DNA of 64,000 nt from a virus. Both the position numbers and the translations under genes were made by a program. Below are positions 1-64,000 of this stretch, piece after piece. The notes under the pieces are model-generated. The model was not told the origin of the DNA. It saw only the letters and a list, made by a program, of their open reading frames with translations, and did not search any database. The stretch covers positions 2,916 to 66,915 of IMG/VR virus record IMGVR_UViG_3300047469_000054. One strand, written 5' to 3'. Position 1 is the first letter of the stretch, and the number at the start of each line of letters is the position of its first letter.

Positions 1-1
1 C

Positions 2-706
2 AAGCCGGGATCTGAGAACCTTAACTATACGACGATTGCCGCTCTCAGGGCCGCATTCAAGACGCCATTCAAAGACAAGCCAGATGCTTTCGTTCGCGGC
101 TATCTTAAGTCGCCAGAAAAGCTAGCAAATTACGTCTACGCTAATAAGCTGGGCAATACCGCCAAGGGCGATGGCTGGCTTTATCGCGGACGCGGGATGG
201 TGCAACTAACGTTCAAAGACAACTATGCAAAGTTCGGCCTTGCGGGCAATCCAGATGGCGCCATGCAGATTGATAATGCTGTTCGCATTATCGTTGATGG
301 CATGTTGCGCGGCTCATTCACTGGCTTGAAGTTGAAAGATTTTGGCGTTGATACGTTTGGTGCTGTTGGCGCGCGAGCAATTGTTAGTAGCGATAAGGCA
401 TCTCTAATTGCCACCTATTATAAGAGCTTTTATGATGCGCTTCAGTTCGCAAGCGCCAAGGGTGATGCCGCGCCAAAGGAAACGGAAACTGAGCTTTCCA
501 ACGACGCGAAGCCAGACGACGTTTCCGCATTCAAAAGCCCCATAGCCCAAGCCGTAATTGGTTCGGTCGGTTCGGGTGGCGCTCTTTCTGTCGTCGCTGG
601 AATTACGAATCCATATGCCTTTGTCTTCCTTGGCGTTGTCGTCGTTATCGGCGCGCTCTTTGCGTGGGGGTACTTCAGTGGTCGCATTAATTTCAAGCGT
701 ACTTAA
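2..706 (+). CDS. Endolysin, GH19 (chitinase/lysozyme-like) with C-terminal hydrophobic segments; 5' truncated by the window
   Basis: Frame is open from base 2: SENLNY...LANYVYANKLGN...GDGWLYRGRGMVQLT..DNY is the typical phage GH19 motif set; C-terminus YAFVFLGVVVVIGALFAWGYF is a TM-like segment. Confidence 0.85.
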   Translation, partial: KPGSENLNYTTIAALRAAFKTPFKDKPDAFVRGYLKSPEKLANYVYANKLGNTAKGDGWLYRGRGMVQLTFKDNYAKFGLAGNPDGAMQIDNAVRIIVDGMLRGSFTGLKLKDFGVDTFGAVGARAIVSSDKASLIATYYKSFYDALQFASAKGDAAPKETETELSNDAKPDDVSAFKSPIAQAVIGSVGSGGALSVVAGITNPYAFVFLGVVVVIGALFAWGYFSGRINFKRT

Positions 707-947
707 CGGCTTCACGGCCATTCCAGGCAAGATCAAGGCTTACGCTTTGATCGCCGCCACGGTCGCCGCAGCTCTATTTGCGGCCTACATTGAGGGGCGA
801 TCATCTGGAGCGAATAACGCAAAGAAAAAGGAAGCTGAGGATTCGCTAGATGCGTCTCGCAAAGCTAGGAAGGTGGAAAATGAGGTTGTCAGCAAAAGCC
901 CTGATGCTGTTAGGCGTGAGCTTGGCGATAAGTGGATGCGTGACTAG
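678..947 (+). CDS. Inner-membrane spanin (Rz-like)
   Basis: GTG start after a G-rich RBS; one N-terminal TM (AYALIAATVAAALFAAYI) followed by a charged helical domain; directly after the endolysin. Confidence 0.7.
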   Translation: MVALISSVLNGFTAIPGKIKAYALIAATVAAALFAAYIEGRSSGANNAKKKEAEDSLDASRKARKVENEVVSKSPDAVRRELGDKWMRD

Positions 948-1071
948 CGGAAACTATTGCGACGTTGCGCGGCCAACGTATATCAGCAAAACCGACGTCC
1001 TGACTGATGGAACGGCTAGTTCAATCTTGACGGAAAACATAAAATACGAACGCTTTTGCGGAAAGAAGTAA
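880..1071 (+). CDS. Outer-membrane spanin lipoprotein (Rz1-like), overlapping Rz
   Basis: MRLSAKALMLLGVSLAISG-C signal with lipobox; overlaps the 3' end of the Rz-like gene in another frame. Confidence 0.75.
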   Translation: MRLSAKALMLLGVSLAISGCVTSGNYCDVARPTYISKTDVLTDGTASSILTENIKYERFCGKK

Positions 1072-1072
1072 G

Positions 1073-1393
1073 ATGGAAGTCGGAATTTATATCTCTATAG
1101 CTGGCATCCTGATTACACTTGGAACAATCTTGGTGCGCATCACAATGAACGTCACTAAGGCGACTAATGATGTGGCCAAGGAAGCTACCGAGAAGGCGAA
1201 TAAGGTGTCAAACGATCTTGCCGCACACAAGCTTCATGTTTCAGAAAAGTACGTCTCTAAAGACGATATGCGGGAAGCTATGGCGCCAATGACTCACGCA
1301 CTTGAGGGCGTTAAGAGTTCCATGGATTCCATGGCTGGTCGAATTGATCGAGTCATTGAGCGCCAATCTCCTCCGCCGCGTACGCGAAGCTAG
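1073..1393 (+). CDS. Holin-like / lysis-cassette membrane protein
   Basis: Single N-terminal TM plus coiled coil; position in the lysis cassette. Confidence 0.45.
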   Translation: MEVGIYISIAGILITLGTILVRITMNVTKATNDVAKEATEKANKVSNDLAAHKLHVSEKYVSKDDMREAMAPMTHALEGVKSSMDSMAGRIDRVIERQSPPPRTRS

Positions 1394-1406
1394 AAGGAAA
1401 CACAAT

Positions 1407-2663
1407 ATGAGCAAAAATACACCGCGCACAAAAGAAGAGCTTCTAGAAGATGTAGCGGCCTATGAAGAGCACGGCACATACCGCAAGGCTGCTGAGGCTA
1501 TAGGCGTTGCCTGCTCGACATTCAGCGACCGCATGAAGCGCGCTGGCGAGCTTGGACTACTCGGAACCGATCCGGTTATTCATGGTTTTCGCATTAGCCG
1601 CGTATCGACGCAGGAAGATGAAACCGGCCATACGGTCAAGCGCTACATTCAGCAAAAACCAGAGCTTGGAGACAAGTTCGAGCAGCCGGAAGGCCACAGC
1701 GTCAAGGGCGTATCGGCGCTAGTCGATGCTGACGGTCGCGTTATCCAGAAGTGGATTAAGACGCGTAATGAATACAGCGCAGAGCAGATTACAGATATGC
1801 TCAAAGCTGCATATGAGGCTGGAGAGTTTGACTTTGTAAGGCCAGTAACGCCGCGATATAATGTCGAGGCATGGGATAAGTTCGAAGATGACAAGCTAAC
1901 GTTATACCCCCTGGCTGATTTCCATCTTGGCTTGTTCTCATGGGGCAAGGAAACCGGCCTTAATTGGGATCTTAAGATAGCCGAAGAGAAGATTGGCGAA
2001 ACCCTAGAAGAAGTCTTCAAGCGCTCTCCGCGAAGCCGTGAGGGTATCGTGCTTGGCGGTGGCGATCTTCTGCACAGCGACACCAACGAGAACAAGACAG
2101 CCAAGAGCGGCAACGCTCTTCAGGTTGATGGGCGGTATCAAAAGATCCTGTTCGCCGCCTGTCGCCTGATGGTCAAGGCAACTGAGCTTGCATTGCACAA
2201 GCATGAGAAAGTTACGGTTCGCATCCTTCAGGGCAATCATGATGAGCATTCATCGTTCGCCGTGGCATATTTCCTGCTTGCTTGGTTTCGAAATGAGCCG
2301 CGCGTGACCATTGATTGCTCTCCATCAATTTACTTCTGGTATGAGTTTGGCAAGGTGCTTATTGGCGCGGCACATGGTCATACGGTGAAAATGAATCTTA
2401 TGCCGCAGATCATGGCTAGCATCATGTCTGAGGCGTGGGGGCGCACGCTGCATCGTTATGTCCACGGATTCCACATTCACCATAAGAGTCAGTACGTGAG
2501 CGAAGGCGGCGGCGTCATCTGCGAATCGCACCAGACGCCAACGGCCAAGGATGCTTGGCATGCGTTCGCAGGTTACTTGTCTGGTCGATCTATCCAGTCC
2601 ATTACCTATCACGCACTATATGGCGAAATCAGCCGCGTACGGGTAGCTCTGCTGGACGCATAA
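1407..2663 (+). CDS. N-terminal HTH plus calcineurin-like metallophosphoesterase
   Basis: Motifs DFHLG, GGDLLH, GNHD, AHGH, GFHIHH; N-terminal TYRKAAEAIGVACSTFSDR is HTH-like; RBS AAGGA before ATG 1407. Confidence 0.75.
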   Translation: MSKNTPRTKEELLEDVAAYEEHGTYRKAAEAIGVACSTFSDRMKRAGELGLLGTDPVIHGFRISRVSTQEDETGHTVKRYIQQKPELGDKFEQPEGHSVKGVSALVDADGRVIQKWIKTRNEYSAEQITDMLKAAYEAGEFDFVRPVTPRYNVEAWDKFEDDKLTLYPLADFHLGLFSWGKETGLNWDLKIAEEKIGETLEEVFKRSPRSREGIVLGGGDLLHSDTNENKTAKSGNALQVDGRYQKILFAACRLMVKATELALHKHEKVTVRILQGNHDEHSSFAVAYFLLAWFRNEPRVTIDCSPSIYFWYEFGKVLIGAAHGHTVKMNLMPQIMASIMSEAWGRTLHRYVHGFHIHHKSQYVSEGGGVICESHQTPTAKDAWHAFAGYLSGRSIQSITYHALYGEISRVRVALLDA

Positions 2664-2666
2664 GAT

Positions 2667-2692
2667 AAAGCGGCGCGAATGCCGCTTTCTTC
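2667..2692 (+). terminator. Rho-independent terminator
   Basis: AAAGCGGC-gcgaat-GCCGCTTT followed by a T-rich tract. Confidence 0.6.
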
Positions 2693-2721
2693 TTGACTAG
2701 CCGTAATGGGTGAGATAGATA
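2693..2721 (+). promoter_or_regulatory. sigma70-type promoter
   Basis: TTGACT-17 bp-TAGATA upstream of AAGGAG RBS and ORF 2753. Confidence 0.55.
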
Positions 2722-2752
2722 TTGGGCAAATACAGACAAGGAGACTAAAGTT

Positions 2753-3022
2753 ATGCAGGGAAAATGGGAGCGACAAACGCATCGACATAGCTGTGGAGAG
2801 AACTATCGCGTCGGCAAGATCATTGTTGGTTCGGCCTATTACTCTTCCACAACGCGCGGAGATCCACTAAAATATGCCGTAACAATAGATCTTCCAGGAA
2901 TAAAGAACCCTGACGATAGATACGCCGACATAGAGCCAGCGAAGGCTCGTCTAGAGCGTGCCGTTGCCGTTTGGTTTCGGTGGATTGCCGAAGAGAAGAT
3001 AGCAGACAAGGAGACATCATGA
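2753..3022 (+). CDS. Hypothetical protein
   Basis: AAGGAG RBS; coupled to the next ORF. Confidence 0.6.
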   Translation: MQGKWERQTHRHSCGENYRVGKIIVGSAYYSSTTRGDPLKYAVTIDLPGIKNPDDRYADIEPAKARLERAVAVWFRWIAEEKIADKETS

Positions 3023-3519
3023 CAAGCTACCTAAAGATTGAAGCATTCCGCGCGCTGGCCTATGCTGAAGCATTCCTTTCCGAGTATGAATCGGTGAAGA
3101 ATTCAGTTATTGCGGCAGATAAAGCCAAGGTGGATATTTTCCAGAAAAATGCCTTTGAGCATATTCTCCAAGAAGTCGCAACCGGAGAAAAGGTTAGATT
3201 CCTCCTCGTCTTTATGCGCAAGCCAAGCGTTGCCGAAGCATCGCGCCGCGTTAGCGAGCGTATCGATGAAATGAGAAACGATGCGAATAACCATACTTGG
3301 CTGTTCAAAGATCAACGTCGCCATCGATATGCTGGCTATGGCGCCATTTGGCATCATCCACGGAAATGGCCCGGAGATTTTCCATATTGGCTACGCAATA
3401 CAGCTTGCACCTTGCGCGATGCTGGAAGGTCCGGCGTTGACGTATGCATGGCCGTTGATTCCGACGAATTCAAGGTTTTCAAATGGATCGTGAGGAAGCA
3501 AGACGGCAATGCGGAATAA
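3019..3519 (+). CDS. Hypothetical protein
   Basis: AAGGAG RBS; ATGA overlap with the upstream gene. Confidence 0.6.
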   Translation: MTSYLKIEAFRALAYAEAFLSEYESVKNSVIAADKAKVDIFQKNAFEHILQEVATGEKVRFLLVFMRKPSVAEASRRVSERIDEMRNDANNHTWLFKDQRRHRYAGYGAIWHHPRKWPGDFPYWLRNTACTLRDAGRSGVDVCMAVDSDEFKVFKWIVRKQDGNAE

Positions 3520-3973
3520 CATTTTCATGGATACATTTTGCGAGCTTGACCGGCTGCCAAATGACGACCTTGAAGACAGGCGTCGGTGCAATATCTTTTC
3601 GGCGCTATCAGGGGTGGCGGAGATGGACGGTTATGTCTATATCGCGACACCATACACAAAGTATCCATACGGTCAGCATAAGGCCGCTACGGTTGCCGCT
3701 TTCGCAACGGCGGAGCTTATGCGTGGTGGTATTCGCGCATTCTCCCCTATCGTGCATGGCCATCAGATTGCTAAGCATGGGTTCGATCCGCTTGACGTTG
3801 ATTTCTGGATTAGCGCCAATGCTGGATTCCTATATGCAGCTAGTGCCTGTATTGTCGTCAAGATGAAGGGCTGGCAAGAGAGCAAGGGGATCGCCGCCGA
3901 AATCGAACACTTCTTGACAGCCGGTAAACCGATAGTCTATATTGGCGATGAAATCATAGGAGGCATTGAGTAA
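3509..3973 (+). CDS. DUF1937-like protein (nucleoside deoxyribosyltransferase-like fold)
   Basis: YIATPYT...FSPIVHGH...GWQESKGIAAEI pattern. Confidence 0.65.
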   Translation: MRNNIFMDTFCELDRLPNDDLEDRRRCNIFSALSGVAEMDGYVYIATPYTKYPYGQHKAATVAAFATAELMRGGIRAFSPIVHGHQIAKHGFDPLDVDFWISANAGFLYAASACIVVKMKGWQESKGIAAEIEHFLTAGKPIVYIGDEIIGGIE

Positions 3974-4246
3974 TGATGGATACAATTGTTAAAGTTTCGC
4001 TTTATTTTATTTTTGGTGTCATCGTGACTATCGCATTTTTATCTGCTGGCGGGCAGCTGATAGAATGGTAGTATTTTGGAAGCGTTGGCGCCGATCTTCA
4101 GACACATACGTTAATGCGATGCCAACGGCGCTTGAACTTGCCGCCAAGGTGAAGGATCTTGTGTTTGACCGATCCGCGCCAACTGAATCGGAGCAACTGA
4201 CGGCGGCATATCACATCATTGCCTTGGAGAGCATAAGGAAAAACAG

Positions 4247-4462
4247 ATGCAAAAAATGATCGAATCACTTCGCCGTCATTGGCGAATTTCACAGATCGCC
4301 TATGAGATCAAACGCCAAACGAAATGGCGGCCAACGCTGAAGCAGCAATATCAATATTGCTCTGCTATTTATGACAACTGGTTGCAGTACGAATCGAAAT
4401 GGGATGATGGATTTGACGCTTCCGCTATCGCGGCGGAGGAGATTTCATGTTGGGAGTATTGA
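4247..4462 (+). CDS. Hypothetical protein
   Basis: AAGGA RBS; packed in the operon. Confidence 0.5.
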   Translation: MQKMIESLRRHWRISQIAYEIKRQTKWRPTLKQQYQYCSAIYDNWLQYESKWDDGFDASAIAAEEISCWEY

Positions 4463-4467
4463 CGTTG

Positions 4468-4941
4468 ATGGAAGATAAGAAGGATCGCGATTTTCTTGAC
4501 AAGATCGCAACTACGGAGCATGGCGAATATATGGACGCTGTGAAAAAACTTGTCGGTGAAGGAAATATTTCCCCAAATTATGGCCGTGATCTTATTGAGG
4601 CCGATCCGCCTCTTACGTCCGGCGTAGGTGCACTCAGGAACATCAAGCATGACGGCTTGCCTGTAGCGGGATACGCTAAGTCTGTATCCGATGAAGCGTT
4701 GCAGTTGGTCAACGAAGGCAAGGGACTGCAAGAACGAGTTTTGCGCTATTTGGATAAGCTGACTGCGTTACAGAACGTAAATGGAGCAGGGCACTTCGTA
4801 AGCGTGCCAAAACCACGTTACGATGGGCGCGCTCTTGCGATCGCCCGCACGCATATCGAAACAGCATTCACCTTTGCCGCACGGGCAGTATTCCAGCCCG
4901 AAGGCATTCCGCGAATCAAACTACCGGAGGACACCAATTGA
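4468..4941 (+). CDS. acb2: Acb2-like cyclic-oligonucleotide sponge (anti-CBASS) with N-terminal extension
   Basis: C-terminal ~90 aa VAGYAKSVSDEALQLVNEGK...GRALAIARTHIETAFTFAARAVFQP matches the Acb2 pattern GY..LS.E....N..K...RWLAI..T..Q...M...RA..QP. Confidence 0.7.
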   Translation: MEDKKDRDFLDKIATTEHGEYMDAVKKLVGEGNISPNYGRDLIEADPPLTSGVGALRNIKHDGLPVAGYAKSVSDEALQLVNEGKGLQERVLRYLDKLTALQNVNGAGHFVSVPKPRYDGRALAIARTHIETAFTFAARAVFQPEGIPRIKLPEDTN

Positions 4942-5531
4942 TGGAACCAAGAATAATCGGCCTTACGGGTCGCCGCAATGTTGGCAAGAGCACTGCCGCT
5001 GACATTCTGGTGAAGCATTTTGGATATCGCAAGATCCATGTATTTGAAGGCGGCAAGGCCGCTGCTTATGCATGGTTCCTGTATGTCACTGGCGACTCTG
5101 ATGAAGCGGCGCGAATGGTCAATGGCGACCTGAAGGACAAGCCGCATCCACTATTACCGTTGACACTAAGCCGTCGCGGCGAAGAGCATGCAAGTCCGCG
5201 CTATTTCATGGAGCATTTCGGCCATTTCATGCGCTTCACAATGGGCGTTGAGTGGACGCTTGGAATGGAGGTGGAGCGCGCTAAGCGGCTGTATGGCGAC
5301 AATGTTAAGTTGGTGTTTGAGTCTGTTGTATATGAGAATGAAAATTTCAAGGAGCTTGGCGGAGTGCTGGTAAGGCTGCTGCGCCCTGGTTTCGTCAGCC
5401 CTGAAGGCGTAAGCAGTGACGCTCATGCGGACAAGATTGTGCCGCACTTCACATTGAAATCGAAAAACACTAAAACGCTTGAAAAAAATATATTCGCATT
5501 AATGAGCTTTCTACAGCGCCAAGAGGAATAG
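4938..5531 (+). CDS. Deoxynucleoside monophosphate kinase
   Basis: IIGLTGRRNVGKSTAA P-loop; KD.P...SPRYFMEHFG segment typical of phage dNMP kinases. Confidence 0.75.
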   Translation: MMEPRIIGLTGRRNVGKSTAADILVKHFGYRKIHVFEGGKAAAYAWFLYVTGDSDEAARMVNGDLKDKPHPLLPLTLSRRGEEHASPRYFMEHFGHFMRFTMGVEWTLGMEVERAKRLYGDNVKLVFESVVYENENFKELGGVLVRLLRPGFVSPEGVSSDAHADKIVPHFTLKSKNTKTLEKNIFALMSFLQRQEE

Positions 5532-5556
5532 AAAAGAGGGGCGAAAGCCCCTCTGG
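5532..5556. terminator. Terminator between convergent genes (U-tract on the minus strand)
   Basis: AAAAGAGGGGC-gaaa-GCCCCTCT. Confidence 0.7.
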
Positions 5557-5733
5557 TCAATATCCTGAAATTCGATCATTAAGCAGACTTCGCTTCTGCC
5601 TACGGCGCGCATCCCTTGTCTTGCGATCATCAAGCTTGCGCTTGGCATTCGCATTTCTGTCAGCCTTGTGCATAGGCTCATCAGAGCCAACGGAGCTACG
5701 GTCGAAATCGTCTGCTGTAATTTTGTAAGACAT
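5557..5733 (-). CDS. Small basic protein (58 aa), the only credible minus-strand gene
   Basis: GAGGA RBS; own promoter at 5814-5786; own terminator at 5532-5556. Confidence 0.6.
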   Translation of the reverse strand: MSYKITADDFDRSSVGSDEPMHKADRNANAKRKLDDRKTRDARRRQKRSLLNDRISGY

Positions 5734-5785
5734 GTCAATCCTCATTGGTTTGTCTTATTGTCGCCCGCTCTATTGCGGTAAGTAA

Positions 5786-5814
5786 TGTGTAGCAATATAT
5801 GCGCTATTGGTCAA
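5786..5814 (-). promoter_or_regulatory. sigma70-type promoter for the minus-strand gene
   Basis: TTGACC-17 bp-TACACA; same -10 as the promoters at 24146 and 29437. Confidence 0.6.
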
Positions 5815-5894
5815 TGTCTAGGTAGTAAAATAATTGCCGTTGATGAAAATAGATATCAAGCCCATCTTTTGGATGGATAACAAAGGAGAGGCTA

Positions 5895-6140
5895 ATGGCT
5901 AAGAGAGTTCCATATTTGCGAATTGGCGGCGCTGTGGAGAATTGGGCAATGCGCACCAAATACGATACGAAGATTACCGCAGCTACATGGGAGCGTAAGT
6001 TCATGGCGCGCGGTCTAGTGGCTGCTGTTATCGTCGGCTCTGCTGTAGCCTTTCCCGTTGCCGCCGTCATCACGGTAGCCGTAGCGGCTGCTAGCATTGG
6101 CTTCTATCATTACCTTAATCGAGACCTGAAAGGCGAATAA
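5895..6140 (+). CDS. Membrane protein
   Basis: AAGGAG RBS; hydrophobic C-terminal half. Confidence 0.6.
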   Translation: MAKRVPYLRIGGAVENWAMRTKYDTKITAATWERKFMARGLVAAVIVGSAVAFPVAAVITVAVAAASIGFYHYLNRDLKGE

Positions 6141-6141
6141 T

Positions 6142-6408
6142 ATGGCTGAAAAGAAAGAGTGGTCACTCAAGGATTTACCAAAGGCGCTACAGCCGGTAGG
6201 GGCGATATTGCTGCTTACGGCGATAGCGCTTATCGTGATATTCACGGCCATCGTTGTCTTGATTGTGGCGACTGGCGAGCAGCTATGGAAAGCATTGCTA
6301 GGCGTAATTAGTGAGCTTAACAACACGTTCACTAAGGACATCATTCCAACGGCAAAAGCGGTATTTCCTGGCATCTGGTCTTACATCACCTTGCGAGGCG
6401 GTAAGTAA
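6142..6408 (+). CDS. Membrane protein
   Basis: One long TM segment; coupled to the next gene. Confidence 0.6.
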   Translation: MAEKKEWSLKDLPKALQPVGAILLLTAIALIVIFTAIVVLIVATGEQLWKALLGVISELNNTFTKDIIPTAKAVFPGIWSYITLRGGK

Positions 6409-7169
6409 TGGGCGTTCTCGAAAACCTAAAATCAAGCGAAGATACGCTAGCGCCCGTCGTATTGATGTATGGTATTGACGGCATTGGGAAGAGCACGCTT
6501 GCTAGCGAGTTTCCAGATGCGATCTACTTTCACACTCCAGGCGAGCGCATGCCCACGGGAATTAAGGTTCCTAGCTTTCCGGTGAAGAACTACCTTGATC
6601 TTTATGATGGCCTGAAAGAGCTTCGCGACGAACGTCATGATTTCAAGTGGGCAATTATCGACGCGCTTGATGGTTTTGAGCCCATGGTGTGGACCGAGAC
6701 TTGTTATCGCATCAATCAACCGTCCATTGAAAAGCTTGGCTTTGGCAAGGGATACGTTGAAGCAGATAAGGAATGGGTGGAAATCCTAGACCTTATCGTT
6801 GATCTTCAGGCGGCTGGCATGGGGGTGTTGATCTTGGCGCATCCATCAATCGAGCGCTTTGAGTCGCCGCTATCTGAGCCGTATAACCGGTATACAATCA
6901 AGATCCACAAGCGCGCTAATGCTCTTGTTCGTGAGCGCGCCGACATTATCGCGTTCATGAATTCCAAGGTTCGCATGAAGAAGACCGAAATGCGCGGCGG
7001 ACAAGAGGCTGTACGAGCTGAAGGCAAGGAACGAGAAATCCTGCTGACGCCATCGCCAGCGTATGACGCGAAGAATCGCTACGACATGCCCGATTCTATC
7101 ACCTTCAAAAAGGGTGATGGCTTTAATCAGCTTTCGAAATACTTTCCGCCTGCTTTGGGCGTTGAGTGA
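6408..7169 (+). CDS. Sak4-like AAA ATPase (phage recombinase family)
   Basis: YGIDGIGKST Walker A, IIDALD Walker B, GFGKGY, LILAH, AKNRY motifs. Confidence 0.8.
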   Translation: MGVLENLKSSEDTLAPVVLMYGIDGIGKSTLASEFPDAIYFHTPGERMPTGIKVPSFPVKNYLDLYDGLKELRDERHDFKWAIIDALDGFEPMVWTETCYRINQPSIEKLGFGKGYVEADKEWVEILDLIVDLQAAGMGVLILAHPSIERFESPLSEPYNRYTIKIHKRANALVRERADIIAFMNSKVRMKKTEMRGGQEAVRAEGKEREILLTPSPAYDAKNRYDMPDSITFKKGDGFNQLSKYFPPALGVE

Positions 7170-7236
7170 CGGTTGACGCTGGCGTTAGTCAGTCCAACTA
7201 TTGAGTTACCGCAGTTAAATCAAAGGAGAATACTGA

Positions 7237-8031
7237 ATGGCTAGCCTAGGCCGGAAATACAAGCATGGCGACCACGACACTACGCAGCGGGGCGGCACGC
7301 TCCAGTACGGCAACTATCTTGGTGTGCTGGCTGAAACGGATATCAAGGATAACAGCCACAGCACTGGTCGGCTTTTCGTAGCTGAATTCCAGATCGTTGA
7401 GCCTGAATCATTCAATCGTCGCAAGATTTTCCTTAACGTGAATATTGAGCATGAAAAGCCTGACGTTCAGAAAATTGGTGAGGAAGAATTTGCGAAGATC
7501 ATGAAGGCCGCTGGCATTCCAGACGACCAAGAGATTGAAGAGACTGAAGAGCTTGAGGGGCGCGAGTTCGTCGTTACTGCCGGTCCAGATCCAAAGGACC
7601 CGGCGCGCACGAAGATTTTCCGCTACTTCTATCCTGAAGATGATCAGCCGGAACTTGGCCCGATCAAGCAGGGTTCGCCCGCTCGCGGTCGCCGTGATGA
7701 ACCGGAACGCGGTCGCCGCGAAGAGCGCAGCCGTGAGCCTTCGCGCAATGAACGCACTCGCGAACCAAGCCGCGATACTAGCCGTGGGCGCGATGACGGG
7801 CGCGATAGCGATCGTAGCCGCAGCCGTGATCGCGAAGAGCCACGCGGTCGGAGCGGGCGCGATACGGGCCGCGAAGAGCGCGGGGTTGAGGATGACGATA
7901 TCCCTTTTGACCGTAGCCGCGAAGAGCGCGGCGGTAAGGGTGGCCGCGATGACGAAGTGCGTAGCACGCATGGCGGCGATGAAGCCCGCTCTACGAAGCC
8001 TTGGGCGAATGGCCGCAAGCCCACTCGTTAA
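7237..8031 (+). CDS. DUF669-like ssDNA-binding protein with long R/E/D-rich disordered tail
   Basis: Follows Sak4; OB-like N-terminus (GNY.G...E.D.K...G......F.IVE); internal DDDIPF. Confidence 0.7.
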   Translation: MASLGRKYKHGDHDTTQRGGTLQYGNYLGVLAETDIKDNSHSTGRLFVAEFQIVEPESFNRRKIFLNVNIEHEKPDVQKIGEEEFAKIMKAAGIPDDQEIEETEELEGREFVVTAGPDPKDPARTKIFRYFYPEDDQPELGPIKQGSPARGRRDEPERGRREERSREPSRNERTREPSRDTSRGRDDGRDSDRSRSRDREEPRGRSGRDTGREERGVEDDDIPFDRSREERGGKGGRDDEVRSTHGGDEARSTKPWANGRKPTR

Positions 8032-8051
8032 GAACATGGCATAAACTCAAT

Positions 8052-8082
8052 GGGCGGGCGCTAATGCTCGCCTTTTCTTTTT
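8052..8082 (+). terminator. Rho-independent terminator
   Basis: GGCGGGC-gctaat-GCTCGCC followed by TTTTCTTTT. Confidence 0.55.
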
Positions 8083-8284
8083 GGAAGGAAAATGCGGTGA
8101 AGATAATTGGCAGAGATAATTATGGTCGCGAATCGGTAGCTGATTTTCTTGTTTGCGAAAACGTTGCAAATGAGTTCGTTGGTAATATTATGATTGATGC
8201 ACTTAACGCTAACACACAAGGCCTATTCTATTCCTTGCAACCGGACGATTATAAGCTGTGGCGCGGTATGGAGGAGTTTATTTA

Positions 8285-9214
8285 GTGGCACCATTCACCA
8301 AACCGCAACCAAGTACGGTAAAGGCTATCTATCGAGCATATGAGGCGCAGGTAGAGGAATGGGATTCCGTAGGCATATCGGTAAGCGAATGCGGGTTAGA
8401 ATGTGATCGCGCCCTCTGGTATAACTTGCGTTGGTCCGTGCATGGTGAAAAGAAGCCGGGCCGCATAATCCGCCGCTTCGATACGGGCGCGCGTGAAGAG
8501 CCTAGATTGATCGCTGACTTGACGATGACAGGCGCAAGCGTCAGTGATCGTCAGAAGGCCGTAAACCTTGTTGGTGGTCACGTACGCGGCAAGATGGACG
8601 GACTAGCGCGCAACATGATTGAGGCGCCGAAGAAGACTCACGTCCTGGAGACGAAAGCACTAAACAAGAAGAGATTTACCGCCGTCGTTCGCCATGGTTG
8701 CCGCAAGGCAGAACCTATGCACTTCGCCCAATGCCAGCTTGGTATGCATGCGGAAGGTCTGGAGCGCGCCGCATACTTCATCGAAAATACAGACGATGAT
8801 TCGCTATGGCTGGAGCGCATAGAATACGACATCTATTATGCGTCATCGCTGGTGTCTCGCCTATTACGGATAGTCGAAAGCCCTAAGCCGCCTGGACGTC
8901 TATGCAGCAACGAGGACGATCATCGCGGTATGTTCTGCAAGAATAAGTCAGTATGCTTTGGTGGCGAGCTTCTGCGCCACACTTGCCGCTCATGCATCTA
9001 TTCCAAGGCGGAAATGAGCGGCAATGCCGTATGGTCATGTCAGCTTCGCGAGCGCGTGATTACGACCGAAGAGCAAAAGGCAGCATGTCCACAACACCTT
9101 AATATTCCGGCTACTGTTCCAGGAGAGCAGATCGACGTTGATAAAGAGGCGGGAACGATAACGTATCGTATGGAAGATGATATTATTTGGACAGATGGAC
9201 CGGAGGCGTTTTGA
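8285..9214 (+). CDS. Cas4-like PD-(D/E)XK exonuclease
   Basis: ECDRALWY, GKMDG, LETKA, QCQLGMH motifs; Cys-rich C-terminus. Confidence 0.75.
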   Translation: MAPFTKPQPSTVKAIYRAYEAQVEEWDSVGISVSECGLECDRALWYNLRWSVHGEKKPGRIIRRFDTGAREEPRLIADLTMTGASVSDRQKAVNLVGGHVRGKMDGLARNMIEAPKKTHVLETKALNKKRFTAVVRHGCRKAEPMHFAQCQLGMHAEGLERAAYFIENTDDDSLWLERIEYDIYYASSLVSRLLRIVESPKPPGRLCSNEDDHRGMFCKNKSVCFGGELLRHTCRSCIYSKAEMSGNAVWSCQLRERVITTEEQKAACPQHLNIPATVPGEQIDVDKEAGTITYRMEDDIIWTDGPEAF

Positions 9215-9239
9215 CATTGCGTCCATGGGGAGATAATCA
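9211..9239 (+). promoter_or_regulatory. sigma70-type promoter
   Basis: TTGACA-17 bp-TAATCA upstream of AAGGAGG RBS and ORF 9270. Confidence 0.5.
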
Positions 9240-9269
9240 TAGCTGCATCATGAAGCAAGGAGGCATAGC

Positions 9270-9727
9270 ATGGATTTGAAGGGTTTTAAGATCAGCAATG
9301 GTAGCGCTATTTCGGTGGCCGTTGATAATGATGGCAATACGCGTGTGAAAAAAATCACCTTCAATAAGAAGGGGAAGATTCGAAAATCGATCGATTGGAT
9401 TTCCGATATGCCTTTCGATGCGTTCATGCGTGCCAATAACATTCCGGTATATGTCAAGAAATGAACCGTGCCGCAGCGAGAAGCTTAACCGTCGATGCTA
9501 TTGAAGGCAAAGAATCCATTGTAATCGAGAATGCCAGCGGCAAGGTTTTGGGATTCGTTGGCGACGATGGTATTTGGGAATCATCAAACGTGACTCCTTA
9601 TTTATTGCTGTCAAGGATGATAGCGGATCCGGCTAGACATGCCGGAGGCAAAGATGCGCGCCTTAATTTAGTAAAGGCCGCAAACCGATTGCGCATTCGC
9701 GCTGTAATGAAAATGCTATTTTCCTAA
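9270..9727 (+). CDS. Two small hypothetical proteins (9270-9464, 9461-9727)
   Basis: Strong RBS; ATGA coupling. Confidence 0.55.
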
Positions 9728-9741
9728 TTATGGGAGACACT

Positions 9742-10302
9742 ATGAAAAAAGAGCTTGACGTAGAAAACCGTCCGGAATCATTTAACGAGCGAATTATGCA
9801 GTATATGCCCGGCCTCAACAGTGCTGCACGGCGATGGTATCCAGGGCAATCGGAGAAAGCATCTGAGCTAGTTGTAGATACGATTGTGTATGCCCTGGAG
9901 AATTGGCGAGGATATCGAGAAGAGGCGGACGCGTTTCACTCTTGGCTAATGTGGCGCATGCGAGATTGCGTAACGAAGAAGCGACGCGGAGAGTTTAGGC
10001 ATTCGCAAACGTTCGTAGATAGCGGATTGCTTCAGGTTCCGCATTCGGGAGAAGAGCGCGGCGACCATGTGGAGAATCTTAGCGATAGGTTCGATGGTGG
10101 ATGTCAGCCAAGCCAAGAGGATTACGTAGCGCTAAAGCAAACTATCGAGAAGATAAACAAGGAGCGCTATGGTCATGATCTTCTGAAGGAGGCTGCCGGA
10201 TATTCACTATCTGAGTTGACGGAGAATAAAGTATCAAAACAGGCTGTGCAACAAAGAATTGCGGCGACACGTAAGCGATTGGGAGCAAGTCCATATGCAT
10301 GA
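9742..10302 (+). CDS. ECF/sigma70-like protein, copy 1
   Basis: Region-2-like (ASELVVDTIVYAL..W..Y....AFHSWLMWRMR) and C-terminal HTH (GYSLSEL....VSKQAVQQRI). Confidence 0.6.
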   Translation: MKKELDVENRPESFNERIMQYMPGLNSAARRWYPGQSEKASELVVDTIVYALENWRGYREEADAFHSWLMWRMRDCVTKKRRGEFRHSQTFVDSGLLQVPHSGEERGDHVENLSDRFDGGCQPSQEDYVALKQTIEKINKERYGHDLLKEAAGYSLSELTENKVSKQAVQQRIAATRKRLGASPYA

Positions 10303-10804
10303 TTCCAGGCCACCCGAATTTGATGAACGGGTGATGAAGTATTTCCCAGCTATTTTGAAGTGGTGCAATAAAGCATCCGGCGATAGACATATCGCTTACG
10401 ACATGGCTGTTGATGTTGTAGAATATTGTTTGGTGCATTGGCAGAATTTTCGCGAAGATGGCGGCTTTTATAATTGGCTGCACTGGCAGTTTCGCGGATA
10501 TGTCAGTAATCAGGCTCAAAAGCATAAGCGCGATATGCACAATAGAGGCGGCGCTTTGGTGGCAATCGACGCCTACACACCTAATGAAGCTAGTGCTTTC
10601 CTGCCTCACACACAAAGTCACGCCGCCAAGGTTGAGGCGAGCACAACAATCGCCATGTTATCCAAGGTGAAGGATTTCGACATGGCGTATCGTCATGCTG
10701 AAGGCGAAAGCTATGTTGACATCGCAAAGGATTACAGCCTCTCGCATCAACGTGTACAACAGCGCGTTGAGAAGTTTCGGGAGGTTGCCAAGAGGAAGAT
10801 TTAG
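10295..10804 (+). CDS. ECF/sigma70-like protein, copy 2
   Basis: Paralogue of the upstream gene; GFYNWLHW; GESYVDIAKDYSLSHQRVQQRV HTH. Confidence 0.6.
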   Translation: MHDSRPPEFDERVMKYFPAILKWCNKASGDRHIAYDMAVDVVEYCLVHWQNFREDGGFYNWLHWQFRGYVSNQAQKHKRDMHNRGGALVAIDAYTPNEASAFLPHTQSHAAKVEASTTIAMLSKVKDFDMAYRHAEGESYVDIAKDYSLSHQRVQQRVEKFREVAKRKI

Positions 10805-10807
10805 TGA

Positions 10808-12571
10808 ATGCAAAATAGGTATTACCAAGACGAAGCCATCGAATCGCTATTTGAATATTGGGCTGAAGAAGCGGGCAACCCCCTAATTGATCTAGCTACG
10901 GGCGCCGGGAAAAGTTTGGTGATGGCTGGTGTAATTATCAGGCTAGTTAAAGGCTGGCCTGATATGCGCATTGGTGTAGTTACACATGTAAAAGAGCTAA
11001 TTGAGCAAAATTTCATAGAGCTTAAGGGCATTTGGCCTACAGCTCCAGCCGGTATATTTTCAGCTGGCCTTAATCGTGCTGACTTTAGGGCGCAGATTCT
11101 ATTTGGCGGCATTCAAACAATTTGGAATAAGGTCGAAAAGATTGGCTGGTTTGATGTCATTCTCATTGATGAATGTCACCTTATCCCGCATGGTGATGCT
11201 GGGAGATATGCCGAATTCTTCAAAGCCGTTCGAGAGATTAATCCTGACGTAAAGATTGTTGGGCTTACCGCAACACCATATCGCCTTGGCAGTGGTCGGC
11301 TTGACCGGGGCGAAGACAGGATGTTTGATCGCGTCATATACACATACGGCATTGCTGATGGCGTGCGCGATGGCTATCTAACGCCTCTTTCATCAAAGGC
11401 TACGGATAGCGAGATTGACATCAGGGGCGTCGGGAAGATCGCCGGGGAGCTTAATCAGAAAAAGCTTGGTAAGGCTGCCGATGAAATAACAAAGGCCGCC
11501 GTTGAAGAGATCGTGCGTAAGGGGCAAGATAAGCGCTCATGGCTGGCGTTCTGTAGCGGCAAGGATCACGCATATAGTGTTCGGGATGAAGTTAGGCGCT
11601 ATGGGATGTCATGCGAATCGATCGTTGACGATACGCCATCTGGCGAGCGGCGTGATATTCTTGAGGCATATAAGAATTATGAAATTCGATGCCTTACGAA
11701 CAATAGTGTTCTCACTACCGGCTTCAACCATAAGGGCGTTGATCTTATCGCAGCATTGCGGCCCACTCTTAGCGTTAGTCTGTATTTGCAGATGCTCGGT
11801 CGCGGGACTCGAATCCTTTATGCTCCAGGCATGCCGCTGGATACCGCAGAGCAACGCAAAGCTGCGATTGCCGCAGGACCTAAGCCCGTATGCTTAGTGC
11901 TAGACTTCGCACGCCTGATTGATACTCACGGTCCAGTTGATAGCGTAGAAATAGCCGACCCATCTAGCGGGAATGGCGTTGCGCCGATCAAGAAGTGCCC
12001 TACAGATCAAAAGGACAAGGCAGGGCGCTGTGGTTGTGGCGAAAAGATTCATGCTAGCGTACGGCGCTGTACGGCCATTAATCAAGAGACCGGATTGGAA
12101 TGCGGTTTTGAATTCGACTTCGATACGGGACCGAAGATTGACGCGGTAGCCGCTGACAAGCCGGTTATGAAAATGGCCGAAGCTGAATGGCGGACGGTTA
12201 TGCATCGTCAATTCAAGCTACACCAGAAAGGCAAGGCGCCAAGCATTAAGGTTGCGTACATCAATGGCAAATCGCAGATTTATGAGTGGCTATGTCCAGA
12301 GCACGGCGGCATGTTGAGTAAGCACGCGGCGTTCTTTTGGGAGAAGCATAATGGCGAATTCCCTCCGCCTGCAACAGCGCTAGAATGGCTTGAGCGACAA
12401 AATGAGCTAGACTATACGCAAGGGGTACTTGTCAAGCCCGGAAAAAACGGATATTGGGATTACAAGGACTACGAACCAAGCAAGCGCGTTAGTGAGCGGC
12501 TGCTGTTTTTGAAGCCAAAAGAAGAGCGTCGCGGATTGGCCGCAGACATGAATGATGATATTCCGTTTTGA
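10808..12571 (+). CDS. SF2 DExH helicase (RadD/YejH-like) with Zn ribbon
   Basis: RYYQ Q-motif, ATGAGKS, DECH, TATP, LTTGFN, QMLGRGTR; Cys cluster; ends NDDIPF. Confidence 0.9.
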   Translation: MQNRYYQDEAIESLFEYWAEEAGNPLIDLATGAGKSLVMAGVIIRLVKGWPDMRIGVVTHVKELIEQNFIELKGIWPTAPAGIFSAGLNRADFRAQILFGGIQTIWNKVEKIGWFDVILIDECHLIPHGDAGRYAEFFKAVREINPDVKIVGLTATPYRLGSGRLDRGEDRMFDRVIYTYGIADGVRDGYLTPLSSKATDSEIDIRGVGKIAGELNQKKLGKAADEITKAAVEEIVRKGQDKRSWLAFCSGKDHAYSVRDEVRRYGMSCESIVDDTPSGERRDILEAYKNYEIRCLTNNSVLTTGFNHKGVDLIAALRPTLSVSLYLQMLGRGTRILYAPGMPLDTAEQRKAAIAAGPKPVCLVLDFARLIDTHGPVDSVEIADPSSGNGVAPIKKCPTDQKDKAGRCGCGEKIHASVRRCTAINQETGLECGFEFDFDTGPKIDAVAADKPVMKMAEAEWRTVMHRQFKLHQKGKAPSIKVAYINGKSQIYEWLCPEHGGMLSKHAAFFWEKHNGEFPPPATALEWLERQNELDYTQGVLVKPGKNGYWDYKDYEPSKRVSERLLFLKPKEERRGLAADMNDDIPF

Positions 12572-12582
12572 GGAGATAAGGC

Positions 12583-13035
12583 ATGAGTGGACGCGAAGTA
12601 CGTAAGGTTCCAGCAAGTTGGATTCACCCGCGATACACGGCTGACGATGCGCCATTTCAACAGGCTATTGGGCGCTATATTCCGCTTGATGTTGGTTATA
12701 ACGGTAATGCTTGTAGATGGATAGATGAAGCAGAGCGCGACCTACAATCTGCGCTTGATAATTACGGCAATCCTCCTGACAAGAATAAATACATGCCTGA
12801 ATGGCGCGATGAAGAATGTACGCACTTCATGATGTATGAGACGACATCAGAGGGGACGCCGCTAAGTCCGCCAATCGATACGCCTGAACATCTTGCGGAA
12901 TTTCTGGTAACTACAGGCGCTTGCGTGTTCGCAGACCTTACAGCCACCTATGACCAATGGCTGAAGATCATCAACGGCGGCAATGTTTCAATCACGTTAT
13001 GGCCGAGAGGAGGGCATGCATATGAAGTGCTTTAA
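12583..13035 (+). CDS. Conserved phage hypothetical protein
   Basis: GREVRKVP..W.HP and MYETTSEGTP.SP motifs recalled from many phage proteins; GAGGAG RBS. Confidence 0.6.
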   Translation: MSGREVRKVPASWIHPRYTADDAPFQQAIGRYIPLDVGYNGNACRWIDEAERDLQSALDNYGNPPDKNKYMPEWRDEECTHFMMYETTSEGTPLSPPIDTPEHLAEFLVTTGACVFADLTATYDQWLKIINGGNVSITLWPRGGHAYEVL

Positions 13036-13384
13036 GTGCGATGGTTGCGGTAAGTTAGCTATGAATCCGGCTGCATACCTAGCTGAGATTCGCGAGAAGC
13101 CGTGCGTCATCTCTTGTTGTCCAGAGACGGATTTTAAGCCGTATGATACGGGTGAATATGATCTAAAGAAGATGCACTTCATTGAGAGTGCGGCCTCTGA
13201 CCCAACTAATAAATTCTGGATAGATGATTCGTTTACATGGTCAGATTCTCCGCAGGGATTGTTATTTTGGTGCGACAAGGCCAATAAGCACAAGGATGGC
13301 CAAAACATAGGCCAGCCAGCATTCAACGCAATCACTGACATGATTCGTCAGAACCGAGAGGAGAAAACCATTCATGGCCGGTAA
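13022..13384 (+). CDS. Hypothetical protein
   Basis: N-terminal CxxC; F.WSDSPQG..FW motif. Confidence 0.5.
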   Translation: MKCFKCDGCGKLAMNPAAYLAEIREKPCVISCCPETDFKPYDTGEYDLKKMHFIESAASDPTNKFWIDDSFTWSDSPQGLLFWCDKANKHKDGQNIGQPAFNAITDMIRQNREEKTIHGR

Positions 13385-14183
13385 ACGCAAACCAGATTAC
13401 GACCCAATGGCGGTTGGCGCAATGCATGCAGAAAATATAGCAGCCATTGCCGAGTATGAAGGGCAACCGGCGAAGGGTCACAACAATCCTCCTGACGACT
13501 TCGCGGAGCGCAAAGCTACAGCACTGAAGGCGATTGACGACCTTTACGATGAAGCCGTCAACTGGTGTGACGGGGAGCCGATCGCATCAGAAGAAATGCA
13601 CGATGGCGTCACTAAGCTTTACGATGGCCTGACGGCTGCCGCCAAGCTTGCCGATTGCCTTCGAGTCGAGGAAAAAAAGCCACTTGATGACAAGGTGGCC
13701 GCTATTCAGGCTGAATTCAATCCGTATATCCAAAAGGATCGAGGTAAGGTCGATAAGGCCAAGAAGTCCCTTTCTGAATTGCTTACCGTATGGCGCAAGA
13801 AGGTTGCCGATGAAAAGGCCGCAATTGCCGCCAAGATCGCCGCTGAAGCCGCTGAAGCCAGAAGGCTAGCGGAAATTGCCGTTCGCTCATCCACGGGCAA
13901 CCTCATGGCGCGAGATGAGGCTGAAGACGAACTGAAAGAGGCCAAGGCGCTAGAGAGGGAAGCGACGCGCGCATATAAAGGCGCCACTACCGGCCTGGGC
14001 TTGCGGACGGTCACAAACGTAAAGCTTAAGGATGATCCTGAAGATGGCATGAATTGGGCATTTGATTTCGACCCGGAGCGGTTCTATGCTATAGCTGAAG
14101 AAATTGCAGCGGAGCATGTTAGAATCAATAAGCTTGATGGGCTTGTTGGATTTAACATCATTAAAGAGAAGCTTGCGCGGTGA
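13374..14183 (+). CDS. Coiled-coil phage protein of the recombination module
   Basis: GHNNPP motif; R.EEKKP...GK coiled coil; GAGGAG RBS. Confidence 0.6.
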   Translation: MAGKRKPDYDPMAVGAMHAENIAAIAEYEGQPAKGHNNPPDDFAERKATALKAIDDLYDEAVNWCDGEPIASEEMHDGVTKLYDGLTAAAKLADCLRVEEKKPLDDKVAAIQAEFNPYIQKDRGKVDKAKKSLSELLTVWRKKVADEKAAIAAKIAAEAAEARRLAEIAVRSSTGNLMARDEAEDELKEAKALEREATRAYKGATTGLGLRTVTNVKLKDDPEDGMNWAFDFDPERFYAIAEEIAAEHVRINKLDGLVGFNIIKEKLAR

Positions 14184-14548
14184 CATTCGAATGTACCACG
14201 GAACCAACGGTGTGCTGGCTTTGCGGCATGACGGCTACAGGAATAGGGATTCCATCAAAGCAATACAGAGGAAAGCCTTGCTGGCTTTGCGAGGAGTGCG
14301 CTAAGATAATGCCGATATTGAAAGAGGCAAAGGCTTTGGACATTTACGAGCTTCGCGCCATTCGAGATGGCGGGGTGCCTGCCGTTGGAGAATATCTAGA
14401 TACTATTGGCATTACCGATTTAGCGCTTATGGATGAGCTTGACGCGGCTGCAATCGTCAAATATGCTTGGCTTGGCACAGTAAAGAAGTTGCGTGAGCTT
14501 ATCGAGGAATACGAGGGCGCAGTTCCGCCAAGAGAGGATAGACGTTGA
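14180..14548 (+). CDS. Zn-binding hypothetical protein upstream of primase
   Basis: CWLC...CEEC; coupled to the primase gene. Confidence 0.55.
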   Translation: MTFECTTEPTVCWLCGMTATGIGIPSKQYRGKPCWLCEECAKIMPILKEAKALDIYELRAIRDGGVPAVGEYLDTIGITDLALMDELDAAAIVKYAWLGTVKKLRELIEEYEGAVPPREDRR

Positions 14549-16839
14549 CCGACAAGACCGACAAGACCGACTATATCAGCGCAATGTATGCGCTTGCGCA
14601 AATATACGCCTTCGAACTTGAGTGGGTGATTTTTCCGACTCGTGAAAAGGATGGTTTGCAGTGGGATGAAACAGAAAATGATTACGTCCAGAAGCTAGAG
14701 AAGTCGCCATATATCCGTAACGGCCTACGGGGAGCAAAGCGCTCTAAGGCAGCCATAGAGGCGTGGTGGAAGCGGCTACACCCTAATGCAATGATTGGCT
14801 TGCCCACTGGCGAGCTTAACGGCATTTGGGTGCTTGATATCGACGTACCAAGTCACGAACATGAATCTAGCGGTTGGATCTGGCTTGAAGAAATGCAGAA
14901 GCTTCATGGAAAGCTACCGGAAACGAGAACGGCCAAGACGGCTAATGGTGGCCTGCATTTCTACTTCAATTACGTTGATGGCATCCGCAATGGGGCTGGC
15001 AAGGAATCTGGCCTTGGCGATGGCGTTGACGTGCGCGGTGAAGGCGGTTACGTGGTCGCCCCAGGTTCTATTTTGGCAGATGGTCGTTTTTATGAATGGT
15101 CATGCGACGACGATACTCCAATTGCAGACGCGCCGCAGTGGCTGCTTGATATCGTCGTTAAGAAGCATGAGCCGCGCGAATACGAGCGCCGTGTATCGTC
15201 GCCGTCGCCAAGCGGACAGACGAAAAACCAACGTTATGCCAATGCTGTTCTTGATGACGAGATTCGCAACTTGGAGAGCATGGGTGCAGGTGGCCGTGGA
15301 TTTGCGCTCAACCAGTCAGCGTTCAAGCTTGGCTCAATGGTGACGGCTGGCGAGCTTTCACAAGCGCAAGTCGAGGATGCATTGTTTAATGCCGCTGTCT
15401 CCAATGGTCTTGTAGCTACGGATGGAGAGCGGCAGTGTTGGGATAAAATCAGGCGAGGAATGAATGCTGGTGGTCGAAATCCTCGCGCCGTACCGGATTC
15501 GATGCACAATGATGAGCGTTCAAATTTGCGGCTTCGCGACCTGAAGAAGGTTATTGAGCGTGCCGTAACAAAAAGCAAGATGAGCGAAGAGGATGCCCGC
15601 GACTACAAAGAGGAGGAAGAACCTGAAGAGGAAAACCTCCCTTTTCGGATGACACCTTATTTGTGGGTAGATCCAAAAAAGCTCGCTAAGCGTGAGTTTG
15701 TTTATGGCAATCATTATGTACGTAAGTACATATCGTTTACCGTGGCGGCTGGTGGCGCAGGTAAGACGTCAAACTGTATCGCTGAAGCGCTATCAATGAC
15801 ATCAGGGCTTAACCTAACTGGCTTTCAGCCTAAGCAGAAATATAATGTATGGATGTACAACGCTGAAGATCCGATTGACGAACTTCAGCGGCGCATTCAG
15901 GCTTGCGCGACATATTACAAGCTTCGTCCCGATGACTTCGAAGGCCGATTCTTCTTGGATTCTGGGCGCGAACAGGAAATCGTCATCATGCGAGATGACC
16001 GCAAGAATGGTATCGTAACAGTTGAGCCTCTAGTAGACGCTATTGTTGAGTACTTCTTGCGCAATAAAATTGATGTCGCTATTGTTGATCCATTCGTTAA
16101 GACGCATGGCGTCAACGAGAACGATAACGGCTCGATTGACAAGGTGCTAGGCTTGTGGACGCAGATTGCTGATTATACTAACACGGCGATTGAACTTATC
16201 CACCATACAAAAAAGGTTGAGGGACGCAAGGTTGCCGTTGATGACGCTCGCGGCGGATCTGCCATTATTGGCGCGGCCCGATCCATTCGAGCACTCAATG
16301 TCATGGATGAGAAAGAAGCGCAAGCGGCGCGCGTTAAGGCTGATGATCGCCTATCATACTTCAGTATCGACATTGGCAAATCCAATATGGCTAAGCGCAA
16401 GGTGATGCCTGATTGGCGTCAGATTGTTGGAGAGGGCAACAAGAATGGCACTGGACGCGGCGGCTTGATTGACCAAGACTTTTCGCCAGTAGCGACGGAA
16501 TTTGTCTTGCCGGAATCGCAAGAGGCGCTTACCGATGTTGATGACAAACAAATCGAATTGATCATCGTAAACTTGCGTTCTGGTCAGCATCAAGTTAACC
16601 CGGCTGGCAACGGGTGGGCTGGTCACATGGTTGGCGAGGTTCTTGGCATCGCTACCGATAAGGAAAGCAAGGATGGGCGCGTCCAGGTGGCTAATATACT
16701 AGCCGTACTACACGAACAAAAACGAATCTCGAAAGTGCGGGAAGTCGTTCCAGGCAGGAGAGAGGCGCAATGGTTCTGGACAACGCCAGATGTGGCTGCT
16801 AAGAAGTTTGAAGAGCAACAGAAGGCCAAGGAGGCTTGA
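14545..16839 (+). CDS. Bifunctional primase-polymerase fused to an AAA_25/RepA-like helicase
   Basis: Prim-pol motifs IGLPTG, VLDID, TANGGLHFYF, DVRGEGGYVVAPGS; AAGGAGKT Walker A; IVDP; HHTKK; ARGGSA. Confidence 0.9.
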   Translation: MTDKTDKTDYISAMYALAQIYAFELEWVIFPTREKDGLQWDETENDYVQKLEKSPYIRNGLRGAKRSKAAIEAWWKRLHPNAMIGLPTGELNGIWVLDIDVPSHEHESSGWIWLEEMQKLHGKLPETRTAKTANGGLHFYFNYVDGIRNGAGKESGLGDGVDVRGEGGYVVAPGSILADGRFYEWSCDDDTPIADAPQWLLDIVVKKHEPREYERRVSSPSPSGQTKNQRYANAVLDDEIRNLESMGAGGRGFALNQSAFKLGSMVTAGELSQAQVEDALFNAAVSNGLVATDGERQCWDKIRRGMNAGGRNPRAVPDSMHNDERSNLRLRDLKKVIERAVTKSKMSEEDARDYKEEEEPEEENLPFRMTPYLWVDPKKLAKREFVYGNHYVRKYISFTVAAGGAGKTSNCIAEALSMTSGLNLTGFQPKQKYNVWMYNAEDPIDELQRRIQACATYYKLRPDDFEGRFFLDSGREQEIVIMRDDRKNGIVTVEPLVDAIVEYFLRNKIDVAIVDPFVKTHGVNENDNGSIDKVLGLWTQIADYTNTAIELIHHTKKVEGRKVAVDDARGGSAIIGAARSIRALNVMDEKEAQAARVKADDRLSYFSIDIGKSNMAKRKVMPDWRQIVGEGNKNGTGRGGLIDQDFSPVATEFVLPESQEALTDVDDKQIELIIVNLRSGQHQVNPAGNGWAGHMVGEVLGIATDKESKDGRVQVANILAVLHEQKRISKVREVVPGRREAQWFWTTPDVAAKKFEEQQKAKEA

Positions 16840-17020
16840 CTATGACTACATTGCGAGAAAAGGTAGCCAGCGCGTTGAGCAATGCTCGCGATAACGGTTA
16901 TTTCACTGCCAATACGCATACGCCGCGAGAGATTGCGGAGGACATGCAGGCGTGCGATTCTGATCTAGAAGGCGAAGACATTGACGCTATTGAGCGCGAG
17001 CTAAGAAAGGTGTTATTGCC

Positions 17021-17791
17021 ATGAAAGCAGTAAAATATGAAACAATAGGCGGCGTTCGCGTCGAGCGCGAATTAAAGCGTGATGAAATTCTCCCTTTGCC
17101 AGCGCTTGGCTCTCCAGAATATGAGAACGCCATAGCGCAATACAACAGCTTAATGGCCAAAGCCTACCCAACCGTAAGGCGCGTCAAAGGTCCAACCATC
17201 CTACTTGGTTCCGGTGGATATTTCGATTACGACTATCCAGAAGAAACGCCGCTGTCGATCGAGGATTACGTTTGCGGGCTGGCATTTGAATGCCGGTTCC
17301 GTGGGCAGAATGTCGAGAAGTCTACGGGGCGCCGCGTGTATTATAGTGTGGCGCAGCATGCGGTTTTGTGCTCGTATGAGGCTGAACGTTACGCCGCTAA
17401 TATGCCTGGGATGCATGATGCAATTGAAGAACTAGCATTCGAAGCCCTCATGCACGAGTCTGGTGAGCCTGTATGCGGTGACATGGTTTCACCGCTAAAA
17501 AGCAAGTTGCCGGAATACAAGACGGTCGAGAAGTATTGCGAGCATGCCATCGGCAAGTCGTTTGGCGTCGGCTTTCATTTTGCTGACATCGTCAAGAACA
17601 TCGACAATCGCATGTGGGCAACCGAACGTCGCGACCTGATGAACTGGAATGGCGAAGAATGGACGGCATGCGCGTTTGAGCCGTATTCTATTACGATTGA
17701 TCCACTTGGGCCATATGAGGCAGAGCGTCAGTTTTACGCTCGCTGGCTGGAGCTTGGCGGCGAAGAAAGGATGCGCAATGCTAGAGTCTAG
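17021..17791 (+). CDS. HD-family (YfbR-like) 5'-deoxynucleotidase; HD motif reads HE
   Basis: CRFRG...YSVAQH...ALMHESGEP.CGDM.SPLK...D......E.RDL. Confidence 0.7.
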   Translation: MKAVKYETIGGVRVERELKRDEILPLPALGSPEYENAIAQYNSLMAKAYPTVRRVKGPTILLGSGGYFDYDYPEETPLSIEDYVCGLAFECRFRGQNVEKSTGRRVYYSVAQHAVLCSYEAERYAANMPGMHDAIEELAFEALMHESGEPVCGDMVSPLKSKLPEYKTVEKYCEHAIGKSFGVGFHFADIVKNIDNRMWATERRDLMNWNGEEWTACAFEPYSITIDPLGPYEAERQFYARWLELGGEERMRNARV

Positions 17792-18454
17792 GTATGTTGA
17801 TGGGCATATATTTTGGGGAGACGAAAAGGTAAGGAACGCTTATGCTGTCGTCACTAGGTCGCGCCTACAATCATCAAGCGGGACGCACAATTTGAGCTAT
17901 CCATTCTCCCACAAAAATGTTGCTGATGCTGACGTTGATCGAGCGCTAGATCGTGGAGACGCCCTCTATCGCATTAACGTAAAGGTGAAAAAATGACTGA
18001 CACCAAAACACAACTCGGTAAACTATACGATGATCTTGGCTGCAAATTCATCGGAAAGAAAGACGCGGCTACCGTCAATAAAAAGAAATCATTGCGGCGC
18101 CTTGTCGCGGAAGCCATCAATTCGACATGCTTTTCAATCGGCCCGTCCGCATACGGTATGAATGGCGATGATGCCGAAGAAAAATTCATGACGACCATGG
18201 AGTATGGCAGTCGCATTGTGGCCCTGAAAAGGGCGGATGCCGTTATCGGGATTGTCCGCCGCGCCGACAATAAGGCGGAAATGCCGATCATTGGCCATCC
18301 GTATGAGGACGCAGTTAAAGCCATTAGGTTTGTCGTTGAAATCACTCCAGGTGACGATAGCGATTCCTTCTTGCGCCTATGGCTACACGGAGATTGGCCG
18401 GAAATTGATCGCGATTGGCCGGAATGGAAAGCATTTGTGGAGGATGGCGAGTGA
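17778..18454 (+). CDS. Two hypothetical proteins (17778-17996, 17993-18454)
   Basis: Overlapping start/stop codons. Confidence 0.5.
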
Positions 18455-18969
18455 AAAAATGTTGCGCGCACTTCAGCGCTGACGGTAAGCGTCGGTTATT
18501 GCTCAATCGTTTTGATTGGGATATGCTCGATTCAGACAATGCGGTATCATTGCTTAGCTATGCTTTCTTTGGTGTTAACCCATCAACGGCTGGCAAGGAT
18601 GATGAAGACCATACGACAACCAAATGGTGGCAGTTCACTATCCGTAATGGCGGATATGCATATGGTGCCGCGAATGCATTCGATGCTATCTCGACTGACG
18701 TCAAGGCGCTGGCGACTATGGATAAGCCTAGCAGCGCAGAAAATGACGACTGGATTGACATGCTTATCGCTGATGCTGACGTGCTTGTGCCTTGTTGGGG
18801 ATCTAGACTTAAGTTGCCGCCGAAATTATGGCCACGCCTGGATTGGTTAAAGCATCGCATCCTGTCTAGCGGAAAGCCGGTTAAGGTTTTCGGTCTAACA
18901 AAAAGCGGCGACCCAAAGCACCCGCTTATGCTTGGCTACGATACGCCGTTTTTGGATTGGTGTGGATGA
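18451..18969 (+). CDS. DUF1643 family protein
   Basis: S.DG..R..L.R, G.NPSTA...ED.T, WG, GLTKSGDPKHPL motifs. Confidence 0.8.
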   Translation: MKKCCAHFSADGKRRLLLNRFDWDMLDSDNAVSLLSYAFFGVNPSTAGKDDEDHTTTKWWQFTIRNGGYAYGAANAFDAISTDVKALATMDKPSSAENDDWIDMLIADADVLVPCWGSRLKLPPKLWPRLDWLKHRILSSGKPVKVFGLTKSGDPKHPLMLGYDTPFLDWCG

Positions 18970-19313
18970 GCCGCCGTGAAACCATTCGCGAAAAAATACT
19001 AGCCAGATGCATAGTTGATCCCGTTACGGGTTGCTGGCTATGGCAAGGCCCTACAAGCGGCAAGAATGGCCGTGGAGCTGGTTATGGCAGGATGACGCTA
19101 GATGGGGCGACCGTAGCCGTGCATAAGGCTATGTGGACGAATGAGCATGGCTTAATCCCGCCACGCAAAGAGCTTGACCATGTATGCCGTAATAGACTGT
19201 GTTGCAATCCAGACAATGATAAGCATGTCGAGATGGTAACGCGACTTGAGAACGCTAGGCGCAGGGATGCTGCGATTGCAGCTGAGAAGATCGATATAGT
19301 TGATACGTTTTAA
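18966..19313 (+). CDS. HNH endonuclease
   Basis: GCWLWQG...GYG...VH...LDHVCRNRLCCNP..H.E.VT..EN. Confidence 0.8.
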   Translation: MSRRETIREKILARCIVDPVTGCWLWQGPTSGKNGRGAGYGRMTLDGATVAVHKAMWTNEHGLIPPRKELDHVCRNRLCCNPDNDKHVEMVTRLENARRRDAAIAAEKIDIVDTF

Positions 19314-19704
19314 GGAGAATAAAATGCCCAAGGTAAAGATAACGGCAGCTATGGGTTTCTTTGATAAGTACCGCGTGCGCGTTGGCCGAAAGCGCGTTGG
19401 CTGGATTGTTCCGTCACGCGGTTTTCTTCGCGACATGGGCTCTTATCATTTCCATGACGTGAATGGCGAGAAATTTTGCTTTGGATCATTTGCGGATGTT
19501 CGTGATGCTATTATTGCTCACTTTAAGGATGGAGATCATAATGCTAGCAACCTGGACTAAGATCCTGCCGTTTTTCATTGTGGCTTGGCTGGCTAAGCGA
19601 AAATGTGAAGTATTCCATATTACGGAAGAAATAGGAAGTGATTATGTGTATCCGTATAATGGAATTTATATTAGAATGGACAAGACGTGGAGGCGTGGGC
19701 TATA

Positions 19705-20205
19705 ATGGCAACATGGGAAAATTCAGTTGGCGCTACAGACGAATGGTATACACCCAAATATATCTTTGATGCACTTGGGTGTAAATTTGATGTTGACGTG
19801 GCGGCTCCAATTGATAGAGCGTGCACATACGTTCCAGCTGATGAATTCATTTCGTCCGATAGCCTGGAAAATAAATGGGCTGGATTTATTTGGATGAACC
19901 CGCCATTTGGCGGAAGAAATGGATTGGTGCCATGGCTTAATAAGTTCTTTGATCACGGTCATGGCATCGCCCTAACTCCAGATAGAACTAGCGCACCATG
20001 GTTTCGTGATGCATTCAAACGCTGCGATGCTGTAATGTTCATCCCAAAGGTCAGATTTATTAAGCCAGATGGATCATTGGGCAAGTCGCCAAATTGCGGG
20101 ACTGCAATATGGGCGGCTGGCGACCGCGCCGTTGATGCGCTTGTGAGGGCGCGGGGAAATAAACTAGATTGCATTATTGCAACTAAGCATTGGAGCATGG
20201 ATTAA
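19705..20205 (+). CDS. Phage DNA N6-adenine methyltransferase (Dam-like)
   Basis: DEWYTP...FDVD.A...WMNPPF...W..K...RT...WF. Confidence 0.8.
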   Translation: MATWENSVGATDEWYTPKYIFDALGCKFDVDVAAPIDRACTYVPADEFISSDSLENKWAGFIWMNPPFGGRNGLVPWLNKFFDHGHGIALTPDRTSAPWFRDAFKRCDAVMFIPKVRFIKPDGSLGKSPNCGTAIWAAGDRAVDALVRARGNKLDCIIATKHWSMD

Positions 20206-20738
20206 TGGCAAAACGTTCCGACTTCAAGCGCCTGGAAAAGGACGCATATCAAACGATCGACCCACGCGCTATCCCGCCGCTATTGCCGCACATTCTTAGC
20301 GTCAAGCGCTATGCTGAGCCGTGTGCAGGTGAGGGCAAGCTGATTGATATGTTGGCGCAGCAAGCGCCTTGGCTTAAACTTGGGTATTATAATGACATCG
20401 GCTATCTGGATGGCGAAGATGCTATTGATGGCAATATTCTGGAGGCGAGCCGTGGGCAGTATGATGCAATCATCACGAATCCCCCATGGGGCAGAAAGCT
20501 ATTGCATCCAATGATTAGACGGTTCATGTCGATTGCGCCAACTTGGCTCTTATTCGATGCAGATTGGGCACACACAAAGCAAGCGCGTCCTCTACTTCCG
20601 CATTGCGTCAAGATTGTTTCTATCGGTCGGCTAAGGTGGATTCCCGACACCAAAATGAGCGGAAAAGATAACTGCGCATTCTATTATTTCCGCCAAGATC
20701 ACGACGGCGGCCCACGATTCTATAATGAGGATCGATAG
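20205..20738 (+). CDS. DNA amino-methyltransferase
   Basis: D.Y.T, EPCAGEG (SAM motif I), IITNPPW (motif IV), GRLRW. Confidence 0.8.
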   Translation: MAKRSDFKRLEKDAYQTIDPRAIPPLLPHILSVKRYAEPCAGEGKLIDMLAQQAPWLKLGYYNDIGYLDGEDAIDGNILEASRGQYDAIITNPPWGRKLLHPMIRRFMSIAPTWLLFDADWAHTKQARPLLPHCVKIVSIGRLRWIPDTKMSGKDNCAFYYFRQDHDGGPRFYNEDR

Positions 20739-21008
20739 TATGGGTGACATCATCCACGCAAACAGCAAGTTCCCCAATCATCGCAGCGAACACACTATTC
20801 TAGGCGATCGCGTCTGGAGAGCCGTACGGGCAGTCAGAGATGATAATGGCGGGACGTTTACGGGTCTCATGGCGCATGTTATCGAGCATCGCGTTTTCGA
20901 GCTTGACAAGAGCTTGCGGAATCATAATGATGGACCATTCGTTATTTCCGCAATGATCCGCGCTAGGGCTAATACGCTCATGCTGGAGGCAAAACAAGGA
21001 GTCGAGAC

Positions 21009-21488
21009 TTGATCAAGATTGCACTAGCCGCCCTACTGATGACAGCAACGACTGCATGCGCCGCCGATGTCAAGCGCTATACGATCAAGGATGATGCAGG
21101 CGGCTTCGTTAGGAGCTATCAGGATGCAATCAAGTACATGGGCGACAACCACATGGCGTTGCGCCTGGACGGCAAGTGCGCGTCTGCATGCACGCTGATT
21201 TTGTCGACGGTTGCCAATCTCGATATCTGCGTTACGCCAAATGCTATTTTCCGATTCCATCAAGCTTATATATCGACGCCAATGGGACCTGAATATACTG
21301 TAGAGGCGATCGTGTCAGGCGAGAAGGCTTGGCGCGAGCAGATGCTAGCCGTGTACCCTAAGTGGGTTGGCGCGTTGATTGATAAGGCGGGCGGCGTACC
21401 TAGCGTGTACACGACGGGCAAGACGGATGTGTTTCTTGAGATGCATTTTGATGTGTTGTCGGAATATATGAAGGTTTGTGCGAATTAG
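21009..21488 (+). CDS. Exported (lipo)protein with ClpP/crotonase-like protease motif
   Basis: Signal peptide ending TTA-C; D.GG, DG.CASACT, FHQA. Confidence 0.55.
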   Translation: MIKIALAALLMTATTACAADVKRYTIKDDAGGFVRSYQDAIKYMGDNHMALRLDGKCASACTLILSTVANLDICVTPNAIFRFHQAYISTPMGPEYTVEAIVSGEKAWREQMLAVYPKWVGALIDKAGGVPSVYTTGKTDVFLEMHFDVLSEYMKVCAN

Positions 21489-21491
21489 TGC

Positions 21492-21520
21492 TTGACGCCA
21501 TGGGCTGATGGCACTATAAC
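21492..21520 (+). promoter_or_regulatory. sigma70-type promoter
   Basis: TTGACG-17 bp-TATAAC. Confidence 0.7.
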
Positions 21521-21553
21521 TTCCATATCGAAACGCCATCAAGGAGTAGACCA

Positions 21554-22255
21554 ATGGCAACGAAAAAAGAAGAGCGTGCAGCACGTATTCTTGAGGATCG
21601 GAAAGCAGCATACGCTAAGAAGGTTCGCAATCTTGTCGGCTTTATGTTCGGTCGCATTAAAGGCGTATCAGCCGCCTTTGACAAAGGCATTTCAGCCGAT
21701 GAATTCGCGGCTCAGATCGCCTCTAAGTCAATCGTTGGCGCGGTTATCCATCCGCTGAAGATGGATGCTGTTCGCCGCGCGCGTGATCAAGCTGAGGAAG
21801 TCATAGCCAGAGTTAAGGCTGATATTGAAGCCCACGCCATGGACCGCAATGCAGCCGCGCCCTATCCTCCATTCAATATGAACAGCCGTCATCCTGATTA
21901 CGTTAACATGAAGACGAAACACGATCTCTACTATCGCCTGACCGAAAACAAGACGGGCACGTATCGCGAAGGGCAACCAGACATTTGCACAATGAGCAAA
22001 TATGGTTGTGATCGCATGATTGCTGAGGCTGAAGCAATGGCGGCGCAGCAATATGATGCGTTCATCTGCAAGATGGTTTCCAAGGTTGGCGATGTTGTTA
22101 GCGCTGATATCGAAGGCTCTCACATTTGGGGTCATTCGTTCCTGACGGTCGTTACCGCCGATGGCGCTAAGCAGGTTTGGAAGACGCAACAGATCGTCAA
22201 TACGTCTAGTCTCGGTCTCGACTTCAATCAGTGGCCGTCTAGGATCGTAAAATAA
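21554..22255 (+). CDS. Early hypothetical protein
   Basis: AAGGAG RBS; C-terminal QQIVN.S.LG..FNQWP.R motif recalled from phage proteins. Confidence 0.65.
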   Translation: MATKKEERAARILEDRKAAYAKKVRNLVGFMFGRIKGVSAAFDKGISADEFAAQIASKSIVGAVIHPLKMDAVRRARDQAEEVIARVKADIEAHAMDRNAAAPYPPFNMNSRHPDYVNMKTKHDLYYRLTENKTGTYREGQPDICTMSKYGCDRMIAEAEAMAAQQYDAFICKMVSKVGDVVSADIEGSHIWGHSFLTVVTADGAKQVWKTQQIVNTSSLGLDFNQWPSRIVK

Positions 22256-22277
22256 TTAAAGTAGGCCTATTTTTTCT

Positions 22278-22306
22278 TTGACATCAACGAAGAATCGGCC
22301 TATAAC
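22278..22306 (+). promoter_or_regulatory. Near-consensus sigma70 promoter driving the 22.3-kb RNA
   Basis: TTGACA-17 bp-TATAAC with a T-rich upstream tract. Confidence 0.75.
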
Positions 22307-22312
22307 AGACAC

Positions 22313-22790
22313 ATAGCCCAAGGCGCAGGGCTTTAGCAAAGATAGCGACCACTACTAGGATCTTTGCTCAACTTGATTACGCGGGAGGTTGTTATGTAGT
22401 GCGGTCACGCGGAAGCGATAGCATGCCAGTTATTTAGATGTTGTGGATTTGGTATTTGACGAATTCGGCCCAATGTGGCCGCTCCCAAGAGGATAATTGA
22501 TCATGATGGCGAGACGCCTAGCTATAGATAAGTCCGTACCGCAGCGCGGGGCGCGCTGAAAGGAATATCCTGGATCATTAAAGGGCTAAGCCCATTGTCA
22601 TCTCGCCCGTAACGGGTAGACTAGATGAATTTATTATCTGGCTGTATGACTTGCTAAAGCCCATAAGGCGCACGACGCGGGGATAGGCATTTTCACAGCA
22701 AAGCAACCGCTTGATTGCTCACGATCCAGCCCCTAAGCTAGCAGCGCAAGAACCAGAGCTTCGCTATAATGATACGGGCTGCGATCAATG
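22313..22790 (+). ncRNA. Candidate large structured ncRNA (~470 nt)
   Basis: ORF-free; follows a promoter; 12-bp long-range helix 22328-22339/22651-22662; 5'/3' pairing 22314-22319/22776-22781; many nested hairpins. Confidence 0.6.
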
Positions 22791-22821
22791 AACAATCGGT
22801 ATCCATAAAGGAGATAGTAAT

Positions 22822-23891
22822 ATGGAAACAATCGACATTACGCCAACGTGGCGCGACGTAGCAAGAATCATTGCTGCCGTTCTTGAAAATGGCACTGAGG
22901 CTGGTAAGCTGGCAGCTTGGGAGCAGCTAAATTCCATGGCTATGGCTGCCGATGATCGCAATGCTGCCACTCAACAAGCTTGGCGTCTTGCTGTTGTTGG
23001 TGAGAGGCTTGGCGACGCACTGAAGCCATTTGCGGACCTTGGCAACATCTGGCTTCCCGAAAGTGAGGATGATGATAGCGCCTTTGTGCGCGCCGATGAT
23101 ACGGCGGCAACCGGTGTAACCGTTGGCGACCTTCGCAACGCGGCGCGCGTATACAAGGATATCGCCAATGGCAAAGATTGAAAAGACGCGAGCCAACAAG
23201 CCACTGGCACATGGAGGCGCATTCTTCGCCCGCAACGACGATGGCACGCTGTCAATCGGCATGTCGTATATTGCTGTTAATGGGCTGCCGACATCATACA
23301 CGCTTACGCTTGATGCAGACGAGAGCGAACATGCGCGAGATTTCGTCAATCGCCCAAGCTCAAACGATGGGCGGGAGAAGATTCGGTTATGCAAGCATAA
23401 TGATGATGATCATTGGGAAGTCTGCGCCAATAGTCATCAAAATCCTGATGAGTTCATCTACCGGACAATCTGGCTATGAGCACACGCGAAGACTTCTTAC
23501 GGTCGGCAAGTGAAGCTAGCGCCATCGTAGTATGCGATGATGGCGCTCTTATTGACGAACAGAAAATTACCAATTCATGCTATCTTGTTAAAAGTGGCAT
23601 CGCATATATGACGGCTACTCTTGCGGCTGAAGTCCAAACCGGCTTGATGGCGCGCCGTGCGCGGGTATATCAGCCATGATCAAGCTCGAGCATAGCGTAG
23701 GCGAATGGCTTGCCCTGGTGGAGATTATTGGTGATGAAGCAGAGCGTTTCGTCTACGGCAAGAAGCACCTCTTCGGCATGCGACGGCATAGAGGCGTCAT
23801 TCGATTCGTTATCGAGGATCATCGCGTGCAAGGACTAATGGAGTTTGCCGCTAAGCGTGGCGTTGACGTTGTGATTGCTGTAGACATATAG
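22822..23891 (+). CDS. Four coupled small hypothetical proteins (22822-23181, ~23168-23479, 23476-23679, 23676-23891)
   Basis: AAGGAG RBS at the first gene; ATGA overlaps. Confidence 0.55.
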
Positions 23892-23895
23892 AACA

Positions 23896-24061
23896 TTGCC
23901 GATGCGCTGGAATACTGTTACCCAGGGCGGCAAGACTGAATACGCAGATCGACATAGGGCATTAGCTCTAGCGTATAGCCATCGTGAAAGCGATAACTTG
24001 CTTATGGCTGTTGCCATTCTGGTTTGGCGTTGTCGAGGATGACTTATAGCGATACCAGTCT
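23896..24061 (+). ncRNA. Candidate structured RNA (multibranch, GAAA tetraloop)
   Basis: Nested stems AGACTG/CAGTCT and TCGACA/TGTCGA enclosing three hairpins; no credible ORF. Confidence 0.5.
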
Positions 24062-24104
24062 GACGGCCTTATCAACCGCTTAGCTGCTACTTCAATACCC
24101 AATG

Positions 24105-24143
24105 AAACGCTCGTAAGGCTGATGACCTTGCGGGCGTTTTTTC
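24105..24143 (+). terminator. Rho-independent terminator
   Basis: AAACGCTCGTAAGG-ctgatga-CCTTGCGGGCGTTT followed by TTT. Confidence 0.75.
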
Positions 24144-24145
24144 TG

Positions 24146-24174
24146 TTGACGATCGTTGTTTCATGCGCTACACA
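24146..24174 (+). promoter_or_regulatory. sigma70-type promoter
   Basis: TTGACG-17 bp-TACACA. Confidence 0.6.
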
Positions 24175-24208
24175 TGATGCATAACGCTGTTAGCAAGAGG
24201 ATATAGCG

Positions 24209-25450
24209 ATGACTGCCATTACCGCGCCCGCTGAGAAGAATCTTAGCAAGAAGGATATGCCTATCCATCTGGTGTACGCGCTGGTTGATAGCCGCGAGCC
24301 TGATCATGTGCGGTATGTGGGGAAGACGAACACAGAAAATAGCATGGCTAGACGCCTTAGAGATCATGTTAGAGATGTAAAACAAAATCCTAAATATAAA
24401 AAATCAAGATGGATTTCAGGCGTAATTAACGCAGGATATGCCGTTGAATCTATAATTCTGGTAGAATCTCTTACAGAAAAAGAGGCTATGTCTCTTGAGA
24501 TTGACCTAATAAAGTACTTCGGTGAGGGATTTCACGAATTAACAAATACGACTATTGGCGGAGAAGGGGTTATAAGGATAGAAGGAACTACAGAAAAAGA
24601 TACTATCATTCATGACTTTTATCACATTGAATCTGGAGATATATCTAGATGCACAATAGGCTCAATGATGCTTAAATACGGCAAATCTTCCAATTGGTTT
24701 TCCGTACCGACGGGGAGATGTTTGCAATATAAGGGCTGGACAAACAAAGAAAATTTCATAATTATTTCAGAAAAAAAGAAGATTGAATCTAATATATACA
24801 CATTTGTTAATAACCATGGATATATTTTTGTCGGAAACAGAAAACATATATCTCAAAAAATAAAAAAATCCACAAAATTTGTTGATGGCCTAGTTCGTGG
24901 TGATGTTCATTGCAATACTGCATTCTTCATTGGTGATGGTGATGTTTCATCTTCTGTAGATGTATCTTTATTAAGTTCGTTATCTATAAAAAATGGATTT
25001 TCTGGCGTCAAGAAAAAAAGGAATTCTTATGTATCCGGCGTAACCATTGATGGTTCATATCATTACATCGGCACATATAAGAATGAAGTTTCCGCAGCGG
25101 CGGCTTATGATTTATTTATGATTGATACAGGCCGAATTTTCGTTAGGAATCTTCCGTGTGGTCATCGTGCATACGGCAATATAGATTGTAACATTTTAAA
25201 TATTTCTTCTCCAAAGAATGGCTCAATTTCATCATTATCTAAGTCTGGATATAGAGGAGTAAGAATTCGTTCTGAAAAAAAACCATATGCAAGAATAAAG
25301 ATAGATAAAAATGATATAAACCTAGGCACATTCCCCACGCCAGAACTAGCCGCGCAAGCCTACGACGACGCAGCATTCGCCAAGTGGGGTTTCGACTGCT
25401 ACCTAAACTTCCCCGAACGTTTCGAACATCTCCGCAACCAAGCCGCATAA
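24209..25450 (+). CDS. GIY-YIG homing endonuclease with two AP2 DNA-binding domains
   Basis: VYAL.D.R....RYVGKT...RL..H, E..LI, LTN.T.GGEG; two AP2 repeats (FSGV...Y.G.Y..E..AA.AYD; SGYRGV...LG.F.T.E.AA.AYD..A); AT-rich core. Confidence 0.8.
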   Translation: MTAITAPAEKNLSKKDMPIHLVYALVDSREPDHVRYVGKTNTENSMARRLRDHVRDVKQNPKYKKSRWISGVINAGYAVESIILVESLTEKEAMSLEIDLIKYFGEGFHELTNTTIGGEGVIRIEGTTEKDTIIHDFYHIESGDISRCTIGSMMLKYGKSSNWFSVPTGRCLQYKGWTNKENFIIISEKKKIESNIYTFVNNHGYIFVGNRKHISQKIKKSTKFVDGLVRGDVHCNTAFFIGDGDVSSSVDVSLLSSLSIKNGFSGVKKKRNSYVSGVTIDGSYHYIGTYKNEVSAAAAYDLFMIDTGRIFVRNLPCGHRAYGNIDCNILNISSPKNGSISSLSKSGYRGVRIRSEKKPYARIKIDKNDINLGTFPTPELAAQAYDDAAFAKWGFDCYLNFPERFEHLRNQAA

Positions 25451-25461
25451 GGAGCGCAACC

Positions 25462-28400
25462 ATGATCAAGGCCACAACGCCTAACGCCAACGACGTTTAT
25501 ATCAAGGCTGGCAATATCAGCATCAAGGCTAAGCGCGTGGTGCGCGTAGAGCCGCAGTCCGTGGGTAAATTTTATATTAAGTCTGGGGCCGGAAGCTCCA
25601 TCATGATCGGAGTCGTTCCGTCTGGCGCTGTCGTTCCTGTCGAGTACGTGCAATTATCTTCGGCGCAGTGCGAAGACATGCGGGACGTATTCGCGGCGCT
25701 TGCCGATACCTTGAGGACGTAAGCTATGTTCATCATCCTCCACATCCTCGCGCTGCTATTCTTCCCGCTAGCGCTTTTCGTTACGATCCCGATGCATATA
25801 ATTTCTGCCAACGCCGCTCGACGTGAAAAGATTATGCTTGACTACATGCGGCACAATGCTATGGTTGGTCAACGCAACAAGGATTAACGAAAATGACCCA
25901 TGATGTATCGATGTTGGTTGGATTTCTGGCGTGTGTCGCTATTTTCGCGGCATTCGCAATGGCGCACAAGGATGGCCAGTGATGAGGTTCGAAAAATATA
26001 TACAAATTGTAGGCCGTGGGCTGCGCAATAGGATTGAGCCGCCAATTATTGATGATGGCTGGTGGTCGCGCGTGGCGATGAGTCAGAAGCCATGCTTCAC
26101 GATCGCCGGAACTGAGGTTTATCAATCGTATGACGGCGGCAACATCCGTCGTGGCAGTTTTTACGTTCGCCTTAAGTCTGGCGCTATCGTAGCTGAAAAT
26201 TCAACATATAACGGCGCTGTTGCTTATGCACGTTGGGCCTCTTGCAAGGAGAACGAAGATGAAGCTTGAAGCTGGTAAGCGTTATGTCATGGCTGATGGT
26301 AGCGTGACGGAGAATTTGCGAACTACTCCAGCCTCATATGGTGCCGCTGTAGCATTTGTTGATGACTACACATTTGCTAAATGTGGTGGTTATCAGGTGT
26401 GGAATGAAGATGGCAGCGTCTTCGATATACAACCAGGAGAGTACCAAATGCATATCGTCAAGGAGTTTTCTACGGCTCCAGAAAAACAAGGTGCTTGCCT
26501 TGGCGATATCTTGAGTGTGGCAACGAATGAGGCAACAGAAGCGCGCGCGATGATCACCGATGTCATTGCGCAAAAGAAGATCAATAAGGGGGTATACGGC
26601 GTAGTAAACGTTATTGATGTTAACAATGCTATCATTAAATTGAAATTTGTTGGCATGCATGGATATGGATGGCTAACGGTAGACGATATACGCGATGCCG
26701 CATCAACACTAACGAAACTTGCCGATGCTCTAGATTTCAACAATGGCAACCTCAATGCTTAACGATTCTCAAACAGCGTATCATCTCGCAACCTGCCATC
26801 TTGAGCGTCGCAACCGCTTCGCGTCAAAAGCCGTTCGCGATACACTGCCGCCGCCCGTCGTCAAGCGTATCGTTGTGACCGCTCCAGCGGGATACGGCAA
26901 GCGCGATGCAGACATGGCGCCGTCTATCGTAGCAGAACGTAACGCCGCCTGGAGGGCGCTATATGACGCCGGAATGACACTTGAAGATATTGCGCTTGAC
27001 TATGGCGTATCAACGCCTAGAGTTACGCGCGTTAAGGCCGCCAATGGATGGCCGGAACGCAGACGGCATAAGGGAGTGTGGATCTATGATTAAGCATAAG
27101 GAAGAGCTAATTGTGCAATACCTTTACGGCCAGTCAGCGACTCTTATAGTTGGTGATCGTGCTTATGCAGTTGGTCCTATTAAGGTAACAAGAGGCAAGG
27201 AAGCCGTAACGAACGCCGTAGATCCAGGTTGCGATCCATGGCCTATGTCTGAGTTAAGCACTGGCATGATAGAGCGCAGCGGCCTGATTGAAATGACATG
27301 GGAAGCCGAAGACATCGTGCGCGAGTGGTGCGAATCCATTGTAGAAATGCAGAAGCGGGACTTCATTGCTACCGTAGAGGCTGCGTCAATTCAGGCTTAT
27401 GGGTATGTTGACGAGGATATCATGATGTACGCTCGCCAAGCCATTGCTGATAAGGTGGCGGTTGAAGGTCTTCGCGTTGCCGTTAACGACATCAATGACG
27501 CTATGCGCGTATATGCTGATCAGCGCGTTTGCGACGGTCGCACATACTGGAGCATGAATCGCAAAGCGCGGCGCGCTGGTGGACGCCATACCGACCGCAC
27601 GCCTGGGCATGTATCAAAATATGAAGTGAGGAAACGCTGATGTCATGGGAACGTACGGCTTATGTTGGTCAGCATGTCGTGTGCATCGATAATAGTGGGC
27701 CTCTAGAAAGCCTTAAAGGAGAGATTGCACCAACTATTGGAATCGTATATACGATCAGACGGATAGAGTATGTCGAATCTTGGGATAAGACTGGCATATT
27801 GTTGGCGGAAATTATCAATCCAAGGTTTGATACATCCATTGGATTAATGGAGCGATTAATGCCATCTGAATGGTTTCGCCCCGTTGATGAGACCAAGCTT
27901 GATGTATTCAGAACATTGCTTAAGCCGGTTGATGAAGAGACTAAACGCAAGATTCTGGAGGATGCATGACCAATTACCCGGATAGATATGTGATCACTGG
28001 AATCGTAAAGGATGGCCAGCATAAAAATGAACGCGTCTATCTATATTGGACGGAAGAGGGCGGAGGCTGGTGGCAATGGGGTCCAGATGGATGGGCGTAT
28101 CGTTTCGAAAATAAGTCTGGCGCCAGATTTGAAGACGCCATGCGGTGTGCAAAGAAAGGCGTTGGCCCATATTACTATTCAGTACACCCTGAATCTGTCG
28201 AGGTTTATGCTACGCCAGCAATCGTCACGGTTCGTTAGGAGCAATCATGACCGACGCAGAAACATTAGCGCTCGTTAACGCGTGCTCATATAAGCCTGGG
28301 TGGAGCATTTATGTAGCGTATGAGCCAAGCATTGCATTCAACGGTCGCGTTGCCGCACAAGGACGCGCATACATTCAACTATCCATCAGCATCGAAAGCG

Positions 28401-28678
28401 ACGCAAGCCTAGACAGCGCTAAGCGTGACGGTACGCGCACACCATGGAAAAGCGGCAAACGCTATCTTTCGCCTCACATGTGCCGACAAGAGGTTGTTGG
28501 CGCTGTGTTCGGCCTGATTAAGGATGCCGAAATGCATGAGGCGCATGAATGGTTTCGGTATAATGGATCTTCTATATTCAATCCGCACCTTGACCCTGAC
28601 GCGCTAGCCGTGGTTGCAAGCAAGAAGGCGAGCTTTAATATTCGCGATAACGCTATGACGATGGAGGAAAGCCAATGA
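25462..28678 (+). CDS. Run of small early hypothetical proteins (25462-25722, 25981-26269, 26259-26762, 26743-27093 HTH-like, 27086-27640, 27640-27969, 27966-28238, 28247-28678)
   Basis: GGAG-type RBSs, stop/start overlaps; promoter TTGACT-16-TATGGT at 25838. Confidence 0.55.
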
Positions 28679-29106
28679 CAGACCTAGACAATGCCATCAT
28701 CTTCGCCACTAATGCGCATGCTGGACAGCTAGATAAGGCAGGTTTGCCATATATCCTTCATCCTTTACGGGTTATGGCTAGCCTTAAGGATTCCTCGGAG
28801 GATATTCTTGTGGCGGCTGTGCTGCATGATGTCATGGAGGATTGCGGCGTTTCATGCAATGATCTTTTTATTGCTGGTTTCTCCATGCGCGTTATCAGCG
28901 CTGTTTTTTCGCTCTCCAGGCGTCCAGGAGAGGATTATCTTTCGGAATTCATCCCGCGATGCGGACTCAATGAAATCGCGCGCAAGGTGAAGATTGCCGA
29001 CATAAACGACAACGCATTGCCATGGCGGGTAGCGATGATTCCCCCTAACATCCCACGCGGATTGCGCTATGCCAAAGCGGTCAATTATTTGGAGAGATAC
29101 CGATGA
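28675..29106 (+). CDS. HD-domain small alarmone hydrolase-like protein (SpoT-HD/Mesh1 family)
   Basis: AH.GQ.DK.G.PYI.HP.RV...AAVLHDV.ED...VK.AD..DN. Confidence 0.75.
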   Translation: MTDLDNAIIFATNAHAGQLDKAGLPYILHPLRVMASLKDSSEDILVAAVLHDVMEDCGVSCNDLFIAGFSMRVISAVFSLSRRPGEDYLSEFIPRCGLNEIARKVKIADINDNALPWRVAMIPPNIPRGLRYAKAVNYLERYR

Positions 29107-31168
29107 CATATGATGAGATTTCAAGCGCAATATCCAAGGCTAAAGTTAACGAGATGTACGCCGCGCATCTTGATAACGCATATCCAGTTCTGGATAAACA
29201 CGCACCTGCTATTACGTGCGGATATGTGCGGTCAGCCGCTCGTTACCTTCGCTATGAGGCGAAAGAAATGCGTCTGGCTGCATTCCTGGAGGCTTCGGAT
29301 AAGAACGTATATTGGCATGATAAGGCAGTTATGGAAGTTCGCCTATATGAAAATAGCGTTGGCTGGTTAGAATCGGCCCGCGAGTATCAGGCGGCAAGCG
29401 CTTCTTTTCAGCGGCTGAAAATGGCCGCTATGGGTATTGACTATTAGGCGCGCTGCTGATACACAAGCAATAGTCAATGATGGAGATATGACTATGACTC
29501 GTGAAGAATTTAAAGTTGCGTATCGTCTTGTTCGCATTTATCGCCAGACGAAGCAGGTAGATATCCTAATGCTGATGGACGATGATGTGGCCGCTATTGC
29601 CGCGCTTTCCTGTCGCAATGGATGCAGCCGTAAGTTTGGTGTCGAATGTGCAAAGTCAGCCCATGAGCGCGGATTCACATTTGGCGAAACTATTGACCTA
29701 TTCTTGTCAGCCGCGCGCTATCGTCGTGATCGCGGTACTTTTCAGGCAACGAACTTTCCAAGGGGAGCGCTATAATGCATGTAGGATGGATTTGGAAATC
29801 AGCTATGGGTGATCGCTGGCAGTACGTCCACGGCGAAGAAAAACCAGACCTTGGCTTCACGCCGAAATACAATGAGAATGTCACGTATTTGCGCGTATAC
29901 GCCGCCATCCCTCATTTAGCCAATCCTGTAGATGGGGAACGGCATGATGGGGCGATAGACGAATTCTATAAGGCTGTATCGCTTCATGTTGAGGGCTTGG
30001 AGCGCCTTCCGTCCCATGAAGAACGTGAAGCTCTCAAGTCTGGTTTCCATGCCTACCACTCCGCCCTTGGAGCCGGGACGGTGGCGCGGGAGCCGGTGGT
30101 GGATGATAAGCGATGGATGGATAGCGGGTTTGTGAGAGATATCCGCAATCACGCTCGTCGCCTTTGGAATGAAGATGAATTCTCTTGCTCTTGGAACGAT
30201 GAAAACAAAGAGCACTATATCGTCCGCGCGGCCATGTTAGCAGCCGCCCCACCCCCACCCGCAGCGGTGCAAGAGCCGGTGGCCGTGAAGGCTCTGGAGT
30301 GGGAAGAAGGAATTGGGCTTTGGACGGCCCAAACGCAGTTCGTTGCCTGCTACTCTGTTTGGTGCGTCGATGATGAGAAGTGGCAATGCAGTCTGCTGGA
30401 CGGATATTTCACATCAGACGACGTCGCCAAAGCAGCCGCCCAAGCCGACTACGAGCAACGCATTCGCTCCGCTCTCTCCACCTCCCAAAGCGACCCCGCA
30501 CCCGAGATAATCACACTCTCGCAGGACGTCATTAATCTCGTCATCGCAGCGCGCGAAGTTCTGGACACCGGCTATTCAATCGAGCCTGAACGCAATTGGC
30601 TAGACAAGGCCCTTGAGGCGTTCTCCTCGCGCGCTCCATATGAGAACGAGCCTGAAGATGTCGCTTCAACGGCGGTAGAGATGGAACCCGAAGAAATACA
30701 GCATGAGAACAATCTCATGAATGAAAATGACGCGCTTAGGGATGATAACGAACGGCTGCGCCATATCGAGGGTGCGGCAAAACAATATGTCGCATCGGTA
30801 AACGGCGGACCCGGTCCATGCGCTTCGGATGCGGCATGGGCGTCTTATGATAACGCAAAGCAAAAGGCATTCGATGTTCTTTGCGGCGTCATAGCCCCTG
30901 AGAAAGAGGAGGCGAAGCCATGAAAACCACAGCGTGGGCCGCATTCTGTACCGATGGATACCCTAAGCCATTTATTCATGACGGGTCGATCCGTGCAACG
31001 CGGGTCGAGACACAGGCATATATTGGCGGCGCGTGGGCGCTGTCTGATGAGACTGCCCGCCTGGGATGGAAACGTGCCTATAGAGCCGGTTGGCGCTGCA
31101 TCCTCGTGGAAGTCTCGATACTTTGCCATAGCGCTTTGGCGGCAGATGAGCAAAAAAATAAAGCTTGA
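29103..31168 (+). CDS. Hypothetical proteins (29103-29447, ~29488-29775, 29775-30923 mosaic multidomain, 30920-31168)
   Basis: Coupled ORFs; promoter TTGACT-17-TACACA at 29437. Confidence 0.5.
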
Positions 31169-31193
31169 CGTCCAAACATATCAGCGATAAACC
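31165..31193 (+). promoter_or_regulatory. sigma70-type early promoter
   Basis: TTGACG-17-TAAACC preceded by an A-tract and followed by CATCAACA. Confidence 0.55.
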
Positions 31194-31211
31194 TTATGAC
31201 ATCAACAACAC

Positions 31212-31787
31212 ATGAGGTTTATCGCCATGATGATTCCTGATTACGTAGAGAATGAAGCAGCCTACGCAGACGCTATCGTCCGCAACATCGCGCGCAACGC
31301 CATGAAGACGACGCAAAAGCGCCTGTCAAGCGATCCTGAATTTGCCAAGCTATACGCTTACGTTGAGCGCAAATCCAATTCTGGATCGAAATTCTTCAAA
31401 GACATGTGGAAGGCATTTGAACAACGCGGTCGCATTACTGAAAATCAGGAAGCCGCAATTGCCAAAATAATGCGCGAGGAAGACGCCAAGAAAGCGGAAT
31501 ACGCCAAGCGTGACGCTGGCTCCCTGCACGTTGGTATTGTTGGCGAACGTCGCGAATTTACGCTTACCGTACAGACTATTATGGTTATGGAAAGCGAATA
31601 TTTTCCGACAAGCTACCTCCATATCTGCAAGGATACTGATGGTAACGTGCTGATCTACAAAGGCAGCAAGCAACTTGCTACTGAACGCGGCGCGGTCATT
31701 TCGTTTAAGGCCACTATTAAGGCGCATGATGAGCGCATGGGCGTGAAGCAAACCAAGTTGGCAAGACCGGCTCTTATCGTAGCGTGA
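31212..31787 (+). CDS. Hypothetical protein with C-terminal OB-fold-like domain
   Basis: S.HVG.VGER...TV......D.DGN...Y......KATIK.H....GVKQT.L.RP. Confidence 0.6.
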   Translation: MRFIAMMIPDYVENEAAYADAIVRNIARNAMKTTQKRLSSDPEFAKLYAYVERKSNSGSKFFKDMWKAFEQRGRITENQEAAIAKIMREEDAKKAEYAKRDAGSLHVGIVGERREFTLTVQTIMVMESEYFPTSYLHICKDTDGNVLIYKGSKQLATERGAVISFKATIKAHDERMGVKQTKLARPALIVA

Positions 31788-31790
31788 TTT

Positions 31791-31813
31791 AAAGGGGCTT
31801 CGGCCCCTTTTTC
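31791..31813 (+). terminator. Rho-independent terminator
   Basis: AAAGGGGC-ttcg-GCCCCTTTTT. Confidence 0.8.
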
Positions 31814-31815
31814 TA

Positions 31816-31843
31816 TTGACGCGATTTATGAATATGCTACAAC
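31816..31843 (+). promoter_or_regulatory. sigma70-type early promoter
   Basis: TTGACG-16-TACAAC followed by CATCAACA and AAGGA RBS. Confidence 0.55.
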
Positions 31844-31868
31844 AAGTCATCAACAAGGAACGAAGCAT

Positions 31869-31994
31869 ATGACCAACATCAACCGTCGACGCAAAGCAGC
31901 CAAGCGCCAAGATCGCATCGCCACCGTGTGCATGGCTGTACTGGCCGTATGTGCCGCTATCGTTGTCATCGCGCCGCTGGCGTTTGCTTTCTAA
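31869..31994 (+). CDS. 41-aa membrane peptide (below the ORF-track cutoff)
   Basis: MTNINRRRKAAKRQDRIATVCMAVLAVCAAIVVIAPLAFAF; first gene after a promoter, with RBS. Confidence 0.55.
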   Translation: MTNINRRRKAAKRQDRIATVCMAVLAVCAAIVVIAPLAFAF

Positions 31995-31999
31995 GGAGT

Positions 32000-33790
32000 A
32001 TGCCAATGCAGAAAGTCATTTATCAATCTCGCACCTATGATCCAGCTAAGGTTACTGGTCGCTATGTGCGGCTGGCAATCTTACGTCCGGGCGATGAAGC
32101 TTTCGTGCTTTATGAAACTATCGGCCCTGATGGACGCGGAGCTACGGTTCGAGAAAGCGTCGTAGGTCGCGACGTCTTGCCGGAATCAATTATGCTGGCT
32201 GCTCGCCAATGCCTTACGTTTGTGAAGTGGATCAAAGACGATGCATAGTGCTAACGAAATCCGCAAGGCAATCGACCACTTGCAATTTAACGTATGGGTA
32301 AGGTGTTGGGCGGATGGTGTCATCTGGTGCGGCGCTGAATATGGTTCTGAAATGCGATCACGCGAGATAGAAGCGGCACTTGCGCGCGCTGGCTATCAAA
32401 CGCGCCGTAGCGGTCGCCCTGGAACGTCTGGAGAGTACATCGTGGAGATTGTCCAATGACATATAGGCAGTTACTACGGCAATCTAGCCTACGTCCGCTT
32501 GATCGTGACGAATTGCGGGCTCTTAATGTATTCCGCGAGGATGAGACGTTGCGGCGTTATCGTGCAATTCGCGCTTATCGTCAGGCGACGTCAATCAAGG
32601 GCGTATGGACCGCAATTAAGGAGATTTTCAGTGGAAAATAACGCACAGGAAGACATCAAGGCGCATGCTCAATGGGCGCTAGCGAACAAGCTTATATTGC
32701 CTGGACACGCAACGGTTCTTCGCGCGCCTACAGGATGCGGTCGCAGCTTAGTGCTAGCTGAAGCTTTGCGGATATCCAAGCCAGCGACCGTTACGGTTGT
32801 CTATCAATATCGTATCATGCTTGAGCAGTTCAGGCGCGATATTGGCGATCATATCTTGCAACTGCCATTCCATATATCCTCAATGCTTGGGATGATTCCA
32901 TCAAATGGCGATACGCACGTTCTGGTTATCAGCGAGTGCGTATCGCGGCATCATGGCCATTATCTCGATCTGGTGACGCGCGCGCGTCAATATGGCTATG
33001 CTGTAATCGTAATGTAGGAGGTTGGCAAGCATGAACAAGCGAGATCGCGATAACCTAGCATCCCTGGTGGCGGAATTTGAATGGAACCAAACATCCAGCA
33101 CATCTGAAGCAGCCGGATTCGGTCAGTCGGCTAGGCGTATTATCCAGACTTTCAAGCTGACAAAAGATGACCTATCGTTTTCGCGAGCTTGGGCTATAGC
33201 TGGATTGTGCGAAAAGCAGGATGATGATGACTGGCTAGATGAATTGATCGACTCTTGTGCGGCTGACTATACCGCCGTTGTCGATGCGATAGAGGCCGCT
33301 GGAGACTTTGCGGATTTCGATCCTTATGCGGTCGCTAGCCAAAAATAGCGGTTGACAGGATTGGTGCGCGTGCTATGATGGGTTCATCAACAGAGGGATA
33401 CGGATATGATCAACGTTAAAGAAGCAGCTACACTTTGCGAAGCATATGGCGTGAAGTGGGTTGAGTATTGTGCATCGCGCGGTTATGATTTCTCGCCATG
33501 CTCTAACGGGCGCACGATGTTCGATAAATCAGACATCATCAAGTTTATCGTTTGGGAGAATTGATATGTTCTACGCAATCGACTTCAAGGGCCACAAAAA
33601 CCTCTTGGCTCAGGAAATCCCTTCAGCCGTTGGCATGCGTGGTTTCTATATTCATGATCTTGGCGGCGATTATGACTTTCGTGATTTCGAATATCGAATT
33701 GCCAAGGGCGAGGCACGGGAAGTTTCTTTCGTCGGTCGTCGCCTTGATGCTATAGTGAAGAATGGTGCCTTTCAGTCTGCCGCCGCTTAG
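32000..33790 (+). CDS. Small early hypothetical proteins (~32000-32248, 32241-32459, 32456-32641, ~32631-33017, 33022-33348, 33406-33564, 33566-33790)
   Basis: RBSs and coupling; promoter TTGACA-16-TATGAT at 33352. Confidence 0.5.
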
Positions 33791-33817
33791 CGCTCTCATG
33801 CACCCATAACGACATAC

Positions 33818-33840
33818 AAAGCGCCAGTAGGCGCTTTTTT
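33818..33840 (+). terminator. Rho-independent terminator
   Basis: AAAGCGCC-agta-GGCGCTTTTTT. Confidence 0.75.
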
Positions 33841-34430
33841 AATTTGTACATACGTATAGGATTATTTTTCTACAGTTTCGTTATTTTAGCATCACGAAAC
33901 GCAGTAGTACTATTTCGCCATAAAAAAACCACGCACTTTTTGTTTTGCTAAGACTACCTTAGTTTTATTTTTATGTTAAGTTGTTGATTTTTATCATGTT
34001 ACAATTTATTGGTTAGTGTGTCACAATTTATGCAACCATGCCACAATCATCCTGTATATTAGCTGTTTTTTAGGCGTTTCGCAGTAGTTCGCACTTTTGA
34101 TAAACAAAACTGTATTCCTGTTTTAGCCTTAATATCATGTATTTTTGGAATGTTATTTCAAACGCTATAATTTGGTACTTATTGTAATTTTCATATATAT
34201 CTAAGTCATTGATTTTTAATACGCACTTTTGGTTTTCAAAAAGTGTGAAAAAGTGCGTATTTTGGCAAATAACTGCGTCAGAACTTTTTCTCACACTTTT
34301 TTATTTATCCCTACACCCCTCCACACTTCCCCTATATACCTCCTCTTGAGAGGGGTATGTAGGGGAGTGTGGGGGAGGGAGTAGGTGCGAACGATAAGAA
34401 AACTACTGCGTCGTAGAAAAGTTGTTGATA
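33841..34430. other. AT-rich origin-like region with short repeats, IHF-like sites and a large inverted repeat
   Basis: CGCACTTTT x3 plus an inverted copy; CGCAGTAGT x2 plus an inverted copy; TAAnnnnTTGATT at 33977 and 34202; palindrome 34310-34385. Confidence 0.5.
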
Positions 34431-34695
34431 TGTGTGTGCGGAAAGTGTATGGATGAGCTAACGACGAAAGGAGTCGATATGTTCGAAACTGAATTCAAAG
34501 GCACGCTGGCAATCAAGGTGGATGGCGACATCAAGCGGTACGTTAAGTTTACGATGGAGGGAGATATTCCTTTGGAGGTATGCGGTAGGGTTGCCGCTAC
34601 ATTCGCTATTCGAGCGCTAAGCGGAAAGCCGCCTTTCGATGTTGAGATTATTTCCATTGATGAGATGACTCGCACCCACAAGGATCGCAATCATC

Positions 34696-35247
34696 ATGAC
34701 TAAAGTCCGCAAACGCATCATGCGCCGCAAACGCGCTCGCGTCGGTGACGTTATCTTGTCTCCGGGAAAGAGCACCACATCAACCGTCGTCATTGACGGC
34801 AAGCGTGTACTGGTTCGCCAGAGGATGGACAAGGATGGCGTTATCCGCACGACTACGACCAATGCTGCCATTCTCGAGTCTGACCTACAGGCGGCGCAGG
34901 TTGAGGCGTTGAGAGCGCATCCACTCTATGGCATGGCATTTACGCTGGCTGGAGATATGGGCGCGGGCAAGCGCGGACCACAAGCGCAAGCTGATGCCGT
35001 CCGTACAGGTCTTGAGAGCGGAGAGCCTGACTTGCGCATTTACATCATTGGCGGTAAGTTGCTGTCTGTCGAGAACAAGGCTGAGAAGACGCCTGTATCT
35101 AAAGCGCAGAAAGATAGGCATGCACTCTTGCATTCGCTTGGATTTCAGGTAGAAATCATCAGGACAACGACATGCGACATGGCCGTTCATCGAGTCATGT
35201 TGCTTATGGCGACTGTCGTTCCTGGTTTCATATATGAGGAGAATTGA
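34696..35247 (+). CDS. VRR-NUC endonuclease
   Basis: ESDLQ...G..SGEPDL....ENK......S.AQ...H..L...GF.V. Confidence 0.75.
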   Translation: MTKVRKRIMRRKRARVGDVILSPGKSTTSTVVIDGKRVLVRQRMDKDGVIRTTTTNAAILESDLQAAQVEALRAHPLYGMAFTLAGDMGAGKRGPQAQADAVRTGLESGEPDLRIYIIGGKLLSVENKAEKTPVSKAQKDRHALLHSLGFQVEIIRTTTCDMAVHRVMLLMATVVPGFIYEEN

Positions 35248-35248
35248 C

Positions 35249-36708
35249 ATGGATATCGTTAATATGATTTTGTCGTATTGGTGGCTACTTGTTCAGATTG
35301 CTATCGGCATTATGGCGTTGACAATCGTAACGCTCGTTAGCGCGGCAACCGCAAGAATTATCAGCACGGATCACAAAATGCTAGTCGACAAACACGATCA
35401 CCTATTGCGAAATTATCGTTCTGTTGTCGGCAATCTGAATGCTCATAAACGGCGATTGCGGGAAGTAAGGGGTAGCTTGGCGACGGCTTATGCTTATGAT
35501 CGCTGCTCAGATGAAACCGTTAAGGCGTTCTCGGCTTGGCTTGCCCTAGGTAGTCCAGGCGCTAATCCAGGCGATGAAAGCAAATGGCATACAGGTGGCT
35601 TTGTTGGTGGTAATGCTCCGCCTTCAATCGTCAATAATGATTATGTCGTCGCAGAAGATAGATTCGGCTATCATCCTAATGTGGCTTTCTTTCCTAGTAC
35701 TGCCAACGTCGTCATCACGCAAGCCCTTGCCGATCAGATTACGGAAGCCAACATCACGCGCAAGCTGGAGGACAGTATCCAGCGTGGCGAGGATATGGCC
35801 ATGCATGATGTCGACAATGACCACGACGGAGGCGCTATGCTGCATGCTGACTTTCGCGACGAAACAAAAGAAGAGCGCGTGGACCGGGTCCGCCAGCAGA
35901 TTACCGAATCACTTTCAGGCGAAGGCAGGCTGTCACAATGGTTCGGACTCACGCGCGCCGCTTGGGTAACGCTTCCGCGATCGTTTATGCAGGAAATGCC
36001 AGACGAATGGCAGCGTAGGTTCGCTATTTGCCTGGAAGAGATTCAGGACACATTTCCTAACGCACCAAAGGAAATCGCCAATACGGTCGTTACTGGACGA
36101 GTCGGCGGCAAGTTCGTGCGTATTCCCGAATGGGTTAGCAATTACAGGCGCCCTGACTTGGATTTGATTAACGCGTGCCGTCGCGCTGATGTGGTTTTTG
36201 CAGATGACGGCAATAGTTATTCCACCCCCGAACACAATGGCGATGGCAGTGTTTACATTCCTGATAGCGATGATCCCGATGCGGTTGACTGGATGCGTCA
36301 GCGTGTACGCCATGACTGATTTCAGAGTAAATGTCACATGTAGAGAAGGCGGTATACATGACGGCAAGCTTCACGTATTGCAAACGGTCGTCACGGCTAG
36401 TTCATTATGGGAAGCCAAGCAAGAAGCCAAGCGCCGCGCTAGGAATGCTGGTTCTCGCATTATTCATTCGATAACATTGGGGGAAGATCATGACTGACGT
36501 AAGCTACATCATTCGTGCCAAGACGGCGACGGCAACGGTTGTCATTGAGAAATCCATCCAATTGCATTTCGTTGCTTTTGGTGACGAAACTGCTCAAGAC
36601 GCATACAATCGATATATTGCTGGCCTAGCGGCATCAGGTATTAGTTTAAAGGTCATCCGAAATTCATCTCCACGCTTCGTTGACGACGATTCCAGCGGCG
36701 CCATATGA
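35249..36708 (+). CDS. Hypothetical proteins (35249-36319 with N-terminal TM, ~36312-36497, 36490-36708)
   Basis: RBSs and coupling. Confidence 0.5.
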
Positions 36709-36709
36709 T
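36680..36709 (+). promoter_or_regulatory. sigma70-type promoter upstream of the hairpin array
   Basis: TTGACG-18-TATGAT; predicted start coincides with the first stem. Confidence 0.5.
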
Positions 36710-36713
36710 CTAT

Positions 36714-37150
36714 TGTGAGACGACGACAAAACGAAAAACCTTTAAATTATATCGCATTACAGGTTTTGTGCTTAGGTCGTCTCACATAATTATTTCGCGA
36801 CACGGTTGATATGGCATTGCGTTGACGCTTGTTATATCCTGTGGCGCGCGACTTATACCGTAAGCGCTAGCGCCACCCACAAGGCATGCTGCGCTATTGG
36901 CGAGTGGCGACAATTGTTATCCTTGGCAACATGTCGTCACTCGCAATTATTGACAGGGTAATAAGCGGTGGCTGCAACTTTCGCTTAGCAATGTATAGAC
37001 GCTGTCTTGCATTGTCCCTGTCTGCTTAATTGGTGCTGATTAATGTTTAGTGATTCGCTCACGCATGAAGTCCATAACCATAACATGGATAGCACTAATG
37101 CCCATAGCGACGTCCCGAAGTAGGCCATTGGCTACCGGCTACGGCGCTTA
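36714..37150 (+). ncRNA. Candidate ncRNA: tandem array of ~6 stem-loop / three-way-junction units
   Basis: ORF-free; consecutive closing stems of 7-13 bp with G-U pairs on the + strand; AU-rich linkers. Confidence 0.6.
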
Positions 37151-37233
37151 GCGAGCGGTTGAGCTTGACATTGGTATCCTCCAACTGTATGTCTTATGCT
37201 CCCGCTCGCATTTTCACAGAAGGAGAAAATCAT

Positions 37234-37482
37234 ATGCATCTTTGGGGTAAACTGGTGGATAGTTCTGGCATCGCAGACGACATGGAAGATGCCGTTGAGG
37301 CTGAATTGGCTCGCAGATCATCAATCGGATCTCGCAAGGCATTCATTGAGCGTACGGCGCCTATGTTCTTGCAGGCTGCAATTCAACAGGGACGATATGT
37401 CGATGATGATGCCATAAAGCTAAGTGTTGCTCGCGCCGATCGTCTCTACAGCGCCATTCAGGATCATGATATTGGCAAGTAA
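37234..37482 (+). CDS. Hypothetical protein
   Basis: AAGGAG RBS; promoter TTGACA-17-TATGTC at 37165. Confidence 0.55.
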   Translation: MHLWGKLVDSSGIADDMEDAVEAELARRSSIGSRKAFIERTAPMFLQAAIQQGRYVDDDAIKLSVARADRLYSAIQDHDIGK

Positions 37483-37780
37483 TAACAAGCGCTCCGCAGA
37501 AGCCATAGAGGCTCGCAAGCTATACAAGACGGCCAAATGGCGTAGGCTACGCGAGGCGCATGTCTTGGATGAGCCATGCTGTCGTTATTGCATGCGAGCA
37601 GAGGAAATCATGCCGGTTGAGGTTGTGGACCATATTAAACCGCACAAGGGCGACTTGACATTGTTCTATGATCCCGATAACCTCCAGAGTCTATGCAATC
37701 TATGCCATTCAAAGCTTAAGCAGTGGGAAGAGAATAACAAGCTGGTTATACATTTCGATGGCAATGGCTGGCCTATTTAG
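37466..37780 (+). CDS. HNH endonuclease of the terminase-associated (HK97 gp74-like) type
   Basis: Y.T..W..LR...L..EP.C..C....VVDHI.PH.GD..LF.D..NLQSLC..CHS.K...DG.G.P. Confidence 0.85.
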   Translation: MILASNNKRSAEAIEARKLYKTAKWRRLREAHVLDEPCCRYCMRAEEIMPVEVVDHIKPHKGDLTLFYDPDNLQSLCNLCHSKLKQWEENNKLVIHFDGNGWPI

Positions 37781-37897
37781 AGGGTGTGAAATGAATAGCT
37801 TTTCGGCTTATGTTTTCGCTACAATCTTGTCGATTGGTGCTTGGTTTGTCACATTTTACGCCGTTTATGGCTTTCTTACATTTTGGGGAGTATAATA

Positions 37898-39133
37898 TGG
37901 ATAACAATCTCGATGCCTCCCATTCTTGGCGGCAAGTCCAACTTGACGATTACGGTTATTATATCTTAGCTGCAAATGGCGATAAGCGCCGCGTTCATAC
38001 GCTTGCAGAGGCTATCGACGTTCTTGCTGAAGAGGGCGCCAAGCGTTGCGCCAATGACATTGCCCGTCGTATCGTTGGCGACATGGTGACGCGGCCATGA
38101 GTCACGGCGTCGAAAACTACTGCATCATCAGCGATGGCACCAACGCTCGCCTTGTCGACACAAGTGGCTCAACGTTTCCGCCACGTAACGCATGGGACGT
38201 TCTCGCTTACGATGGTGAAGAGACAATGAACGGCTATCGTGATTTCGCGTTCAATAAGCCGCTTCCTGGTGACGATCGCACGCCAGCTTATCGTTGGGGA
38301 TGGCAGAATGCCCAACGTGACGCTACGCACGCTCGCGATGGCTATGAGGATATTCGTTATGATTATATCGCTATGTGTCGTAGGCCGAATTAGGGGGAAG
38401 CCATGAGAGGACTTGAAAAAGAATATCTGGAGCATCGAATTCTTGATGCTATCGAGTTTATCCCGATGTCTAAGGGTGCTATTTGCGATTTACTTTATGG
38501 CAACGAAGATGGTTATTACGCTGTTGACTTAGCTATAAAGAGAATGCGCAAGCGTGGATATGTGAAATTTCATTTTTGCAGATGGGTAATAACCAACAAG
38601 GGAATTGGCGCTCTCAATAAGATGTATAGGTGCGTCTTTGCCGTCAGATGACGACATACAGGCTTGTCCACGCTGTTGCGGCTCTGGCTACGATAGCCAT
38701 CCAGACTCCGGATATAACTGTTCGCTATGTGGTGGTAGTGGCGGCGTTGCCGCCTGCTTGCCGTGCCGCTGTAGTGAGATGGTGGAAGGTGATGGATGTA
38801 AGGATGGATGCCTTATTATGGCGCCTAGCGCGTGCTCTACCTGCGAAGGATCTGGCGTTGAGTTTGTTTATGGCGGCTATAGCACGGTTTTGGAAATTAC
38901 ATGCAGCGAGTGCTGCTTTGGCACGAAAATCAAGGAGACTTATGATGAGCAAAACTAATGCTGAGTATATCGAATGGTTGAGCGGCAAGCAGCCAGTTGC
39001 CGATGATGTCATGGTTGAGGCAAAACTTCGCGATGGTGTCGTTTTTCGATACCGCGCCAATCAACTGGAATGGGATCATTATCCAGATGATCCCGATTAC
39101 GATATCGTCGCTTATCGCGTGGTGCAGTCATGA
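37898..39133 (+). CDS. Small hypothetical proteins including a CxxCxGxG Zn-finger protein (~38635-38958) and 38942-39133
   Basis: Repeated CPRCCGSG / CSLCGGSG / CSTCEGSG; coupled ORFs. Confidence 0.5.
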
Positions 39134-39750
39134 GTGAGTGGATTGCGAACACAGGCACGGCTCCGGTTGATGACGACGTAATCATTGATGTTGTGTTGCG
39201 CAACGGCGACAAATATGATTGTACGAAGGCAAATGGCTGGGAGTGGGATTTGCATAAGTATGGCGTCTTTTCAATTCAAGCATGGCGTCCGCACGTTGCT
39301 GTAGTTGCTCCAACGTACACAATCAAGCATTATGACAACATTGGCCATTCTCCAGCGTGGCCGCTTGTTCCGTCCTACTTGGGCGAACTTGAAGCCTCCG
39401 GCCTTGGCGAGAACCCCCGCCAAGGACCGGCCTATAATGATCCTGCATTCGTGCACTTCAGCAATGGTAAGCCGGTAGGCTTCCTGTCGTATCGATACGA
39501 TGACGTACGCTGTGGCTACTGGATATTGGCAGCCTGGACGGCTAGCCACTCACGCAAGACTGGTGTGCATACGCGGCTGTTTGAAGCCCTGGTGCGCCGT
39601 GCCAAGGTGAAAGATGTGTGCACGATCATCAGTGGAACGCACGTCGATAACGCTGCGTCTCAGGCTGCCTTTAAGAAGCAAGGGCGAACGGCTACTCACA
39701 TCATGTATGAGTATCGCATCAATGACTATGTTGATGGGATGGATGCATGA
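39130..39750 (+). CDS. GNAT acetyltransferase with a small N-terminal domain
   Basis: RKTGV.TRL acetyl-CoA motif A; N.AS...F.KQG. Confidence 0.65.
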   Translation: MSEWIANTGTAPVDDDVIIDVVLRNGDKYDCTKANGWEWDLHKYGVFSIQAWRPHVAVVAPTYTIKHYDNIGHSPAWPLVPSYLGELEASGLGENPRQGPAYNDPAFVHFSNGKPVGFLSYRYDDVRCGYWILAAWTASHSRKTGVHTRLFEALVRRAKVKDVCTIISGTHVDNAASQAAFKKQGRTATHIMYEYRINDYVDGMDA

Positions 39751-40166
39751 CGTCCATGCACAGCGTTATGCGCACGCCTATCAGGTATCCATTCGGCAGG
39801 CCAGCGCTTGACCAGGACGCGCTGTGGAGATGCGTGGCTAAGACGTATGCGAACTATGATCCGGATCCCATAGACTACGGCCACGACATAGGCTCGCATC
39901 AGGACGTGGAGCTACACTATTATGCAGTGGATAGGCGTACTCCATGTGGCGCTTGGATCGTGCTAGGGTATGGCGTGCATGGTCATGAACGTAGGTTCGT
40001 GCACCTTGGTAAGCGCAAGCAGTACGCCAGCAACACAGAAGGCGAGGCCGTGCGTCAGTTCGTTAAGCGCAAGGATAGGCACATCTCCATCCTGGAGGCG
40101 CAGGCCGCCGCCGCGCGCGAAGCTAGGGCTATCGCTATGCAGCACGTCGATGTAGGCTCGACGTAG
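39747..40166 (+). CDS. Hypothetical protein
   Basis: V.R.TPCGAW motif; coupled. Confidence 0.55.
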   Translation: MTSMHSVMRTPIRYPFGRPALDQDALWRCVAKTYANYDPDPIDYGHDIGSHQDVELHYYAVDRRTPCGAWIVLGYGVHGHERRFVHLGKRKQYASNTEGEAVRQFVKRKDRHISILEAQAAAAREARAIAMQHVDVGST

Positions 40167-40179
40167 CTTTTTTATTTAT

Positions 40180-40530
40180 CTAATAATAGGAATACATTCC
40201 TACAAAGATGAACTAATGATTAATATAGGAATATTATTCTAATATGTAGGAATGTATTCTCATGTTGTCTAGACAACTATGGTGATGGTCAGGTGGAAAA
40301 ATATTCTTCGAAATATCGAAATAAAAGTATTGTTTTTCACTTTTGCGCATTGCCATCGAAATGGATCCATGTTATAATGGAGGTTTTGACCGGGGGGGAG
40401 TCTAAATGTTGGAAAAATAGTTCTGGCTGGGTACCGGCGGGGGTCAAAAGCAAACGCATCTCCAAAATGGGAAATAGGTTTATTTTCCTATGTTGCTTGA
40501 TTTTTTGTGAATTGATTCCTACGTTGATTT
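40180..40530. other. Candidate cos / packaging-initiation region
   Basis: AT-rich; four TAGGAA-N4-TTCCTA-like palindromes; G-rich core flanked by TTTTGACC/GGTCAAAA; directly upstream of terS. Confidence 0.55.
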
Positions 40531-40580
40531 GCGTATTGAATCAACCATTTAACACCTATAAACATTAAGGAGTATAGCAT

Positions 40581-40982
40581 ATGGCGGGCAGACCGCGCAA
40601 GCCACTTGCCAAGGCTAAAATTGAGGGCCGAGATAAAATTCACGCCGGGCGCTATTCAGGCAGAAATGAGCCGAAAGGAACAGAAGGGGCGGGAGATCCA
40701 CCCGACTATCTACAGGATGTTGATGGCAACCTAACCCGTACCGCATGGTACCTCTTTACAATTGAGATCCCATGGCTAAACTCATCCCATAGGTCGCTAT
40801 TGGAAATGGCCTCATTGATACGCGGAGAAATCATTGCTGGCGGCATGCCTGGAATTCAACGGCTTAATGCGCTACGTATGATGCTAGCCCAAATGGGGGC
40901 AACTCCAGCGGATGCAACTAAGGTAGGTGTAGGTGGAAAAGATGACGAAGACGAAGACGATGAATTCTTTAACGGTGGCTGA
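40581..40982 (+). CDS. terS: Terminase small subunit (P27-like)
   Basis: MAGRPRKP....K..G, PPD.L, AW......PWL, G.TPA..K; acidic C-terminus; upstream of terL. Confidence 0.8.
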   Translation: MAGRPRKPLAKAKIEGRDKIHAGRYSGRNEPKGTEGAGDPPDYLQDVDGNLTRTAWYLFTIEIPWLNSSHRSLLEMASLIRGEIIAGGMPGIQRLNALRMMLAQMGATPADATKVGVGGKDDEDEDDEFFNGG

Positions 40983-43116
40983 AAAGGCCACCGCTGCCGC
41001 CCAGCGCCGCGCGCAACAAAAGGAGAAGGCTATTGCCGGAAGACAAAAAGAAGATACCGTATTGGGGAGACAGAAGCATGCGAAGCCGTTGGTTGCTGCT
41101 CAAGAACTTTCGCAAGGCAGAAAGGGAGTGGTGCGGCAAGCTGAAAACGAACAGGTTCGGCAGCCTAACGCACTGGACCGTGCTTCTGCCTATGCCCGTG
41201 CGGTATTGGATGGCGATATCATTGCCGGTCCACATGTGCGAAATACGTGCCGTAGACATTTTTCTGACCTTGACGTGGGCCGAGATCGCGGTATCTTCTT
41301 TGATTTAGCTAAGGCGCAACGCATTGTAGATTTCTTTGAGAAAAAGCTTAAGCTGTCTGAGGGGCAGTTTGAGGGCTTGCCGTTCAAGCTTGCGCCTGTT
41401 CAGGTGTTTAAGCTGGCGTCAATATTCGGATGGTATCAAGCCCCTCTTGTGGGCGGTAAATATGATTTCGATGCTCCCAAAGGCGTCGTTAAGGGTGTAA
41501 ATATTGCCGCTGGAAGGTATGCGCGTAGACGCTTTCGACGCGCGTATATCGAAGAGGGCAAAGGGAACGGCAAAAGCCCCTTTGCCGGGGGCATCGGCCT
41601 ATATGGCTTATGCGCAGATGGCGAAGGCGGAGCGCAGATTTACGCCGCCGCCGCTAAGCAAGCGCAGGCGAACATTCTGTTTCAGGATGCCGTAAAGATG
41701 CGCGCTGCAAGTAAGGCGCTAAAAAAGCGCATTAATGGGATATCTGGTGGTCCAGGCAAGGAATACAATATGGCGCATTTGGCGTCAGGATCTTTCTTTC
41801 GTCCAATCTCAAAGGAGGCGGGCAAGACAGGCTCCGGCCCGCGCCCGCTATTCGCCTTGTGCGATGAAGTGCATGAGCATCCAGATAGAAAGATTATGGA
41901 GATGCTGGAACGTGGCTTTAAGTTCCGACTGTCTCCGCTACTGCTTATGATCACTAATAGCGGTAGCGATCGCAATTCCATTTGTTGGGAAGAGCACGAA
42001 TGGGCATGTAAGGTGGCCGCTGGCACTAGGACGCCTGACGATGATTTTACCTATGTTGGTGAGCCAATTGGCGATGATACGTTCTCGTATGTTTGCGCTA
42101 TGGATAAGGATGACAACCCACTAACTGATCCGTCGTGCTGGTACAAGGCTAACCCAATGCTGGATATTATCCTTTCTCAAGAATACCTAGCTGGCGTCGT
42201 GAAAACCGCCAAGGATATTCCAGGTCAGAGAAACGGTATTTTGCGGCTGCATTTTTGCACTTGGACAGATTCCGATAAGGGATGGATGAGTCGAGAGATA
42301 ATCGATAGGGCCATGGTTGACTTTGATCCTTACGAAATTCATAAGGAGGGAATTATTGCCGCTGGCGTTGACTTGTCCAAGACTCGAGATTTGACCGCCG
42401 CAGCTTTCGTCGTAGAGACTGGAAAGGTTACTGTTGATAGAACGAATTCGGATGGCTCCATTGAGGAAATGGAACTACCTACGTTTGATGCGTGGGTAGA
42501 GGCGTGGACTCCAAAGGACACTATTCTAGCACGCTCTGAAGCAGACAAGCAACCATATGTATTATGGTCGGAAACCATGTATCCCGGAACTGATCAGCCA
42601 TATTTAAGGTCGACTCCTGGGGAGCGCATTAGATATGATCATGTCGCATCATTCTTTGTGAAGGTTAATCAAGAGATGCGCCTTAAGGGCATTGCATATG
42701 ATAGATATGCATATGATAAGTTTAAGGAGGAGTGCGAAAATCAAGGGCTTGATGTTAAGCATATAGCCCATCCGCAAGGCGGCAAGATCCGCGCTAGGGT
42801 AGACCCTAAAGATGTTGAATTGGCTGAGAAGGCCGGAAAACCAAAGCCTCTTGGCTTATGGATGCCTGGGTCTTTGAAGTTATTCGAAGACGCTATTATT
42901 GATGGGCGCGTGCGCTTGCGTATGTCGCCCGTGTTGATGACTGCGCTTATGGGCGCGGCTCTGGCTAAGCCAGATGACCAGGGAAATACATGGTTTGTTA
43001 AGGGTGACACAACAGTTAGAATCGACCCGGCTGTCGCTCTAGTTATGGCGTTTGGATTAATTCACGATATGCCGATTGACGAAACTGAAGGTAAATTCCA
43101 AATGATGTTTCTGTAG
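40960..43116 (+). CDS. terL: Terminase large subunit (cos-type)
   Basis: GKGNGKS Walker A, LCDEVH Walker B, W.KANP, GVDLS...DL, YDRY, RIDPAVALVMA. Confidence 0.95.
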   Translation: MNSLTVAEKATAAAQRRAQQKEKAIAGRQKEDTVLGRQKHAKPLVAAQELSQGRKGVVRQAENEQVRQPNALDRASAYARAVLDGDIIAGPHVRNTCRRHFSDLDVGRDRGIFFDLAKAQRIVDFFEKKLKLSEGQFEGLPFKLAPVQVFKLASIFGWYQAPLVGGKYDFDAPKGVVKGVNIAAGRYARRRFRRAYIEEGKGNGKSPFAGGIGLYGLCADGEGGAQIYAAAAKQAQANILFQDAVKMRAASKALKKRINGISGGPGKEYNMAHLASGSFFRPISKEAGKTGSGPRPLFALCDEVHEHPDRKIMEMLERGFKFRLSPLLLMITNSGSDRNSICWEEHEWACKVAAGTRTPDDDFTYVGEPIGDDTFSYVCAMDKDDNPLTDPSCWYKANPMLDIILSQEYLAGVVKTAKDIPGQRNGILRLHFCTWTDSDKGWMSREIIDRAMVDFDPYEIHKEGIIAAGVDLSKTRDLTAAAFVVETGKVTVDRTNSDGSIEEMELPTFDAWVEAWTPKDTILARSEADKQPYVLWSETMYPGTDQPYLRSTPGERIRYDHVASFFVKVNQEMRLKGIAYDRYAYDKFKEECENQGLDVKHIAHPQGGKIRARVDPKDVELAEKAGKPKPLGLWMPGSLKLFEDAIIDGRVRLRMSPVLMTALMGAALAKPDDQGNTWFVKGDTTVRIDPAVALVMAFGLIHDMPIDETEGKFQMMFL

Positions 43117-43211
43117 GGTTTACGTTTTTAAAGAATTAAATAGGGAACGGGAGGCTATATGTAGGCACTTTCGAACGTATCGAAAACCAATACACTGAAA
43201 AGGAAAAATAG

Positions 43212-45182
43212 TTGAAAACGCATCGTGCTTATTCGCTGCTTTCCGTAAATAACGTTGTAAAGGCCGTAAAGGCCGGTAGCGATACCGAACAGCGCATTAT
43301 TTCCGGCATTGCAACGACTCCGACGCCTGACCGCGTTGGGGATATTATCGATCCGGCTGGCGTTTCTTTCAATAATCCTCTCCCGCTTCTTTGGCAGCAT
43401 ATGCATTCCATGCCAGTTGGTACCGTTGTTTTCGGCAAGGCTACCGATAAGGGAATTCCTTTTACTGCTACTCTTCCTGTTGTTGAGGAAGAGGGAAATT
43501 TGAAGCAGCGGGTTGATGAAGCTTGGCAGAGCGTCAAATTAGGTCTTGTACGGGCTGTATCAATTGGGTTTCGACCCATTGAATTTAGCTTTCTCGATAG
43601 CGGAGGCGTCCGTTTTACGGAGACTGAAGTTTTCGAATTGTCTCTGGTAACTGTTCCTGCAAATGCAGAGGCTACCATTGACGTTGTAAAAAGCATTGAC
43701 GCAAAGGTAATTGTTGCCGCTAGCGGAGCAAAGAGCGTTAAGGCAAAAGAGGTTACGAAGTCTGGACGCGTTGTCTTGACGAAAAGCAAGGAGAATAAAT
43801 TGGACTACGCCAAACAGATCGCAGAATTCCTGGAAACCAAGGCTGCAAAGATTGAGGCTGCAAACGCCCTTCTTGAAAAGTCTGCTTCCGCAACTCTAAC
43901 CGATGAAGATTCGGCAGAGTACGACAATCTCAATGTTGAGATTGACTCCATTGACGCACATGTGAAGCGTCTTGAACAGGCGCAGGCTCGTTCTAAGGCT
44001 TCCGCTGTTGCCGTCGATACTACTAAGACCGCTGCTGCTGCTGCTGCTGCCCGCGCTGGCGTCCATGCCGTCGCTAAGGCTCCCAAGCTGGAAAAGGGTA
44101 TCGAGTTCGCACAGTTCGCCATCTGCCTTGGTGCGGCTAAGGGTAGCCTACTCCAGGCTCGCGAAATCGCGCAGACTCGTTTCGTAGGCAATGCTGACCT
44201 GAATGTGGCGATTAAGGCTGCCGTTGCTGCCGGTACTACCACGGACGCCACTTGGGCCGCCCCTCTCGTTGACACCTATCAGCGCTTTGCTGGTGATTTC
44301 ATCGAGTTCCTTCGTCCGCAGACCATTCTTGGTAAGTTCGGAACGGCTGGCATTCCTTCGCTGCGTCGCGTTCCGTTCAATATCGAAGTTGCTGGCCAGA
44401 CTTCTGGCGGTAATGGTTACTGGGTCGGTGAAGGCAAGCCGAAGCCGCTGACCAAGTTCGATTACGCTAACGTTACGTTGCGTTGGGCCAAGGTCGCAAA
44501 CATCGCCGTTCTGACTGAAGAGCTTCTTCGGTTCTCCAATCCTTCGGCAGAAGCACTGGTTCGCGACTCGCTGGCTGCCGCTCTGATTGAGCGCCTGGAC
44601 ATCGACTTTATCAATCCTGCCAAGGCAGCCGTTGCTAACGTGTCTCCGGCTTCGATCACCAACGGCGTTGTTGGTATCCCGTCGTCTGGCAATGATGCTG
44701 CCGCCGTTCGCAATGATATTGCCGCCGTATTTGGCGCCTATATTGCCGCGAACATGACGCCTACTTCTGGCGTCTGGATTATGCAGGCTACCACTGCCCT
44801 GGCTCTGTCTCTTATGCAGAACCCGCTTGGCCAGTCTGAGTTCCCCGGCATCGGTATGAATGGCGGTACGCTGTTTGGCCTTCCTGTCATTGTTTCGCAG
44901 TATGTTGCCGCTGGCAACGTTATTCTGGCGAATGCTCAGGACATCTTTTTGGCTGACGATGGTCAGATCATGATTGATGCCTCGCGTGAAGCGTCGCTTC
45001 AGATGGATAATGCGCCTGCAACTCAGGACGCAACGACCGGCGCAGGCATCGAGCTTGTTTCGATGTTCCAGACCAATAGCGTTGCTATCCGCGCTGAACG
45101 CTGGATTAACTGGCAGAAGCGCCGCGCTGGTGCCGTCGTTCTTCTTACTGGCGTTGCCTGGGGCCAGCCTGAAACCCCGTAA
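43212..45182 (+). CDS. Prohead protease - major capsid protein fusion (HK97 fold)
   Basis: Protease motifs DRVGDI, LLWQH, SIGF, ELSLVTVPAN, then a coiled-coil delta domain and capsid (WVGEG..KP, FQ.N.VA.RAER). Confidence 0.9.
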   Translation: MKTHRAYSLLSVNNVVKAVKAGSDTEQRIISGIATTPTPDRVGDIIDPAGVSFNNPLPLLWQHMHSMPVGTVVFGKATDKGIPFTATLPVVEEEGNLKQRVDEAWQSVKLGLVRAVSIGFRPIEFSFLDSGGVRFTETEVFELSLVTVPANAEATIDVVKSIDAKVIVAASGAKSVKAKEVTKSGRVVLTKSKENKLDYAKQIAEFLETKAAKIEAANALLEKSASATLTDEDSAEYDNLNVEIDSIDAHVKRLEQAQARSKASAVAVDTTKTAAAAAAARAGVHAVAKAPKLEKGIEFAQFAICLGAAKGSLLQAREIAQTRFVGNADLNVAIKAAVAAGTTTDATWAAPLVDTYQRFAGDFIEFLRPQTILGKFGTAGIPSLRRVPFNIEVAGQTSGGNGYWVGEGKPKPLTKFDYANVTLRWAKVANIAVLTEELLRFSNPSAEALVRDSLAAALIERLDIDFINPAKAAVANVSPASITNGVVGIPSSGNDAAAVRNDIAAVFGAYIAANMTPTSGVWIMQATTALALSLMQNPLGQSEFPGIGMNGGTLFGLPVIVSQYVAAGNVILANAQDIFLADDGQIMIDASREASLQMDNAPATQDATTGAGIELVSMFQTNSVAIRAERWINWQKRRAGAVVLLTGVAWGQPETP

Positions 45183-45212
45183 TACGGTGATCCTTTTGGA
45201 TTAAAATTGAAT

Positions 45213-45248
45213 GGGCCGCTCTGCTCTGGCAAGGGCGGCCCTTTTTTC
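45213..45248 (+). terminator. Terminator after the capsid gene
   Basis: GGGCCGC...GCGGCCC followed by TTTTTT. Confidence 0.7.
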
Positions 45249-45264
45249 ATAAAGGAGATAGACT

Positions 45265-45609
45265 ATGCATAAGATTATTGTAACGGTAAAGGTGGCTCAT
45301 ACTGGAATGGGTATGTGGCGGGCCGTTGGCTCTACGTATGCCGTTGAGCGTTCGTATGCCAAGATCCTCCGGGCCATCGGTAAGGTTGACTACAATGACG
45401 CTGTGGCGCCTTCTGCGTCTGATGCTGTCATCTATCCATCTAGCGGAGAGTTGGCGTCCGTTGACGCTCTCAGGGATGAATATGAACGCATTAGCGGCAA
45501 AGAAGCAGACAAGCGCTGGAAAGCTCCGCGCCTTGCTGCCGCCATTGCTGAGATTGGCGCAAATACGCCTGAGCTTGATGTGGGCGAAAAGCAAGGCGAA
45601 GAAAATTGA
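45265..45609 (+). CDS. Head-associated hypothetical protein
   Basis: AAGGAG RBS; C-terminal LR.EY....GK..D.RW....L motif. Confidence 0.55.
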   Translation: MHKIIVTVKVAHTGMGMWRAVGSTYAVERSYAKILRAIGKVDYNDAVAPSASDAVIYPSSGELASVDALRDEYERISGKEADKRWKAPRLAAAIAEIGANTPELDVGEKQGEEN

Positions 45610-46817
45610 TCGGATTTGCTGAATTCATCAAGGAAATTTCTGCTGTTGGAGATGGCAGCGGGGATGCGGTGAATCCAATTATTCCTAGCGTTGGAATTCT
45701 TGCCGCCAATAGAACGCAATACAAGACGAACACAGCCAGCATTACCGCTCCGTTTACATCTCGGCGCATGCATTACGCGCACCCTGACGGTGACATTTCA
45801 GATATCCAAACGGTAGATCTTAATAGTTTCCTGGCTGGAATTTCGACGGCATCAAATGGGCCGGTACACAACATAAAGAGATTCATTGAGTATCCGCAGG
45901 GAGTCTTTACTCCGGTTTTATGGGGTGGACTCGATGTGGTTTCTCTTTCTGCCGGTGGAAGAATTAAGTCTGACATTGTCGCCGGACTAACTATTCCGGC
46001 TGGAGAAAAGTTTTGGGAACGTACGGTCATATTGACAAGCGGAAACATCCCCGTTTGCGTTATGCCCGCTGCGTCTAGCGCTATTGGCGTTGATGATGGC
46101 AACATCTCCGGTGATTTCGGTAATTCAGGTGCGATTGGCCCGACTACCGGCCTAAATACAATCGGATGTCAGGCTATTGTTGGCACGGTAAATGCTACCG
46201 ATGCTAGGAGCTTCGTCCTTCTTGGTGACAGCTTGACGTTTGGCGCGCTGGATATTACCGGATCTGGGCCAAAGGGAGCATCTGGTTTTGTCGCCCGCAT
46301 GCTGGATGATCATGGCTACCCGTATATGAAATGGTGCATTGGCGGTCAATATCTCCAGAACCAAGTAACCATGGCATCTAGAATCAATGCGGACATTGGT
46401 CAATTCAATTTCTCCGATTTCATCATTGCGTCAGGTCTCAATGATCTTAGTCTCGGTAGCCGGACAAAGGCACAGGTATTGGCCGATATCCAGACGATGG
46501 CAACTCAAACTAATGTTGCTGGAAAGCGCGTGTGGAAGACGACTATTACGCCAAGGTCTTCCTCTACGGATAGTTGGGCTACGGTGGAGAATCAATTGCC
46601 TCGCACGGATGGAAACATGGCGGATCTGATTCCTCTTAATGCCGATATCCGCGCCGGACTTCCTAATGTCTATGGGTTCATTGATGCCGCTGATGCCGCA
46701 ATGAGCGCTAGAGATAGCGGAATTCATAAAGCCCCACCAGCGGGAACTACAGATGGAACGCACTTCAATTCAGTTCGAGCCGAATTGATTTCGTCTCTTA
46801 TCGGCGTGGAAATTTAA
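45606..46817 (+). CDS. SGNH/GDSL esterase, probably virion-associated
   Basis: GDSL, G.ND and DGTH blocks intact. Confidence 0.8.
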   Translation: MIGFAEFIKEISAVGDGSGDAVNPIIPSVGILAANRTQYKTNTASITAPFTSRRMHYAHPDGDISDIQTVDLNSFLAGISTASNGPVHNIKRFIEYPQGVFTPVLWGGLDVVSLSAGGRIKSDIVAGLTIPAGEKFWERTVILTSGNIPVCVMPAASSAIGVDDGNISGDFGNSGAIGPTTGLNTIGCQAIVGTVNATDARSFVLLGDSLTFGALDITGSGPKGASGFVARMLDDHGYPYMKWCIGGQYLQNQVTMASRINADIGQFNFSDFIIASGLNDLSLGSRTKAQVLADIQTMATQTNVAGKRVWKTTITPRSSSTDSWATVENQLPRTDGNMADLIPLNADIRAGLPNVYGFIDAADAAMSARDSGIHKAPPAGTTDGTHFNSVRAELISSLIGVEI

Positions 46818-46915
46818 TTAGCATCATGGGCTAGATGCTGTGATCGGCGGATCACGTAAGAATGTTTAGCCATTTATTAATCGCGCTTATGCGCCAACAC
46901 ATGAGGACGATGTAA

Positions 46916-48904
46916 ATGGCTAAACCAGTAACGACAAGATTCGGAAATTTCGTTGTAAAGCTTGGAAACGACGCTGTGCCGATTGTGTATTCGGCGCCAT
47001 GCGGCTTTACCTCTAAATCATTGCAGCTTACAAAAGACTTGACAGAGGTTAATATTCCAGACTGCGACAATCCCGATTCTGTGGCGTGGATCGGGAGAGA
47101 CGCGGCTAGTTTGTCTGCGCAAGTAAGCGGAGACGGAATTCTGGCCTCAGAATCCGTCGATATCTGGCTTGACGCTTGGGAAAACTCGAATTCAGTTCCA
47201 ATTGAGATTTCCGTGGCCTTTCCATCAAAAACCATTGTGTGGACCGGATATGCGCAAGTTTCGGAGCTAACGATATCGGCAGAGCAGGGCGGTCGCGTGA
47301 CAATTAGCGTTACTCTGATGAGTGACGGTGAATTGACCCGTGTAAGCAATGAGACTCTTGTAACCGTATTGGCGCATAAGGTGTATGGTCCTGGTTACAA
47401 TAGCGGCGCAGCTCCACTTACCGGGGACGGCTCAGCTAAGGGCTACAATGTCATTCTTACGAATGAAACTGGAGCGCCGATTACGACGGCGTCTATTGCC
47501 CTCCAGGGCTGGACATTGACATTAGCAGGAACGACTGACACGGGGAATAGCTTTAGCGTAATCTCAAATGTGGAGTATCCAGTCGGAACTATAAGCGCTG
47601 TCTTCCCCACCACGGTTGTTCCTAGTGGGCAGAATGTTGCTACGGCTCCGATCCCGCTAACCACGCCGATTCCGATTGGCGGCGCCTTTAGGGTAACTCT
47701 TGTCAGCACTCCAGCAAATGGACAAAAATACATTGCTAATATTGGCTTTGCTGGCTTGCGCTCGCATGTGAATATTAGCAAAGCCGCCAGCGTTCGCCTT
47801 ATGGGTGTTGGTGACAGTATTATGACCAATAACGGTAGCGCTGTATATAATGCGGCAACTGGAAAGTGCCCCGCATATATAAATAGTATAATCGGAGCTA
47901 CCGCAAAATCATACGGAGATAATTCTGCTCAATATTTCGCTAGACAGGCTGATCTAGCCTCATTGCTTGGTATAACTCATATTATATCAAATTTTGGAAC
48001 AAATGATTTTGGATCATCCGACACTGTGGCGAATCTAAAGACTTATCTAGGAAATATGCGTGACGCCGCTAGGGGCAAGGGAGTCGCTTTTGTTCAGGCG
48101 ACAATCCTTCCCAGGACAAATCTCAATGTTTCCGATAACAGGATAACGGCCACGTCCGTTACCGGTTCAGGGACAACCATTAACGCAGTAGTTCCGGATG
48201 CAAGCAAGTTCACCGTTGGTCATCCATACTTCTTTGCGGGCGCTACTCCAGCCGCGTATAACGACATAAAGATATGTACCGCCATCAACACTACTACGAA
48301 CACTGTATCATTCAAGTTCGCAGGATCGGGCACGAGTCCGGCAACCGGAACAATAACAATTGCGCCGACATATGTGACGCAGAGCGTTGGTTTCATGACG
48401 CCATTTAATTCATATTATACGGCTGGTATCGCATCTCCTCGCGGTCAAATAAATGCTTGGATACGAAGTGGGGTATTCGATGGATATATTGATTGGGCCG
48501 ATGCTGTCGAGCCGACGCGAGATAGCGGTCGCTGGAAGGTATCTGGTGAAGACGCGCTATTGCCAGCAACGCAAACCGTAACTGTGTCCGCCGTAGTTAG
48601 TACTACTGTGTTCACGTCAGATTACAATCGTGGCGTCGGCACAATGGCGTCAGGCCTTGTGCAGCCAATCACCGGCGCCAACGCTGGTCAGGTGGCTGGA
48701 GCAACGGGAAACACATCAACCAATATCACCTTGCTTGCTGCGTTCTCTGCCGCTCAGGCTATAGGAGATACATATTATTGCGTCCCTAAGCCATTCTATA
48801 TGTCGGCAGATGGTGCGCATCCCGCCGCTAGTGTGGGCGGCAAGGGAGGGCAAATTCACATAGACAATGCAACCTTGTCCTGGATTAACGCGGCGCTAGC
48901 TTGA
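46916..48904 (+). CDS. Tail-tube-protein paralogue fused to an SGNH esterase
   Basis: First ~144 aa are ~80% identical (hand count) to 53817-54263; then GDS, GTND, DGAHP. Confidence 0.8.
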   Translation: MAKPVTTRFGNFVVKLGNDAVPIVYSAPCGFTSKSLQLTKDLTEVNIPDCDNPDSVAWIGRDAASLSAQVSGDGILASESVDIWLDAWENSNSVPIEISVAFPSKTIVWTGYAQVSELTISAEQGGRVTISVTLMSDGELTRVSNETLVTVLAHKVYGPGYNSGAAPLTGDGSAKGYNVILTNETGAPITTASIALQGWTLTLAGTTDTGNSFSVISNVEYPVGTISAVFPTTVVPSGQNVATAPIPLTTPIPIGGAFRVTLVSTPANGQKYIANIGFAGLRSHVNISKAASVRLMGVGDSIMTNNGSAVYNAATGKCPAYINSIIGATAKSYGDNSAQYFARQADLASLLGITHIISNFGTNDFGSSDTVANLKTYLGNMRDAARGKGVAFVQATILPRTNLNVSDNRITATSVTGSGTTINAVVPDASKFTVGHPYFFAGATPAAYNDIKICTAINTTTNTVSFKFAGSGTSPATGTITIAPTYVTQSVGFMTPFNSYYTAGIASPRGQINAWIRSGVFDGYIDWADAVEPTRDSGRWKVSGEDALLPATQTVTVSAVVSTTVFTSDYNRGVGTMASGLVQPITGANAGQVAGATGNTSTNITLLAAFSAAQAIGDTYYCVPKPFYMSADGAHPAASVGGKGGQIHIDNATLSWINAALA

Positions 48905-49065
48905 TGTTGCATGATGCCATATGCCTAATAGGCGCGACTGTCTGTATTGTCATTCTGGTCGCGCTTATATTGCTAGCATGGAGTTCAGTCGCCTTGATGG
49001 TTGTAGCGCCGTGACCAATTAATGAAGACAGCGAGATTATATTTCGTTCTCAAAGGAGAATATTT

Positions 49066-50445
49066 ATGAAGAAAACAACTGGCCTCATTGGTCGTTTTAA
49101 AAAGGCGTGGGGAACACTACTTTCGCCAAGCTCTACGGGCGGATGGTGGCCGGTGGTCAAGGAAGCATTCGGCGGCGCTTGGCAAAACAATATTGAAATT
49201 AGGAATGATCAAATCACGGCTTATCACGCTGTGTTTGCTTGCGTCACATTGATCGCATCAGATATTTCCAAGCTTGGAATTGATCTTATTCAGAAGTCTG
49301 GCGGCGCTTGGGTGCCAACAACGAATAACGCCTACTCTCCAGTTCTTAGAAAACCCAATAAGAACCAATCTAGAATTCAATTTATTGAAAATTGGATGCT
49401 TTCAAAGCTGTTGACTGGAAACACTTATGTCCTGAAGATTAGGGACGGGCGGGGAGTAGTGACCGGACTCAAGATTCTTGACCCCATCAATACGAAGCCA
49501 TTGATTTCTCCAGATGGAAGTGTTTTCTACTCAACGTCGGAAGATAATTTCAATGGTCTGACGAGTGGTGATGTTGGCGAGGCTTTCCCCGCCAGCGAGA
49601 TCATTCATGATAGATTCAATTGCATGTTTCATCCTCTTATCGGCGTGTCTCCTCTTTATGCATGTGGACTTGCCGCAATGCAGGGATATTACATTCAAAC
49701 AAGCCAAACTAAATTGTTTGAAAATGGCGTACAGGCTCCGGGCATCTTGACCGCTCCTGGCGCCATTGGCGACGCGACGGCGGCTAGGCTAAAGGCGCAT
49801 TGGGAAGAGAACTATACCGGTGAAAAAAACTATGGTAAGGTTGCCGTATTGGGCGATGGGCTTAAGTTCGAAAAAATGTCCATGACGGCGGCAGATTCGC
49901 AGCTTATCGAGCAATTGCGCTGGACGGCTGAAGTTATTTGTTCTGTTTTTCACGTTCCTCCATACATGATCGGCGTTGGCGAAGCGCCGCCATATACCAA
50001 TATTCAATCTGTTAATATGCAATACTATACTCAGGCATTGCAGAATCCAATTGAATCCATTGAGCTTTGCCTTGATGAGGGGCTTAACCTGCCTTCAGAT
50101 ATTGGCGTGCAGATGGACATTGATGGCCTATTGCGCATGGATGAGCAGACGCGCTCAACTACGTTGACCAATTATTCCAAGGCTGGCGTTTTGAAATTGA
50201 ATGAAGTTCGTAATAAGATTGGATATCAGAACATGGTAGGTGGTAATTCTGCCTTCCTTCAGCAACAGAACTTTAGCGTTACGGCCTTGGCTAAGCGCGA
50301 TGCCGGTGCCGATCCATTCGCTACAGCGCCAGCACAGCCAGTGCCATCTACGGATACAAACGACAATGGCGACAATCAAGATGCAGCAAAGCTTTTTGAG
50401 CATATGTCAAAGTCTATCAAGGAAGGAATTCGCTTTGAAATTTGA
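49066..50445 (+). CDS. Portal protein (HK97 family)
   Basis: AVFAC..LIA.DI.KL, P..N......F, GN.Y, EIIH.R, G.SP, EVIC.VF.VPP. Confidence 0.92.
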   Translation: MKKTTGLIGRFKKAWGTLLSPSSTGGWWPVVKEAFGGAWQNNIEIRNDQITAYHAVFACVTLIASDISKLGIDLIQKSGGAWVPTTNNAYSPVLRKPNKNQSRIQFIENWMLSKLLTGNTYVLKIRDGRGVVTGLKILDPINTKPLISPDGSVFYSTSEDNFNGLTSGDVGEAFPASEIIHDRFNCMFHPLIGVSPLYACGLAAMQGYYIQTSQTKLFENGVQAPGILTAPGAIGDATAARLKAHWEENYTGEKNYGKVAVLGDGLKFEKMSMTAADSQLIEQLRWTAEVICSVFHVPPYMIGVGEAPPYTNIQSVNMQYYTQALQNPIESIELCLDEGLNLPSDIGVQMDIDGLLRMDEQTRSTTLTNYSKAGVLKLNEVRNKIGYQNMVGGNSAFLQQQNFSVTALAKRDAGADPFATAPAQPVPSTDTNDNGDNQDAAKLFEHMSKSIKEGIRFEI

Positions 50446-51931
50446 TACATTCGAGGCCATCGAAAAGGCCATGGAAAATATTAAGTCTGCAATTACGAAG
50501 ACGGTTGAGCCAATCGTAGTTGAAGTGCGTGCCGTTAAGGCGGCCATTGGCGATGCTGTTTCGCGTATCGGTGAAGTTGAGGTGCTGGCCTCCAGACTTG
50601 ATAATCATCTTACAGAAGCCAATGAAACGGCCGCCGCTGCACTTGAGACATCTATGGAGGCCGTTAAGACGGTTGAGCAGATTCGTGGCGAATTCGGCAC
50701 GTTTGCTGATGACGCCGTGAGGATCATTGATGAACGCGTGGCGACTATTGAGGTTAAGCATGGCGTTGATGGTAAGGACGGCACTAACGGCCTAAATGGC
50801 GATCATGCGCCCTTTGTCGAGAGCGTGTATAATGATGGCGGCCAACTGCACTTCGTCATGTCGGACGGCAAGTCATTCGCCATTACTGCCCCGTCAGATG
50901 GTGAAGACGGCAAGGATGGCGTTGGTATTCATGATATTGACATTAATGAAGCTGGTGAGCTTTTCTATGTTCTTACGAACAATAAGGAAGTTGCATTCAA
51001 CATCGGCAAAGTTCGCGGCGAAGATGGCGATAGCATCACATCTGCTCACGTTGATGTTGATGGCAAGCTTTCTTTCGGGACGGCAAGGGGTAAGACGATT
51101 GACGTTGAGGATATTCGCCTTAAGGCCGATGTCGTTAACGGCGTTGATGGTAAGGACGCTCCGAAGATTGAGAGCATTTCTATCGCTGATGATTCTCGTG
51201 AAATCGAGATTGTCCTGTCAGATGGTGTGAAGCACTTTATTCCAGCACCAAAGGACGGCAAGGATGGCGTTGACGGTAAAGATGCCCCGGCCATTGAAGT
51301 CGTGAAGAAGACCAGCGAGGGCCGCTTGGTCTTCGGCATGTCAGATGGAAAATCATTCGAGATTGATGCACCAAAGGACGGCAAGGATGGCGTTGACGGA
51401 ACCAATGGCTTGGATGGCGTTAATTTAGTTGATGCCCTGATCGACTCTGAAAATCGCCTTGTTCTAACGACATCCAACGGAACCGTTAAGACTCTTGATG
51501 TCGTCGTCGGCTCCGATGGTAAGGACGGCGTTGATGGCGCCCCAGGTAAAAATGGAGCCGATGGCTTTGGCTTTGATGACATGGCTATGGAGTATGATGG
51601 TGAGCGCGGCCTTTCTATCGTGTATTCTCAGGGTGACCGCGTGAAGTCTATTGACTTTCATTTGCCTATTCCAATCTATAGGGGCCAATTTGATTCGGCT
51701 AAAAGCTATGAGCGCGGAGATATGGTCACACACTTTGGTGCCGTGTATCATTTCGATGGCGGTGATAATGGCATCCCTGGTTCAGCCAAATCTTGGCAAT
51801 TGTCTATCCGCGCTGGTGTCGATGGCAAGGCGGGTGCGCCCGGTACACCTGGGAAGCCGGGAAAGAAGGGCGAGACCGGTCGCCCCGGTAGAGATCTTAC
51901 GCAGATTGGCCCTGATGGGAGTAAATGGTAA
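50435..51931 (+). CDS. Collagen-like DGKDG-repeat structural protein (head fibre/decoration candidate)
   Basis: Multiple DGKDG/G-X-X runs alternating with beta modules; Y.G.F.....Y.RGD.VT; TTG start overlapping the portal end. Confidence 0.7.
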   Translation: MKFDTFEAIEKAMENIKSAITKTVEPIVVEVRAVKAAIGDAVSRIGEVEVLASRLDNHLTEANETAAAALETSMEAVKTVEQIRGEFGTFADDAVRIIDERVATIEVKHGVDGKDGTNGLNGDHAPFVESVYNDGGQLHFVMSDGKSFAITAPSDGEDGKDGVGIHDIDINEAGELFYVLTNNKEVAFNIGKVRGEDGDSITSAHVDVDGKLSFGTARGKTIDVEDIRLKADVVNGVDGKDAPKIESISIADDSREIEIVLSDGVKHFIPAPKDGKDGVDGKDAPAIEVVKKTSEGRLVFGMSDGKSFEIDAPKDGKDGVDGTNGLDGVNLVDALIDSENRLVLTTSNGTVKTLDVVVGSDGKDGVDGAPGKNGADGFGFDDMAMEYDGERGLSIVYSQGDRVKSIDFHLPIPIYRGQFDSAKSYERGDMVTHFGAVYHFDGGDNGIPGSAKSWQLSIRAGVDGKAGAPGTPGKPGKKGETGRPGRDLTQIGPDGSKW

Positions 51932-52251
51932 TGGCAGATCCAATCGACATTGTAACGCTTGATCAGGCTAAGCGCCGCCTTCGCATCCTTCATGCGGATG
52001 AAGATGCATCAATTGAGGAGATGATTACTGAGGCAAGCGCCGCAATTCTGGATTACATTAAGGCCGCCGATGATGCAACATGGACATCAGTGCAAATGCT
52101 GTGTCTGAAAACGGGAACATTGAACATGGTGCAATGGCTATATAATGGGTCGCCAAAGTCATCCGATGAAGACATTGGGCAGGCAGACGGATATCTTCCC
52201 AAGAGCGTAACTATGTTCCTCCATCGCCTTAGAGATCCGGCGCTAGCATAA
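51931..52251 (+). CDS. Head-tail connector (HK97 gp6-like)
   Basis: VTL.QAK..LRI....ED..I......AS..I.DY...LP..V...L..LRDPA. Confidence 0.8.
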   Translation: MADPIDIVTLDQAKRRLRILHADEDASIEEMITEASAAILDYIKAADDATWTSVQMLCLKTGTLNMVQWLYNGSPKSSDEDIGQADGYLPKSVTMFLHRLRDPALA

Positions 52252-52433
52252 TGGCATGGGTGAGGTTTACCCAAGATTGGCCATGGATGAAGCCGCGCTT
52301 CACTGTGGCATATAAGCGAGGCATGGTGCAGAACATAACGCGCCAATGCCTTGCGGACGCAACGAAAGCGGGGGTGATTGTGCGCCTGTATCGAAAGAAC
52401 AAGAATGATCCATTTTCGGAGATTGAGCCATGA
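52251..52433 (+). CDS. Small neck-region protein
   Basis: Coupled ORF in the neck module. Confidence 0.5.
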   Translation: MAWVRFTQDWPWMKPRFTVAYKRGMVQNITRQCLADATKAGVIVRLYRKNKNDPFSEIEP

Positions 52434-52780
52434 GACCAAGCGGAAGATTTCTTTTGAGCTTTCAAAAGCGAGGCGATGCCGATGACGGATTTGGGAATAT
52501 CCTTCCGGGCGCCGGAGATTTTGCAGAAGCATTTAAGGCATACGCCGATATGTCGCCAATGCGCGTTGGAAGCGAGGCGGTTATTGCGGCCCGCTTGGCA
52601 GGAACGCAGCCGCTTAACGTTCGCATCATTGCCAGTGAGGCCGCGCGCACAATGAATTCTGCTTGGCGGGCAGTTGATGTTAGGAATCCATTGCGACAAT
52701 TCAACATCACGGCGATTGTCGATCCTACTGGCGAGAATAAATATCTCGATATTGCCATGACCGAAGGCGTTGTGCAATGA
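52430..52780 (+). CDS. Head closure / head-tail adaptor
   Basis: DDG.GN, G.E.V.A.RL.G.QP, WR..D.R, FNI..I.DP. Confidence 0.75.
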   Translation: MRPSGRFLLSFQKRGDADDGFGNILPGAGDFAEAFKAYADMSPMRVGSEAVIAARLAGTQPLNVRIIASEAARTMNSAWRAVDVRNPLRQFNITAIVDPTGENKYLDIAMTEGVVQ

Positions 52781-53283
52781 CGATTAAGGGGCTTACATCT
52801 CTACAGCGGAAACTAAGGGCACTCCCTACGGTGGCCCGCACGGCTATTCAAGATGCCATGGAGAAGTCGGCGCAAGAGATTGTCGATATGATGAAGGGTC
52901 TCGTTGTCGTTCGTGACGGCCACTTGCGCGATTCCATTGGGTGGACATGGGGAAAGGCTCCAAAGGGTTCGCTTAAGGTTGGTGCGATTATGGGTGGGAG
53001 TTCGGCTGATTTGATCATAACGATTTATGCGGGTGATGCTGAAGCCTTTTATGCTCGCTGGATTGAGTTCGGCACATCTCCTCACAGTACAGCAAAGGGC
53101 GGTGGAACGAAGGCTGGTAAGAAATCCTTGGCGCGCGGCGGCGGTATTCAGCACCCCGGCACAAGAGCGCAGCCATTCTTTTTTGTCAGTTATCGCGCGA
53201 ATAAAAAGCGTGCAAAATCTAGAATAACTAGAGCAGTAAACAAGGCGGGCCGCACGGTCGCCGCGCAAGGAGGCGGGAAGTAA
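52777..53283 (+). CDS. HK97 gp10-like neck protein
   Basis: GL..L..KL, G.LRDSI, FYA.WIEFGT, A.PFF. Confidence 0.8.
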   Translation: MTIKGLTSLQRKLRALPTVARTAIQDAMEKSAQEIVDMMKGLVVVRDGHLRDSIGWTWGKAPKGSLKVGAIMGGSSADLIITIYAGDAEAFYARWIEFGTSPHSTAKGGGTKAGKKSLARGGGIQHPGTRAQPFFFVSYRANKKRAKSRITRAVNKAGRTVAAQGGGK

Positions 53284-53729
53284 TGGCAGACCCAATTAAC
53301 GAGCTTAAGGCGAAAGTTTTCGCCACCTTAAAGGCAAGCGCGCCACTATCCGCATTAGTTGGCAGCCGCGTGTATGATGTTGTGCCGGTCGATCCGAATA
53401 CGTTTCTTTACACCGGTCAATATCCGTATGTGGCTCTAAGCAACACTGATGCGACCGAAGATAGCGCAGACTGCATCAATGCTCTGGATATCTCGATGCA
53501 GATAGACTTCTATACCTATGGCACGGGTCCCGCATACTCCACGGCGCAAGCGTCGGCTGGTGCAGACCTTGTTCGCCGCGCCTTAAAGCCGCTGTCGCTT
53601 GATGAGGAGGCGCTTCCGACAAACGCATTGTCAGCTTTCGAGCATCGCATAACTCGCCTGATTAGGGCGCAAGATGGACTTACGACGCAGGCGGCGATTA
53701 CATACGACGCCATTGTTGAGGTTCTATAG
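53283..53729 (+). CDS. Tail terminator (DUF3168-like)
   Basis: L.ALVG.RVYD.VP...YPYV. Confidence 0.75.
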   Translation: MADPINELKAKVFATLKASAPLSALVGSRVYDVVPVDPNTFLYTGQYPYVALSNTDATEDSADCINALDISMQIDFYTYGTGPAYSTAQASAGADLVRRALKPLSLDEEALPTNALSAFEHRITRLIRAQDGLTTQAAITYDAIVEVL

Positions 53730-53816
53730 CAACTACTGTATTTTTCATCAAAGATGTTGATGTTTGGCAATCATTTTGCAAGTTATCAACAGTGCACACA
53801 CAAAAGGAGAATATGA

Positions 53817-54263
53817 ATGGCAAAGCCAGTAACAGCCCGTTTTGGCAATTTTACGGTTAAGCTTGGCAACGATGCCGACCCAATCGTTTATGTCGCGCCT
53901 TGCGGCTTCACTTCCAAATCGCTACAGCTTACCAAGGATCTAACGGAGGTTAACATCCCCGATTGCGACGACCCGGATGCAGTATCGTGGGTAGGCCGTG
54001 ATGCGGCGAGTCTTTCTGCTCAGGTTACTGGCGATGGCGTGCTAGCTTCCGAGTCTGTCGATACTTGGCTTGAGGCCTGGGAAAACGTCGAGAGCGTTCC
54101 GATTCAGATTTCGATTGTCTTTCCGGCCAAGACTATTACTTGGACAGGCTTCGCTCAGGTGTCTGAGCTTACGATTGCCGCAGAACAGGGTGGCCGCGTG
54201 ACTATTTCCACGACTATCCAGTCAGACGGCGAGCTTGTTCGCGTTACGACTCCGACGCCATAA
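53817..54263 (+). CDS. Major tail tube protein
   Basis: AAGGAG RBS; APCG.TSK, .PDC..PD...W, SDG; canonical position. Confidence 0.85.
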   Translation: MAKPVTARFGNFTVKLGNDADPIVYVAPCGFTSKSLQLTKDLTEVNIPDCDDPDAVSWVGRDAASLSAQVTGDGVLASESVDTWLEAWENVESVPIQISIVFPAKTITWTGFAQVSELTIAAEQGGRVTISTTIQSDGELVRVTTPTP

Positions 54264-54826
54264 TGAGGGATGCAAAGCTAGAGACTGATTTTGGTGACGG
54301 ATCATATGTCTTTCGCCTTCCGTGGGGTCTACTAGTTGAGCTTCAAGAAAAGCTTGAGAGCGGCCCATATGCCGTTTTCAAGCGTCTTCTTGGCGATGAT
54401 TGGCGCGTAGAGGATATCTCCGAAACGATCCGTCTTGGCCTTATTGGCGGGGATAAGGATATCAAGCCAATCGCCGCCAATAAGCTTGTGACTCGATATG
54501 TTAGGGAGCGTCCGCTTGCGGAGAACGTTCCGTTGGCTCGCGCCATTCTTCAGGTCGCATTATTCGGCGCTGGAGATGAGGAGGACAAACCAAAGGCAAC
54601 GGAAAAGTCTGATGAAGTCGAAACTTCAGATGGCAAGCTGAACATGAAAGCCATTTATGGAGCTGGTGCAGCCATTGGATTCAGTCCGCAACAGGTAAAT
54701 GAAATGTCGGTTTATCAGTTCATCGCTGCCGTTGATGGGTATGTGTCCGCTCACTCCCCGGAAGACAAGACTCTTACGGATGATGAAAAGAAAGAATTGT
54801 TCGATCTAGTAATTGAGCATTCATAG
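54263..54826 (+). CDS. Tail assembly chaperone (GTA-gp10-like), apparently G and T parts in one frame
   Basis: FGDG.Y.FRL....L.ELQEK...GP, IRLGLIGG; C-terminal IYG.GA.IGF.PQQV..MS..QF. Confidence 0.7.
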   Translation: MRDAKLETDFGDGSYVFRLPWGLLVELQEKLESGPYAVFKRLLGDDWRVEDISETIRLGLIGGDKDIKPIAANKLVTRYVRERPLAENVPLARAILQVALFGAGDEEDKPKATEKSDEVETSDGKLNMKAIYGAGAAIGFSPQQVNEMSVYQFIAAVDGYVSAHSPEDKTLTDDEKKELFDLVIEHS

Positions 54827-54882
54827 GATTTTGCCAGTCCATTCGTGGGCTGGCAGTTCTCATTTATGGAGACATTTAAATA

Positions 54883-57048
54883 ATGGCCGCAACAGACCTT
54901 GAAAAGCTTGTAGTTCAGCTTTCCGCAGACATTACGAAATATGAGAAGAGCCTAAATAAGGCGCTGTCCCAAACTAATTCTAACGCCTCCAAAATGGAGA
55001 AGCGTTTTAAATCCATGACTACAAGCATTAATTCCTCATTGAATGGCATCGGTGGCAAGGGATTTGCCTTGGGTAGCGGCTTTTTGGCTGGCGTTATCAG
55101 CGTTGATAAGATCGCGCAATATTCTGATGCGTTTACGACTATTCAAAACTCGCTGAAGATTGCTGGCCTACAGGGGGAAGAGCTTAATTCAGTATTTGAA
55201 AAGCTCACAGCTCAGGCACTAAAGAATCACGCGCCCGTTGATGACTTGGCTAAGCTTTATGGCAAAGCGGCCATGCAGCAAAAGAATCTCGGAGCGTCAT
55301 CGGAAGATCTGCTAAAGTTCACTGACGCCGTAGCTGCGTCATTGCGCGTTTCTGGCACGTCGGCCCAAGACGCTAGCGGCCCGTTGCTCCAGCTTGCGCA
55401 ATCGCTTGGTACTGGTCGCGTCATGGCCGAAGAATTCAATTCTGTTCTTGAGGGTATGCCAGCTCTTGCGGGTGCTATCGCTAACAACATCAAGCAGGCG
55501 AATGGAAGCATCGGCACGCTAAAACAATTAGTGTCTAGCGGCGATATCTCCAGTCGAGCGCTCTTTGACGCGGCAATCCAAGGCGCGCAAGAGCTAAATG
55601 ATAAGGCCAATCTAGCCGGGACTACGATTTCGCAAGCCATGACTGATTTGCGCACCAATCTTATTGTTGCGGTCGGTGGCTTCAATGATGCTACACATGC
55701 TAGTGATTTCTTGGTTAAGGCCATTCAAGACCTTGGCAATGATTTAAAGGGCGCAATTACCGACGTCGAAAATCTTGTAGTGTCGCTTCAAGGCCTAGCA
55801 CCTGGGCCTGCCATCCAAGAGTTGATTACCGGCATTAACGGCGTTGGCCTTGCCGCTCGTGATGCATATGCGCTTGTGCGTCAGCTTGCGGGCGGCGTTG
55901 CGGCTGAAGTCAAAGATAATCTCATGCCAGATCAAGCGGCAAGAGATAGAGAGAGCGCTATTCTAAGCGTTTATACGCCAGATCAGGCGGCAAAGGACAA
56001 GGCCTCTGTTCAGGATACGCTTAATGCCATCGACAAGATGGCTGCTGATAATGCTGAAAAGTTTGATGCGCTTCCCGCCAATGGGCCGCAACCGACATCA
56101 AGGCCAAAGCCGACACCAATTGACCTTGATGATCCAAAGTATGCTGTTCCTGGCCAGAAAGACAAAGCCGGAAGCGGTAAAGCCAAAAAGGAAAAGCTTG
56201 ACGCATATCAGAAAGAAACGCAATCCATCAAGGATCGTACAAACGTTCTGAATGCGGAAACGGCTGCGCAGGCGCAAGTTAATCCGCTGGTTGATGACTA
56301 CGGCTATGCGCTTGCAAAGGCCAAGGCTCAGCAGGACCTTATTAACGCCGCTACGAAGGCGCACAAGCCGATCACGGATGAAATGCGTGCTGCTATCGAC
56401 CTGACGGCGGAAGCGTATGCTCAGGCAAGTGTAGAGGCTGAAAAGCTTGCGGAGAAGCAGAAGAAGGTAAAGGAAACGCAGCAGGAGATTTCCGATACCG
56501 CTAAGGATGTTACGCGCGGTATTGTTGATGGCTTCATCGCGGGTAAAAGTGCCGCAGATATCTTTTCGGACGCATTGACAAAGATCGCGAATAAGCTTCT
56601 CGATTCCGCCTTTGATTCTCTATTCGATTCCAAGTCTAGCGGCGGCGCAGGCTTGGGAGGCGCCATCTCTAAGTTGTTTGGCTTTGCCGATGGCGGCTAT
56701 ACAGGTCCAGGCGGCAAGTATGACGCGGCTGGTATTGTGCATAAGGGCGAATATGTTATCCCTGCCGATAAGGTGAGAAAGATGGGCGTCGGCGGCATTG
56801 AAAGAATGCTTGATGGCTTTGCCGATGGCGGCCCGGTTCAAGCCCCGCGAATTTCCAAGGTTTCGCCTGGAGCGTCTTCTGGTAACGGCTTGTCAATTAA
56901 TTATTCACCCACATATGATAATCGTGGGATTGATTCCGATAGGCTGGCAAGGCTAGAGCAGATCCAAGAAAAAGATAGAAGTGAATTTGCTAGCCGTACC
57001 GTTGATACAATCCGCAAGGCTAGAAATAATAATGTAAAGGGAATCTAA
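54883..57048 (+). CDS. Tape measure protein
   Basis: DLE.LVV.LSAD; tape-measure domain (QL.Q.LG.G....EEFNSVLE.MP); FADGGYTG.GGKY..AGIVH.GEYV. Confidence 0.9.
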   Translation: MAATDLEKLVVQLSADITKYEKSLNKALSQTNSNASKMEKRFKSMTTSINSSLNGIGGKGFALGSGFLAGVISVDKIAQYSDAFTTIQNSLKIAGLQGEELNSVFEKLTAQALKNHAPVDDLAKLYGKAAMQQKNLGASSEDLLKFTDAVAASLRVSGTSAQDASGPLLQLAQSLGTGRVMAEEFNSVLEGMPALAGAIANNIKQANGSIGTLKQLVSSGDISSRALFDAAIQGAQELNDKANLAGTTISQAMTDLRTNLIVAVGGFNDATHASDFLVKAIQDLGNDLKGAITDVENLVVSLQGLAPGPAIQELITGINGVGLAARDAYALVRQLAGGVAAEVKDNLMPDQAARDRESAILSVYTPDQAAKDKASVQDTLNAIDKMAADNAEKFDALPANGPQPTSRPKPTPIDLDDPKYAVPGQKDKAGSGKAKKEKLDAYQKETQSIKDRTNVLNAETAAQAQVNPLVDDYGYALAKAKAQQDLINAATKAHKPITDEMRAAIDLTAEAYAQASVEAEKLAEKQKKVKETQQEISDTAKDVTRGIVDGFIAGKSAADIFSDALTKIANKLLDSAFDSLFDSKSSGGAGLGGAISKLFGFADGGYTGPGGKYDAAGIVHKGEYVIPADKVRKMGVGGIERMLDGFADGGPVQAPRISKVSPGASSGNGLSINYSPTYDNRGIDSDRLARLEQIQEKDRSEFASRTVDTIRKARNNNVKGI

Positions 57049-57049
57049 T

Positions 57050-57700
57050 ATGGCGATCACATTTCCTCGCGATTTTCTAACTGGCTTCCCCGGATGGAAT
57101 ACTGAATTCAAATTGGAATTTAGGCAAGATAAGAGCCGTTCGGCGGGCGGCACTACCTATGTGAAAGATATGGGGACGCCAATATGGCGCGCAACATATA
57201 CGACTCGAGTCCTAAGCCCAAATGAGCTTGATAGATGGAGAGCCATTATCGATACTCAGGACGGCGGGCTGAATGCGTTTATTGCTGTGCCGCTATCAAG
57301 GTGCTATCCAATCCTCTACCCTAACGGTAGCGGCTTGTGGGCAACGACATGGACAAGTGGCGTGACCGGTCAGGGCAATATTTCTGCTATCGTCACACCA
57401 AATAAGGAGATTTCTATTTCTGGTTTGCCAGTCGGATATCAGGCAAGCGTTGGTGATATGGTTCGCATTGGTAGCCGCAATCTCCATCGTATTGTTGGTG
57501 TGTCCGGCCCGGCAAGTGGTGCAGGTGTCATCACCGTTGAAATTCGTCCTGGATTGTGGCCGGAATCCGCAGTAGGTAACGTTGTCTATTTTCCGCGACC
57601 ATGGTGCAGAATGGTTGTCGATCCTAGTAGCGTCTCGACAACGGCGGACAGAACTACTGGACGCGGGACGCTGTCTTTTGATGGATGGGAGTATCGTTAA
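57050..57700 (+). CDS. Distal tail protein-like
   Basis: Position directly after the tape measure gene. Confidence 0.6.
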   Translation: MAITFPRDFLTGFPGWNTEFKLEFRQDKSRSAGGTTYVKDMGTPIWRATYTTRVLSPNELDRWRAIIDTQDGGLNAFIAVPLSRCYPILYPNGSGLWATTWTSGVTGQGNISAIVTPNKEISISGLPVGYQASVGDMVRIGSRNLHRIVGVSGPASGAGVITVEIRPGLWPESAVGNVVYFPRPWCRMVVDPSSVSTTADRTTGRGTLSFDGWEYR

Positions 57701-58332
57701 TGCCAAGGAATATTTCAGCTGCAAACCTATTGGCGCTTCAGCAAGGACTCTTGGTATTTAGAGACTTTGTGTCGATTACAGCTAGAGTCATGGGGTCATC
57801 GGAAACCGTTCGCGATGACATGTGGAGCGACTACGGTAACGTATCTGCGCAAATCATCAATCCTAATACGGGGGCCACGGAAAGCAGAGACTTCTATGGT
57901 TCAGGAACAATCATTTCCATTGATGATATTCCGATGACATCAAACCTTCAGGCGCAAAACGTAAATATCAATATGGGGCAGATCAATGCTCACGTTGAAA
58001 ACCTATTGCGCGGATACGATCTTAGGCAGGCGCCGATAGAAATATATCGCGGCTTTTTCGATCCATCTAGCCGCCTTATGGTTGCTCCAGCTGAAGCTAG
58101 GTTCGTTGGATTTATCGATAGCGTTGAGATTGATACTCCAGCGGAGAATGAGTTCGGAAACGCCATTGCTACTTGCGTTAGCAACACGCAGGAAATTACA
58201 CGCGCAAACTCTGAAACTAGGTCGCAGGCTTCGCAGGCCGTACGCGTTAGCAATGATGGCTTTTTCAACGATAGCGCCACAACTGGAAGTTGGAAAGTAT
58301 GGTGGGGTTCCGTTAAGGGCAAGGTGTCCTAG
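57700..58332 (+). CDS. Tail tip / hub protein
   Basis: Position; F.G.G..I.I..I, F.G.ID, RS..SQ..R...DGFF, WG. Confidence 0.6.
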   Translation: MPRNISAANLLALQQGLLVFRDFVSITARVMGSSETVRDDMWSDYGNVSAQIINPNTGATESRDFYGSGTIISIDDIPMTSNLQAQNVNINMGQINAHVENLLRGYDLRQAPIEIYRGFFDPSSRLMVAPAEARFVGFIDSVEIDTPAENEFGNAIATCVSNTQEITRANSETRSQASQAVRVSNDGFFNDSATTGSWKVWWGSVKGKVS

Positions 58333-58772
58333 TGGCAGTTCGTAAAGCCACCAGGGGCGATGTGTCCACGATCGTTCGCATGGCCGAAATGTTCCATGGG
58401 GAAACTAGATATCCAACTTCATTCAATGATGGCCGAGTAGAGGCTCTAGTGTCAAGAATGATCGGAACATCATCCGCAGTCATATTCGTCGCTGGTGAGC
58501 CTGCCTGTGGTTTCCTGGCTGCATTTAAGGACGTATCTCCCATGACGGGCGAACACTTTGCTAATGAGATAGCCTTTTGGGTTGATCCGTCGCATAGGCG
58601 CGGCAAATATGGTGCCGCGCTCATTGATGCTTATGTTGATTGGGCTAAATCTAATGGATGCGCAGTCGCTAGATTGACGACGCAAGAGAATATGCGTCCG
58701 GAGTTGGTTGAAAGAGTTTATGGCCGTTTTGGATTCGGAAAGCAAGAGACTGCATTTATAAGGAGGCTATAA
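58332..58772 (+). CDS. GNAT acetyltransferase inside the tail module
   Basis: VRKAT..D, E.AFWVDP.HR.G..G..L, Y.R.GF...E. Confidence 0.75.
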   Translation: MAVRKATRGDVSTIVRMAEMFHGETRYPTSFNDGRVEALVSRMIGTSSAVIFVAGEPACGFLAAFKDVSPMTGEHFANEIAFWVDPSHRRGKYGAALIDAYVDWAKSNGCAVARLTTQENMRPELVERVYGRFGFGKQETAFIRRL

Positions 58773-58775
58773 AAT

Positions 58776-61700
58776 ATGCCAGCTTTTACCGCTATCGTTG
58801 GTGCGATCACAACGCTTAGCACGTTCATTGGAACGCTAGGTCCCATTGGCGCGTTTGCCCTAAAGACGGCTGTTGGTGTTGGCCTTAGTTTGGCCGCGCA
58901 AGCTCTTGCCGGAAAAAAGAAAAGTTCTGCATCTGCGCAATCTGGTATCAATGGCGACATTCAGGCCGGTGGCGATGTGGCCCGCTCTTTCATTATGGGC
59001 AAATATAATACAGCCGGTTCTATAGTATGGGTTAATACATGGGGTAAGGACGATGGAACGCCAAATGCTTGGCTGACACAGGTTATCGCCTTGTCTGACG
59101 TTCCGGTGAAGGGGCTACTTGAGGTATGGGTAGATGGCGCTCGCGTCACCTACGATCCAGCCGGTAACAACAATACTATTTTTGGGTATTCCATCCCGGA
59201 GTATGTCAAGAGTGGCGCCAATCTGTATGTAAAGTTTTATGATGGTAGGCAGACTGTTGCCGATCCGGCTATTATCGCGAACGCAACATCCGCAGACCGC
59301 ACGTATGACGGTTCTCGTGTTGGGTATGGCGTTGCCTATGCTGTTGTCCATTCCAGGTCTACAAAGGGCATGTTCTCTGGTATCCCATCGCTGAAGTTTA
59401 CTGTTGACGGGATGGCGCTTTATGATATCTCTAAGGATTCAAGCGTTGGCGGCGTTGGTCCGCAGCGTTATGCCGATCCGGCAACATGGGGCGGAGATGG
59501 CGACTATCTTCCGGCCGTTCAGCTTTATAACCTTTGGCGCGGTATCCGCTATAATGCCGCGTGGGTATACGGCATGCAGAACATTACAACGGCTCGCCTT
59601 CCTTCTGATAATTGGATCAATGCCGTCATTGCCTGCCGCACGCCTATTCAGGACGCCAGCGGCGCAACCGTCAACACTTATAGAAGCGGCCTAGAGGTAT
59701 CCGTTGATACTCCGTTGTCTGACGCTGCCGATGCGCTTCTGACGGCATGTCAGGGGAAGATAGCGGAGCTAGGTGGTATCTATCGCATTTATCTAGGCGC
59801 GCCGGGGTCGCCCACAATTTCTTTTTCAGATGACGACATCCTGTCAACTGAAGAGCAGAGCTTTACGCCATTCTTTGGTCTGTCTGATACGATTAATGGC
59901 ATTACGGCTACATACGGTGACGAGCGGACTTGGGAGACCACAACCGCGCCGCCGCTATATCGCACTGATCTGGAAAGCCTTGCCGGTAATCGCCGCCTGC
60001 TTTCTAGCGTAGAGTTCCACGCCGTAACCAATGCTGAACAAGTACAGCGCCTAATGAAATCAGCGCTGCTTACGGCTCAACGCGCCCGCAGGCACACAAT
60101 TGTTCTTCCTCCAAAATATTGGGCATACGCGGTTCCTGGAGAGGTTATTTCATGGAATTCTGAACGTAACGGTTATATCGATAAGCTGTTTCAGATAGAT
60201 GGCGTTAATGATCGCGCAAACTGCGATGTTATGCTCGACATCACCGAAGTTGACCCGGAGGATTATGATTGGACTCCGTCCACTGATTACAAGCCTCCAG
60301 TTGATGGCGCTCTAGGCCCAATCACTCCGCAGCCCCAAGCAATCGTTGATTGGTTCGCGGAGCCGTATACGCTTCTTGATAACGATGGCGTTGCGCGCCG
60401 CCCGGCTATTCGGCTTGTCTGGTCTACCGACCCGGAGACGCTCGTTAACGTTGAGGCGATCAAATGGCAGATCCGTGACGCTACGTCTTTCGTCGTTTTG
60501 TGGGTTGGCTCGACAAACATTCCTGAAGCTGGTCAGGCGATCATCTCTCAGGGTCTCTTGCCCAATACCAACTATCAAGTTTCAGGCGCTTATGTTCCTG
60601 AAGATAGCGACCGAGAAACCTTGTGGTCATCGTGGATTCCCGTCACGACTCCGAACGTCCTTTTGGGTTCTCTGGACATCTACGCTCCCGGTATCGTTGA
60701 GGGCATTAAGGAATTCATCAGCGACGCCACTCTTTGGATTCGCGACGGCGTTAGGCAGGCTTATCTTGATGCACAAAGAAACACGCGCATTACGGCTGAC
60801 CAAGATTATGGCACTTTTACTAGCCGCCAAGAGATGCGCGTTGAGCTTTCGGCGTCTACGCAAACATCTATCAATACGCTTACGGCGCAATATACATCAG
60901 ACATCCTAACGGCTACTGGACCGAATTCAGCATTGTCGCAGCGCATTGACTCTCTCAACGCTGAGCTTACGGATACGCAATCGCAAGTTACCTCTAATGC
61001 TGGTGCCATTCAAAATGTAAGCGCTGGATTGACGATTGTTGACGGTCGCATTACGTCCGTAAGTCAGGATTTGACAACGCTAACATCTGTTGTCAACGAC
61101 GCCAATGCTGGTATTGCGGCCAACTCCACGGCCATTAGTCAGCTTATCACGCGTACCGATAAAAACGAGGAGGGCATTGTAACCGCCTCGCAGAACATCA
61201 CAACGCTAACGTCAAATCTTAGCATAGCTGAAGATAATATTGCAGCGAATGCTACGGCGGTTAATGCTCTTACGACTAGGGTAACATCTAACGAAGATGG
61301 CATTACATCATTGAGCCAATCGCTCACTGACGTTAACGCTACGATTACGGACCTTGATGGACAGGTGCAGGGAAACGCAAGCACCATTCAGATTCTTAGC
61401 GCTAGCGTTAGTGAAGTGAATGGCGTTGTGTCTGCTCAGGCTGACTTGATCAATAGCGTAAATGCTACCGTTGGCGATGTTAGTGCAAGCGCGAACTTTA
61501 GGGCGACCGTGTACGCTGCTCAGGCCGGTTATTCGTCTCGTATCGGCCTTGAGGCCCGCGCCGGATCGGCTGGTGTATATCGTTCGGCGTCTCTGTTCCT
61601 TGATGTTCCTAGCTCGACTAGTTCGCCAACTCGCGTTGCTATCGTTGCTGATCAGTTCTCGATTACCAACGGAAGCGCCAATAGTCAGCCGTTCGTGTTC

Positions 61701-61826
61701 CAGGGCGGAGTACTGACGTTGAATGCCGCTAACATTGGGACGGTTACGGCTGGCCTTATTAACGGCGGCCCTGGGGCAAAGATGGTTATCGATATTACCA
61801 ACGGGACCATTACCGTGTCTGATTGA
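58776..61826 (+). CDS. Central tail tip / host-specificity protein (J-like) with coiled-coil C-terminus
   Basis: 1016 aa; tail-hub N-terminus, FN3-like segment, heptad repeats, ...ADQF.I......PF C-terminal motif. Confidence 0.8.
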   Translation: MPAFTAIVGAITTLSTFIGTLGPIGAFALKTAVGVGLSLAAQALAGKKKSSASAQSGINGDIQAGGDVARSFIMGKYNTAGSIVWVNTWGKDDGTPNAWLTQVIALSDVPVKGLLEVWVDGARVTYDPAGNNNTIFGYSIPEYVKSGANLYVKFYDGRQTVADPAIIANATSADRTYDGSRVGYGVAYAVVHSRSTKGMFSGIPSLKFTVDGMALYDISKDSSVGGVGPQRYADPATWGGDGDYLPAVQLYNLWRGIRYNAAWVYGMQNITTARLPSDNWINAVIACRTPIQDASGATVNTYRSGLEVSVDTPLSDAADALLTACQGKIAELGGIYRIYLGAPGSPTISFSDDDILSTEEQSFTPFFGLSDTINGITATYGDERTWETTTAPPLYRTDLESLAGNRRLLSSVEFHAVTNAEQVQRLMKSALLTAQRARRHTIVLPPKYWAYAVPGEVISWNSERNGYIDKLFQIDGVNDRANCDVMLDITEVDPEDYDWTPSTDYKPPVDGALGPITPQPQAIVDWFAEPYTLLDNDGVARRPAIRLVWSTDPETLVNVEAIKWQIRDATSFVVLWVGSTNIPEAGQAIISQGLLPNTNYQVSGAYVPEDSDRETLWSSWIPVTTPNVLLGSLDIYAPGIVEGIKEFISDATLWIRDGVRQAYLDAQRNTRITADQDYGTFTSRQEMRVELSASTQTSINTLTAQYTSDILTATGPNSALSQRIDSLNAELTDTQSQVTSNAGAIQNVSAGLTIVDGRITSVSQDLTTLTSVVNDANAGIAANSTAISQLITRTDKNEEGIVTASQNITTLTSNLSIAEDNIAANATAVNALTTRVTSNEDGITSLSQSLTDVNATITDLDGQVQGNASTIQILSASVSEVNGVVSAQADLINSVNATVGDVSASANFRATVYAAQAGYSSRIGLEARAGSAGVYRSASLFLDVPSSTSSPTRVAIVADQFSITNGSANSQPFVFQGGVLTLNAANIGTVTAGLINGGPGAKMVIDITNGTITVSD

Positions 61827-61839
61827 GGAGCTATGTCTC

Positions 61840-62250
61840 ATGGTTAGCAGAATTATTATACAGCCCGGAAGAATCATTGTGTCGAAACCGGGGGTTACGG
61901 TTTCGACCGGCATGGCAAATACTGACAAGATTTTTGATTCTGATTGGAATTACAGCGGCATTCTTCTTGAGGCCGGGTCGGCTAGCGATCCGGGTGGCGG
62001 AGACTGGCATTTAATGTTCAAGAAGAATTATGGTTATGCCCCCACGGTAATTACTCGGCAGTATGAATCTACTGCCGTCACGGTTCCATGGGGCGCAGCT
62101 ACGTCGATAAGGAGTCCCATGATGGGGATTAGTAGCGGCATCAATAACTATCCGATGATATATGCAGACAGGATAGTTTTCCCAAGAAATCCAGGTCCAG
62201 GCAATTACGCTTATGGAGATATAGAATACGAAGTATATGGAGTCGATTGA
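61840..62250 (+). CDS. Small tail-tip protein
   Basis: GAGGAG RBS; VSKPG..V....FDSD. Confidence 0.6.
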   Translation: MVSRIIIQPGRIIVSKPGVTVSTGMANTDKIFDSDWNYSGILLEAGSASDPGGGDWHLMFKKNYGYAPTVITRQYESTAVTVPWGAATSIRSPMMGISSGINNYPMIYADRIVFPRNPGPGNYAYGDIEYEVYGVD

Positions 62251-62726
62251 TGGCCAATAGAATTAAAATGGGATATCATTCCGGTCTTAACGATTATGGA
62301 ATGTTCATAAGCAAACCTGGATATGACGTAAACAATACTGGAACTAACTTCCTGCTTGATAGCCGGTATAGGACCTTATCTATTCATGCTTTTGGTAAGG
62401 TGGCAATGAGTAGGTCTCAGGGTGTTGGCGGAAATACAATATGGTGGCAAGAGATAACGTTCCCTGATCTTGGTTATAGGCCTGTGTTTTTTGGAAACAT
62501 CAATCTTGATACATCAAACTCGCTTGGTATTCCCGTTAACGCTGCCGGATTTCCTATATCGGCATGCAGCACTTATGGGAGAACGAACCAAGGTGCATAT
62601 TATATAACGAATAGTGTTTGGTTGTTGAACAACACGACTCTTAGGGCGCGGTGTGCCATTAATGTTTCCGAGTACAATGGCGGCCACACTTTGAGATGGA
62701 TTATATTTAAGAATAGGTTTGAATGA
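62247..62726 (+). CDS. Small tail-tip protein
   Basis: ISKPGYDV....LDS; shares its motif with the upstream gene. Confidence 0.6.
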   Translation: MMANRIKMGYHSGLNDYGMFISKPGYDVNNTGTNFLLDSRYRTLSIHAFGKVAMSRSQGVGGNTIWWQEITFPDLGYRPVFFGNINLDTSNSLGIPVNAAGFPISACSTYGRTNQGAYYITNSVWLLNNTTLRARCAINVSEYNGGHTLRWIIFKNRFE

Positions 62727-63097
62727 TGGTTAGGCGGGTAGTAATAGGTAATGATAGCGGGACATTTAGGTTTAGATCAAGCACGGCGGGACACGACGCG
62801 ATAACCGGCGACCCATCATATTTGTCAGCATATGAATCAATGGTTCCATGCGTGCCGAAGGATTATGGATCTGTAGATATTAATGGCGCCATTAACGGCG
62901 CTGATGTTACGGTTAATCTTTCATCGACTTATACATCTCAACCGTTCATCCTCATTAAAGCTACAGACGGAACGCTTCCTGGAATGGAAACATTTTGCGG
63001 ATGGTTTGTTTGGGGGGCATCATCTCGAATAACATTAAGCAATAGGTGCAATAGGCTTCTAACAATCAAATGGTGGGTATTCGCTGAACTTGATTGA
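62723..63097 (+). CDS. Small tail-tip protein
   Basis: Coupled; weakly similar N-terminus. Confidence 0.55.
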   Translation: MMVRRVVIGNDSGTFRFRSSTAGHDAITGDPSYLSAYESMVPCVPKDYGSVDINGAINGADVTVNLSSTYTSQPFILIKATDGTLPGMETFCGWFVWGASSRITLSNRCNRLLTIKWWVFAELD

Positions 63098-63143
63098 CCG
63101 CACTAAGCAAGTCGCCATCTAAGTGAAAGAAATAGGAGATTTT

Positions 63144-63452
63144 ATGGTTCAGCAAAAACCCATTCCAGATAGAATTTTGATTGGAGAACTTCAAGCTCGC
63201 TTGGAATTTGCCGAGAGTCGATGCTTGCGATTAGCGGCTGCCGCGACGGAGCTTGATGAAGAGCTGTCGGCAACACGTAAATTGCTGGAGGAAGCTAAGG
63301 CCGAAACTCTGGCAGAACGGCAAGTGTTACAGAATGTATCGAAAGTCAGAGACGAGTTTGCGACTAGGCTTGCGGAACTTGATGCTCCAGCGATTGGTAA
63401 GACGAAAAAGAAACAGGCCGCTGGCCAGAGTGAGGAAAACAAATGGCTGTAA
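63144..63452 (+). CDS. Coiled-coil hypothetical protein
   Basis: AGGAG RBS; heptad pattern. Confidence 0.5.
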   Translation: MVQQKPIPDRILIGELQARLEFAESRCLRLAAAATELDEELSATRKLLEEAKAETLAERQVLQNVSKVRDEFATRLAELDAPAIGKTKKKQAAGQSEENKWL

Positions 63453-64000
63453 CCCTTCCATCAGTTTATCGTGACGGAACCGCAACGATCGCGGCTAACG
63501 GCACGGTCGTAACTGGCCAATCAACGCTATGGGTTAACGCTCTGCTCCCCGGTGACTTCTTTGGCACGCATACCGGATATCCTATTCGTATCTTGTCGGT
63601 AGATAGCGATACGCAGCTTACGCTTGCCTACGCATATCCAGGCGGAGCGCAAACAGCGGCGCCTTATGAGATCATGCTTCAGAGTGATAACGCTCGCATG
63701 CAGGAAACCTCGCGTCAGCTTCTCCAGCTTCTTAGCGGCGGCAATCTTACGGCATTCGCTGGTGTCGTCGGGGCTGCTGATGCATTGCCGTATTTTACCG
63801 GCGCAGGTTCTATGTCAACCACGACACTAACGGCGTTCGCGCGTACGCTCTTGGCCGGAACGTCTCAGGCCGCTATGCGAACGACTCTTGGTCTCGGCAC
63901 GGCAGCGACTCAGAACACCGGCACTAGCGGCGCAACCATTCCTCTGCTTAGTACGCAGAACACCTGGGGCGGCGTTAATACGTTCGGTACGGGTACTACT
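63443..64000 (+). CDS. Tail fibre, 3' truncated by the window (absent from the ORF track)
   Basis: MAVTLPSVYRDGTATIAANGTVVTGQSTLW...I.SVDSDT.LTL...ADALPYFTGAG...LTAFARTLL....AAMRTTLGLGTAATQN; open to the end of the window. Confidence 0.8.
   Translation, partial: MAVTLPSVYRDGTATIAANGTVVTGQSTLWVNALLPGDFFGTHTGYPIRILSVDSDTQLTLAYAYPGGAQTAAPYEIMLQSDNARMQETSRQLLQLLSGGNLTAFAGVVGAADALPYFTGAGSMSTTTLTAFARTLLAGTSQAAMRTTLGLGTAATQNTGTSGATIPLLSTQNTWGGVNTFGTGTT

What the first reader, a model, noticed from the sequence alone, without database searches (positions are those of the whole stretch)
22278..22800. Promoter-driven ~470-nt highly structured RNA with closed ends
Seen in sequence: a 560-bp gap without an ORF in an otherwise gene-dense genome, starting right after one of the closest-to-consensus sigma70 promoters in the window (TTGACA-17-TATAAC). 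The first transcribed bases TAGCCC (22314) can pair with GGGCTG (22776). A perfect 12-bp helix GGGCTTTAGCAA/TTGCTAAAGCCC (22328/22651) closes a ~310-nt domain containing GCGACC-ACTAC/GTAGT-GGTC-CGC, CGGCC/GGCCG, AGGATA/TATCCT (enclosing GGCG/CGCC and CAGCGCG/CGCGCTG), GGGC/GCCC and TCATCT/AGATGA (enclosing CCCG/CGGG). A 3' domain has AGCAA/TTGCT. Competing pairings exist (AGCAAAGAT/ATCTTTGCT; AGTCCGTA 22531 with TACGGGCT 22773), and AGCCC(AT)AAGGCGCA recurs at both ends of the long helix. Inference: a large phage ncRNA in the size class of ROOL/GOLLD/OLE, or a ribozyme or switch. I cannot assign it to a known family.
Basis: partly seen in the sequence, partly recalled or inferred. Interest (0 to 1): 0.85.

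Follow-up and report, generated by a model that had tools for sequence, protein, structure and literature searches.

The report
New structured RNA family in rhizobial phages
The last 206 bases of this gene-free gap belong to a conserved, folded RNA, matching no catalogued family, that unrelated phages and phage-plasmids of rhizobia carry just before a gene, while the first 280 bases show no sign of conserved structure.

Summary
The gap (22256-22821) and its promoter (TTGACA 22278-83, 17 nt, TATAAC 22301-06) are real. The picture of one closed, highly structured ~470-nt RNA is only partly right. The whole stretch folds no better than shuffles (z -0.77). The 5' ~280 nt has no homologue and z +0.28.

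The 3' 206 nt (22593-22798) is one of 24 members of an RNA family. The others come from a related 70-kb phage, Agrobacterium phage JP1 and ~100-122-kb Rhizobium phages or phage-plasmids (RHEph10 group). Four of the five modelled helices have pairs changed on both sides. In all, 91-94% of cells pair against 33-45% in slid controls, and 15-16 pairs changed on both sides.

The core has two hairpin domains and a ~20-bp sequence-invariant rod. The rod's 3' strand ends 9 nt before the Shine-Dalgarno of the next gene. Its 12-bp helix clashes with a conserved helix.

Rfam 15 gives no match. It was not found in 300 other sampled host-order and host-family genomes, and no phage protein is shared by all carriers. 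The function is unknown. My best guess is a self-contained RNA module that docks a conserved host factor. A cis-acting leader is a close rival.

The parts
22278..22306 (+). sigma-70-type promoter: TTGACA (22278-83), 17 nt, TATAAC (22301-06). The start of transcription is inferred at about 22313.
   Evidence: Sequence. It matches 11 of 12 and is one of five such sites in the window. Promoter-like sequence sits at the same place after the homologous gene in Agrobacterium phages OLIVR4, 7-7-1 and Milano (read). Not tested by transcript data.
22313..22576 (+). Orphan 5' leader of about 265 nt, with no support for conserved structure. It holds the 5' arm of the 12-nt inverted repeat (22328-22339) and a non-conserved 18-codon ORF (22503-22559) with AAGAGGA 9 nt upstream.
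   Evidence: z +0.28. It has no blastn or six-frame similarity to the related phage G300, JP1, RHEph10, 7-7-1 or the rest of the window. Its alignment to L040 is weak.
22577..22593 (+). Small hairpin GGGC-UAA-GCCC (22583-86 / 22590-93) with its A-rich lead-in. It is shared with the related phage only.
   Evidence: Identical apart from one loop base in L040. There is no covariation, so it is conserved but untested as a helix.
22598..22628 (+). H1 (UCAUCU 22598-603 / AGAUGA 22623-28) enclosing H2 (CCCG 22606-09 / CGGG 22613-16, loop UAA).
   Evidence: H1: 95% of cells paired, one pair changed on both sides, and a G-U pair kept in 21 of 24. H2: all 4 pairs changed on both sides.
22642..22698 (+). 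H3: outer CUGU 22642-45 / ACAG 22695-98; inner AUG 22646-48 / CAU 22688-90; a 4-nt bulge (UUUC here, UGUC in most members); and a variable insert 22651-22685 that holds the 3' arm of the 12-nt repeat (22651-62).
   Evidence: All 4 outer pairs changed on both sides (CUGU/ACAG, CCCU/AGGG, CCGU/ACGG, GCGC/GCGC, CCUC/GAGG), with 93-99% of cells paired.
22710..22732 (+). 5' strand of the rod: invariant block A (CUUGAUUGCUCACGAUCC 22710-27), then the variable 5-nt strand AGCCC (22728-32).
   Evidence: The 18-mer recurs exactly in 12 IMG/VR stretches. There is a single copy per genome in the 3 genomes checked. Pairing is shown.
22733..22775 (+). Variable tip of the rod. It differs between members in cassette-like fashion. 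Here it contains CCUAAG and a perfect TATAAT (22765-70).
   Evidence: Alignments show at least three unrelated tip types, shuffled relative to the rest of the RNA.
22776..22798 (+). 3' strand of the rod: GGGCU (22776-80), G, bulged C, then invariant block B (GAUCAAUGAACAAUCG 22783-98).
   Evidence: The five variable pairs show 9 different 5' strands, 7 of them (21 of 24 sequences) with the exact matching complement. The pair U-A changes to G-C in 6 of 24 in the otherwise invariant GAUUG/CAAUC helix.
22808..22824 (+). Shine-Dalgarno AAGGAG (22808-13) and ATG (22822) of the 119-aa ORF 22822-23181. It lies 9 nt after the rod.
   Evidence: Sequence and ORF list. The N-terminal 45 aa are 51% identical to the gene after the RNA in G300.

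Best explanation
The gap carries a promoter-driven transcript of two unequal parts. The first ~280 nt are an unconstrained leader. The last 206 nt (22593-22798) are a member of a so far uncatalogued family of structured RNAs. The family is found in unrelated phages and phage-plasmids of Rhizobium/Agrobacterium-type hosts.

The core has two hairpin domains (H1/H2 and H3) and a ~20-bp irregular rod. The rod sequence, including its C-A and C-AA mismatches, is invariant, while its tip and the neighbouring helices change freely.

My reading is that this is a self-contained RNA module rather than a gene-specific regulator. It is made as the 5' part of the mRNA of the 22822 operon. The invariant rod is the docking surface for a conserved host component, a protein or a machine such as RNase III, the ribosome or RNA polymerase. 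The RNA acts through that contact, possibly after being cut from the mRNA near the rod.

Shown: the family, its helices, its strand, its single copy, its restriction to phage records, and the lack of a shared phage protein. Inferred: transcription from this promoter, the host partner, any processing and any effect. I put the odds that it is a real structured-RNA family at about 0.95. I put the odds for the 'autonomous host-factor-docking module' mechanism at about 0.45, which is the figure given as confidence.
For: Family: 24 distinct sequences. The window, 7 GenBank phages and 16 IMG/VR loci all match model R1 at 115-171 bits, and nothing else does in 252 kb searched.

Structure, on the model-fitted alignment: 93.5% of 879 cells pair against 33-43% when partners are slid. 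16 pairs changed on both sides against 2-8. The covariation score is 0.272 against 0.054 or less. 0 of 500 shuffles reach any of the five measures.

Structure, on the structure-blind MAFFT alignment: 91.3% against 33-45%, 15 pairs against 3-9, score 0.225 against 0.061 or less.

Strand: 74 G-U cells against 21 A-C cells, and flanking genes are co-oriented in all 7 annotated records.

Not coding: no frame is open across the core in all members, and lengths run from 184 to 229 nt.

Autonomy. The downstream genes differ between lineages, and no neighbour within 6 kb is shared between the window and the other lineages except L040. Of the window's ORFs, 0 hit JP1 and 2 hit RHEph10 by tblastn at 1e-4. 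In the X66 group a second copy of the phage's own promoter-like motif follows the RNA. Each genome checked has one copy.

Host factor rather than host homologue: no R1 match in 150 + 150 other genomes of the order and family of the one bacterial assembly that holds it, and no similarity in that assembly outside its 118-kb phage-like contig.
Against: There is no transcript evidence at all: no RNA run holds the sequence. No terminator separates the RNA from the next gene here. In 14 of 24 members a start codon follows the rod within 41 nt (11 flagged by the script, 3 more by my reading). That fits a leader at least as well as a free RNA.

The partner is purely inferred. Invariance could instead come from alternative pairings or from recent horizontal spread. 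The family is small and narrow: effective sequence number 4, in three or four lineages.

The thermodynamic signal of the core is modest (z -1.89). One of the five measures on the MAFFT alignment, further pair types, is reached by 36 of 500 shuffles.
Confidence: 0.45

Rival explanations
1. Cis-acting leader. The core works only on the transcript that carries it. The rod next to the Shine-Dalgarno could be a processing site (as RNase III sites before phage T7 early genes), a stabiliser, a translational operator, or an element that modifies RNA polymerase (as put RNA of phage HK022). It would set the expression of the operon that follows.
For: It always lies between a promoter-like sequence and co-oriented genes. 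The rod ends 9 nt before the Shine-Dalgarno here. A start codon follows within 41 nt in 14 of 24 members. There is no terminator in the gap. The RNA-gene pair is kept between the window and its relative G300 although the upstream gene differs. The rod is about two helical turns with internal loops, the shape of an RNase III substrate (general knowledge, recalled).
Against: The downstream genes are unrelated between lineages. In 10 of 24 members the gene is 66 nt or more away or absent. Of these, 5 share the same 102-nt spacer with a promoter-like motif in it and a sixth (L094) has a variant, and one has a terminator-like hairpin by my reading that the scan did not call. The Shine-Dalgarno is not sequestered in any conserved helix. 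The only strong terminator downstream (24104-24140) ends the operon, so there is nothing obvious to read through. RNase III or stabiliser roles would not demand an invariant sequence plus two extra conserved domains.
Confidence: 0.33
2. One reading: one ornate RNA of about 470 nt with paired ends and a 310-nt domain closed by the 12-bp helix, acting as a ribozyme or switch in the class of ROOL, GOLLD and OLE.
For: The 12-bp perfect repeat exists and has a prior of about 2% in a stretch this size. The unconstrained MFE uses it. It could form a pseudoknot with H3.
Against: z is -0.77 overall and +0.28 for the 5' part. The 5' 280 nt has no homologue even in the related phage, whose leader is about 190 nt of unrelated sequence. 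The proposed end-to-end helix uses a strand that pairs elsewhere with covariation. There are no Rfam matches to ROOL, GOLLD, OLE or any ribozyme or riboswitch model at E up to 10.
Confidence: 0.07
3. A DNA-level element, such as an origin of replication, an array of protein-binding sites or a recombination hot spot. The inverted repeats would then matter in DNA, not RNA.
For: Blocks A and B are invariant and flank cassette-like swaps, as recombination anchors would. The RHEph10 group are plasmid-like prophages that need origins (PMC4447125, passages read). The element is single copy.
Against: The pairs tolerate G-U on the + strand 3.5 times as often as A-C, which duplex or minus-strand function would not favour. 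Compensatory changes preserve pairing rather than sequence in four helices. There are no iterons or AT-rich tract in the core. It occurs in a non-plasmid 67-kb phage. Cumulative GC skew shows no turn here.
Confidence: 0.07
4. Nothing functional: spacer DNA that happens to share short blocks with other phages.
For: The 5' part looks exactly like that.
Against: 24 sequences from lineages with no shared genes keep the same order of blocks and compensate helix changes.
Confidence: 0.03

Closest known systems
GOLLD and ROOL (large ornate RNAs often carried by phages or prophages) and OLE
   Same: A phage-borne, multi-helix RNA of no known function, recognised by covariation. It has variable peripheral parts around conserved ones.
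   Different: There is no Rfam match to any of them at E up to 10. The conserved core is about 200 nt (whole transcripts about 340-490 nt by my reading), against about 600 nt for OLE (abstract of PMC12054373 seen in the listing) and larger sizes that I only recall for GOLLD and ROOL. It sits as the 5' part of an mRNA rather than beside tRNAs (the tRNA association is recalled). It is known only from rhizobial phages. Multimeric cage formation (abstract of 10.1101/2024.12.08.627333) was not tested.
RNase III processing hairpins before phage T7 early genes, and in the lambda N leader
   Same: An irregular rod of about 20 bp with internal loops, lying immediately upstream of a Shine-Dalgarno in a phage early or middle transcript (properties of the T7 and lambda sites are recalled, not checked in a call).
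   Different: One copy per genome instead of several. Both strands have invariant sequence. There are two further conserved domains upstream. Cleavage was not tested.
put RNA of phage HK022 (cis-acting RNA that makes RNA polymerase resist termination)
   Same: A promoter-proximal structured RNA in a phage operon whose conservation would be set by a host machine (recalled).
   Different: put is about 70 nt and occurs twice per genome (recalled). Here no internal terminator needs read-through. There is no sequence or Rfam relation.
Leader-derived immunity RNAs of phage-plasmids (P1 c4, P4 CI)
   Same: RNAs cut from the leader of an operon in phage-plasmids. Most carriers of this family are plasmid-like prophages (PMC4447125 and PMC7969092, passages read).
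   Different: Those are tRNA-like RNAs of about 77-79 nt that pair with repeated target sites (recalled). Here the complementary blocks pair with each other in cis. The candidate third site, the 5' motif, does not covary with block A (my reading). The window's phage and its relative show no plasmid genes in what I examined.

Membership tests
Any Rfam 15 family (4227 models, including GOLLD, ROOL, OLE, group I and II introns, tmRNA, RNase P, 6S, Y RNA, HEARO, riboswitches, ribozymes) | Covariance-model score at or above the family's gathering threshold | tested here: not met
   There were 0 matches in the whole window at gathering score and 0 matches at E up to 10 in 22150-22900. Seven homologous loci gave only 4 sub-threshold chance hits to eukaryotic snoRNA and IRES models.
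tRNA / tmRNA | Cloverleaf or tRNA-like domain found by ARAGORN | tested here: not met
   There were 0 genes in the window.
The family defined here (model R1) | Ordered blocks: H1 GUCRYC...GRUGA, H3 with the UGUC bulge, block A, a covarying 5-bp helix, block B | tested here: met
   Window 22593-22798 matches all 198 model positions at 139.9 bits. But the window was one of the 24 sequences the model was built from, so the match is by construction. Independent support: blastn found block A in 5 phage records before any model existed.
The family defined here (model R1) | Helices supported by compensatory change | tested here: met
   H2, H3 outer and the variable part of the rod have many double changes. 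H1 has one pair changed on both sides. Ten rod pairs never vary and so say nothing either way.
The family defined here (model R1) | The 5' 'b' hairpin (GAGG-GUGGCUA-CCUC, or GCGG...CCGC) seen in the 100-122-kb group and JP1 | tested here: not met
   By reading, it is present in the large phages and JP1. I could not find it in the window or in L040. No model was built for it.
Riboswitch or attenuator | An expression platform: a terminator, or a Shine-Dalgarno-sequestering helix coupled to the conserved fold | tested here: not met
   There is no terminator-like site in the gap. The Shine-Dalgarno lies outside all conserved helices. The downstream genes are unrelated. Ligand binding is not testable here.
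RNase III processing site | Cleavage by RNase III in vivo or in vitro | not testable with these tools
   Only the shape can be read: about 19 pairs plus mismatches.

The most novel reading that the evidence does not exclude
The core is a horizontally traded phage RNA that captures or disarms a host component common to Rhizobiaceae, for example a nuclease, a defence protein or part of the expression machinery. The invariant rod would be the bait. The swappable tips of H3 and of the rod would be specificity or escape cassettes shaped by an arms race. That would make it an RNA-only host-takeover or counter-defence device, shared by virulent phages and phage-plasmids that have no genes in common.
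Probability: 0.2. Interest if true: 0.85.

Novelty: new variant of a known kind. Interest (0 to 1): 0.62.

Why it matters
Large structured RNAs of phages are few, and most still lack a function. This family has features that make it experimentally tractable. It has a clear architecture and strong covariation. Its carriers are cultured, with benign laboratory hosts (Rhizobium etli, R. leguminosarum). No linked phage protein is shared by all carriers, and the invariant rod points to a conserved host partner.

Lineages with no shared genes carry the same RNA, and its tips are exchanged like cassettes. That suggests selection on an interaction with the host. Finding the partner could reveal a new route of host takeover, of control of phage gene expression, or of counter-defence in alphaproteobacteria.

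For annotation, it explains 400-670-nt 'empty' gaps in at least ten deposited phage genomes. It also argues that the 56-aa ORF RHEph10_gp130, annotated over the element, is not a gene.

Tried and rejected
Known family: Rfam at the gathering threshold and at E up to 10 gave nothing. ARAGORN gave nothing.

Protein coding or decayed gene: no conserved frame. Six-frame fragments of the 5' part have no tblastn hit below E 0.04 in four phage genomes. The flanking proteins have no Pfam family and only PHROGs of unknown function.

MITE-like insertion bounded by the 12-nt repeat: no second copy in the window, none in plasmids, and the element is not repeated. Dropped.

Host-derived sequence, attachment site or mimic of a host RNA: a 22-mer of block A matched 0 stretches in genome contigs, one genome for each of 185,579 species by the tool's description. 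The looser A...B pattern matched only one contig, a 118,187-bp phage-like contig in a Phyllobacterium assembly, the same length as IMG/VR locus L041's contig. There were no other blastn matches of note in that genome.

Plasmids: no match for the window's gap or for the RHEph10 element among 72,556 records.

Relatives through flanking proteins: 14 IMG/VR loci for the downstream protein and 4 metagenome loci for the upstream one. None has DNA similarity to the gap.

I first took the phage for a Schmittlotzvirus. Whole-genome tblastn showed only 3 of its ORFs hit 7-7-1, while most hit the IMG/VR phage G300. 7-7-1 has no R1 match.

A partner protein shared by all carriers: none found. This covers only the window's + strand ORFs of 45 aa or more, at E 1e-4.

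Pairing of block A with the 5' promoter-proximal motif, and a local hairpin upstream of block A: neither is conserved nor covaries, by my reading.

A second weak R1 match in JP1 (17.9 bits) covers only an H1-like piece. Not pursued.

Expression: no RNA holder listed. One DNA run, coded X1 and labelled rhizosphere metagenome, holds the stretch and may be its source.

Literature: searches for 'Rhizobium phage' / 'noncoding RNA' / 'intergenic', RHEph10, ROOL / GOLLD / phage, Alphaproteobacteria / phage / 'structured noncoding RNA' / covariation and Schmittlotzvirus turned up nothing on this RNA. Passages of PMC10132094 were read and are irrelevant. Supplements were not opened.
Full report
WHAT IS THERE. 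The window is 64,000 bases of a 66,915-bp virus record with direct terminal repeats. Nearly all long ORFs are on the + strand. Between the stop of ORF 21554-22255 and ATG 22822 lies a 566-bp stretch with no ORF of note. It opens with TTGACA (22278-83), 17 nt, TATAAC (22301-06). This matches 11 of 12 and is one of five such sites in the window. The gap, the promoter and the listed repeats are real.

IS IT 'HIGHLY STRUCTURED'? Not by energy. The 491-nt stretch has z -0.77 on the + strand and -0.94 on the - strand. Split in two, the 5' 281 nt give z +0.28 and the 3' 206 nt give z -1.89. The perfect 12-nt inverted repeat (22328/22651) is about a 2% event for a stretch this size, but the window holds 13 such 12-mer pairs against 2.35 expected. 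Rfam 15 finds nothing in the window at gathering score, and nothing in 22150-22900 at E up to 10. ARAGORN finds no tRNA or tmRNA.

HOMOLOGUES.
- blastn against 50,697 phage records matched only 42 nt of the gap (22687-22728, 93% identity), in RHEph10-like Rhizobium phages of about 115 kb. There the match also lies in a gap free of convincing ORFs.
- Reading those gaps showed a second shared block next to the ribosome-binding site of the following gene.
- Searching with the RHEph10 gap added Y2_11, X66, V1VFA-S, B1VFA and Agrobacterium phage JP1. Each has an annotated gap of 413-667 nt.
- Exact-pattern scans of IMG/VR added 16 more loci. Among them is L040, from a complete 70,357-bp phage (G300).
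- By tblastn, G300 is the true relative of the window's phage: most ORFs hit it, at 30-88% identity. Only 3 ORFs hit 7-7-1, 2 hit RHEph10 and none hits JP1.
- The element is therefore shared by lineages that share almost no genes.

THE CONSERVED CORE. In all 24 sequences the same order holds:
- H1 (GUCRYC ... GRUGA) enclosing a small hairpin H2.
- A linker.
- H3 (for example CUGU-AUG ... CAU-UGUC-ACAG) with a variable insert.
- Block A (CUUGAUUGCUCACGAUCC).
- A 5-bp helix of free sequence and a variable tip.
- Block B (GAUCAAUGAACAAUCG).
Blocks A and B pair with each other: GAUUG/CAAUC, UCA/UGA and GAUC/GAUC, separated by C-A and C-AA mismatches and one bulge. Together with the 5-bp helix they form a rod of about 20 bp. 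In the window the core is 22593-22798. Exact coordinates are in the parts list.

COVARIATION.
- RNAalifold on a plain MAFFT alignment already predicted the rod and H1, with 10 pairs changed on both sides.
- I wrote a five-helix structure, built model R1 and realigned the sequences.
- On the model-fitted alignment, 93.5% of cells pair against 33-43% with slid partners. 16 pairs changed on both sides against 2-8. 76 such cells against 6-20. 0 of 500 shuffles reach any measure.
- Because that alignment leans to the model, I repeated the count on the MAFFT alignment. There 91.3% pair against 33-45%, 15 pairs against 3-9, and the score is 0.225 against 0.061 or less. One measure, further pair types, is reached by 36 of 500 shuffles.
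- The 5-bp helix occurs in 9 versions, 7 of which (21 of 24 sequences) show the exact matching complement; the other three sequences are offset in the alignment.
- In the otherwise invariant GAUUG/CAAUC helix, six sequences carry G-C where the rest have U-A.
- G-U cells outnumber A-C cells 74 to 21, as expected for an RNA read from the + strand.
- No reading frame is kept open.
- Ten rod pairs never vary, so they carry no evidence for or against pairing.

- TCATCT/AGATGA with CCCG/CGGG inside is right.
- GGGCTG at 22776 pairs with AGCCC at 22728, not with the 5' end.
- TTGCT belongs to the A-B helix.
- The 3' arm of the 12-bp helix lies in the variable insert of H3, so the two cannot both form without a pseudoknot. 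Enforcing the conserved helices gives -141.7 kcal/mol against -156.3 for the free fold.
- The 5' ~280 nt have no detectable relative anywhere. That includes G300, where about 190 nt of unrelated sequence stand in its place.
- The conserved object is therefore a core of about 206 nt at the 3' end of the gap, preceded by an unconstrained leader.
- In the large phages and JP1 the 5' part is longer-conserved. It holds a further covarying hairpin (GAGG-GUGGCUA-CCUC or GCGG...CCGC), by my reading. I did not find this in the window.

DISTRIBUTION.
- One copy per genome where checked.
- Absent from the whole 7-7-1 genome and from the 6-kb loci of OLIVR4 and Milano.
- No match among 72,556 plasmids.
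- In genome contigs, which by the tool's description holds one genome for each of 185,579 species, the pattern occurs once, on a 118,187-bp contig of a Phyllobacterium assembly. That contig has the same length as the IMG/VR contig of locus L041.
- R1 found nothing in 150 other genomes of that bacterium's order or in 150 of its family. These are samples, searched with strict filters.
- RHEph10 is reported as a relative of the plasmid-like prophage pLM21S1, which has a RepC-type replicon (PMC4447125 and PMC7969092, passages read).

CONTEXT AND MECHANISM.
- The element always lies downstream of a -10-like or promoter-like sequence and upstream of co-oriented genes.
- In X66 and V1VFA-S the motif TAAAAC-N-TCATC occurs 4 times on the forward strand per genome and 0 times in the reversed control. 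One copy precedes the RNA and one follows it.
- A start codon follows the rod within 41 nt in 14 of 24 members. In the other 10 there is a hairpin, a promoter-like motif or a long spacer. A terminator-like hairpin that I read in L041 was not called by the scan.
- The downstream genes are unrelated between lineages, and no phage protein is common to the carriers.
- In the window the operon runs from the RNA through four or five small ORFs of no known family to a strong terminator at 24104-24140.
- From this I infer a self-contained RNA module whose invariant rod contacts something conserved in the host. I cannot tell whether it acts in trans after release (0.45) or only on its own transcript (0.33). 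A DNA-level role (0.07), the original 470-nt ornate model (0.07) and no function (0.03) are less likely.
- No expression data exist for it.

NOVELTY. There is no Rfam family for it, and five literature searches found nothing. It is a new family of a known kind of thing, a structured RNA carried by phages. It is well supported by covariation, narrow in range and open as to function.

Noticed in passing
window 24104-25450: A strong intrinsic terminator (15-pair stem, 24104-24140) is followed by a 413-aa HNH endonuclease gene (24209-25450) in the lowest-GC kilobase of the window (0.386). This looks like an inserted homing endonuclease.
   Followed up: no
window 19687-20738: Two overlapping ORFs (19687-20205 and 20190-20738) match different parts of DNA methyltransferase PHROGs (phrog_111 and phrog_799). 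This may be a split or frameshifted methyltransferase.
   Followed up: no
window 22765-22770: A perfect TATAAT sits in the variable tip of the rod, 52 nt before the ATG. It is absent from the relative L040. It could be a second, internal promoter for the next gene.
   Followed up: no
window 22503-22559: An 18-codon ORF (ATG ATG ...) with AAGAGGA 9 nt upstream lies in the orphan leader. It is not present in L040.
   Followed up: partly
window 22258-22275: The palindrome AAAGTAGGCCTATTTTTT lies right after the stop of ORF 21554-22255 and abuts the -35 box. It is a weak terminator-like hairpin. A similar T-run-then-TTGAC arrangement follows the terminator at 24104-24140.
   Followed up: no
L027 (X66), L028 (V1VFA-S) and their whole records: The promoter-like motif TAAAAC-N(3-9)-TCATC occurs 4 times on the forward strand in each genome and never in the reversed control. 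It is probably a phage-specific promoter or start site.
   Followed up: partly
L002, L003, L026-L029, L031-L041, L073-L075, L094 (tip of the rod): The tip between blocks A and B comes in at least three unrelated sequence types. These are distributed independently of the rest of the RNA and of the downstream gene: N1_10 shares its tip with V1VFA-S but its downstream gene with L039. That suggests recombination within the invariant blocks.
   Followed up: partly
L003 1473-1643 (RHEph10_gp130): The annotated 56-aa ORF covers the conserved RNA core. The same frame is closed in N1_10 and in the window, so it is probably not a gene.
   Followed up: partly
L102 17745-17872 (JP1): A second, weak match to R1 (17.9 bits) reproduces only the H1-like GUCGCC...GGUGA piece.
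   Followed up: partly
L058 / L099 (G001 contig 16): A 118,187-bp contig in a Phyllobacterium myrsinacearum assembly carries the RNA and has the same length as the IMG/VR contig of locus L041. It is probably a plasmid-like prophage of the RHEph10 kind.
   Followed up: no
L101 1-402 (RHEph10_gp099): RHEph10 encodes a UPF0027 protein about 11 kb upstream of the RNA. I recall UPF0027 as the RtcB RNA ligase family, but this name is from memory.
   Followed up: no

Follow-up and report, generated by a model that had tools for sequence, protein, structure and literature searches.

To our knowledge, phage regulatory RNAs are known almost wholly from a few enterobacterial models. The put RNAs of phage HK022 are cis-acting antiterminators, in which two stem-loops formed just after the promoter make RNA polymerase resistant to terminators; in the lambdoid gene order Q follows ninG/rus, and tRNA genes lie downstream of the late leader in the Stx phages. 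In the Stx phages the always-active late promoter PR' is reported to be terminated just downstream to give a short regulatory RNA (PMC7547250).

Here we analysed a 64,000-nucleotide stretch of DNA from an uncultured soil phage (hereafter the window), in which a 525-base gene-free stretch (36709-37233) is probably a real, uncatalogued RNA element and not a set of tRNA-like genes. The element and its immediate neighbours comprise the following features.

72-aa ORF, 36490..36708, + strand: upstream of the element; its last codons overlap the promoter blocks
Promoter-like element, 36679..36709, + strand: GTTGAC (36679-36684), 16 nt, CCATAT (36701-36706)
U1, 36714..36786, + strand: 73-nt hairpin closed by an 11-bp stem, with a 21-nt loop and an apical AAAACC/GGUUUU helix
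U2, 36796..36848, + strand: 53-nt bulged hairpin of 21 pairs (3 G-U) with a conserved A/G mismatch
Alternative hairpin GUGGCGC...GCGCCAC, 36841..36876, + strand: overlaps the 3' strand of U2; z=-1.52, not significant
U3, 36900..36944, + strand: 45-nt hairpin with 19 pairs in a near-continuous helix; AAUUAUU follows
U4, 36952..37022, + strand: 71-nt three-way junction with closing stem GACAGGG/CCCUGUC
U5, 37029..37099, + strand: weak unit, firm only in its 9-bp closing stem AUUGGUGCU/AGCACUAAU
U7, 37151..37216, + strand: long hairpin GCGAGCGG...CCGCUCGC, followed by AUUUUCA
Ribosome-binding site AAGGAG (37220-37225) and 82-aa gene (37234-37482), + strand: first downstream gene
HNH endonuclease gene, 37466..37780, + strand: next gene, in the same transcription unit as the 82-aa gene

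The organization partly resembles that of the lambdoid PR'-tR' leader (lambda 6S RNA; StxS, PMC7547250), in that a promoter-like element is followed by a putative non-coding transcript, by an intrinsic terminator (in L004, a related phage locus described below) and by genes on the same strand. The element has, however, no sequence or family relation to that leader, exceeds it two- to threefold in length, is much more highly structured, and in the window lacks a clear terminator, ending only in a long hairpin followed by AUUUUCA. Its position is a further likeness, since a recombination-nuclease gene and a ~300-aa ORF precede it, much as ninG/rus precede Q, and the relatives of the phage have tRNA genes further downstream, as do the Stx phages. 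No Q-type antiterminator family was detected in the proteins of 361 and 72 aa, nor among the ~300-aa ORFs of the relatives, two of which gave matches to Sigma70_r4 that were sub-threshold only (E 0.04-0.06). The likeness to HK022 put lies in position and in the paired hairpins: U1 and U2 are two conserved stem-loops at the predicted transcript start, upstream of a terminator and kept whatever the downstream gene, but each is roughly double the size of a put stem, and in L004 a third hairpin separates them. Like the dicBF-type prophage leaders, from which the DicF sRNA (RF00039) is processed, the locus is a gene-free, promoter-proximal series of modular hairpins, whose AU-rich linkers and long helices would be suitable substrates for RNase E and RNase III, respectively; it differs in having no DicF match and in belonging to another phage lineage and host group. 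The locus offers a defined cassette of putative promoter, structured RNA and, in L004, terminator from an uncultured rhizosphere phage lineage.

Folding of the gene-free stretch

The stretch folded more stably than its shuffles on both strands, with z-scores of -5.76 (+) and -4.02 (-) over 36709-37233 (15 shuffles) and of -4.59 (+) and -2.46 (-) over 36700-37170. In a scan of 150-nt segments (n=852), 36901-37050 and 36826-36975 ranked 2nd and 4th on the + strand, compared with 37th and 33rd on the - strand, and segments within 36976-37200 did not surpass the average. Genome-wide, + strand segments are more stable than - strand segments by 4.6 kcal/mol (sd 7.4); the strand asymmetry of the two high-ranking segments is modest against this background (ranks 49 and 90 of 852), and the asymmetry of the stretch is partly compositional. 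The near-restriction of non-Watson-Crick stem positions to G-U on the + strand had been taken as a sign of selection on a + strand RNA; the excess of G-U pairs on that strand was confirmed (14 of 134 predicted pairs on the + strand versus 3 of 122 on the - strand). The description of the region as free of ORFs holds at the level of codon usage, with scores of -0.03 to -0.18 for the ORFs of the stretch against +0.25 and +0.30 for the upstream 72-aa and downstream 82-aa flanking genes, but not literally, as + strand ORFs of 34, 51, 47 and 33 aa are present.

The individual units were scored against dinucleotide shuffles (200 each for U1 to U4). The four stems proposed at 36714-36786, 36797-36847, 36900-36944 and 36952-37022 are present, and each surpassed 200 of 200 shuffles on the + strand (z=-5.45, -3.77, -7.17 and -3.79 for U1 to U4, respectively), compared with - strand z-scores of -1.65, -5.40 and -3.29 for U2, U3 and U4. 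The minimum free energy structures of the latter three units are well defined (0.47-0.72 of the ensemble), and U2 to U5 are each less stable by 4-9 kcal/mol on the - strand. U1, which forms a perfect 11-bp inverted repeat, is equally stable on the two strands and would lie at the predicted 5' end of the transcript, and the hairpin at 36841..36876 is a possible competitor of U2. The fifth proposed unit (37029-37099) is weak (z=-1.64), with little apart from its closing stem retained in the centroid; the last bulged hairpin (37102-37160) was not upheld, as its shuffles fold at least as well (z=+1.11). U7 (hairpin 37151-37209; z=-2.60 on the + strand and -2.45 on the - strand), which the earlier note had not listed, encloses a CCUCC loop and TTGACA at 37165-37170, and was not called as a terminator by the terminator scan. 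The second promoter that had been placed after the last stem is likewise unconfirmed, since the TTGACA at 37165 was not called by the promoter scan and lies inside this hairpin.

The AATTATT linker does occur twice, as AAUUAUU 3' of U1 and 3' of U3. The units were correctly said to have no common repeat and not to form a CRISPR array, as no repeat family was found; both a CRISPR array and a toxI-type repeat RNA were rejected, with only two-copy imperfect matches of 9-19 nt. The genome is tightly packed, and such arrays are absent from its other gene junctions. In the sequencing run of the probable source sample, a single identical contig was recovered with zero variants.

Promoter-like element and neighbouring genes

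In accordance with the promoter that had been placed against the first stem, a sigma-70-like site (TTGACG-18-TATGAT; 10 of 12 matches) ends at 36709, 5 bases before the stem. The blocks GTTGAC and YYATAT recur in L004 (GTTGAC at 3081-3086, TTATAT at 3103-3108) with an identical 16-nt spacing and a diverged intervening spacer, lying 7-9 nt 5' of the U1 stem in both phages. Reading YYATAT as a -10 element relies on an alpha-proteobacterial consensus that we take to be CTTGAC-N17-CTATAT. The pattern TTGAC-N16-18-YATAT occurs three times in the window versus 0.9 expected, and promoter-like sites in the 3-kb surroundings show no excess (4 found versus 4.0 in shuffles); in L004, the scan called 0 promoter-like sites within 2900-3700, and the -10 block there fails the sigma-70 criteria. 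Of the interpretation in the earlier note, a + strand feature at the RNA level with its own promoter-like element is sustained, and the comparison with L004 adds promoter blocks, two hairpins and a terminator to it.

The 72-aa ORF has no Pfam or PHROG family and no relative in viral contigs, and the 82-aa protein is an orphan for which the search returned only itself. The HNH gene shares ~50% identity with its counterparts in 51 related loci, including the annotated HNH gene of RHph_X2_26. Searches of viral contigs with the 361-aa, 82-aa and 72-aa proteins gave one distant domain match or none, a protein atlas search with the 361-aa protein was uninformative, and no regulator domain was recognised in the upstream proteins. 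The transcription unit in the window lies between canonical + strand terminators, at 33818 and 40144, and the terminator scan called no canonical terminator at the end of the element. The gap at 33791-34420 is AT-rich and repeat-bearing, and much more origin-like than 36709-37233.

Comparison with known RNA classes

The units had been described as tRNA-sized, and a tRNA-like nature was not borne out: ARAGORN found 0 genes in the window, and RF00005 gave no match at its gathering score, nor any within 36300-37600 at E values up to 10. Rfam 15, searched at gathering score and including GOLLD, ROOL, HEARO, 6S, DicF, group I and II introns, ribozymes and riboswitches, gave 0 matches; at E values up to 10 only two eukaryotic miRNA families were matched, on the - strand and at 18-19 bits versus gathering scores of 70-80. 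Two further candidates were rejected, namely U5 as a hammerhead (by eye, a core misfit, with no Rfam ribozyme match) and a group I intron associated with the HNH gene (no Rfam match, and a separate ribosome-binding site for the 82-aa gene). Among titles and the opening parts of abstracts, no description of this RNA was found.

A homologous element in a related phage

Relatives of the phage were sought by several routes. DNA similarity against 50,697 phage records gave no match to the window, and a single-query TerL search of metagenome and genome contigs gave nothing; a TerL alignment search recovered 80 loci, all at 63% identity or less. Against 87 loci, blastn found no match, and nhmmer found one (E 0.14), which is the real U2 of L004, a locus whose TerL is 63% identical to that of the window phage. 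There, the element occupies the same slot as in the window, following a VRR-NUC gene and an ORF.

As global alignment of the two arrays with MAFFT was misleading, local alignment and covariance models were used. The U2 homologue (L004 3252-3309) scored 38.6 bits with model R2 (E 1e-6), as the sole match in 82 other sources (1.25 Mb), and its Smith-Waterman score of 64 lies far above the null (mean 24.9, sd 3.3, maximum 37.5). The U1 homologue (L004 3118-3195) scored 15.0 bits with model R3 (E 0.029), the best match in the 18-kb locus, with a Smith-Waterman score of 41.5 versus a null maximum of 37.5. Covariation between the two known members, the window and L004, amounts to four base pairs in which both partners changed while pairing was kept; the U1 closing stem has two of them, and helix 2 and the apical helix of U2 have one each. 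The A/G mismatch and UU bulge of U2 and the apical loop sequence of U1 are kept in L004; four pairs of the U2 middle helix are lost there, and U2 as found in L004 has no folding advantage over its shuffles (z=-0.39).

Over the 3' two thirds of the element, the window and L004 sequences could not be aligned with each other. A U3-like hairpin at L004 3198-3245 has the common arm GGCGAGUGG but lies between U1 and U2, its homology being judged by eye only. A multi-branched unit at L004 3310-3410 (z=-3.05 on the + strand, -1.68 on the - strand) stands at the place analogous to that of U4 and is not alignable to it, and L004 3410-3443 carries UUAAUUGGUG followed by the stem UGGUGGUGC/GCACUAUCA, whose likeness to U5 is not significant by Smith-Waterman. 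The L004 element ends in a canonical intrinsic terminator of 14 pairs (3445-3478), the strongest terminator-like site in the first 10 kb, and no promoter-like site was called between it and the next gene. The expectation that the stems would be conserved in relatives held for U1 and U2, in L004, and failed for the remainder, with only two of about six units conserved. Since the flanking genes of the two phages are unrelated (upstream, 72 aa versus 280 aa; downstream, 82 aa versus 127 aa), the RNA module is the conserved part.

In the slot that follows the VRR-NUC gene, the succession of promoter blocks, U1 and then U2 was found in the window and in L004, and no third member emerged from two viral-contig pattern scans, one genome-contig scan and 81 other related loci. 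The U2 pattern had picked out 42 viral stretches and at least 120 genome-contig stretches, and the U1 pattern 4 viral stretches, of which the L004 contig alone proved real after re-alignment; L185 and L133 were rejected as further members on inspection. Model R2 gave 0 matches in G001, G002 and 151 genomes of the family of G003.

A different structured RNA in the same slot of other relatives

In 16 other relatives, a different, covarying and uncatalogued structured RNA occupies the slot, with tRNA genes after it in some. Model R1 of this RNA (helix H2, inner hairpin, GUAACUAU) matched 16 of 83 sources at E values up to 4e-4, the window and L004 not being among them; with filters off, its best scores in the window (10.1 bits on the + strand, E 0.019 in 1 kb, and 9.4 bits on the - strand) are noise. 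Conversely, models R2 and R3 had no match in the R1-bearing loci. The R1 RNA is like the window element in its slot, its + strand orientation and its multiple hairpins, but has no detectable homology to it, and it is not in Rfam. Upstream of its slot stand a VRR-NUC gene and a 260-360-aa ORF, and downstream of it the HNH, TerS and TerL genes; real tRNA genes of the relatives stand further along the same gene interval. The ORF-poor gaps of the relatives gave mixed z-scores; the gap before the HNH gene of RHph_X2_26 is unstructured (z=-0.56). These observations suggest that the slot between the recombination-nuclease and packaging genes is a recurrent home of unrelated structured RNAs and tRNAs in this clade.

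Possible roles of the element

The reading that we tentatively favour is that of a promoter-proximal structured leader or non-coding RNA cassette that would act as a gate on rightward transcription and might also give rise to stable RNAs. The element (~0.5 kb, non-coding, + strand) would head a rightward unit that runs to the terminator at 40144 and takes in the 82-aa gene, the HNH gene and further small genes. Host RNA polymerase would initiate at the sigma-70-type GTTGAC-N16-CCATAT, such that U1 would form at the very 5' end of the transcript, from the predicted start, followed by U2; together, and with the more variable hairpins behind them, these may gate downstream transcription and transcript stability in cis. 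In L004, the polymerase would meet the strong intrinsic terminator that directly precedes the next gene and would there either stop or continue, and the terminated, or presumably processed, leader could accumulate as a stable structured RNA. Because the window copy has no canonical terminator, gating by termination is seen only in L004.

It is doubtful, though conceivable, that U1 and U2 make up a put-like RNA of alpha-proteobacterial phages that brings about processive antitermination without a protein. In that case, the two hairpins would form at the 5' end of the nascent RNA and remain attached to the transcribing RNA polymerase, which would be carried through the terminator of the L004 element and through operon terminators further down (in the window, the one at 40144); the non-homologous RNA that the 16 relatives carry in the slot would be a second solution to the same task. 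If the 5' hairpins do control terminator read-through, RNA-based antitermination would extend beyond HK022-type phages; if they do not, the locus still adds two uncatalogued RNA families.

Other explanations compete with the gated leader. Unlikely, but to be taken seriously, is a polycistronic precursor whose AU-rich linkers would be cleaved by RNase III, E or P to release several independent small RNAs (antitoxin mimics, decoys or trans-acting sRNAs). The modular build of the element, with U1 and U2 conserved and the U3-like hairpin reordered in L004, is consistent with such a precursor, as are the AAUUAUU linker after U1 and U3, the true tRNA genes further down the same gene interval in relatives, and the 19-21-bp helices of U2 and U3, a size that RNase III cuts; yet no unit is like a tRNA or a known sRNA family, and in the sole relative only two of about six units are conserved. 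We consider somewhat less likely a single large trans-acting structured RNA (~370-500 nt) with its own promoter and terminator and a function unrelated to the neighbouring genes, for which large phage-associated RNAs of unknown role are the model. The well-defined structures of U2, U3 and U4 (0.47-0.72 of the ensemble), the promoter-to-terminator unit in L004 and the persistence of the RNA next to differing flanking genes all accord with it; such an RNA would be expected to conserve its core, however, whereas two thirds are unalignable at 63% TerL identity, the window copy lacks a terminator, and no Rfam large-RNA family matched even at E values up to 10.

About as doubtful as antitermination are generic intercistronic hairpins, serving as mRNA stability barriers or as RNase III sites as in T7, or neutral remnants. 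The absence of such arrays from the other gene junctions of the genome, the conserved U1 apical loop and U2 A/G mismatch and UU bulge, and the fixed spacing of the promoter blocks argue against this, despite the location of the element inside a unit bounded by the terminators at 33818 and 40144, the lack of U tracts in its hairpins, its fast-evolving 3' part, and the folding of segments within 36976-37200, which does not surpass the average. An element acting as DNA (a replication origin, a packaging site or protein-binding inverted repeats) is improbable. It would account for the perfect 11-bp inverted repeat of U1, equal on both strands, and for the - strand of the whole region also surpassing shuffles (z -2.5 to -4.0), but not for the G-U pairs (14 on the + strand versus 3 on the - strand), the weaker folding of U2 to U5 on the - strand (by 4-9 kcal/mol) or the compensatory changes, which keep pairing and not sequence; moreover, there are no iterons and no AT-rich tract, and the 33791-34420 gap is the more origin-like. 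Most improbable of all is the coding of small peptides, for instance by the 34-aa ORF at 36705-36809, whose ATG overlaps the stop of the upstream gene (ATGA), suggesting translational coupling, and whose score of -0.03 corresponds to the 95th percentile of an alternative-frame null. All four + strand ORFs nevertheless score at or below 0, a Shine-Dalgarno sequence is absent from each of them as read by eye, and the alignments of U1 and U2 between the window and L004 contain frame-breaking indels of 1-3 nt, which rule out coding.

Genomic setting of the element

The window spans bases 2916-66915 in a virus record of 66.9 kb that is classified as carrying direct terminal repeats. Every plausible gene is on the + strand, including those for a helicase, a primase-polymerase, a prohead protease-capsid fusion and a tail tube protein. 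By TerL, the nearest named phage is Rhizobium phage RHph_X2_26 (60.8% identity); we infer the host of this uncultured phage from TerL relatives alone. The sole sequencing run containing the DNA is a rhizosphere metagenome, probably its source. Around the element (36709-37233), the relevant genes are:

34696-35247, +, VRR-NUC-like nuclease gene
36490-36708, +, 72-aa ORF directly upstream of the element
37234-37482, +, 82-aa gene with a strong ribosome-binding site, downstream of the element
37466-37780, +, HNH endonuclease gene, after the 82-aa gene
40933-43116, +, TerL gene

Canonical intrinsic terminators on the + strand lie at 33818 and 40144, and the element region therefore falls inside a single rightward unit. 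The HNH gene is 2.8 kb upstream of TerS (37466-37780 versus 40581-43116), with about seven small genes and one terminator in between; most relatives have HNH ~0.3-1.7 kb ahead of TerL.

Folding and coding potential

Comparison with shuffled sequences supported four of the six stem-loop units listed in the earlier note. On the + strand, U1 (36714-36786; z=-5.45), U2 (36796-36848; z=-3.77), U3 (36900-36944; z=-7.17) and U4 (36952-37022; z=-3.79) each folded better than 200 of 200 shuffles, while U5 was weak (z=-1.64) and the last hairpin unsupported (z=+1.11). A long hairpin absent from that list (37151-37209; z=-2.60) encloses the site proposed as a second promoter, which the promoter scan did not call. 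The entire stretch gave z=-4.59 on the + strand and -2.46 on the - strand, and in a whole-window scan of 852 windows of 150 nt the element supplied the 2nd and 4th ranks on + (37th and 33rd on -); its 3' part (36976-37200) folded no better than average in that scan. The predicted structures contain 14 G-U pairs on + versus 3 on -. About one third of the energy asymmetry between strands reflects base composition across the whole genome; for strand asymmetry the two element windows rank only 49th and 90th of 852. Codon-usage scores were at or below 0 for the small ORFs within the element, against +0.25 and +0.30 for the flanking genes. The element is thus non-coding and unusually well folded on the + strand.

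Beyond their length, the units had nothing tRNA-like about them: ARAGORN found no tRNA, Rfam gave no match at the gathering score, and at E up to 10 there were two chance miRNA matches only, both on the - strand. Tandem repeats were absent, and the array is not CRISPR.

A homologous element in a sister phage

Direct DNA searches and flanking-protein searches for relatives gave no useful match. A TerL search of viral contigs yielded L004 (63% TerL identity), and a TerL alignment yielded 80 metagenome loci. A weak nhmmer match (E=0.14) pointed to L004 3080-3560. This interval holds an element homologous to that of the window, in the equivalent slot:

1798-2256, VRR-NUC gene of L004
2243-3085, 280-aa ORF before the element
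3546, start of the gene after the element

Local alignment of window and L004 gave U2, taken together with its 5' linker, a score of 64 and U1 one of 41.5, compared with a mean of 24.9 (sd 3.3, maximum 37.5) over 200 shuffles. A covariance model built from the window U2 alone (R2) matched L004 3252-3309 (38.6 bits, E=1e-6) and had no other match across 83 sources totalling 1.25 Mb; the U1 model (R3) missed L004 with default filters and, with filters off, had its best match in the 18-kb locus at 3116-3197 (15.0 bits, E=0.029), these E-values being rough owing to short model calibration. Window and L004 are the two known members with U1 and U2. The other two thirds of the element could not be aligned locally, and in L004 this part is again a run of stable structures: one hairpin shares the arm GGCGAGUGG with U3, yet sits between U1 and U2, a multi-branched unit has z=-3.05 on + and -1.68 on -, and another hairpin stem resembles the U5 closing stem.

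Both phages have GTTGAC, 16 nt, YYATAT and 7-9 nt before the first U1 stem base, the 16-nt spacer having diverged. The promoter suggested earlier at the first stem was recovered by the scan as TTGACG-18-TATGAT (10 of 12 matches); this promoter and its transcription start are predictions. The L004 -10 block fails the scan criteria, and taking YYATAT there as part of a candidate promoter depends on the alpha-proteobacterial consensus. In U1, both partners were replaced in two closing-stem pairs (G-C to A-U, U-A to G-C); the apical helix AAAACC/GGUUUU is unchanged, as is much of the loop. U2 retains its outer four pairs, A/G mismatch and UU bulge, with one pair changed on both sides in helix 2 (G-U to U-A) and one in the apical helix (G-C to C-G); four middle-helix pairs are lost in L004, whose U2 copy folds no better than shuffles. 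Comparison of the two sequences thus shows promoter-like blocks, U1 and U2 to be kept, with some compensatory change. Indels of 1-3 nt leave no conserved reading frame. A 14-pair intrinsic terminator (3445-3478) closes the L004 element; no other terminator-like site in the first 10 kb of L004 is as strong, and no promoter-like site was called between this terminator and the next gene; the window copy has no clear terminator. The genes on either side also differ between the phages.

A different RNA in the same slot of other relatives

Many TerL relatives share the order VRR-NUC, 260-360-aa ORF, ORF-poor stretch, small genes, HNH, TerS and TerL. A different conserved RNA-like element occupies their ORF-poor stretch. 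In it GUAACUAU comes after a helix, H2, and there are also an inner hairpin, a pair of hairpins further down and a hairpin sequestering the ribosome-binding site. In a 12-row alignment, four of nine predicted H2 pairs have both bases changed yet remain paired. The model of this element (R1) matched 16 of 83 sources at E up to 4e-4, namely the 12 training rows plus L022, L041, L024 and L010, with possible duplicates, since L022 and L041 score identically to L020 and L040. It occurs in phages and prophages of the TerL clade, lacks an Rfam counterpart, and was located at:

L020 7394-7705
L016 7695-7950
L015 2288-2540
L021 8349-8650
12 other loci

Its 5' hairpin type appears to go with the upstream ORF type (L015-like versus L020-like). 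R1 matched the window and L004 at noise level only, and R2 and R3 found no match in loci with the R1 element; the two RNAs share a slot, with no homology detected between them.

tRNA genes occur just upstream of HNH in three loci, within the VRR-NUC to HNH interval, where the window has its hairpin array:

L026 8138-8211
L027 9017-9087 and 9095-9167
L023 4105-4180

The positionally kept 260-360-aa ORFs ahead of the slot overlap the end of the VRR-NUC gene:

window 35234-36319
L004 2243-3085
L015 1414-2262
L020 6438-7373

These ORFs of ~300 aa showed no mutual BLASTP relation in the three pairs compared and no clear domain; two have sub-threshold Sigma70 region 4 matches (E=0.04-0.06).

Possible roles of the element

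Because a non-coding, folded + strand element with kept promoter-like blocks, U1 and U2 lies between differing flanks and ends in a terminator in L004, we tentatively favour a promoter-proximal structured leader or ncRNA cassette gating rightward transcription. The most economical mechanism would be a cis-acting gate, in which polymerase would either stop at the leader end, releasing a stable structured RNA, or read on into downstream genes. Such a gate may be likened to the put RNAs of HK022, the model for a version in which U1 and U2 would be the active part. Its stop-or-read-through choice would also resemble the PR'-tR' leader of lambdoid phages; in Stx phages the terminated PR'-tR' product is itself a regulatory RNA (PMC7547250).

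As an alternative to this gate, a precursor processed into multiple RNAs is doubtful, and a single large trans-acting RNA more doubtful. Generic stabilising or neutral hairpins rank below the gate and these two readings. A DNA-level element is improbable, with folding scores better on + but also negative on -, and small peptides, set beside the codon-usage scores and indels, are very improbable.

Other structured sites in the window

An AT-rich gene-free gap (33791-34420) with a canonical terminator (33818-33837) contains the short repeated motifs CGCAGTAGT and GCACTTTT and a long near-perfect palindrome at ~34300-34380, whose 150-nt stretch folds better than any other in the window on either strand (z=-5.2 and -4.4); the gap looks like an origin or major promoter region. 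Similarly outstanding hairpins lie upstream of the VRR-NUC gene in L003 (601-750) and L004 (301-450). Just ahead of the small-terminase region, 40126-40275 (GC 0.33, strong folding, terminator 40144-40164) probably marks the border of the packaging and structural operon. At 23863-23889 a second TTGAC-N17-CATAT site precedes ~250 bases poor in ORFs, with a clear intrinsic terminator near 24105-24145; the stretch from 23863 to ~24145, with a fold z of only -2.04, may be another small promoter-to-terminator unit.

Follow-up and report, generated by a model that had tools for sequence, protein, structure and literature searches.

The tail tubes of phages bear small domains that bind sugars and assist the phage in skimming over cell surfaces, while enzymes that cleave surface polysaccharides or remove acetyl groups from them are, to our knowledge, known only on spikes, fibres and baseplates. 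In solved siphophage tubes the C-terminal domains extend away from the tube, and in SPP1 plain and extended tube subunits are combined in a 3:1 ratio, as described in a review of tail tubes (PMC8718954). The extensions of SPP1 (gp17.1*) and of the lactococcal major tail proteins (MTPs) face outward and meet host carbohydrates (PMC8718954; PMC7533335; PMC6669499); the extended form is made by frameshifting of the MTP gene, and the extension itself is an FN3 or carbohydrate-binding domain of ~ 100 aa. In lambda gpV, T5 pb6 and YSD1 the decorated protein is the tube protein itself, to which a non-enzymatic, Ig-like domain is fused directly at the C-terminus via a short linker (PMC8718954). SGNH deacetylases have been described on virion spikes and fibres, namely the petal domain of epsilon15 gp20 and (as cited in the same study) G7C gp63.1 (bioRxiv 10.64898/2026.07.31.742079). 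According to that preprint, these proteins and the SGNH receptor-binding proteins of Klebsiella prophages combine a virion SGNH esterase with a sugar-groove beta-barrel and deacetylate surface polysaccharide, being anchored at the tail tip by spike or fibre N-terminal domains.

The gene analysed here resembles the SPP1 and lactococcal systems in that the phage encodes both a plain and a C-terminally extended tube form, and resembles lambda gpV, T5 pb6 and YSD1 in its direct fusion via a short linker. It differs from the former in that the extended form has a diverged gene of its own, 6.9 kb upstream of that for the MTP, and from the latter in that the decorated protein is not the phage's own MTP and the added domain is an enzyme. 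Compared with decorated tubes in general, there is an extra C-terminal domain on a complete tube domain, whereas that domain is no small binding module (it is an enzyme module of 515 aa) and the extended form is not a product of the MTP gene itself. The likeness to the spike and fibre enzymes is one of description, and the anchor is a tube domain instead. In certain actinobacteriophage clusters the annotation lists 'two major tail proteins' along with a capsid-protease fusion, both of which are found in the present phage, but this likeness is at the level of annotation and the description given there mentions no enzyme domain (PMC11080557). In the CC-licensed PMC and bioRxiv literature no tube protein fused to an esterase or any other enzyme was found described, and the word 'enzymatic' does not occur in the main text of the tube review (PMC8718954). 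New with respect to that literature is the enzyme module on a tube paralogue, decorated tail tubes and virion-borne SGNH esterases being already known.

The fusion gene and its tube domain

The window (i.e. the whole stretch of DNA that was analysed) comprises 64,000 nucleotides, positions 2,916 to 66,915 of IMG/VR record IMGVR_UViG_3300047469_000054. This record, from an uncultured soil phage whose host is probably Rhizobium or a close relative, measures 66,915 bp, has terminal repeats and is rated 100% complete. The fusion gene (46916..48904, + strand) is one uninterrupted frame with an ATG start, encoding 662 aa that make up a tube domain, a beta-sandwich and an SGNH esterase. It lies after the protease-capsid gene (43212..45182) and before the portal gene (49066..50445). 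The initial annotation had placed it in the head module, but the location is more aptly called a cargo slot. In relatives the space between capsid and portal is either ~ 0.4 kb or filled with other cargo (glycosyltransferase-like ORFs in one of them). The same cargo block holds a second SGNH esterase of 403 aa without a tube domain, Est1 (45606..46817, + strand), which matches phrog_8480 (E 2.7e-38), has weak GDSL Pfam matches, and shows only local likeness to the esterase part of the fusion (E 0.001). The canonical MTP (148 aa; 53817..54263, + strand) is encoded in the tail module, flanked by the tail completion protein gene on one side and the chaperone and tape measure genes on the other. 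The fusion and the MTP are the only two tube-like places in the whole genome, which also contains separate distal tail and tail completion genes.

A promoter and terminator scan around the fusion gene gave no clear signal, the sole convincing terminator-like site nearby being located after the capsid gene (45221-45243), and Tandem Repeats Finder detected no repeats in 50200-52000. An internal start at M135 would yield a tube-less esterase; inspection by eye found no Shine-Dalgarno-like sequence ahead of it. In an alignment of the ribosome-binding region (46890..46915, + strand) with the region before the MTP gene (invariant columns 42-66), 16 of the last 26 upstream bases are identical before both genes, which is a weak hint that the duplication included this region.

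Residues 1-147 (46916..47356, + strand) align with the MTP without gaps, with 119/147 identities and 133/147 positives (BLASTP, E 3e-87). That this part is a copy of the MTP had already been recognised in the initial annotation, although its figures (residues 1-144 and about 26 differences) have to be revised, since the copies differ at 28 residues and the likeness extends to residue 147. Both proteins score far above the gathering cut-off (23.8 bits) of PF06199, Phage_tail_2, with 63.1 bits for the fusion and 67.2 bits for the MTP, and the match in the fusion (residues 9-142) covers positions 4-132 of the 132 in the profile; the fused domain furthermore matches the major tail protein family phrog_13196 (E 3e-22). 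The N-terminus MAKPVT is the same in both copies and residues 27-51 are unchanged. Relative to 119 other MTPs, the fused domain retains 56 of the 59 positions that are at least 95% conserved (58 in the phage's own MTP) and 76 of the 96 that are at least 80% conserved (83 in the MTP), while all 32 invariant columns of a 60-sequence alignment remain so after adding the fusion. Two of its changes, D52N and V75I, fall on positions with at least 95% conservation, and A101, M135 and E146 are unique to it, being absent from the 119 other MTPs. Judged by profile and alignment, residues 1-147 are a full Phage_tail_2 domain, i.e. that of a TP901-1-type major tail/tube protein.

In an Atlas model residues 1-149 superpose on a TP901-1-family cluster (TM 0.96), which may be taken as a lead, while the full-length structure model is poor in residues 1-290 (residues 1-147 having a pLDDT mostly < 65). 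Sequence searches of the PDB with either the MTP or the 60-sequence profile returned no solved relative, the best E values (0.41-0.64) being those expected by chance. A complex prediction of four MTPs with two fused tube domains scored 0.25 against a mark of 0.32 and, run without controls, speaks neither for nor against binding.

At the DNA level the two tube copies share 299 of 441 bases (68%), with 118, 129 and 52 of 147 identical at codon positions 1, 2 and 3, respectively. This corresponds to a pN of 0.153 versus a pS of 0.844, i.e. synonymous sites are saturated. Given this saturation and the retention of both the conserved positions and the invariant columns mentioned above, the fused tube domain is, from its pattern of substitution, under purifying selection, in line with what had been supposed at first. 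At 40 of 114 conserved degenerate positions both copies have the same codon, compared to 41.6 expected by chance, so that plain saturation suffices to explain the synonymous changes; selection for synonymous divergence, as a means to block recombination between the copies, was considered and dropped on the basis of this count.

In a tree, the fused domain and the resident MTP are sisters (SH-aLRT 94). Seven residues common to both are rare (≤ 5%) in the 119 other MTPs, and the next-best MTP is 70.7% identical to the fused domain, compared to 81% for the resident one. On these comparisons the two share an origin, which could be either a duplication within the genome or capture from a donor very close to this lineage, as the sister position and the seven rare residues fit both. 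The fused copy has accumulated 14-16 unique changes versus 3-4 in the MTP (five outgroups; binomial p 0.004-0.03), although with P0107 as outgroup the numbers are 10 and 5, which is not significant; the end branches of the tree measure 0.22 and 0.035, respectively. This faster evolution may reflect relaxed constraint. The share of codons ending in A rises from 5% (capsid gene) through 12% (MTP gene) to 21% for the esterase part and 24% for the fused tube domain, and the codon adaptation index against the capsid gene is 0.59 for the MTP and 0.36 for the fused domain; the codon usage of the fusion is thus consistent with low abundance.

The esterase module and its homologues

The esterase family core starts around residue 148, ~ 6 residues past the last tube strand, so that the junction with the tube domain is exactly domain to domain. 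Its first part is a beta-sandwich (residues ~ 148-290; 47357..47785, + strand), delimited by the start of the family core, an all-beta model and structural alignment, and its second the SGNH core (residues ~ 291-662; 47786..48901, + strand) with S301, G327, N363, D632 and H635. The core (on the same strand) contains two beta-rich inserts at residues ~ 398-488 and ~ 538-623, limits that are approximate and follow from DSSP of the model. The beta-rich domain and the inserted domains that had been noticed in the sequence are indeed seen in the confident model of residues 144-662 (pLDDT 93.9, pTM 0.90), which consists of a beta-sandwich, an SGNH domain and two inserts. Likewise, the catalytic blocks reported as intact, GDS (299-301), GTND (361-364) and DGAH (D632/H635), are present and invariant in alignments of 15 and 51 sequences, as is G327, the assignment of which to block II is our own and based on position. 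The Lipase_GDSL_2 Pfam score (18.1 bits, E 0.004) stays below the cut-off of 32.9, because the sequence is too diverged and is interrupted by the inserts.

The best structural match, over model positions 1..518, is the polyvinyl-alcohol esterase 9kqz_A (Z 23.7, 303 aligned of 391, rmsd 3.5), followed by the carbohydrate esterase PbeAcXE, 7tog_A (Z 22.6, 300 aligned of 378). Both are acetyl-esterases of two domains, an N-terminal beta-sandwich followed by an SGNH domain, as in the fusion, but with 16-18% identity this is a likeness of fold only, and the two inserts of ~ 90 residues each are additional in the fusion. PbeAcXE is also the enzyme with which the petal domain of epsilon15 gp20 is compared in the study of that protein (bioRxiv 10.64898/2026.07.31.742079). 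For the SGNH fold as such, 4rsh_A superposes with Z 17.6 over 166 residues (rmsd 2.2) and numerous further SGNH chains reach Z 12-16, while Foldseek finds TesA and other SGNH proteins (E 4e-5 to 1e-3). By model and motifs, residues 148-662 form an SGNH esterase of the carbohydrate-esterase kind in which fold and catalytic residues are intact, the activity being predicted.

Most of the related esterases of rhizobiophages (P106B_14, phiM6 gp9, RHph_TM16 EVB27_041) are 45-56% identical to residues ~ 148-662. None of the family has a tube domain; the members start with short variable leaders or Ig-like domains, without a recognisable virion anchor. In P106B, too, an SGNH gene (405 aa) lies directly upstream, as Est1 does in the present phage, although the likeness of P106B_13 to Est1 is no more than remote (E 0.005). 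In L006 the homologue comes after the genes for tail fibre and endolysin, in phiM6 it lies between terminase and portal, and in RHph_TM16 it lies amid genes for replication. Given such varied contexts and no anchor, the esterase module is not necessarily a virion component wherever it occurs.

The tube domain is absent from all 50 other homologues of the esterase part, and the fusion architecture does not recur among the 149 other representatives listed. Five related phage records contain no esterase and at most one tube gene each. Scans of genome contigs and of metagenome contigs for the fusion gave pattern matches but no confirmed relative, and megablast of GenBank phages gave no match. A separate, enzyme-bearing paralogue is thus as unusual as it had been taken to be: the architecture is a singleton, found in one metagenomic genome, and comparative support is absent since no relative shares it. 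Additions at the C-terminus are, on the other hand, familiar, as the initial annotation had also stated. They face outward in solved tubes (PMC8718954), and within the Phage_tail_2 family there are members of 242 aa with an extra C-terminal domain (Ig-like by eye), among them P0130 with its fusion at the same point as here, after ...DGELTRV, and Atlas clusters of PF06199 proteins bearing S-l_SbsC_C or CBM_X2 domains. Going by these sequences, the family tolerates C-terminal additions.

Possible roles of the fusion

The role we propose, much as the initial annotation had supposed and to which we would give about an even chance, is that of a low-abundance tube subunit that presents a polysaccharide O-acyl esterase at the surface of the tail. 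The fused tube domain would replace the normal MTP at some positions of the hexameric rings, and its C-terminus (outward-facing in siphophage tube proteins) would bear the 515-residue carbohydrate-esterase module. With the bulk of the tube being plain MTP from a separate, codon-optimised gene, the tail surface would carry a few esterase molecules, which during phage passage would free host exopolysaccharide, capsule or LPS of O-acetyl or other O-acyl groups. More tentatively, such subunits might be scattered along the tail and make the tube an enzymatic surface, with their ratio set by a paralogue of weak codon bias and not by frameshifting. Steric hindrance is possible, because the linker is ~ 6 residues and the cargo, with its 515 aa, is ~ 5 times the size of known tube decorations.

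The esterase could instead be a soluble protein outside the virion, made late and released upon lysis, that alters polysaccharide on adjacent cells or on the cell undergoing lysis, with the tube domain being an aid to folding or oligomerisation, or a tolerated passenger. The tube-less state of the 50 other homologues, their varied contexts in L006, phiM6 and RHph_TM16, the neighbouring Est1 (itself without a tube domain) and the position in a slot where a relative has glycosyltransferase-like ORFs are all in favour of this. However, a passenger would not keep 56 of 59 conserved tube positions while synonymous sites became saturated, and a free tube domain 81% identical to the MTP would presumably enter growing tails anyway; we regard this explanation as unlikely. 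Somewhat lower still is our estimate for an esterase collar, in which the fusion would be part of the virion at one defined place, for instance as a ring by the distal tail or tail completion protein. Tube-fold paralogues are often specialised rings, e.g. the MTP-mimicking distal tail domains (JBD30, PMC11445458), the fused copy's own substitutions (the 14-16 unique changes versus 3-4 in the MTP) could re-target it, and six modules of 56 kDa would fit one ring more easily than every ring. Then again, with 81% identity and all family-invariant residues kept there is no sign of an altered interface, the 28 substitutions are scattered (6/50 in residues 17-66 versus 22/97 elsewhere; Fisher p 0.13), and the phage already has genes for a distal tail and a tail completion protein.

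An assembly chimera could also produce a singleton known from one metagenome, as could a recent event without function, e.g. a deletion that joined two genes in one individual genome. The sole run found to hold the fusion (X1, a rhizosphere metagenome) may in fact be the source sample, and is therefore not independent data; no RNA data set was listed as containing the locus. Still, contigs made from that run by a second assembler span 45000-51274 and 51370-55000 with 0 differing letters and a word depth of 80, without any variant, which excludes a joining error made by one assembler, and a mis-join through a repeat is impossible given that only 299 of 441 bases agree between the two tube copies. 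The junction is, moreover, exact between domains, and saturated synonymous sites in combination with a conserved protein point to a long history under selection rather than to a fresh accident. We thus regard an artefact or accident as highly improbable.

Acetylated exopolysaccharides of rhizobia matter both in symbiosis and in phage resistance. If the proposed role as an esterase-displaying tube subunit is correct, the fusion would be the first known case of an enzyme forming part of a tube protein, extending tube decoration from binding to catalysis, while the assembly of a mixed tube from two genes would represent a new genetic route. It would also provide a natural template for the display of large cargo (56 kDa) on siphophage tails, and, for the phages of rhizobia, a new aid to adsorption.

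The fused reading frame and the age of its tube copy

The open reading frame at 46916–48904 (+) encodes, in a single frame, a protein of 662 aa (the fusion), of which residues 1–147 align without gaps to the phage's own 148-aa major tail (tube) protein (MTP; 53817–54263, +), with 119 identical and 133 similar residues (E 3e-87). Both belong to PF06199 (Phage_tail_2; 63.1 bits for the fusion and 67.2 for MTP, against a Pfam cut-off of 23.8), which bears out the initial annotation of a diverged MTP copy in one frame with an SGNH esterase. Contigs made by a second assembler from X1, a rhizosphere metagenome that may be the source sample, cover 45000–51274 and 51370–55000 with 0 differing letters and a word depth of 80, so the fusion is not a slip of one assembler. 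Nor could assembly have confused the two tube copies, since their genes have only 299 of 441 bases in common.

Of 147 codons, the copies share base 1 in 118, base 2 in 129 and base 3 in 52, and the Nei-Gojobori method gives pN 0.153 and pS 0.844, the latter being at saturation, so that dS and an exact ratio cannot be given. The same codon is used at 40 of the 114 conserved residues with codon choice, compared to 41.6 (sd 4.9) expected if codons were drawn independently at the phage's usage frequencies. With this count at chance level, the tube copies must be old, their protein sequence having been held since, as the initial annotation had supposed in proposing selection on the copy. Of the 59 positions conserved in at least 95% of 119 other MTPs of the family, 56 are retained in the fused copy (D52N and V75I being among the losses) and 58 in the resident MTP; at the level of at least 80%, these numbers are 76 and 83 of 96. 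Changed positions belong to columns of higher variability (mean entropy 1.12, versus 0.63 at unchanged positions), and adding the fusion to a 60-sequence alignment leaves 32 of 32 invariant columns invariant. The 28 changes are not clustered (residues 17–66 versus the rest, Fisher p 0.13), and residues 27–51 carry none.

The two copies are mutual nearest relatives (81% identical; the fusion's next best MTP match reaches 70.7% identity), have in common 7 residues that are rare (≤5%) in other MTPs, and group with one long-branch sequence in a tree from a quick search with 62 of 121 available rows (SH-aLRT 94). The fused copy has evolved faster than the resident MTP, with 14–16 versus 3–4 unique changes for five outgroups (p 0.004–0.03), 10 versus 5 (not significant) with the homologous protein P0107 as outgroup, and end branches of 0.22 versus 0.035.

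The esterase part and the rarity of the architecture

Fifty other proteins align to residues ~148–662 of the fusion at 37–56% identity, the conserved esterase core starting around residue 148 (..LVTVLAHKVYGPGYN..). Ahead of this core the N-termini of the homologues are short and variable, or Ig-like, and the tube domain therefore stands in place of a variable leader. The junction falls exactly at the domain boundary, ~6 residues separating the last strand of the tube domain from the first of the domain that follows. A confident model of residues 144–662 from 51 sequences (pLDDT 93.9, pTM 0.90) predicts a beta-sandwich followed by an SGNH core broken by two beta-rich inserts. In a structure search against representatives, the two best matches are the two-domain acetyl-esterases 9kqz_A (Z 23.7, 303 residues aligned) and 7tog_A (carbohydrate esterase PbeAcXE; Z 22.6, 300 residues aligned), followed by plain SGNH enzymes (Z 12–17.6), while Foldseek with the first model returned TesA and similar enzymes among its matches. 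The nearest predicted viral structures are rhizobiophage and Xanthomonas-phage SGNH proteins, with SGNH proteins annotated as tail fibre or minor tail ranking lower. Because its Pfam GDSL score is under the cut-off, the protein is filed as SGNH by fold and motifs (invariant G299-D300-S301, G327, G361-T362-N363-D364 and D632..H635) rather than by profile; the intact SGNH hydrolase with inserted domains described initially is thus recovered. Weak Pfam matches to PF09356 (Phage_BR0599, a GTA-type tail protein domain) occur in 6 of 23 scanned esterase homologues (P0049, P0189, P0178, P0200, P0209 and P0293; E 1e-4 to 9e-3, at or below cut-off), where the second beta insert corresponds; the fusion itself has no such match at E ≤ 0.01.

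None of the 50 homologues of the esterase part carries a tube domain, and a search for longer MTP relatives returned only the fusion itself and a 553-aa protein. The latter, a truncated tube domain joined to a lambda-type portal, is probably a mis-call. Of 1.84 billion representatives searched exhaustively, 439 matched; among the 150 of these that were listed, every esterase match begins no earlier than query residue 129 and no tube match exceeds 236 aa. A Pfam scan of 20 long esterase matches from this search found a tube family in none, and of five records of related phages (four are 95–100% complete), none has an esterase or more than one tube match. The architecture is therefore a singleton within what was searched, in agreement with the initial view that a separate, enzyme-bearing paralogue is unusual. 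Having a second tube gene is not in itself new: some actinobacteriophage clusters with a capsid-protease fusion are annotated with two separate tube genes (PMC11080557). The new aspect is an enzyme on a tube domain, for which nothing comparable was found in CC-licensed PMC and bioRxiv papers.

A variable cargo slot between capsid and portal genes

The virus record (66,915 bp, the window being bases 2916–66915) has direct terminal repeats and a completeness rated 100%; all large ORFs of the window are on the + strand, and only two places in the genome are tube-like (the N-terminal part of the fusion and 53817–54263). The MTP gene has the tail-module position expected of a tube gene, preceded by Phage_connect_1, Phage_HCP, HK97-gp10_like and Tail_completion_gp17, and followed by a chaperone-like gene, a TMP_3 tape measure, a distal tail protein and a Phage-tail_3 host-specificity protein. 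The fusion lies between a gene for a fused prohead protease and major capsid protein (43212–45182, +; 656 aa) and the portal gene (49066–50445, +). The order terminase, protease-capsid, small ORF, portal is common to relatives (loci L093, L094, L133, L148, L096, L097 and L106), with a capsid-portal gap of ~0.4 kb in five of the seven examined, ~0.64 kb in the sixth (L096) and 2.6 kb in the seventh (L094, with glycosyltransferase-like ORFs at 12020–14140). In the window this gap is 3.9 kb and contains orf114, a 403-aa SGNH esterase and the fusion. As gap contents differ among relatives, the fusion is cargo in a variable slot: its location between capsid and portal genes stands, its assignment to the head module does not.

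The 403-aa esterase (45606–46817, +; phrog_8480, E 2.7e-38), which immediately precedes the fusion, shares its beta-domain-plus-SGNH layout but lacks inserts and a tube domain, and resembles the fusion's esterase part only locally (E 0.001). In Rhizobium phage P106B, too, the homologue of the fusion's C-terminal part directly follows an esterase of 405 aa, but the two upstream esterases are only remotely alike (E 0.005). In the tail module, a GNAT acetyltransferase (58332–58772, +; 146 aa, PF00583 E 2.7e-10) separates the distal tail genes from that of the 1016-aa host-specificity protein and makes a curious pairing with two esterases in one genome. After the portal gene, ORF 50445–51931 (+) is rich in collagen-like GKDG/VDG repeats (Pfam Collagen E 0.0016) and matches portal and collagen-like minor tail families in PHROG; the second assembler's contig ends within it (51274–51370), at a word depth of 88.9–104.2 versus 80.1 elsewhere. 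In the relative L133 (MTP 77% identical), a 574-aa ORF (17353–19077, +) directly upstream of the tube gene has an N-terminus resembling, by eye, tail fibre or spike proteins, and may be another route to a side appendage close to the tube gene.

Probable tube assembly and display of the esterase

Siphophage tube proteins form stacked hexamers, from which C-terminal Ig-like domains point outward in lambda, T5 and YSD1, while SPP1 mixes plain and FN3-extended subunits 3:1; such decorations are thought to bind surface carbohydrates (PMC8718954). Within Phage_tail_2, 242-aa members have an additional domain at the same fusion point, and Atlas clusters of PF06199 proteins have S-l_SbsC_C or CBM_X2 additions. 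Virion spikes bear SGNH deacetylases, e.g. G7C gp63.1 and the petal domain of epsilon15 gp20, in which an added beta-barrel forms a sugar groove (bioRxiv 10.64898/2026.07.31.742079). Combining these outward decorations, C-terminal additions and virion-borne deacetylases, it is most likely that the fused protein would enter the tube via its conserved tube domain and display the esterase on the outside, i.e. that it works like a decorated tube protein and a virion-borne deacetylase. It differs from known tube decorations, which are small binding domains and are expressed from the MTP gene itself.

A minority role is suggested by ring spacing and codon bias. A 56-kDa globule on every subunit would presumably not fit the ~4-nm ring spacing. 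A-ending codons make up 5% of the capsid gene, 12% of the MTP gene and 24% of the fused domain. With the capsid gene as reference, MTP has a CAI of 0.59 and the fused domain one of 0.36 (147 codons only); the fused domain lacks the codon bias of abundant proteins, a modest hint of a minority subunit. Codon bias is clearly linked to expression within this one phage genome, A-ending codons being avoided in the capsid (43212–45182) and tube (53817–54263) genes versus 21–24% in the esterase genes.

Instead of being mixed into the tube, the fused protein might occupy one defined ring, which we consider rather improbable. Somewhat less improbable, but still unlikely, is a soluble enzyme released at lysis whose tube domain does not assemble; the varied genome contexts of the esterase homologues would fit this, whereas the strong conservation of the tube domain speaks against it. 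That the fusion is an artefact or a dead accident is very hard to reconcile with the identical second assembly at a word depth of 80, the 299 of 441 shared bases and saturated pS of two old copies, and same-codon use at the expected level (40 versus 41.6).

Rhizobium or a relative is the probable host of the phage, since the best named MTP homologues are from Rhizobium genomes and the sample is a rhizosphere metagenome. Rhizobial polysaccharides are acylated and, given also the fold neighbours, the enzyme would probably act on O-acetyl or other O-acyl groups of exopolysaccharide, capsule or LPS. Known from the sequence of a single metagenomic genome, the fusion makes a striking case for phage structural biology and lends itself to direct testing.
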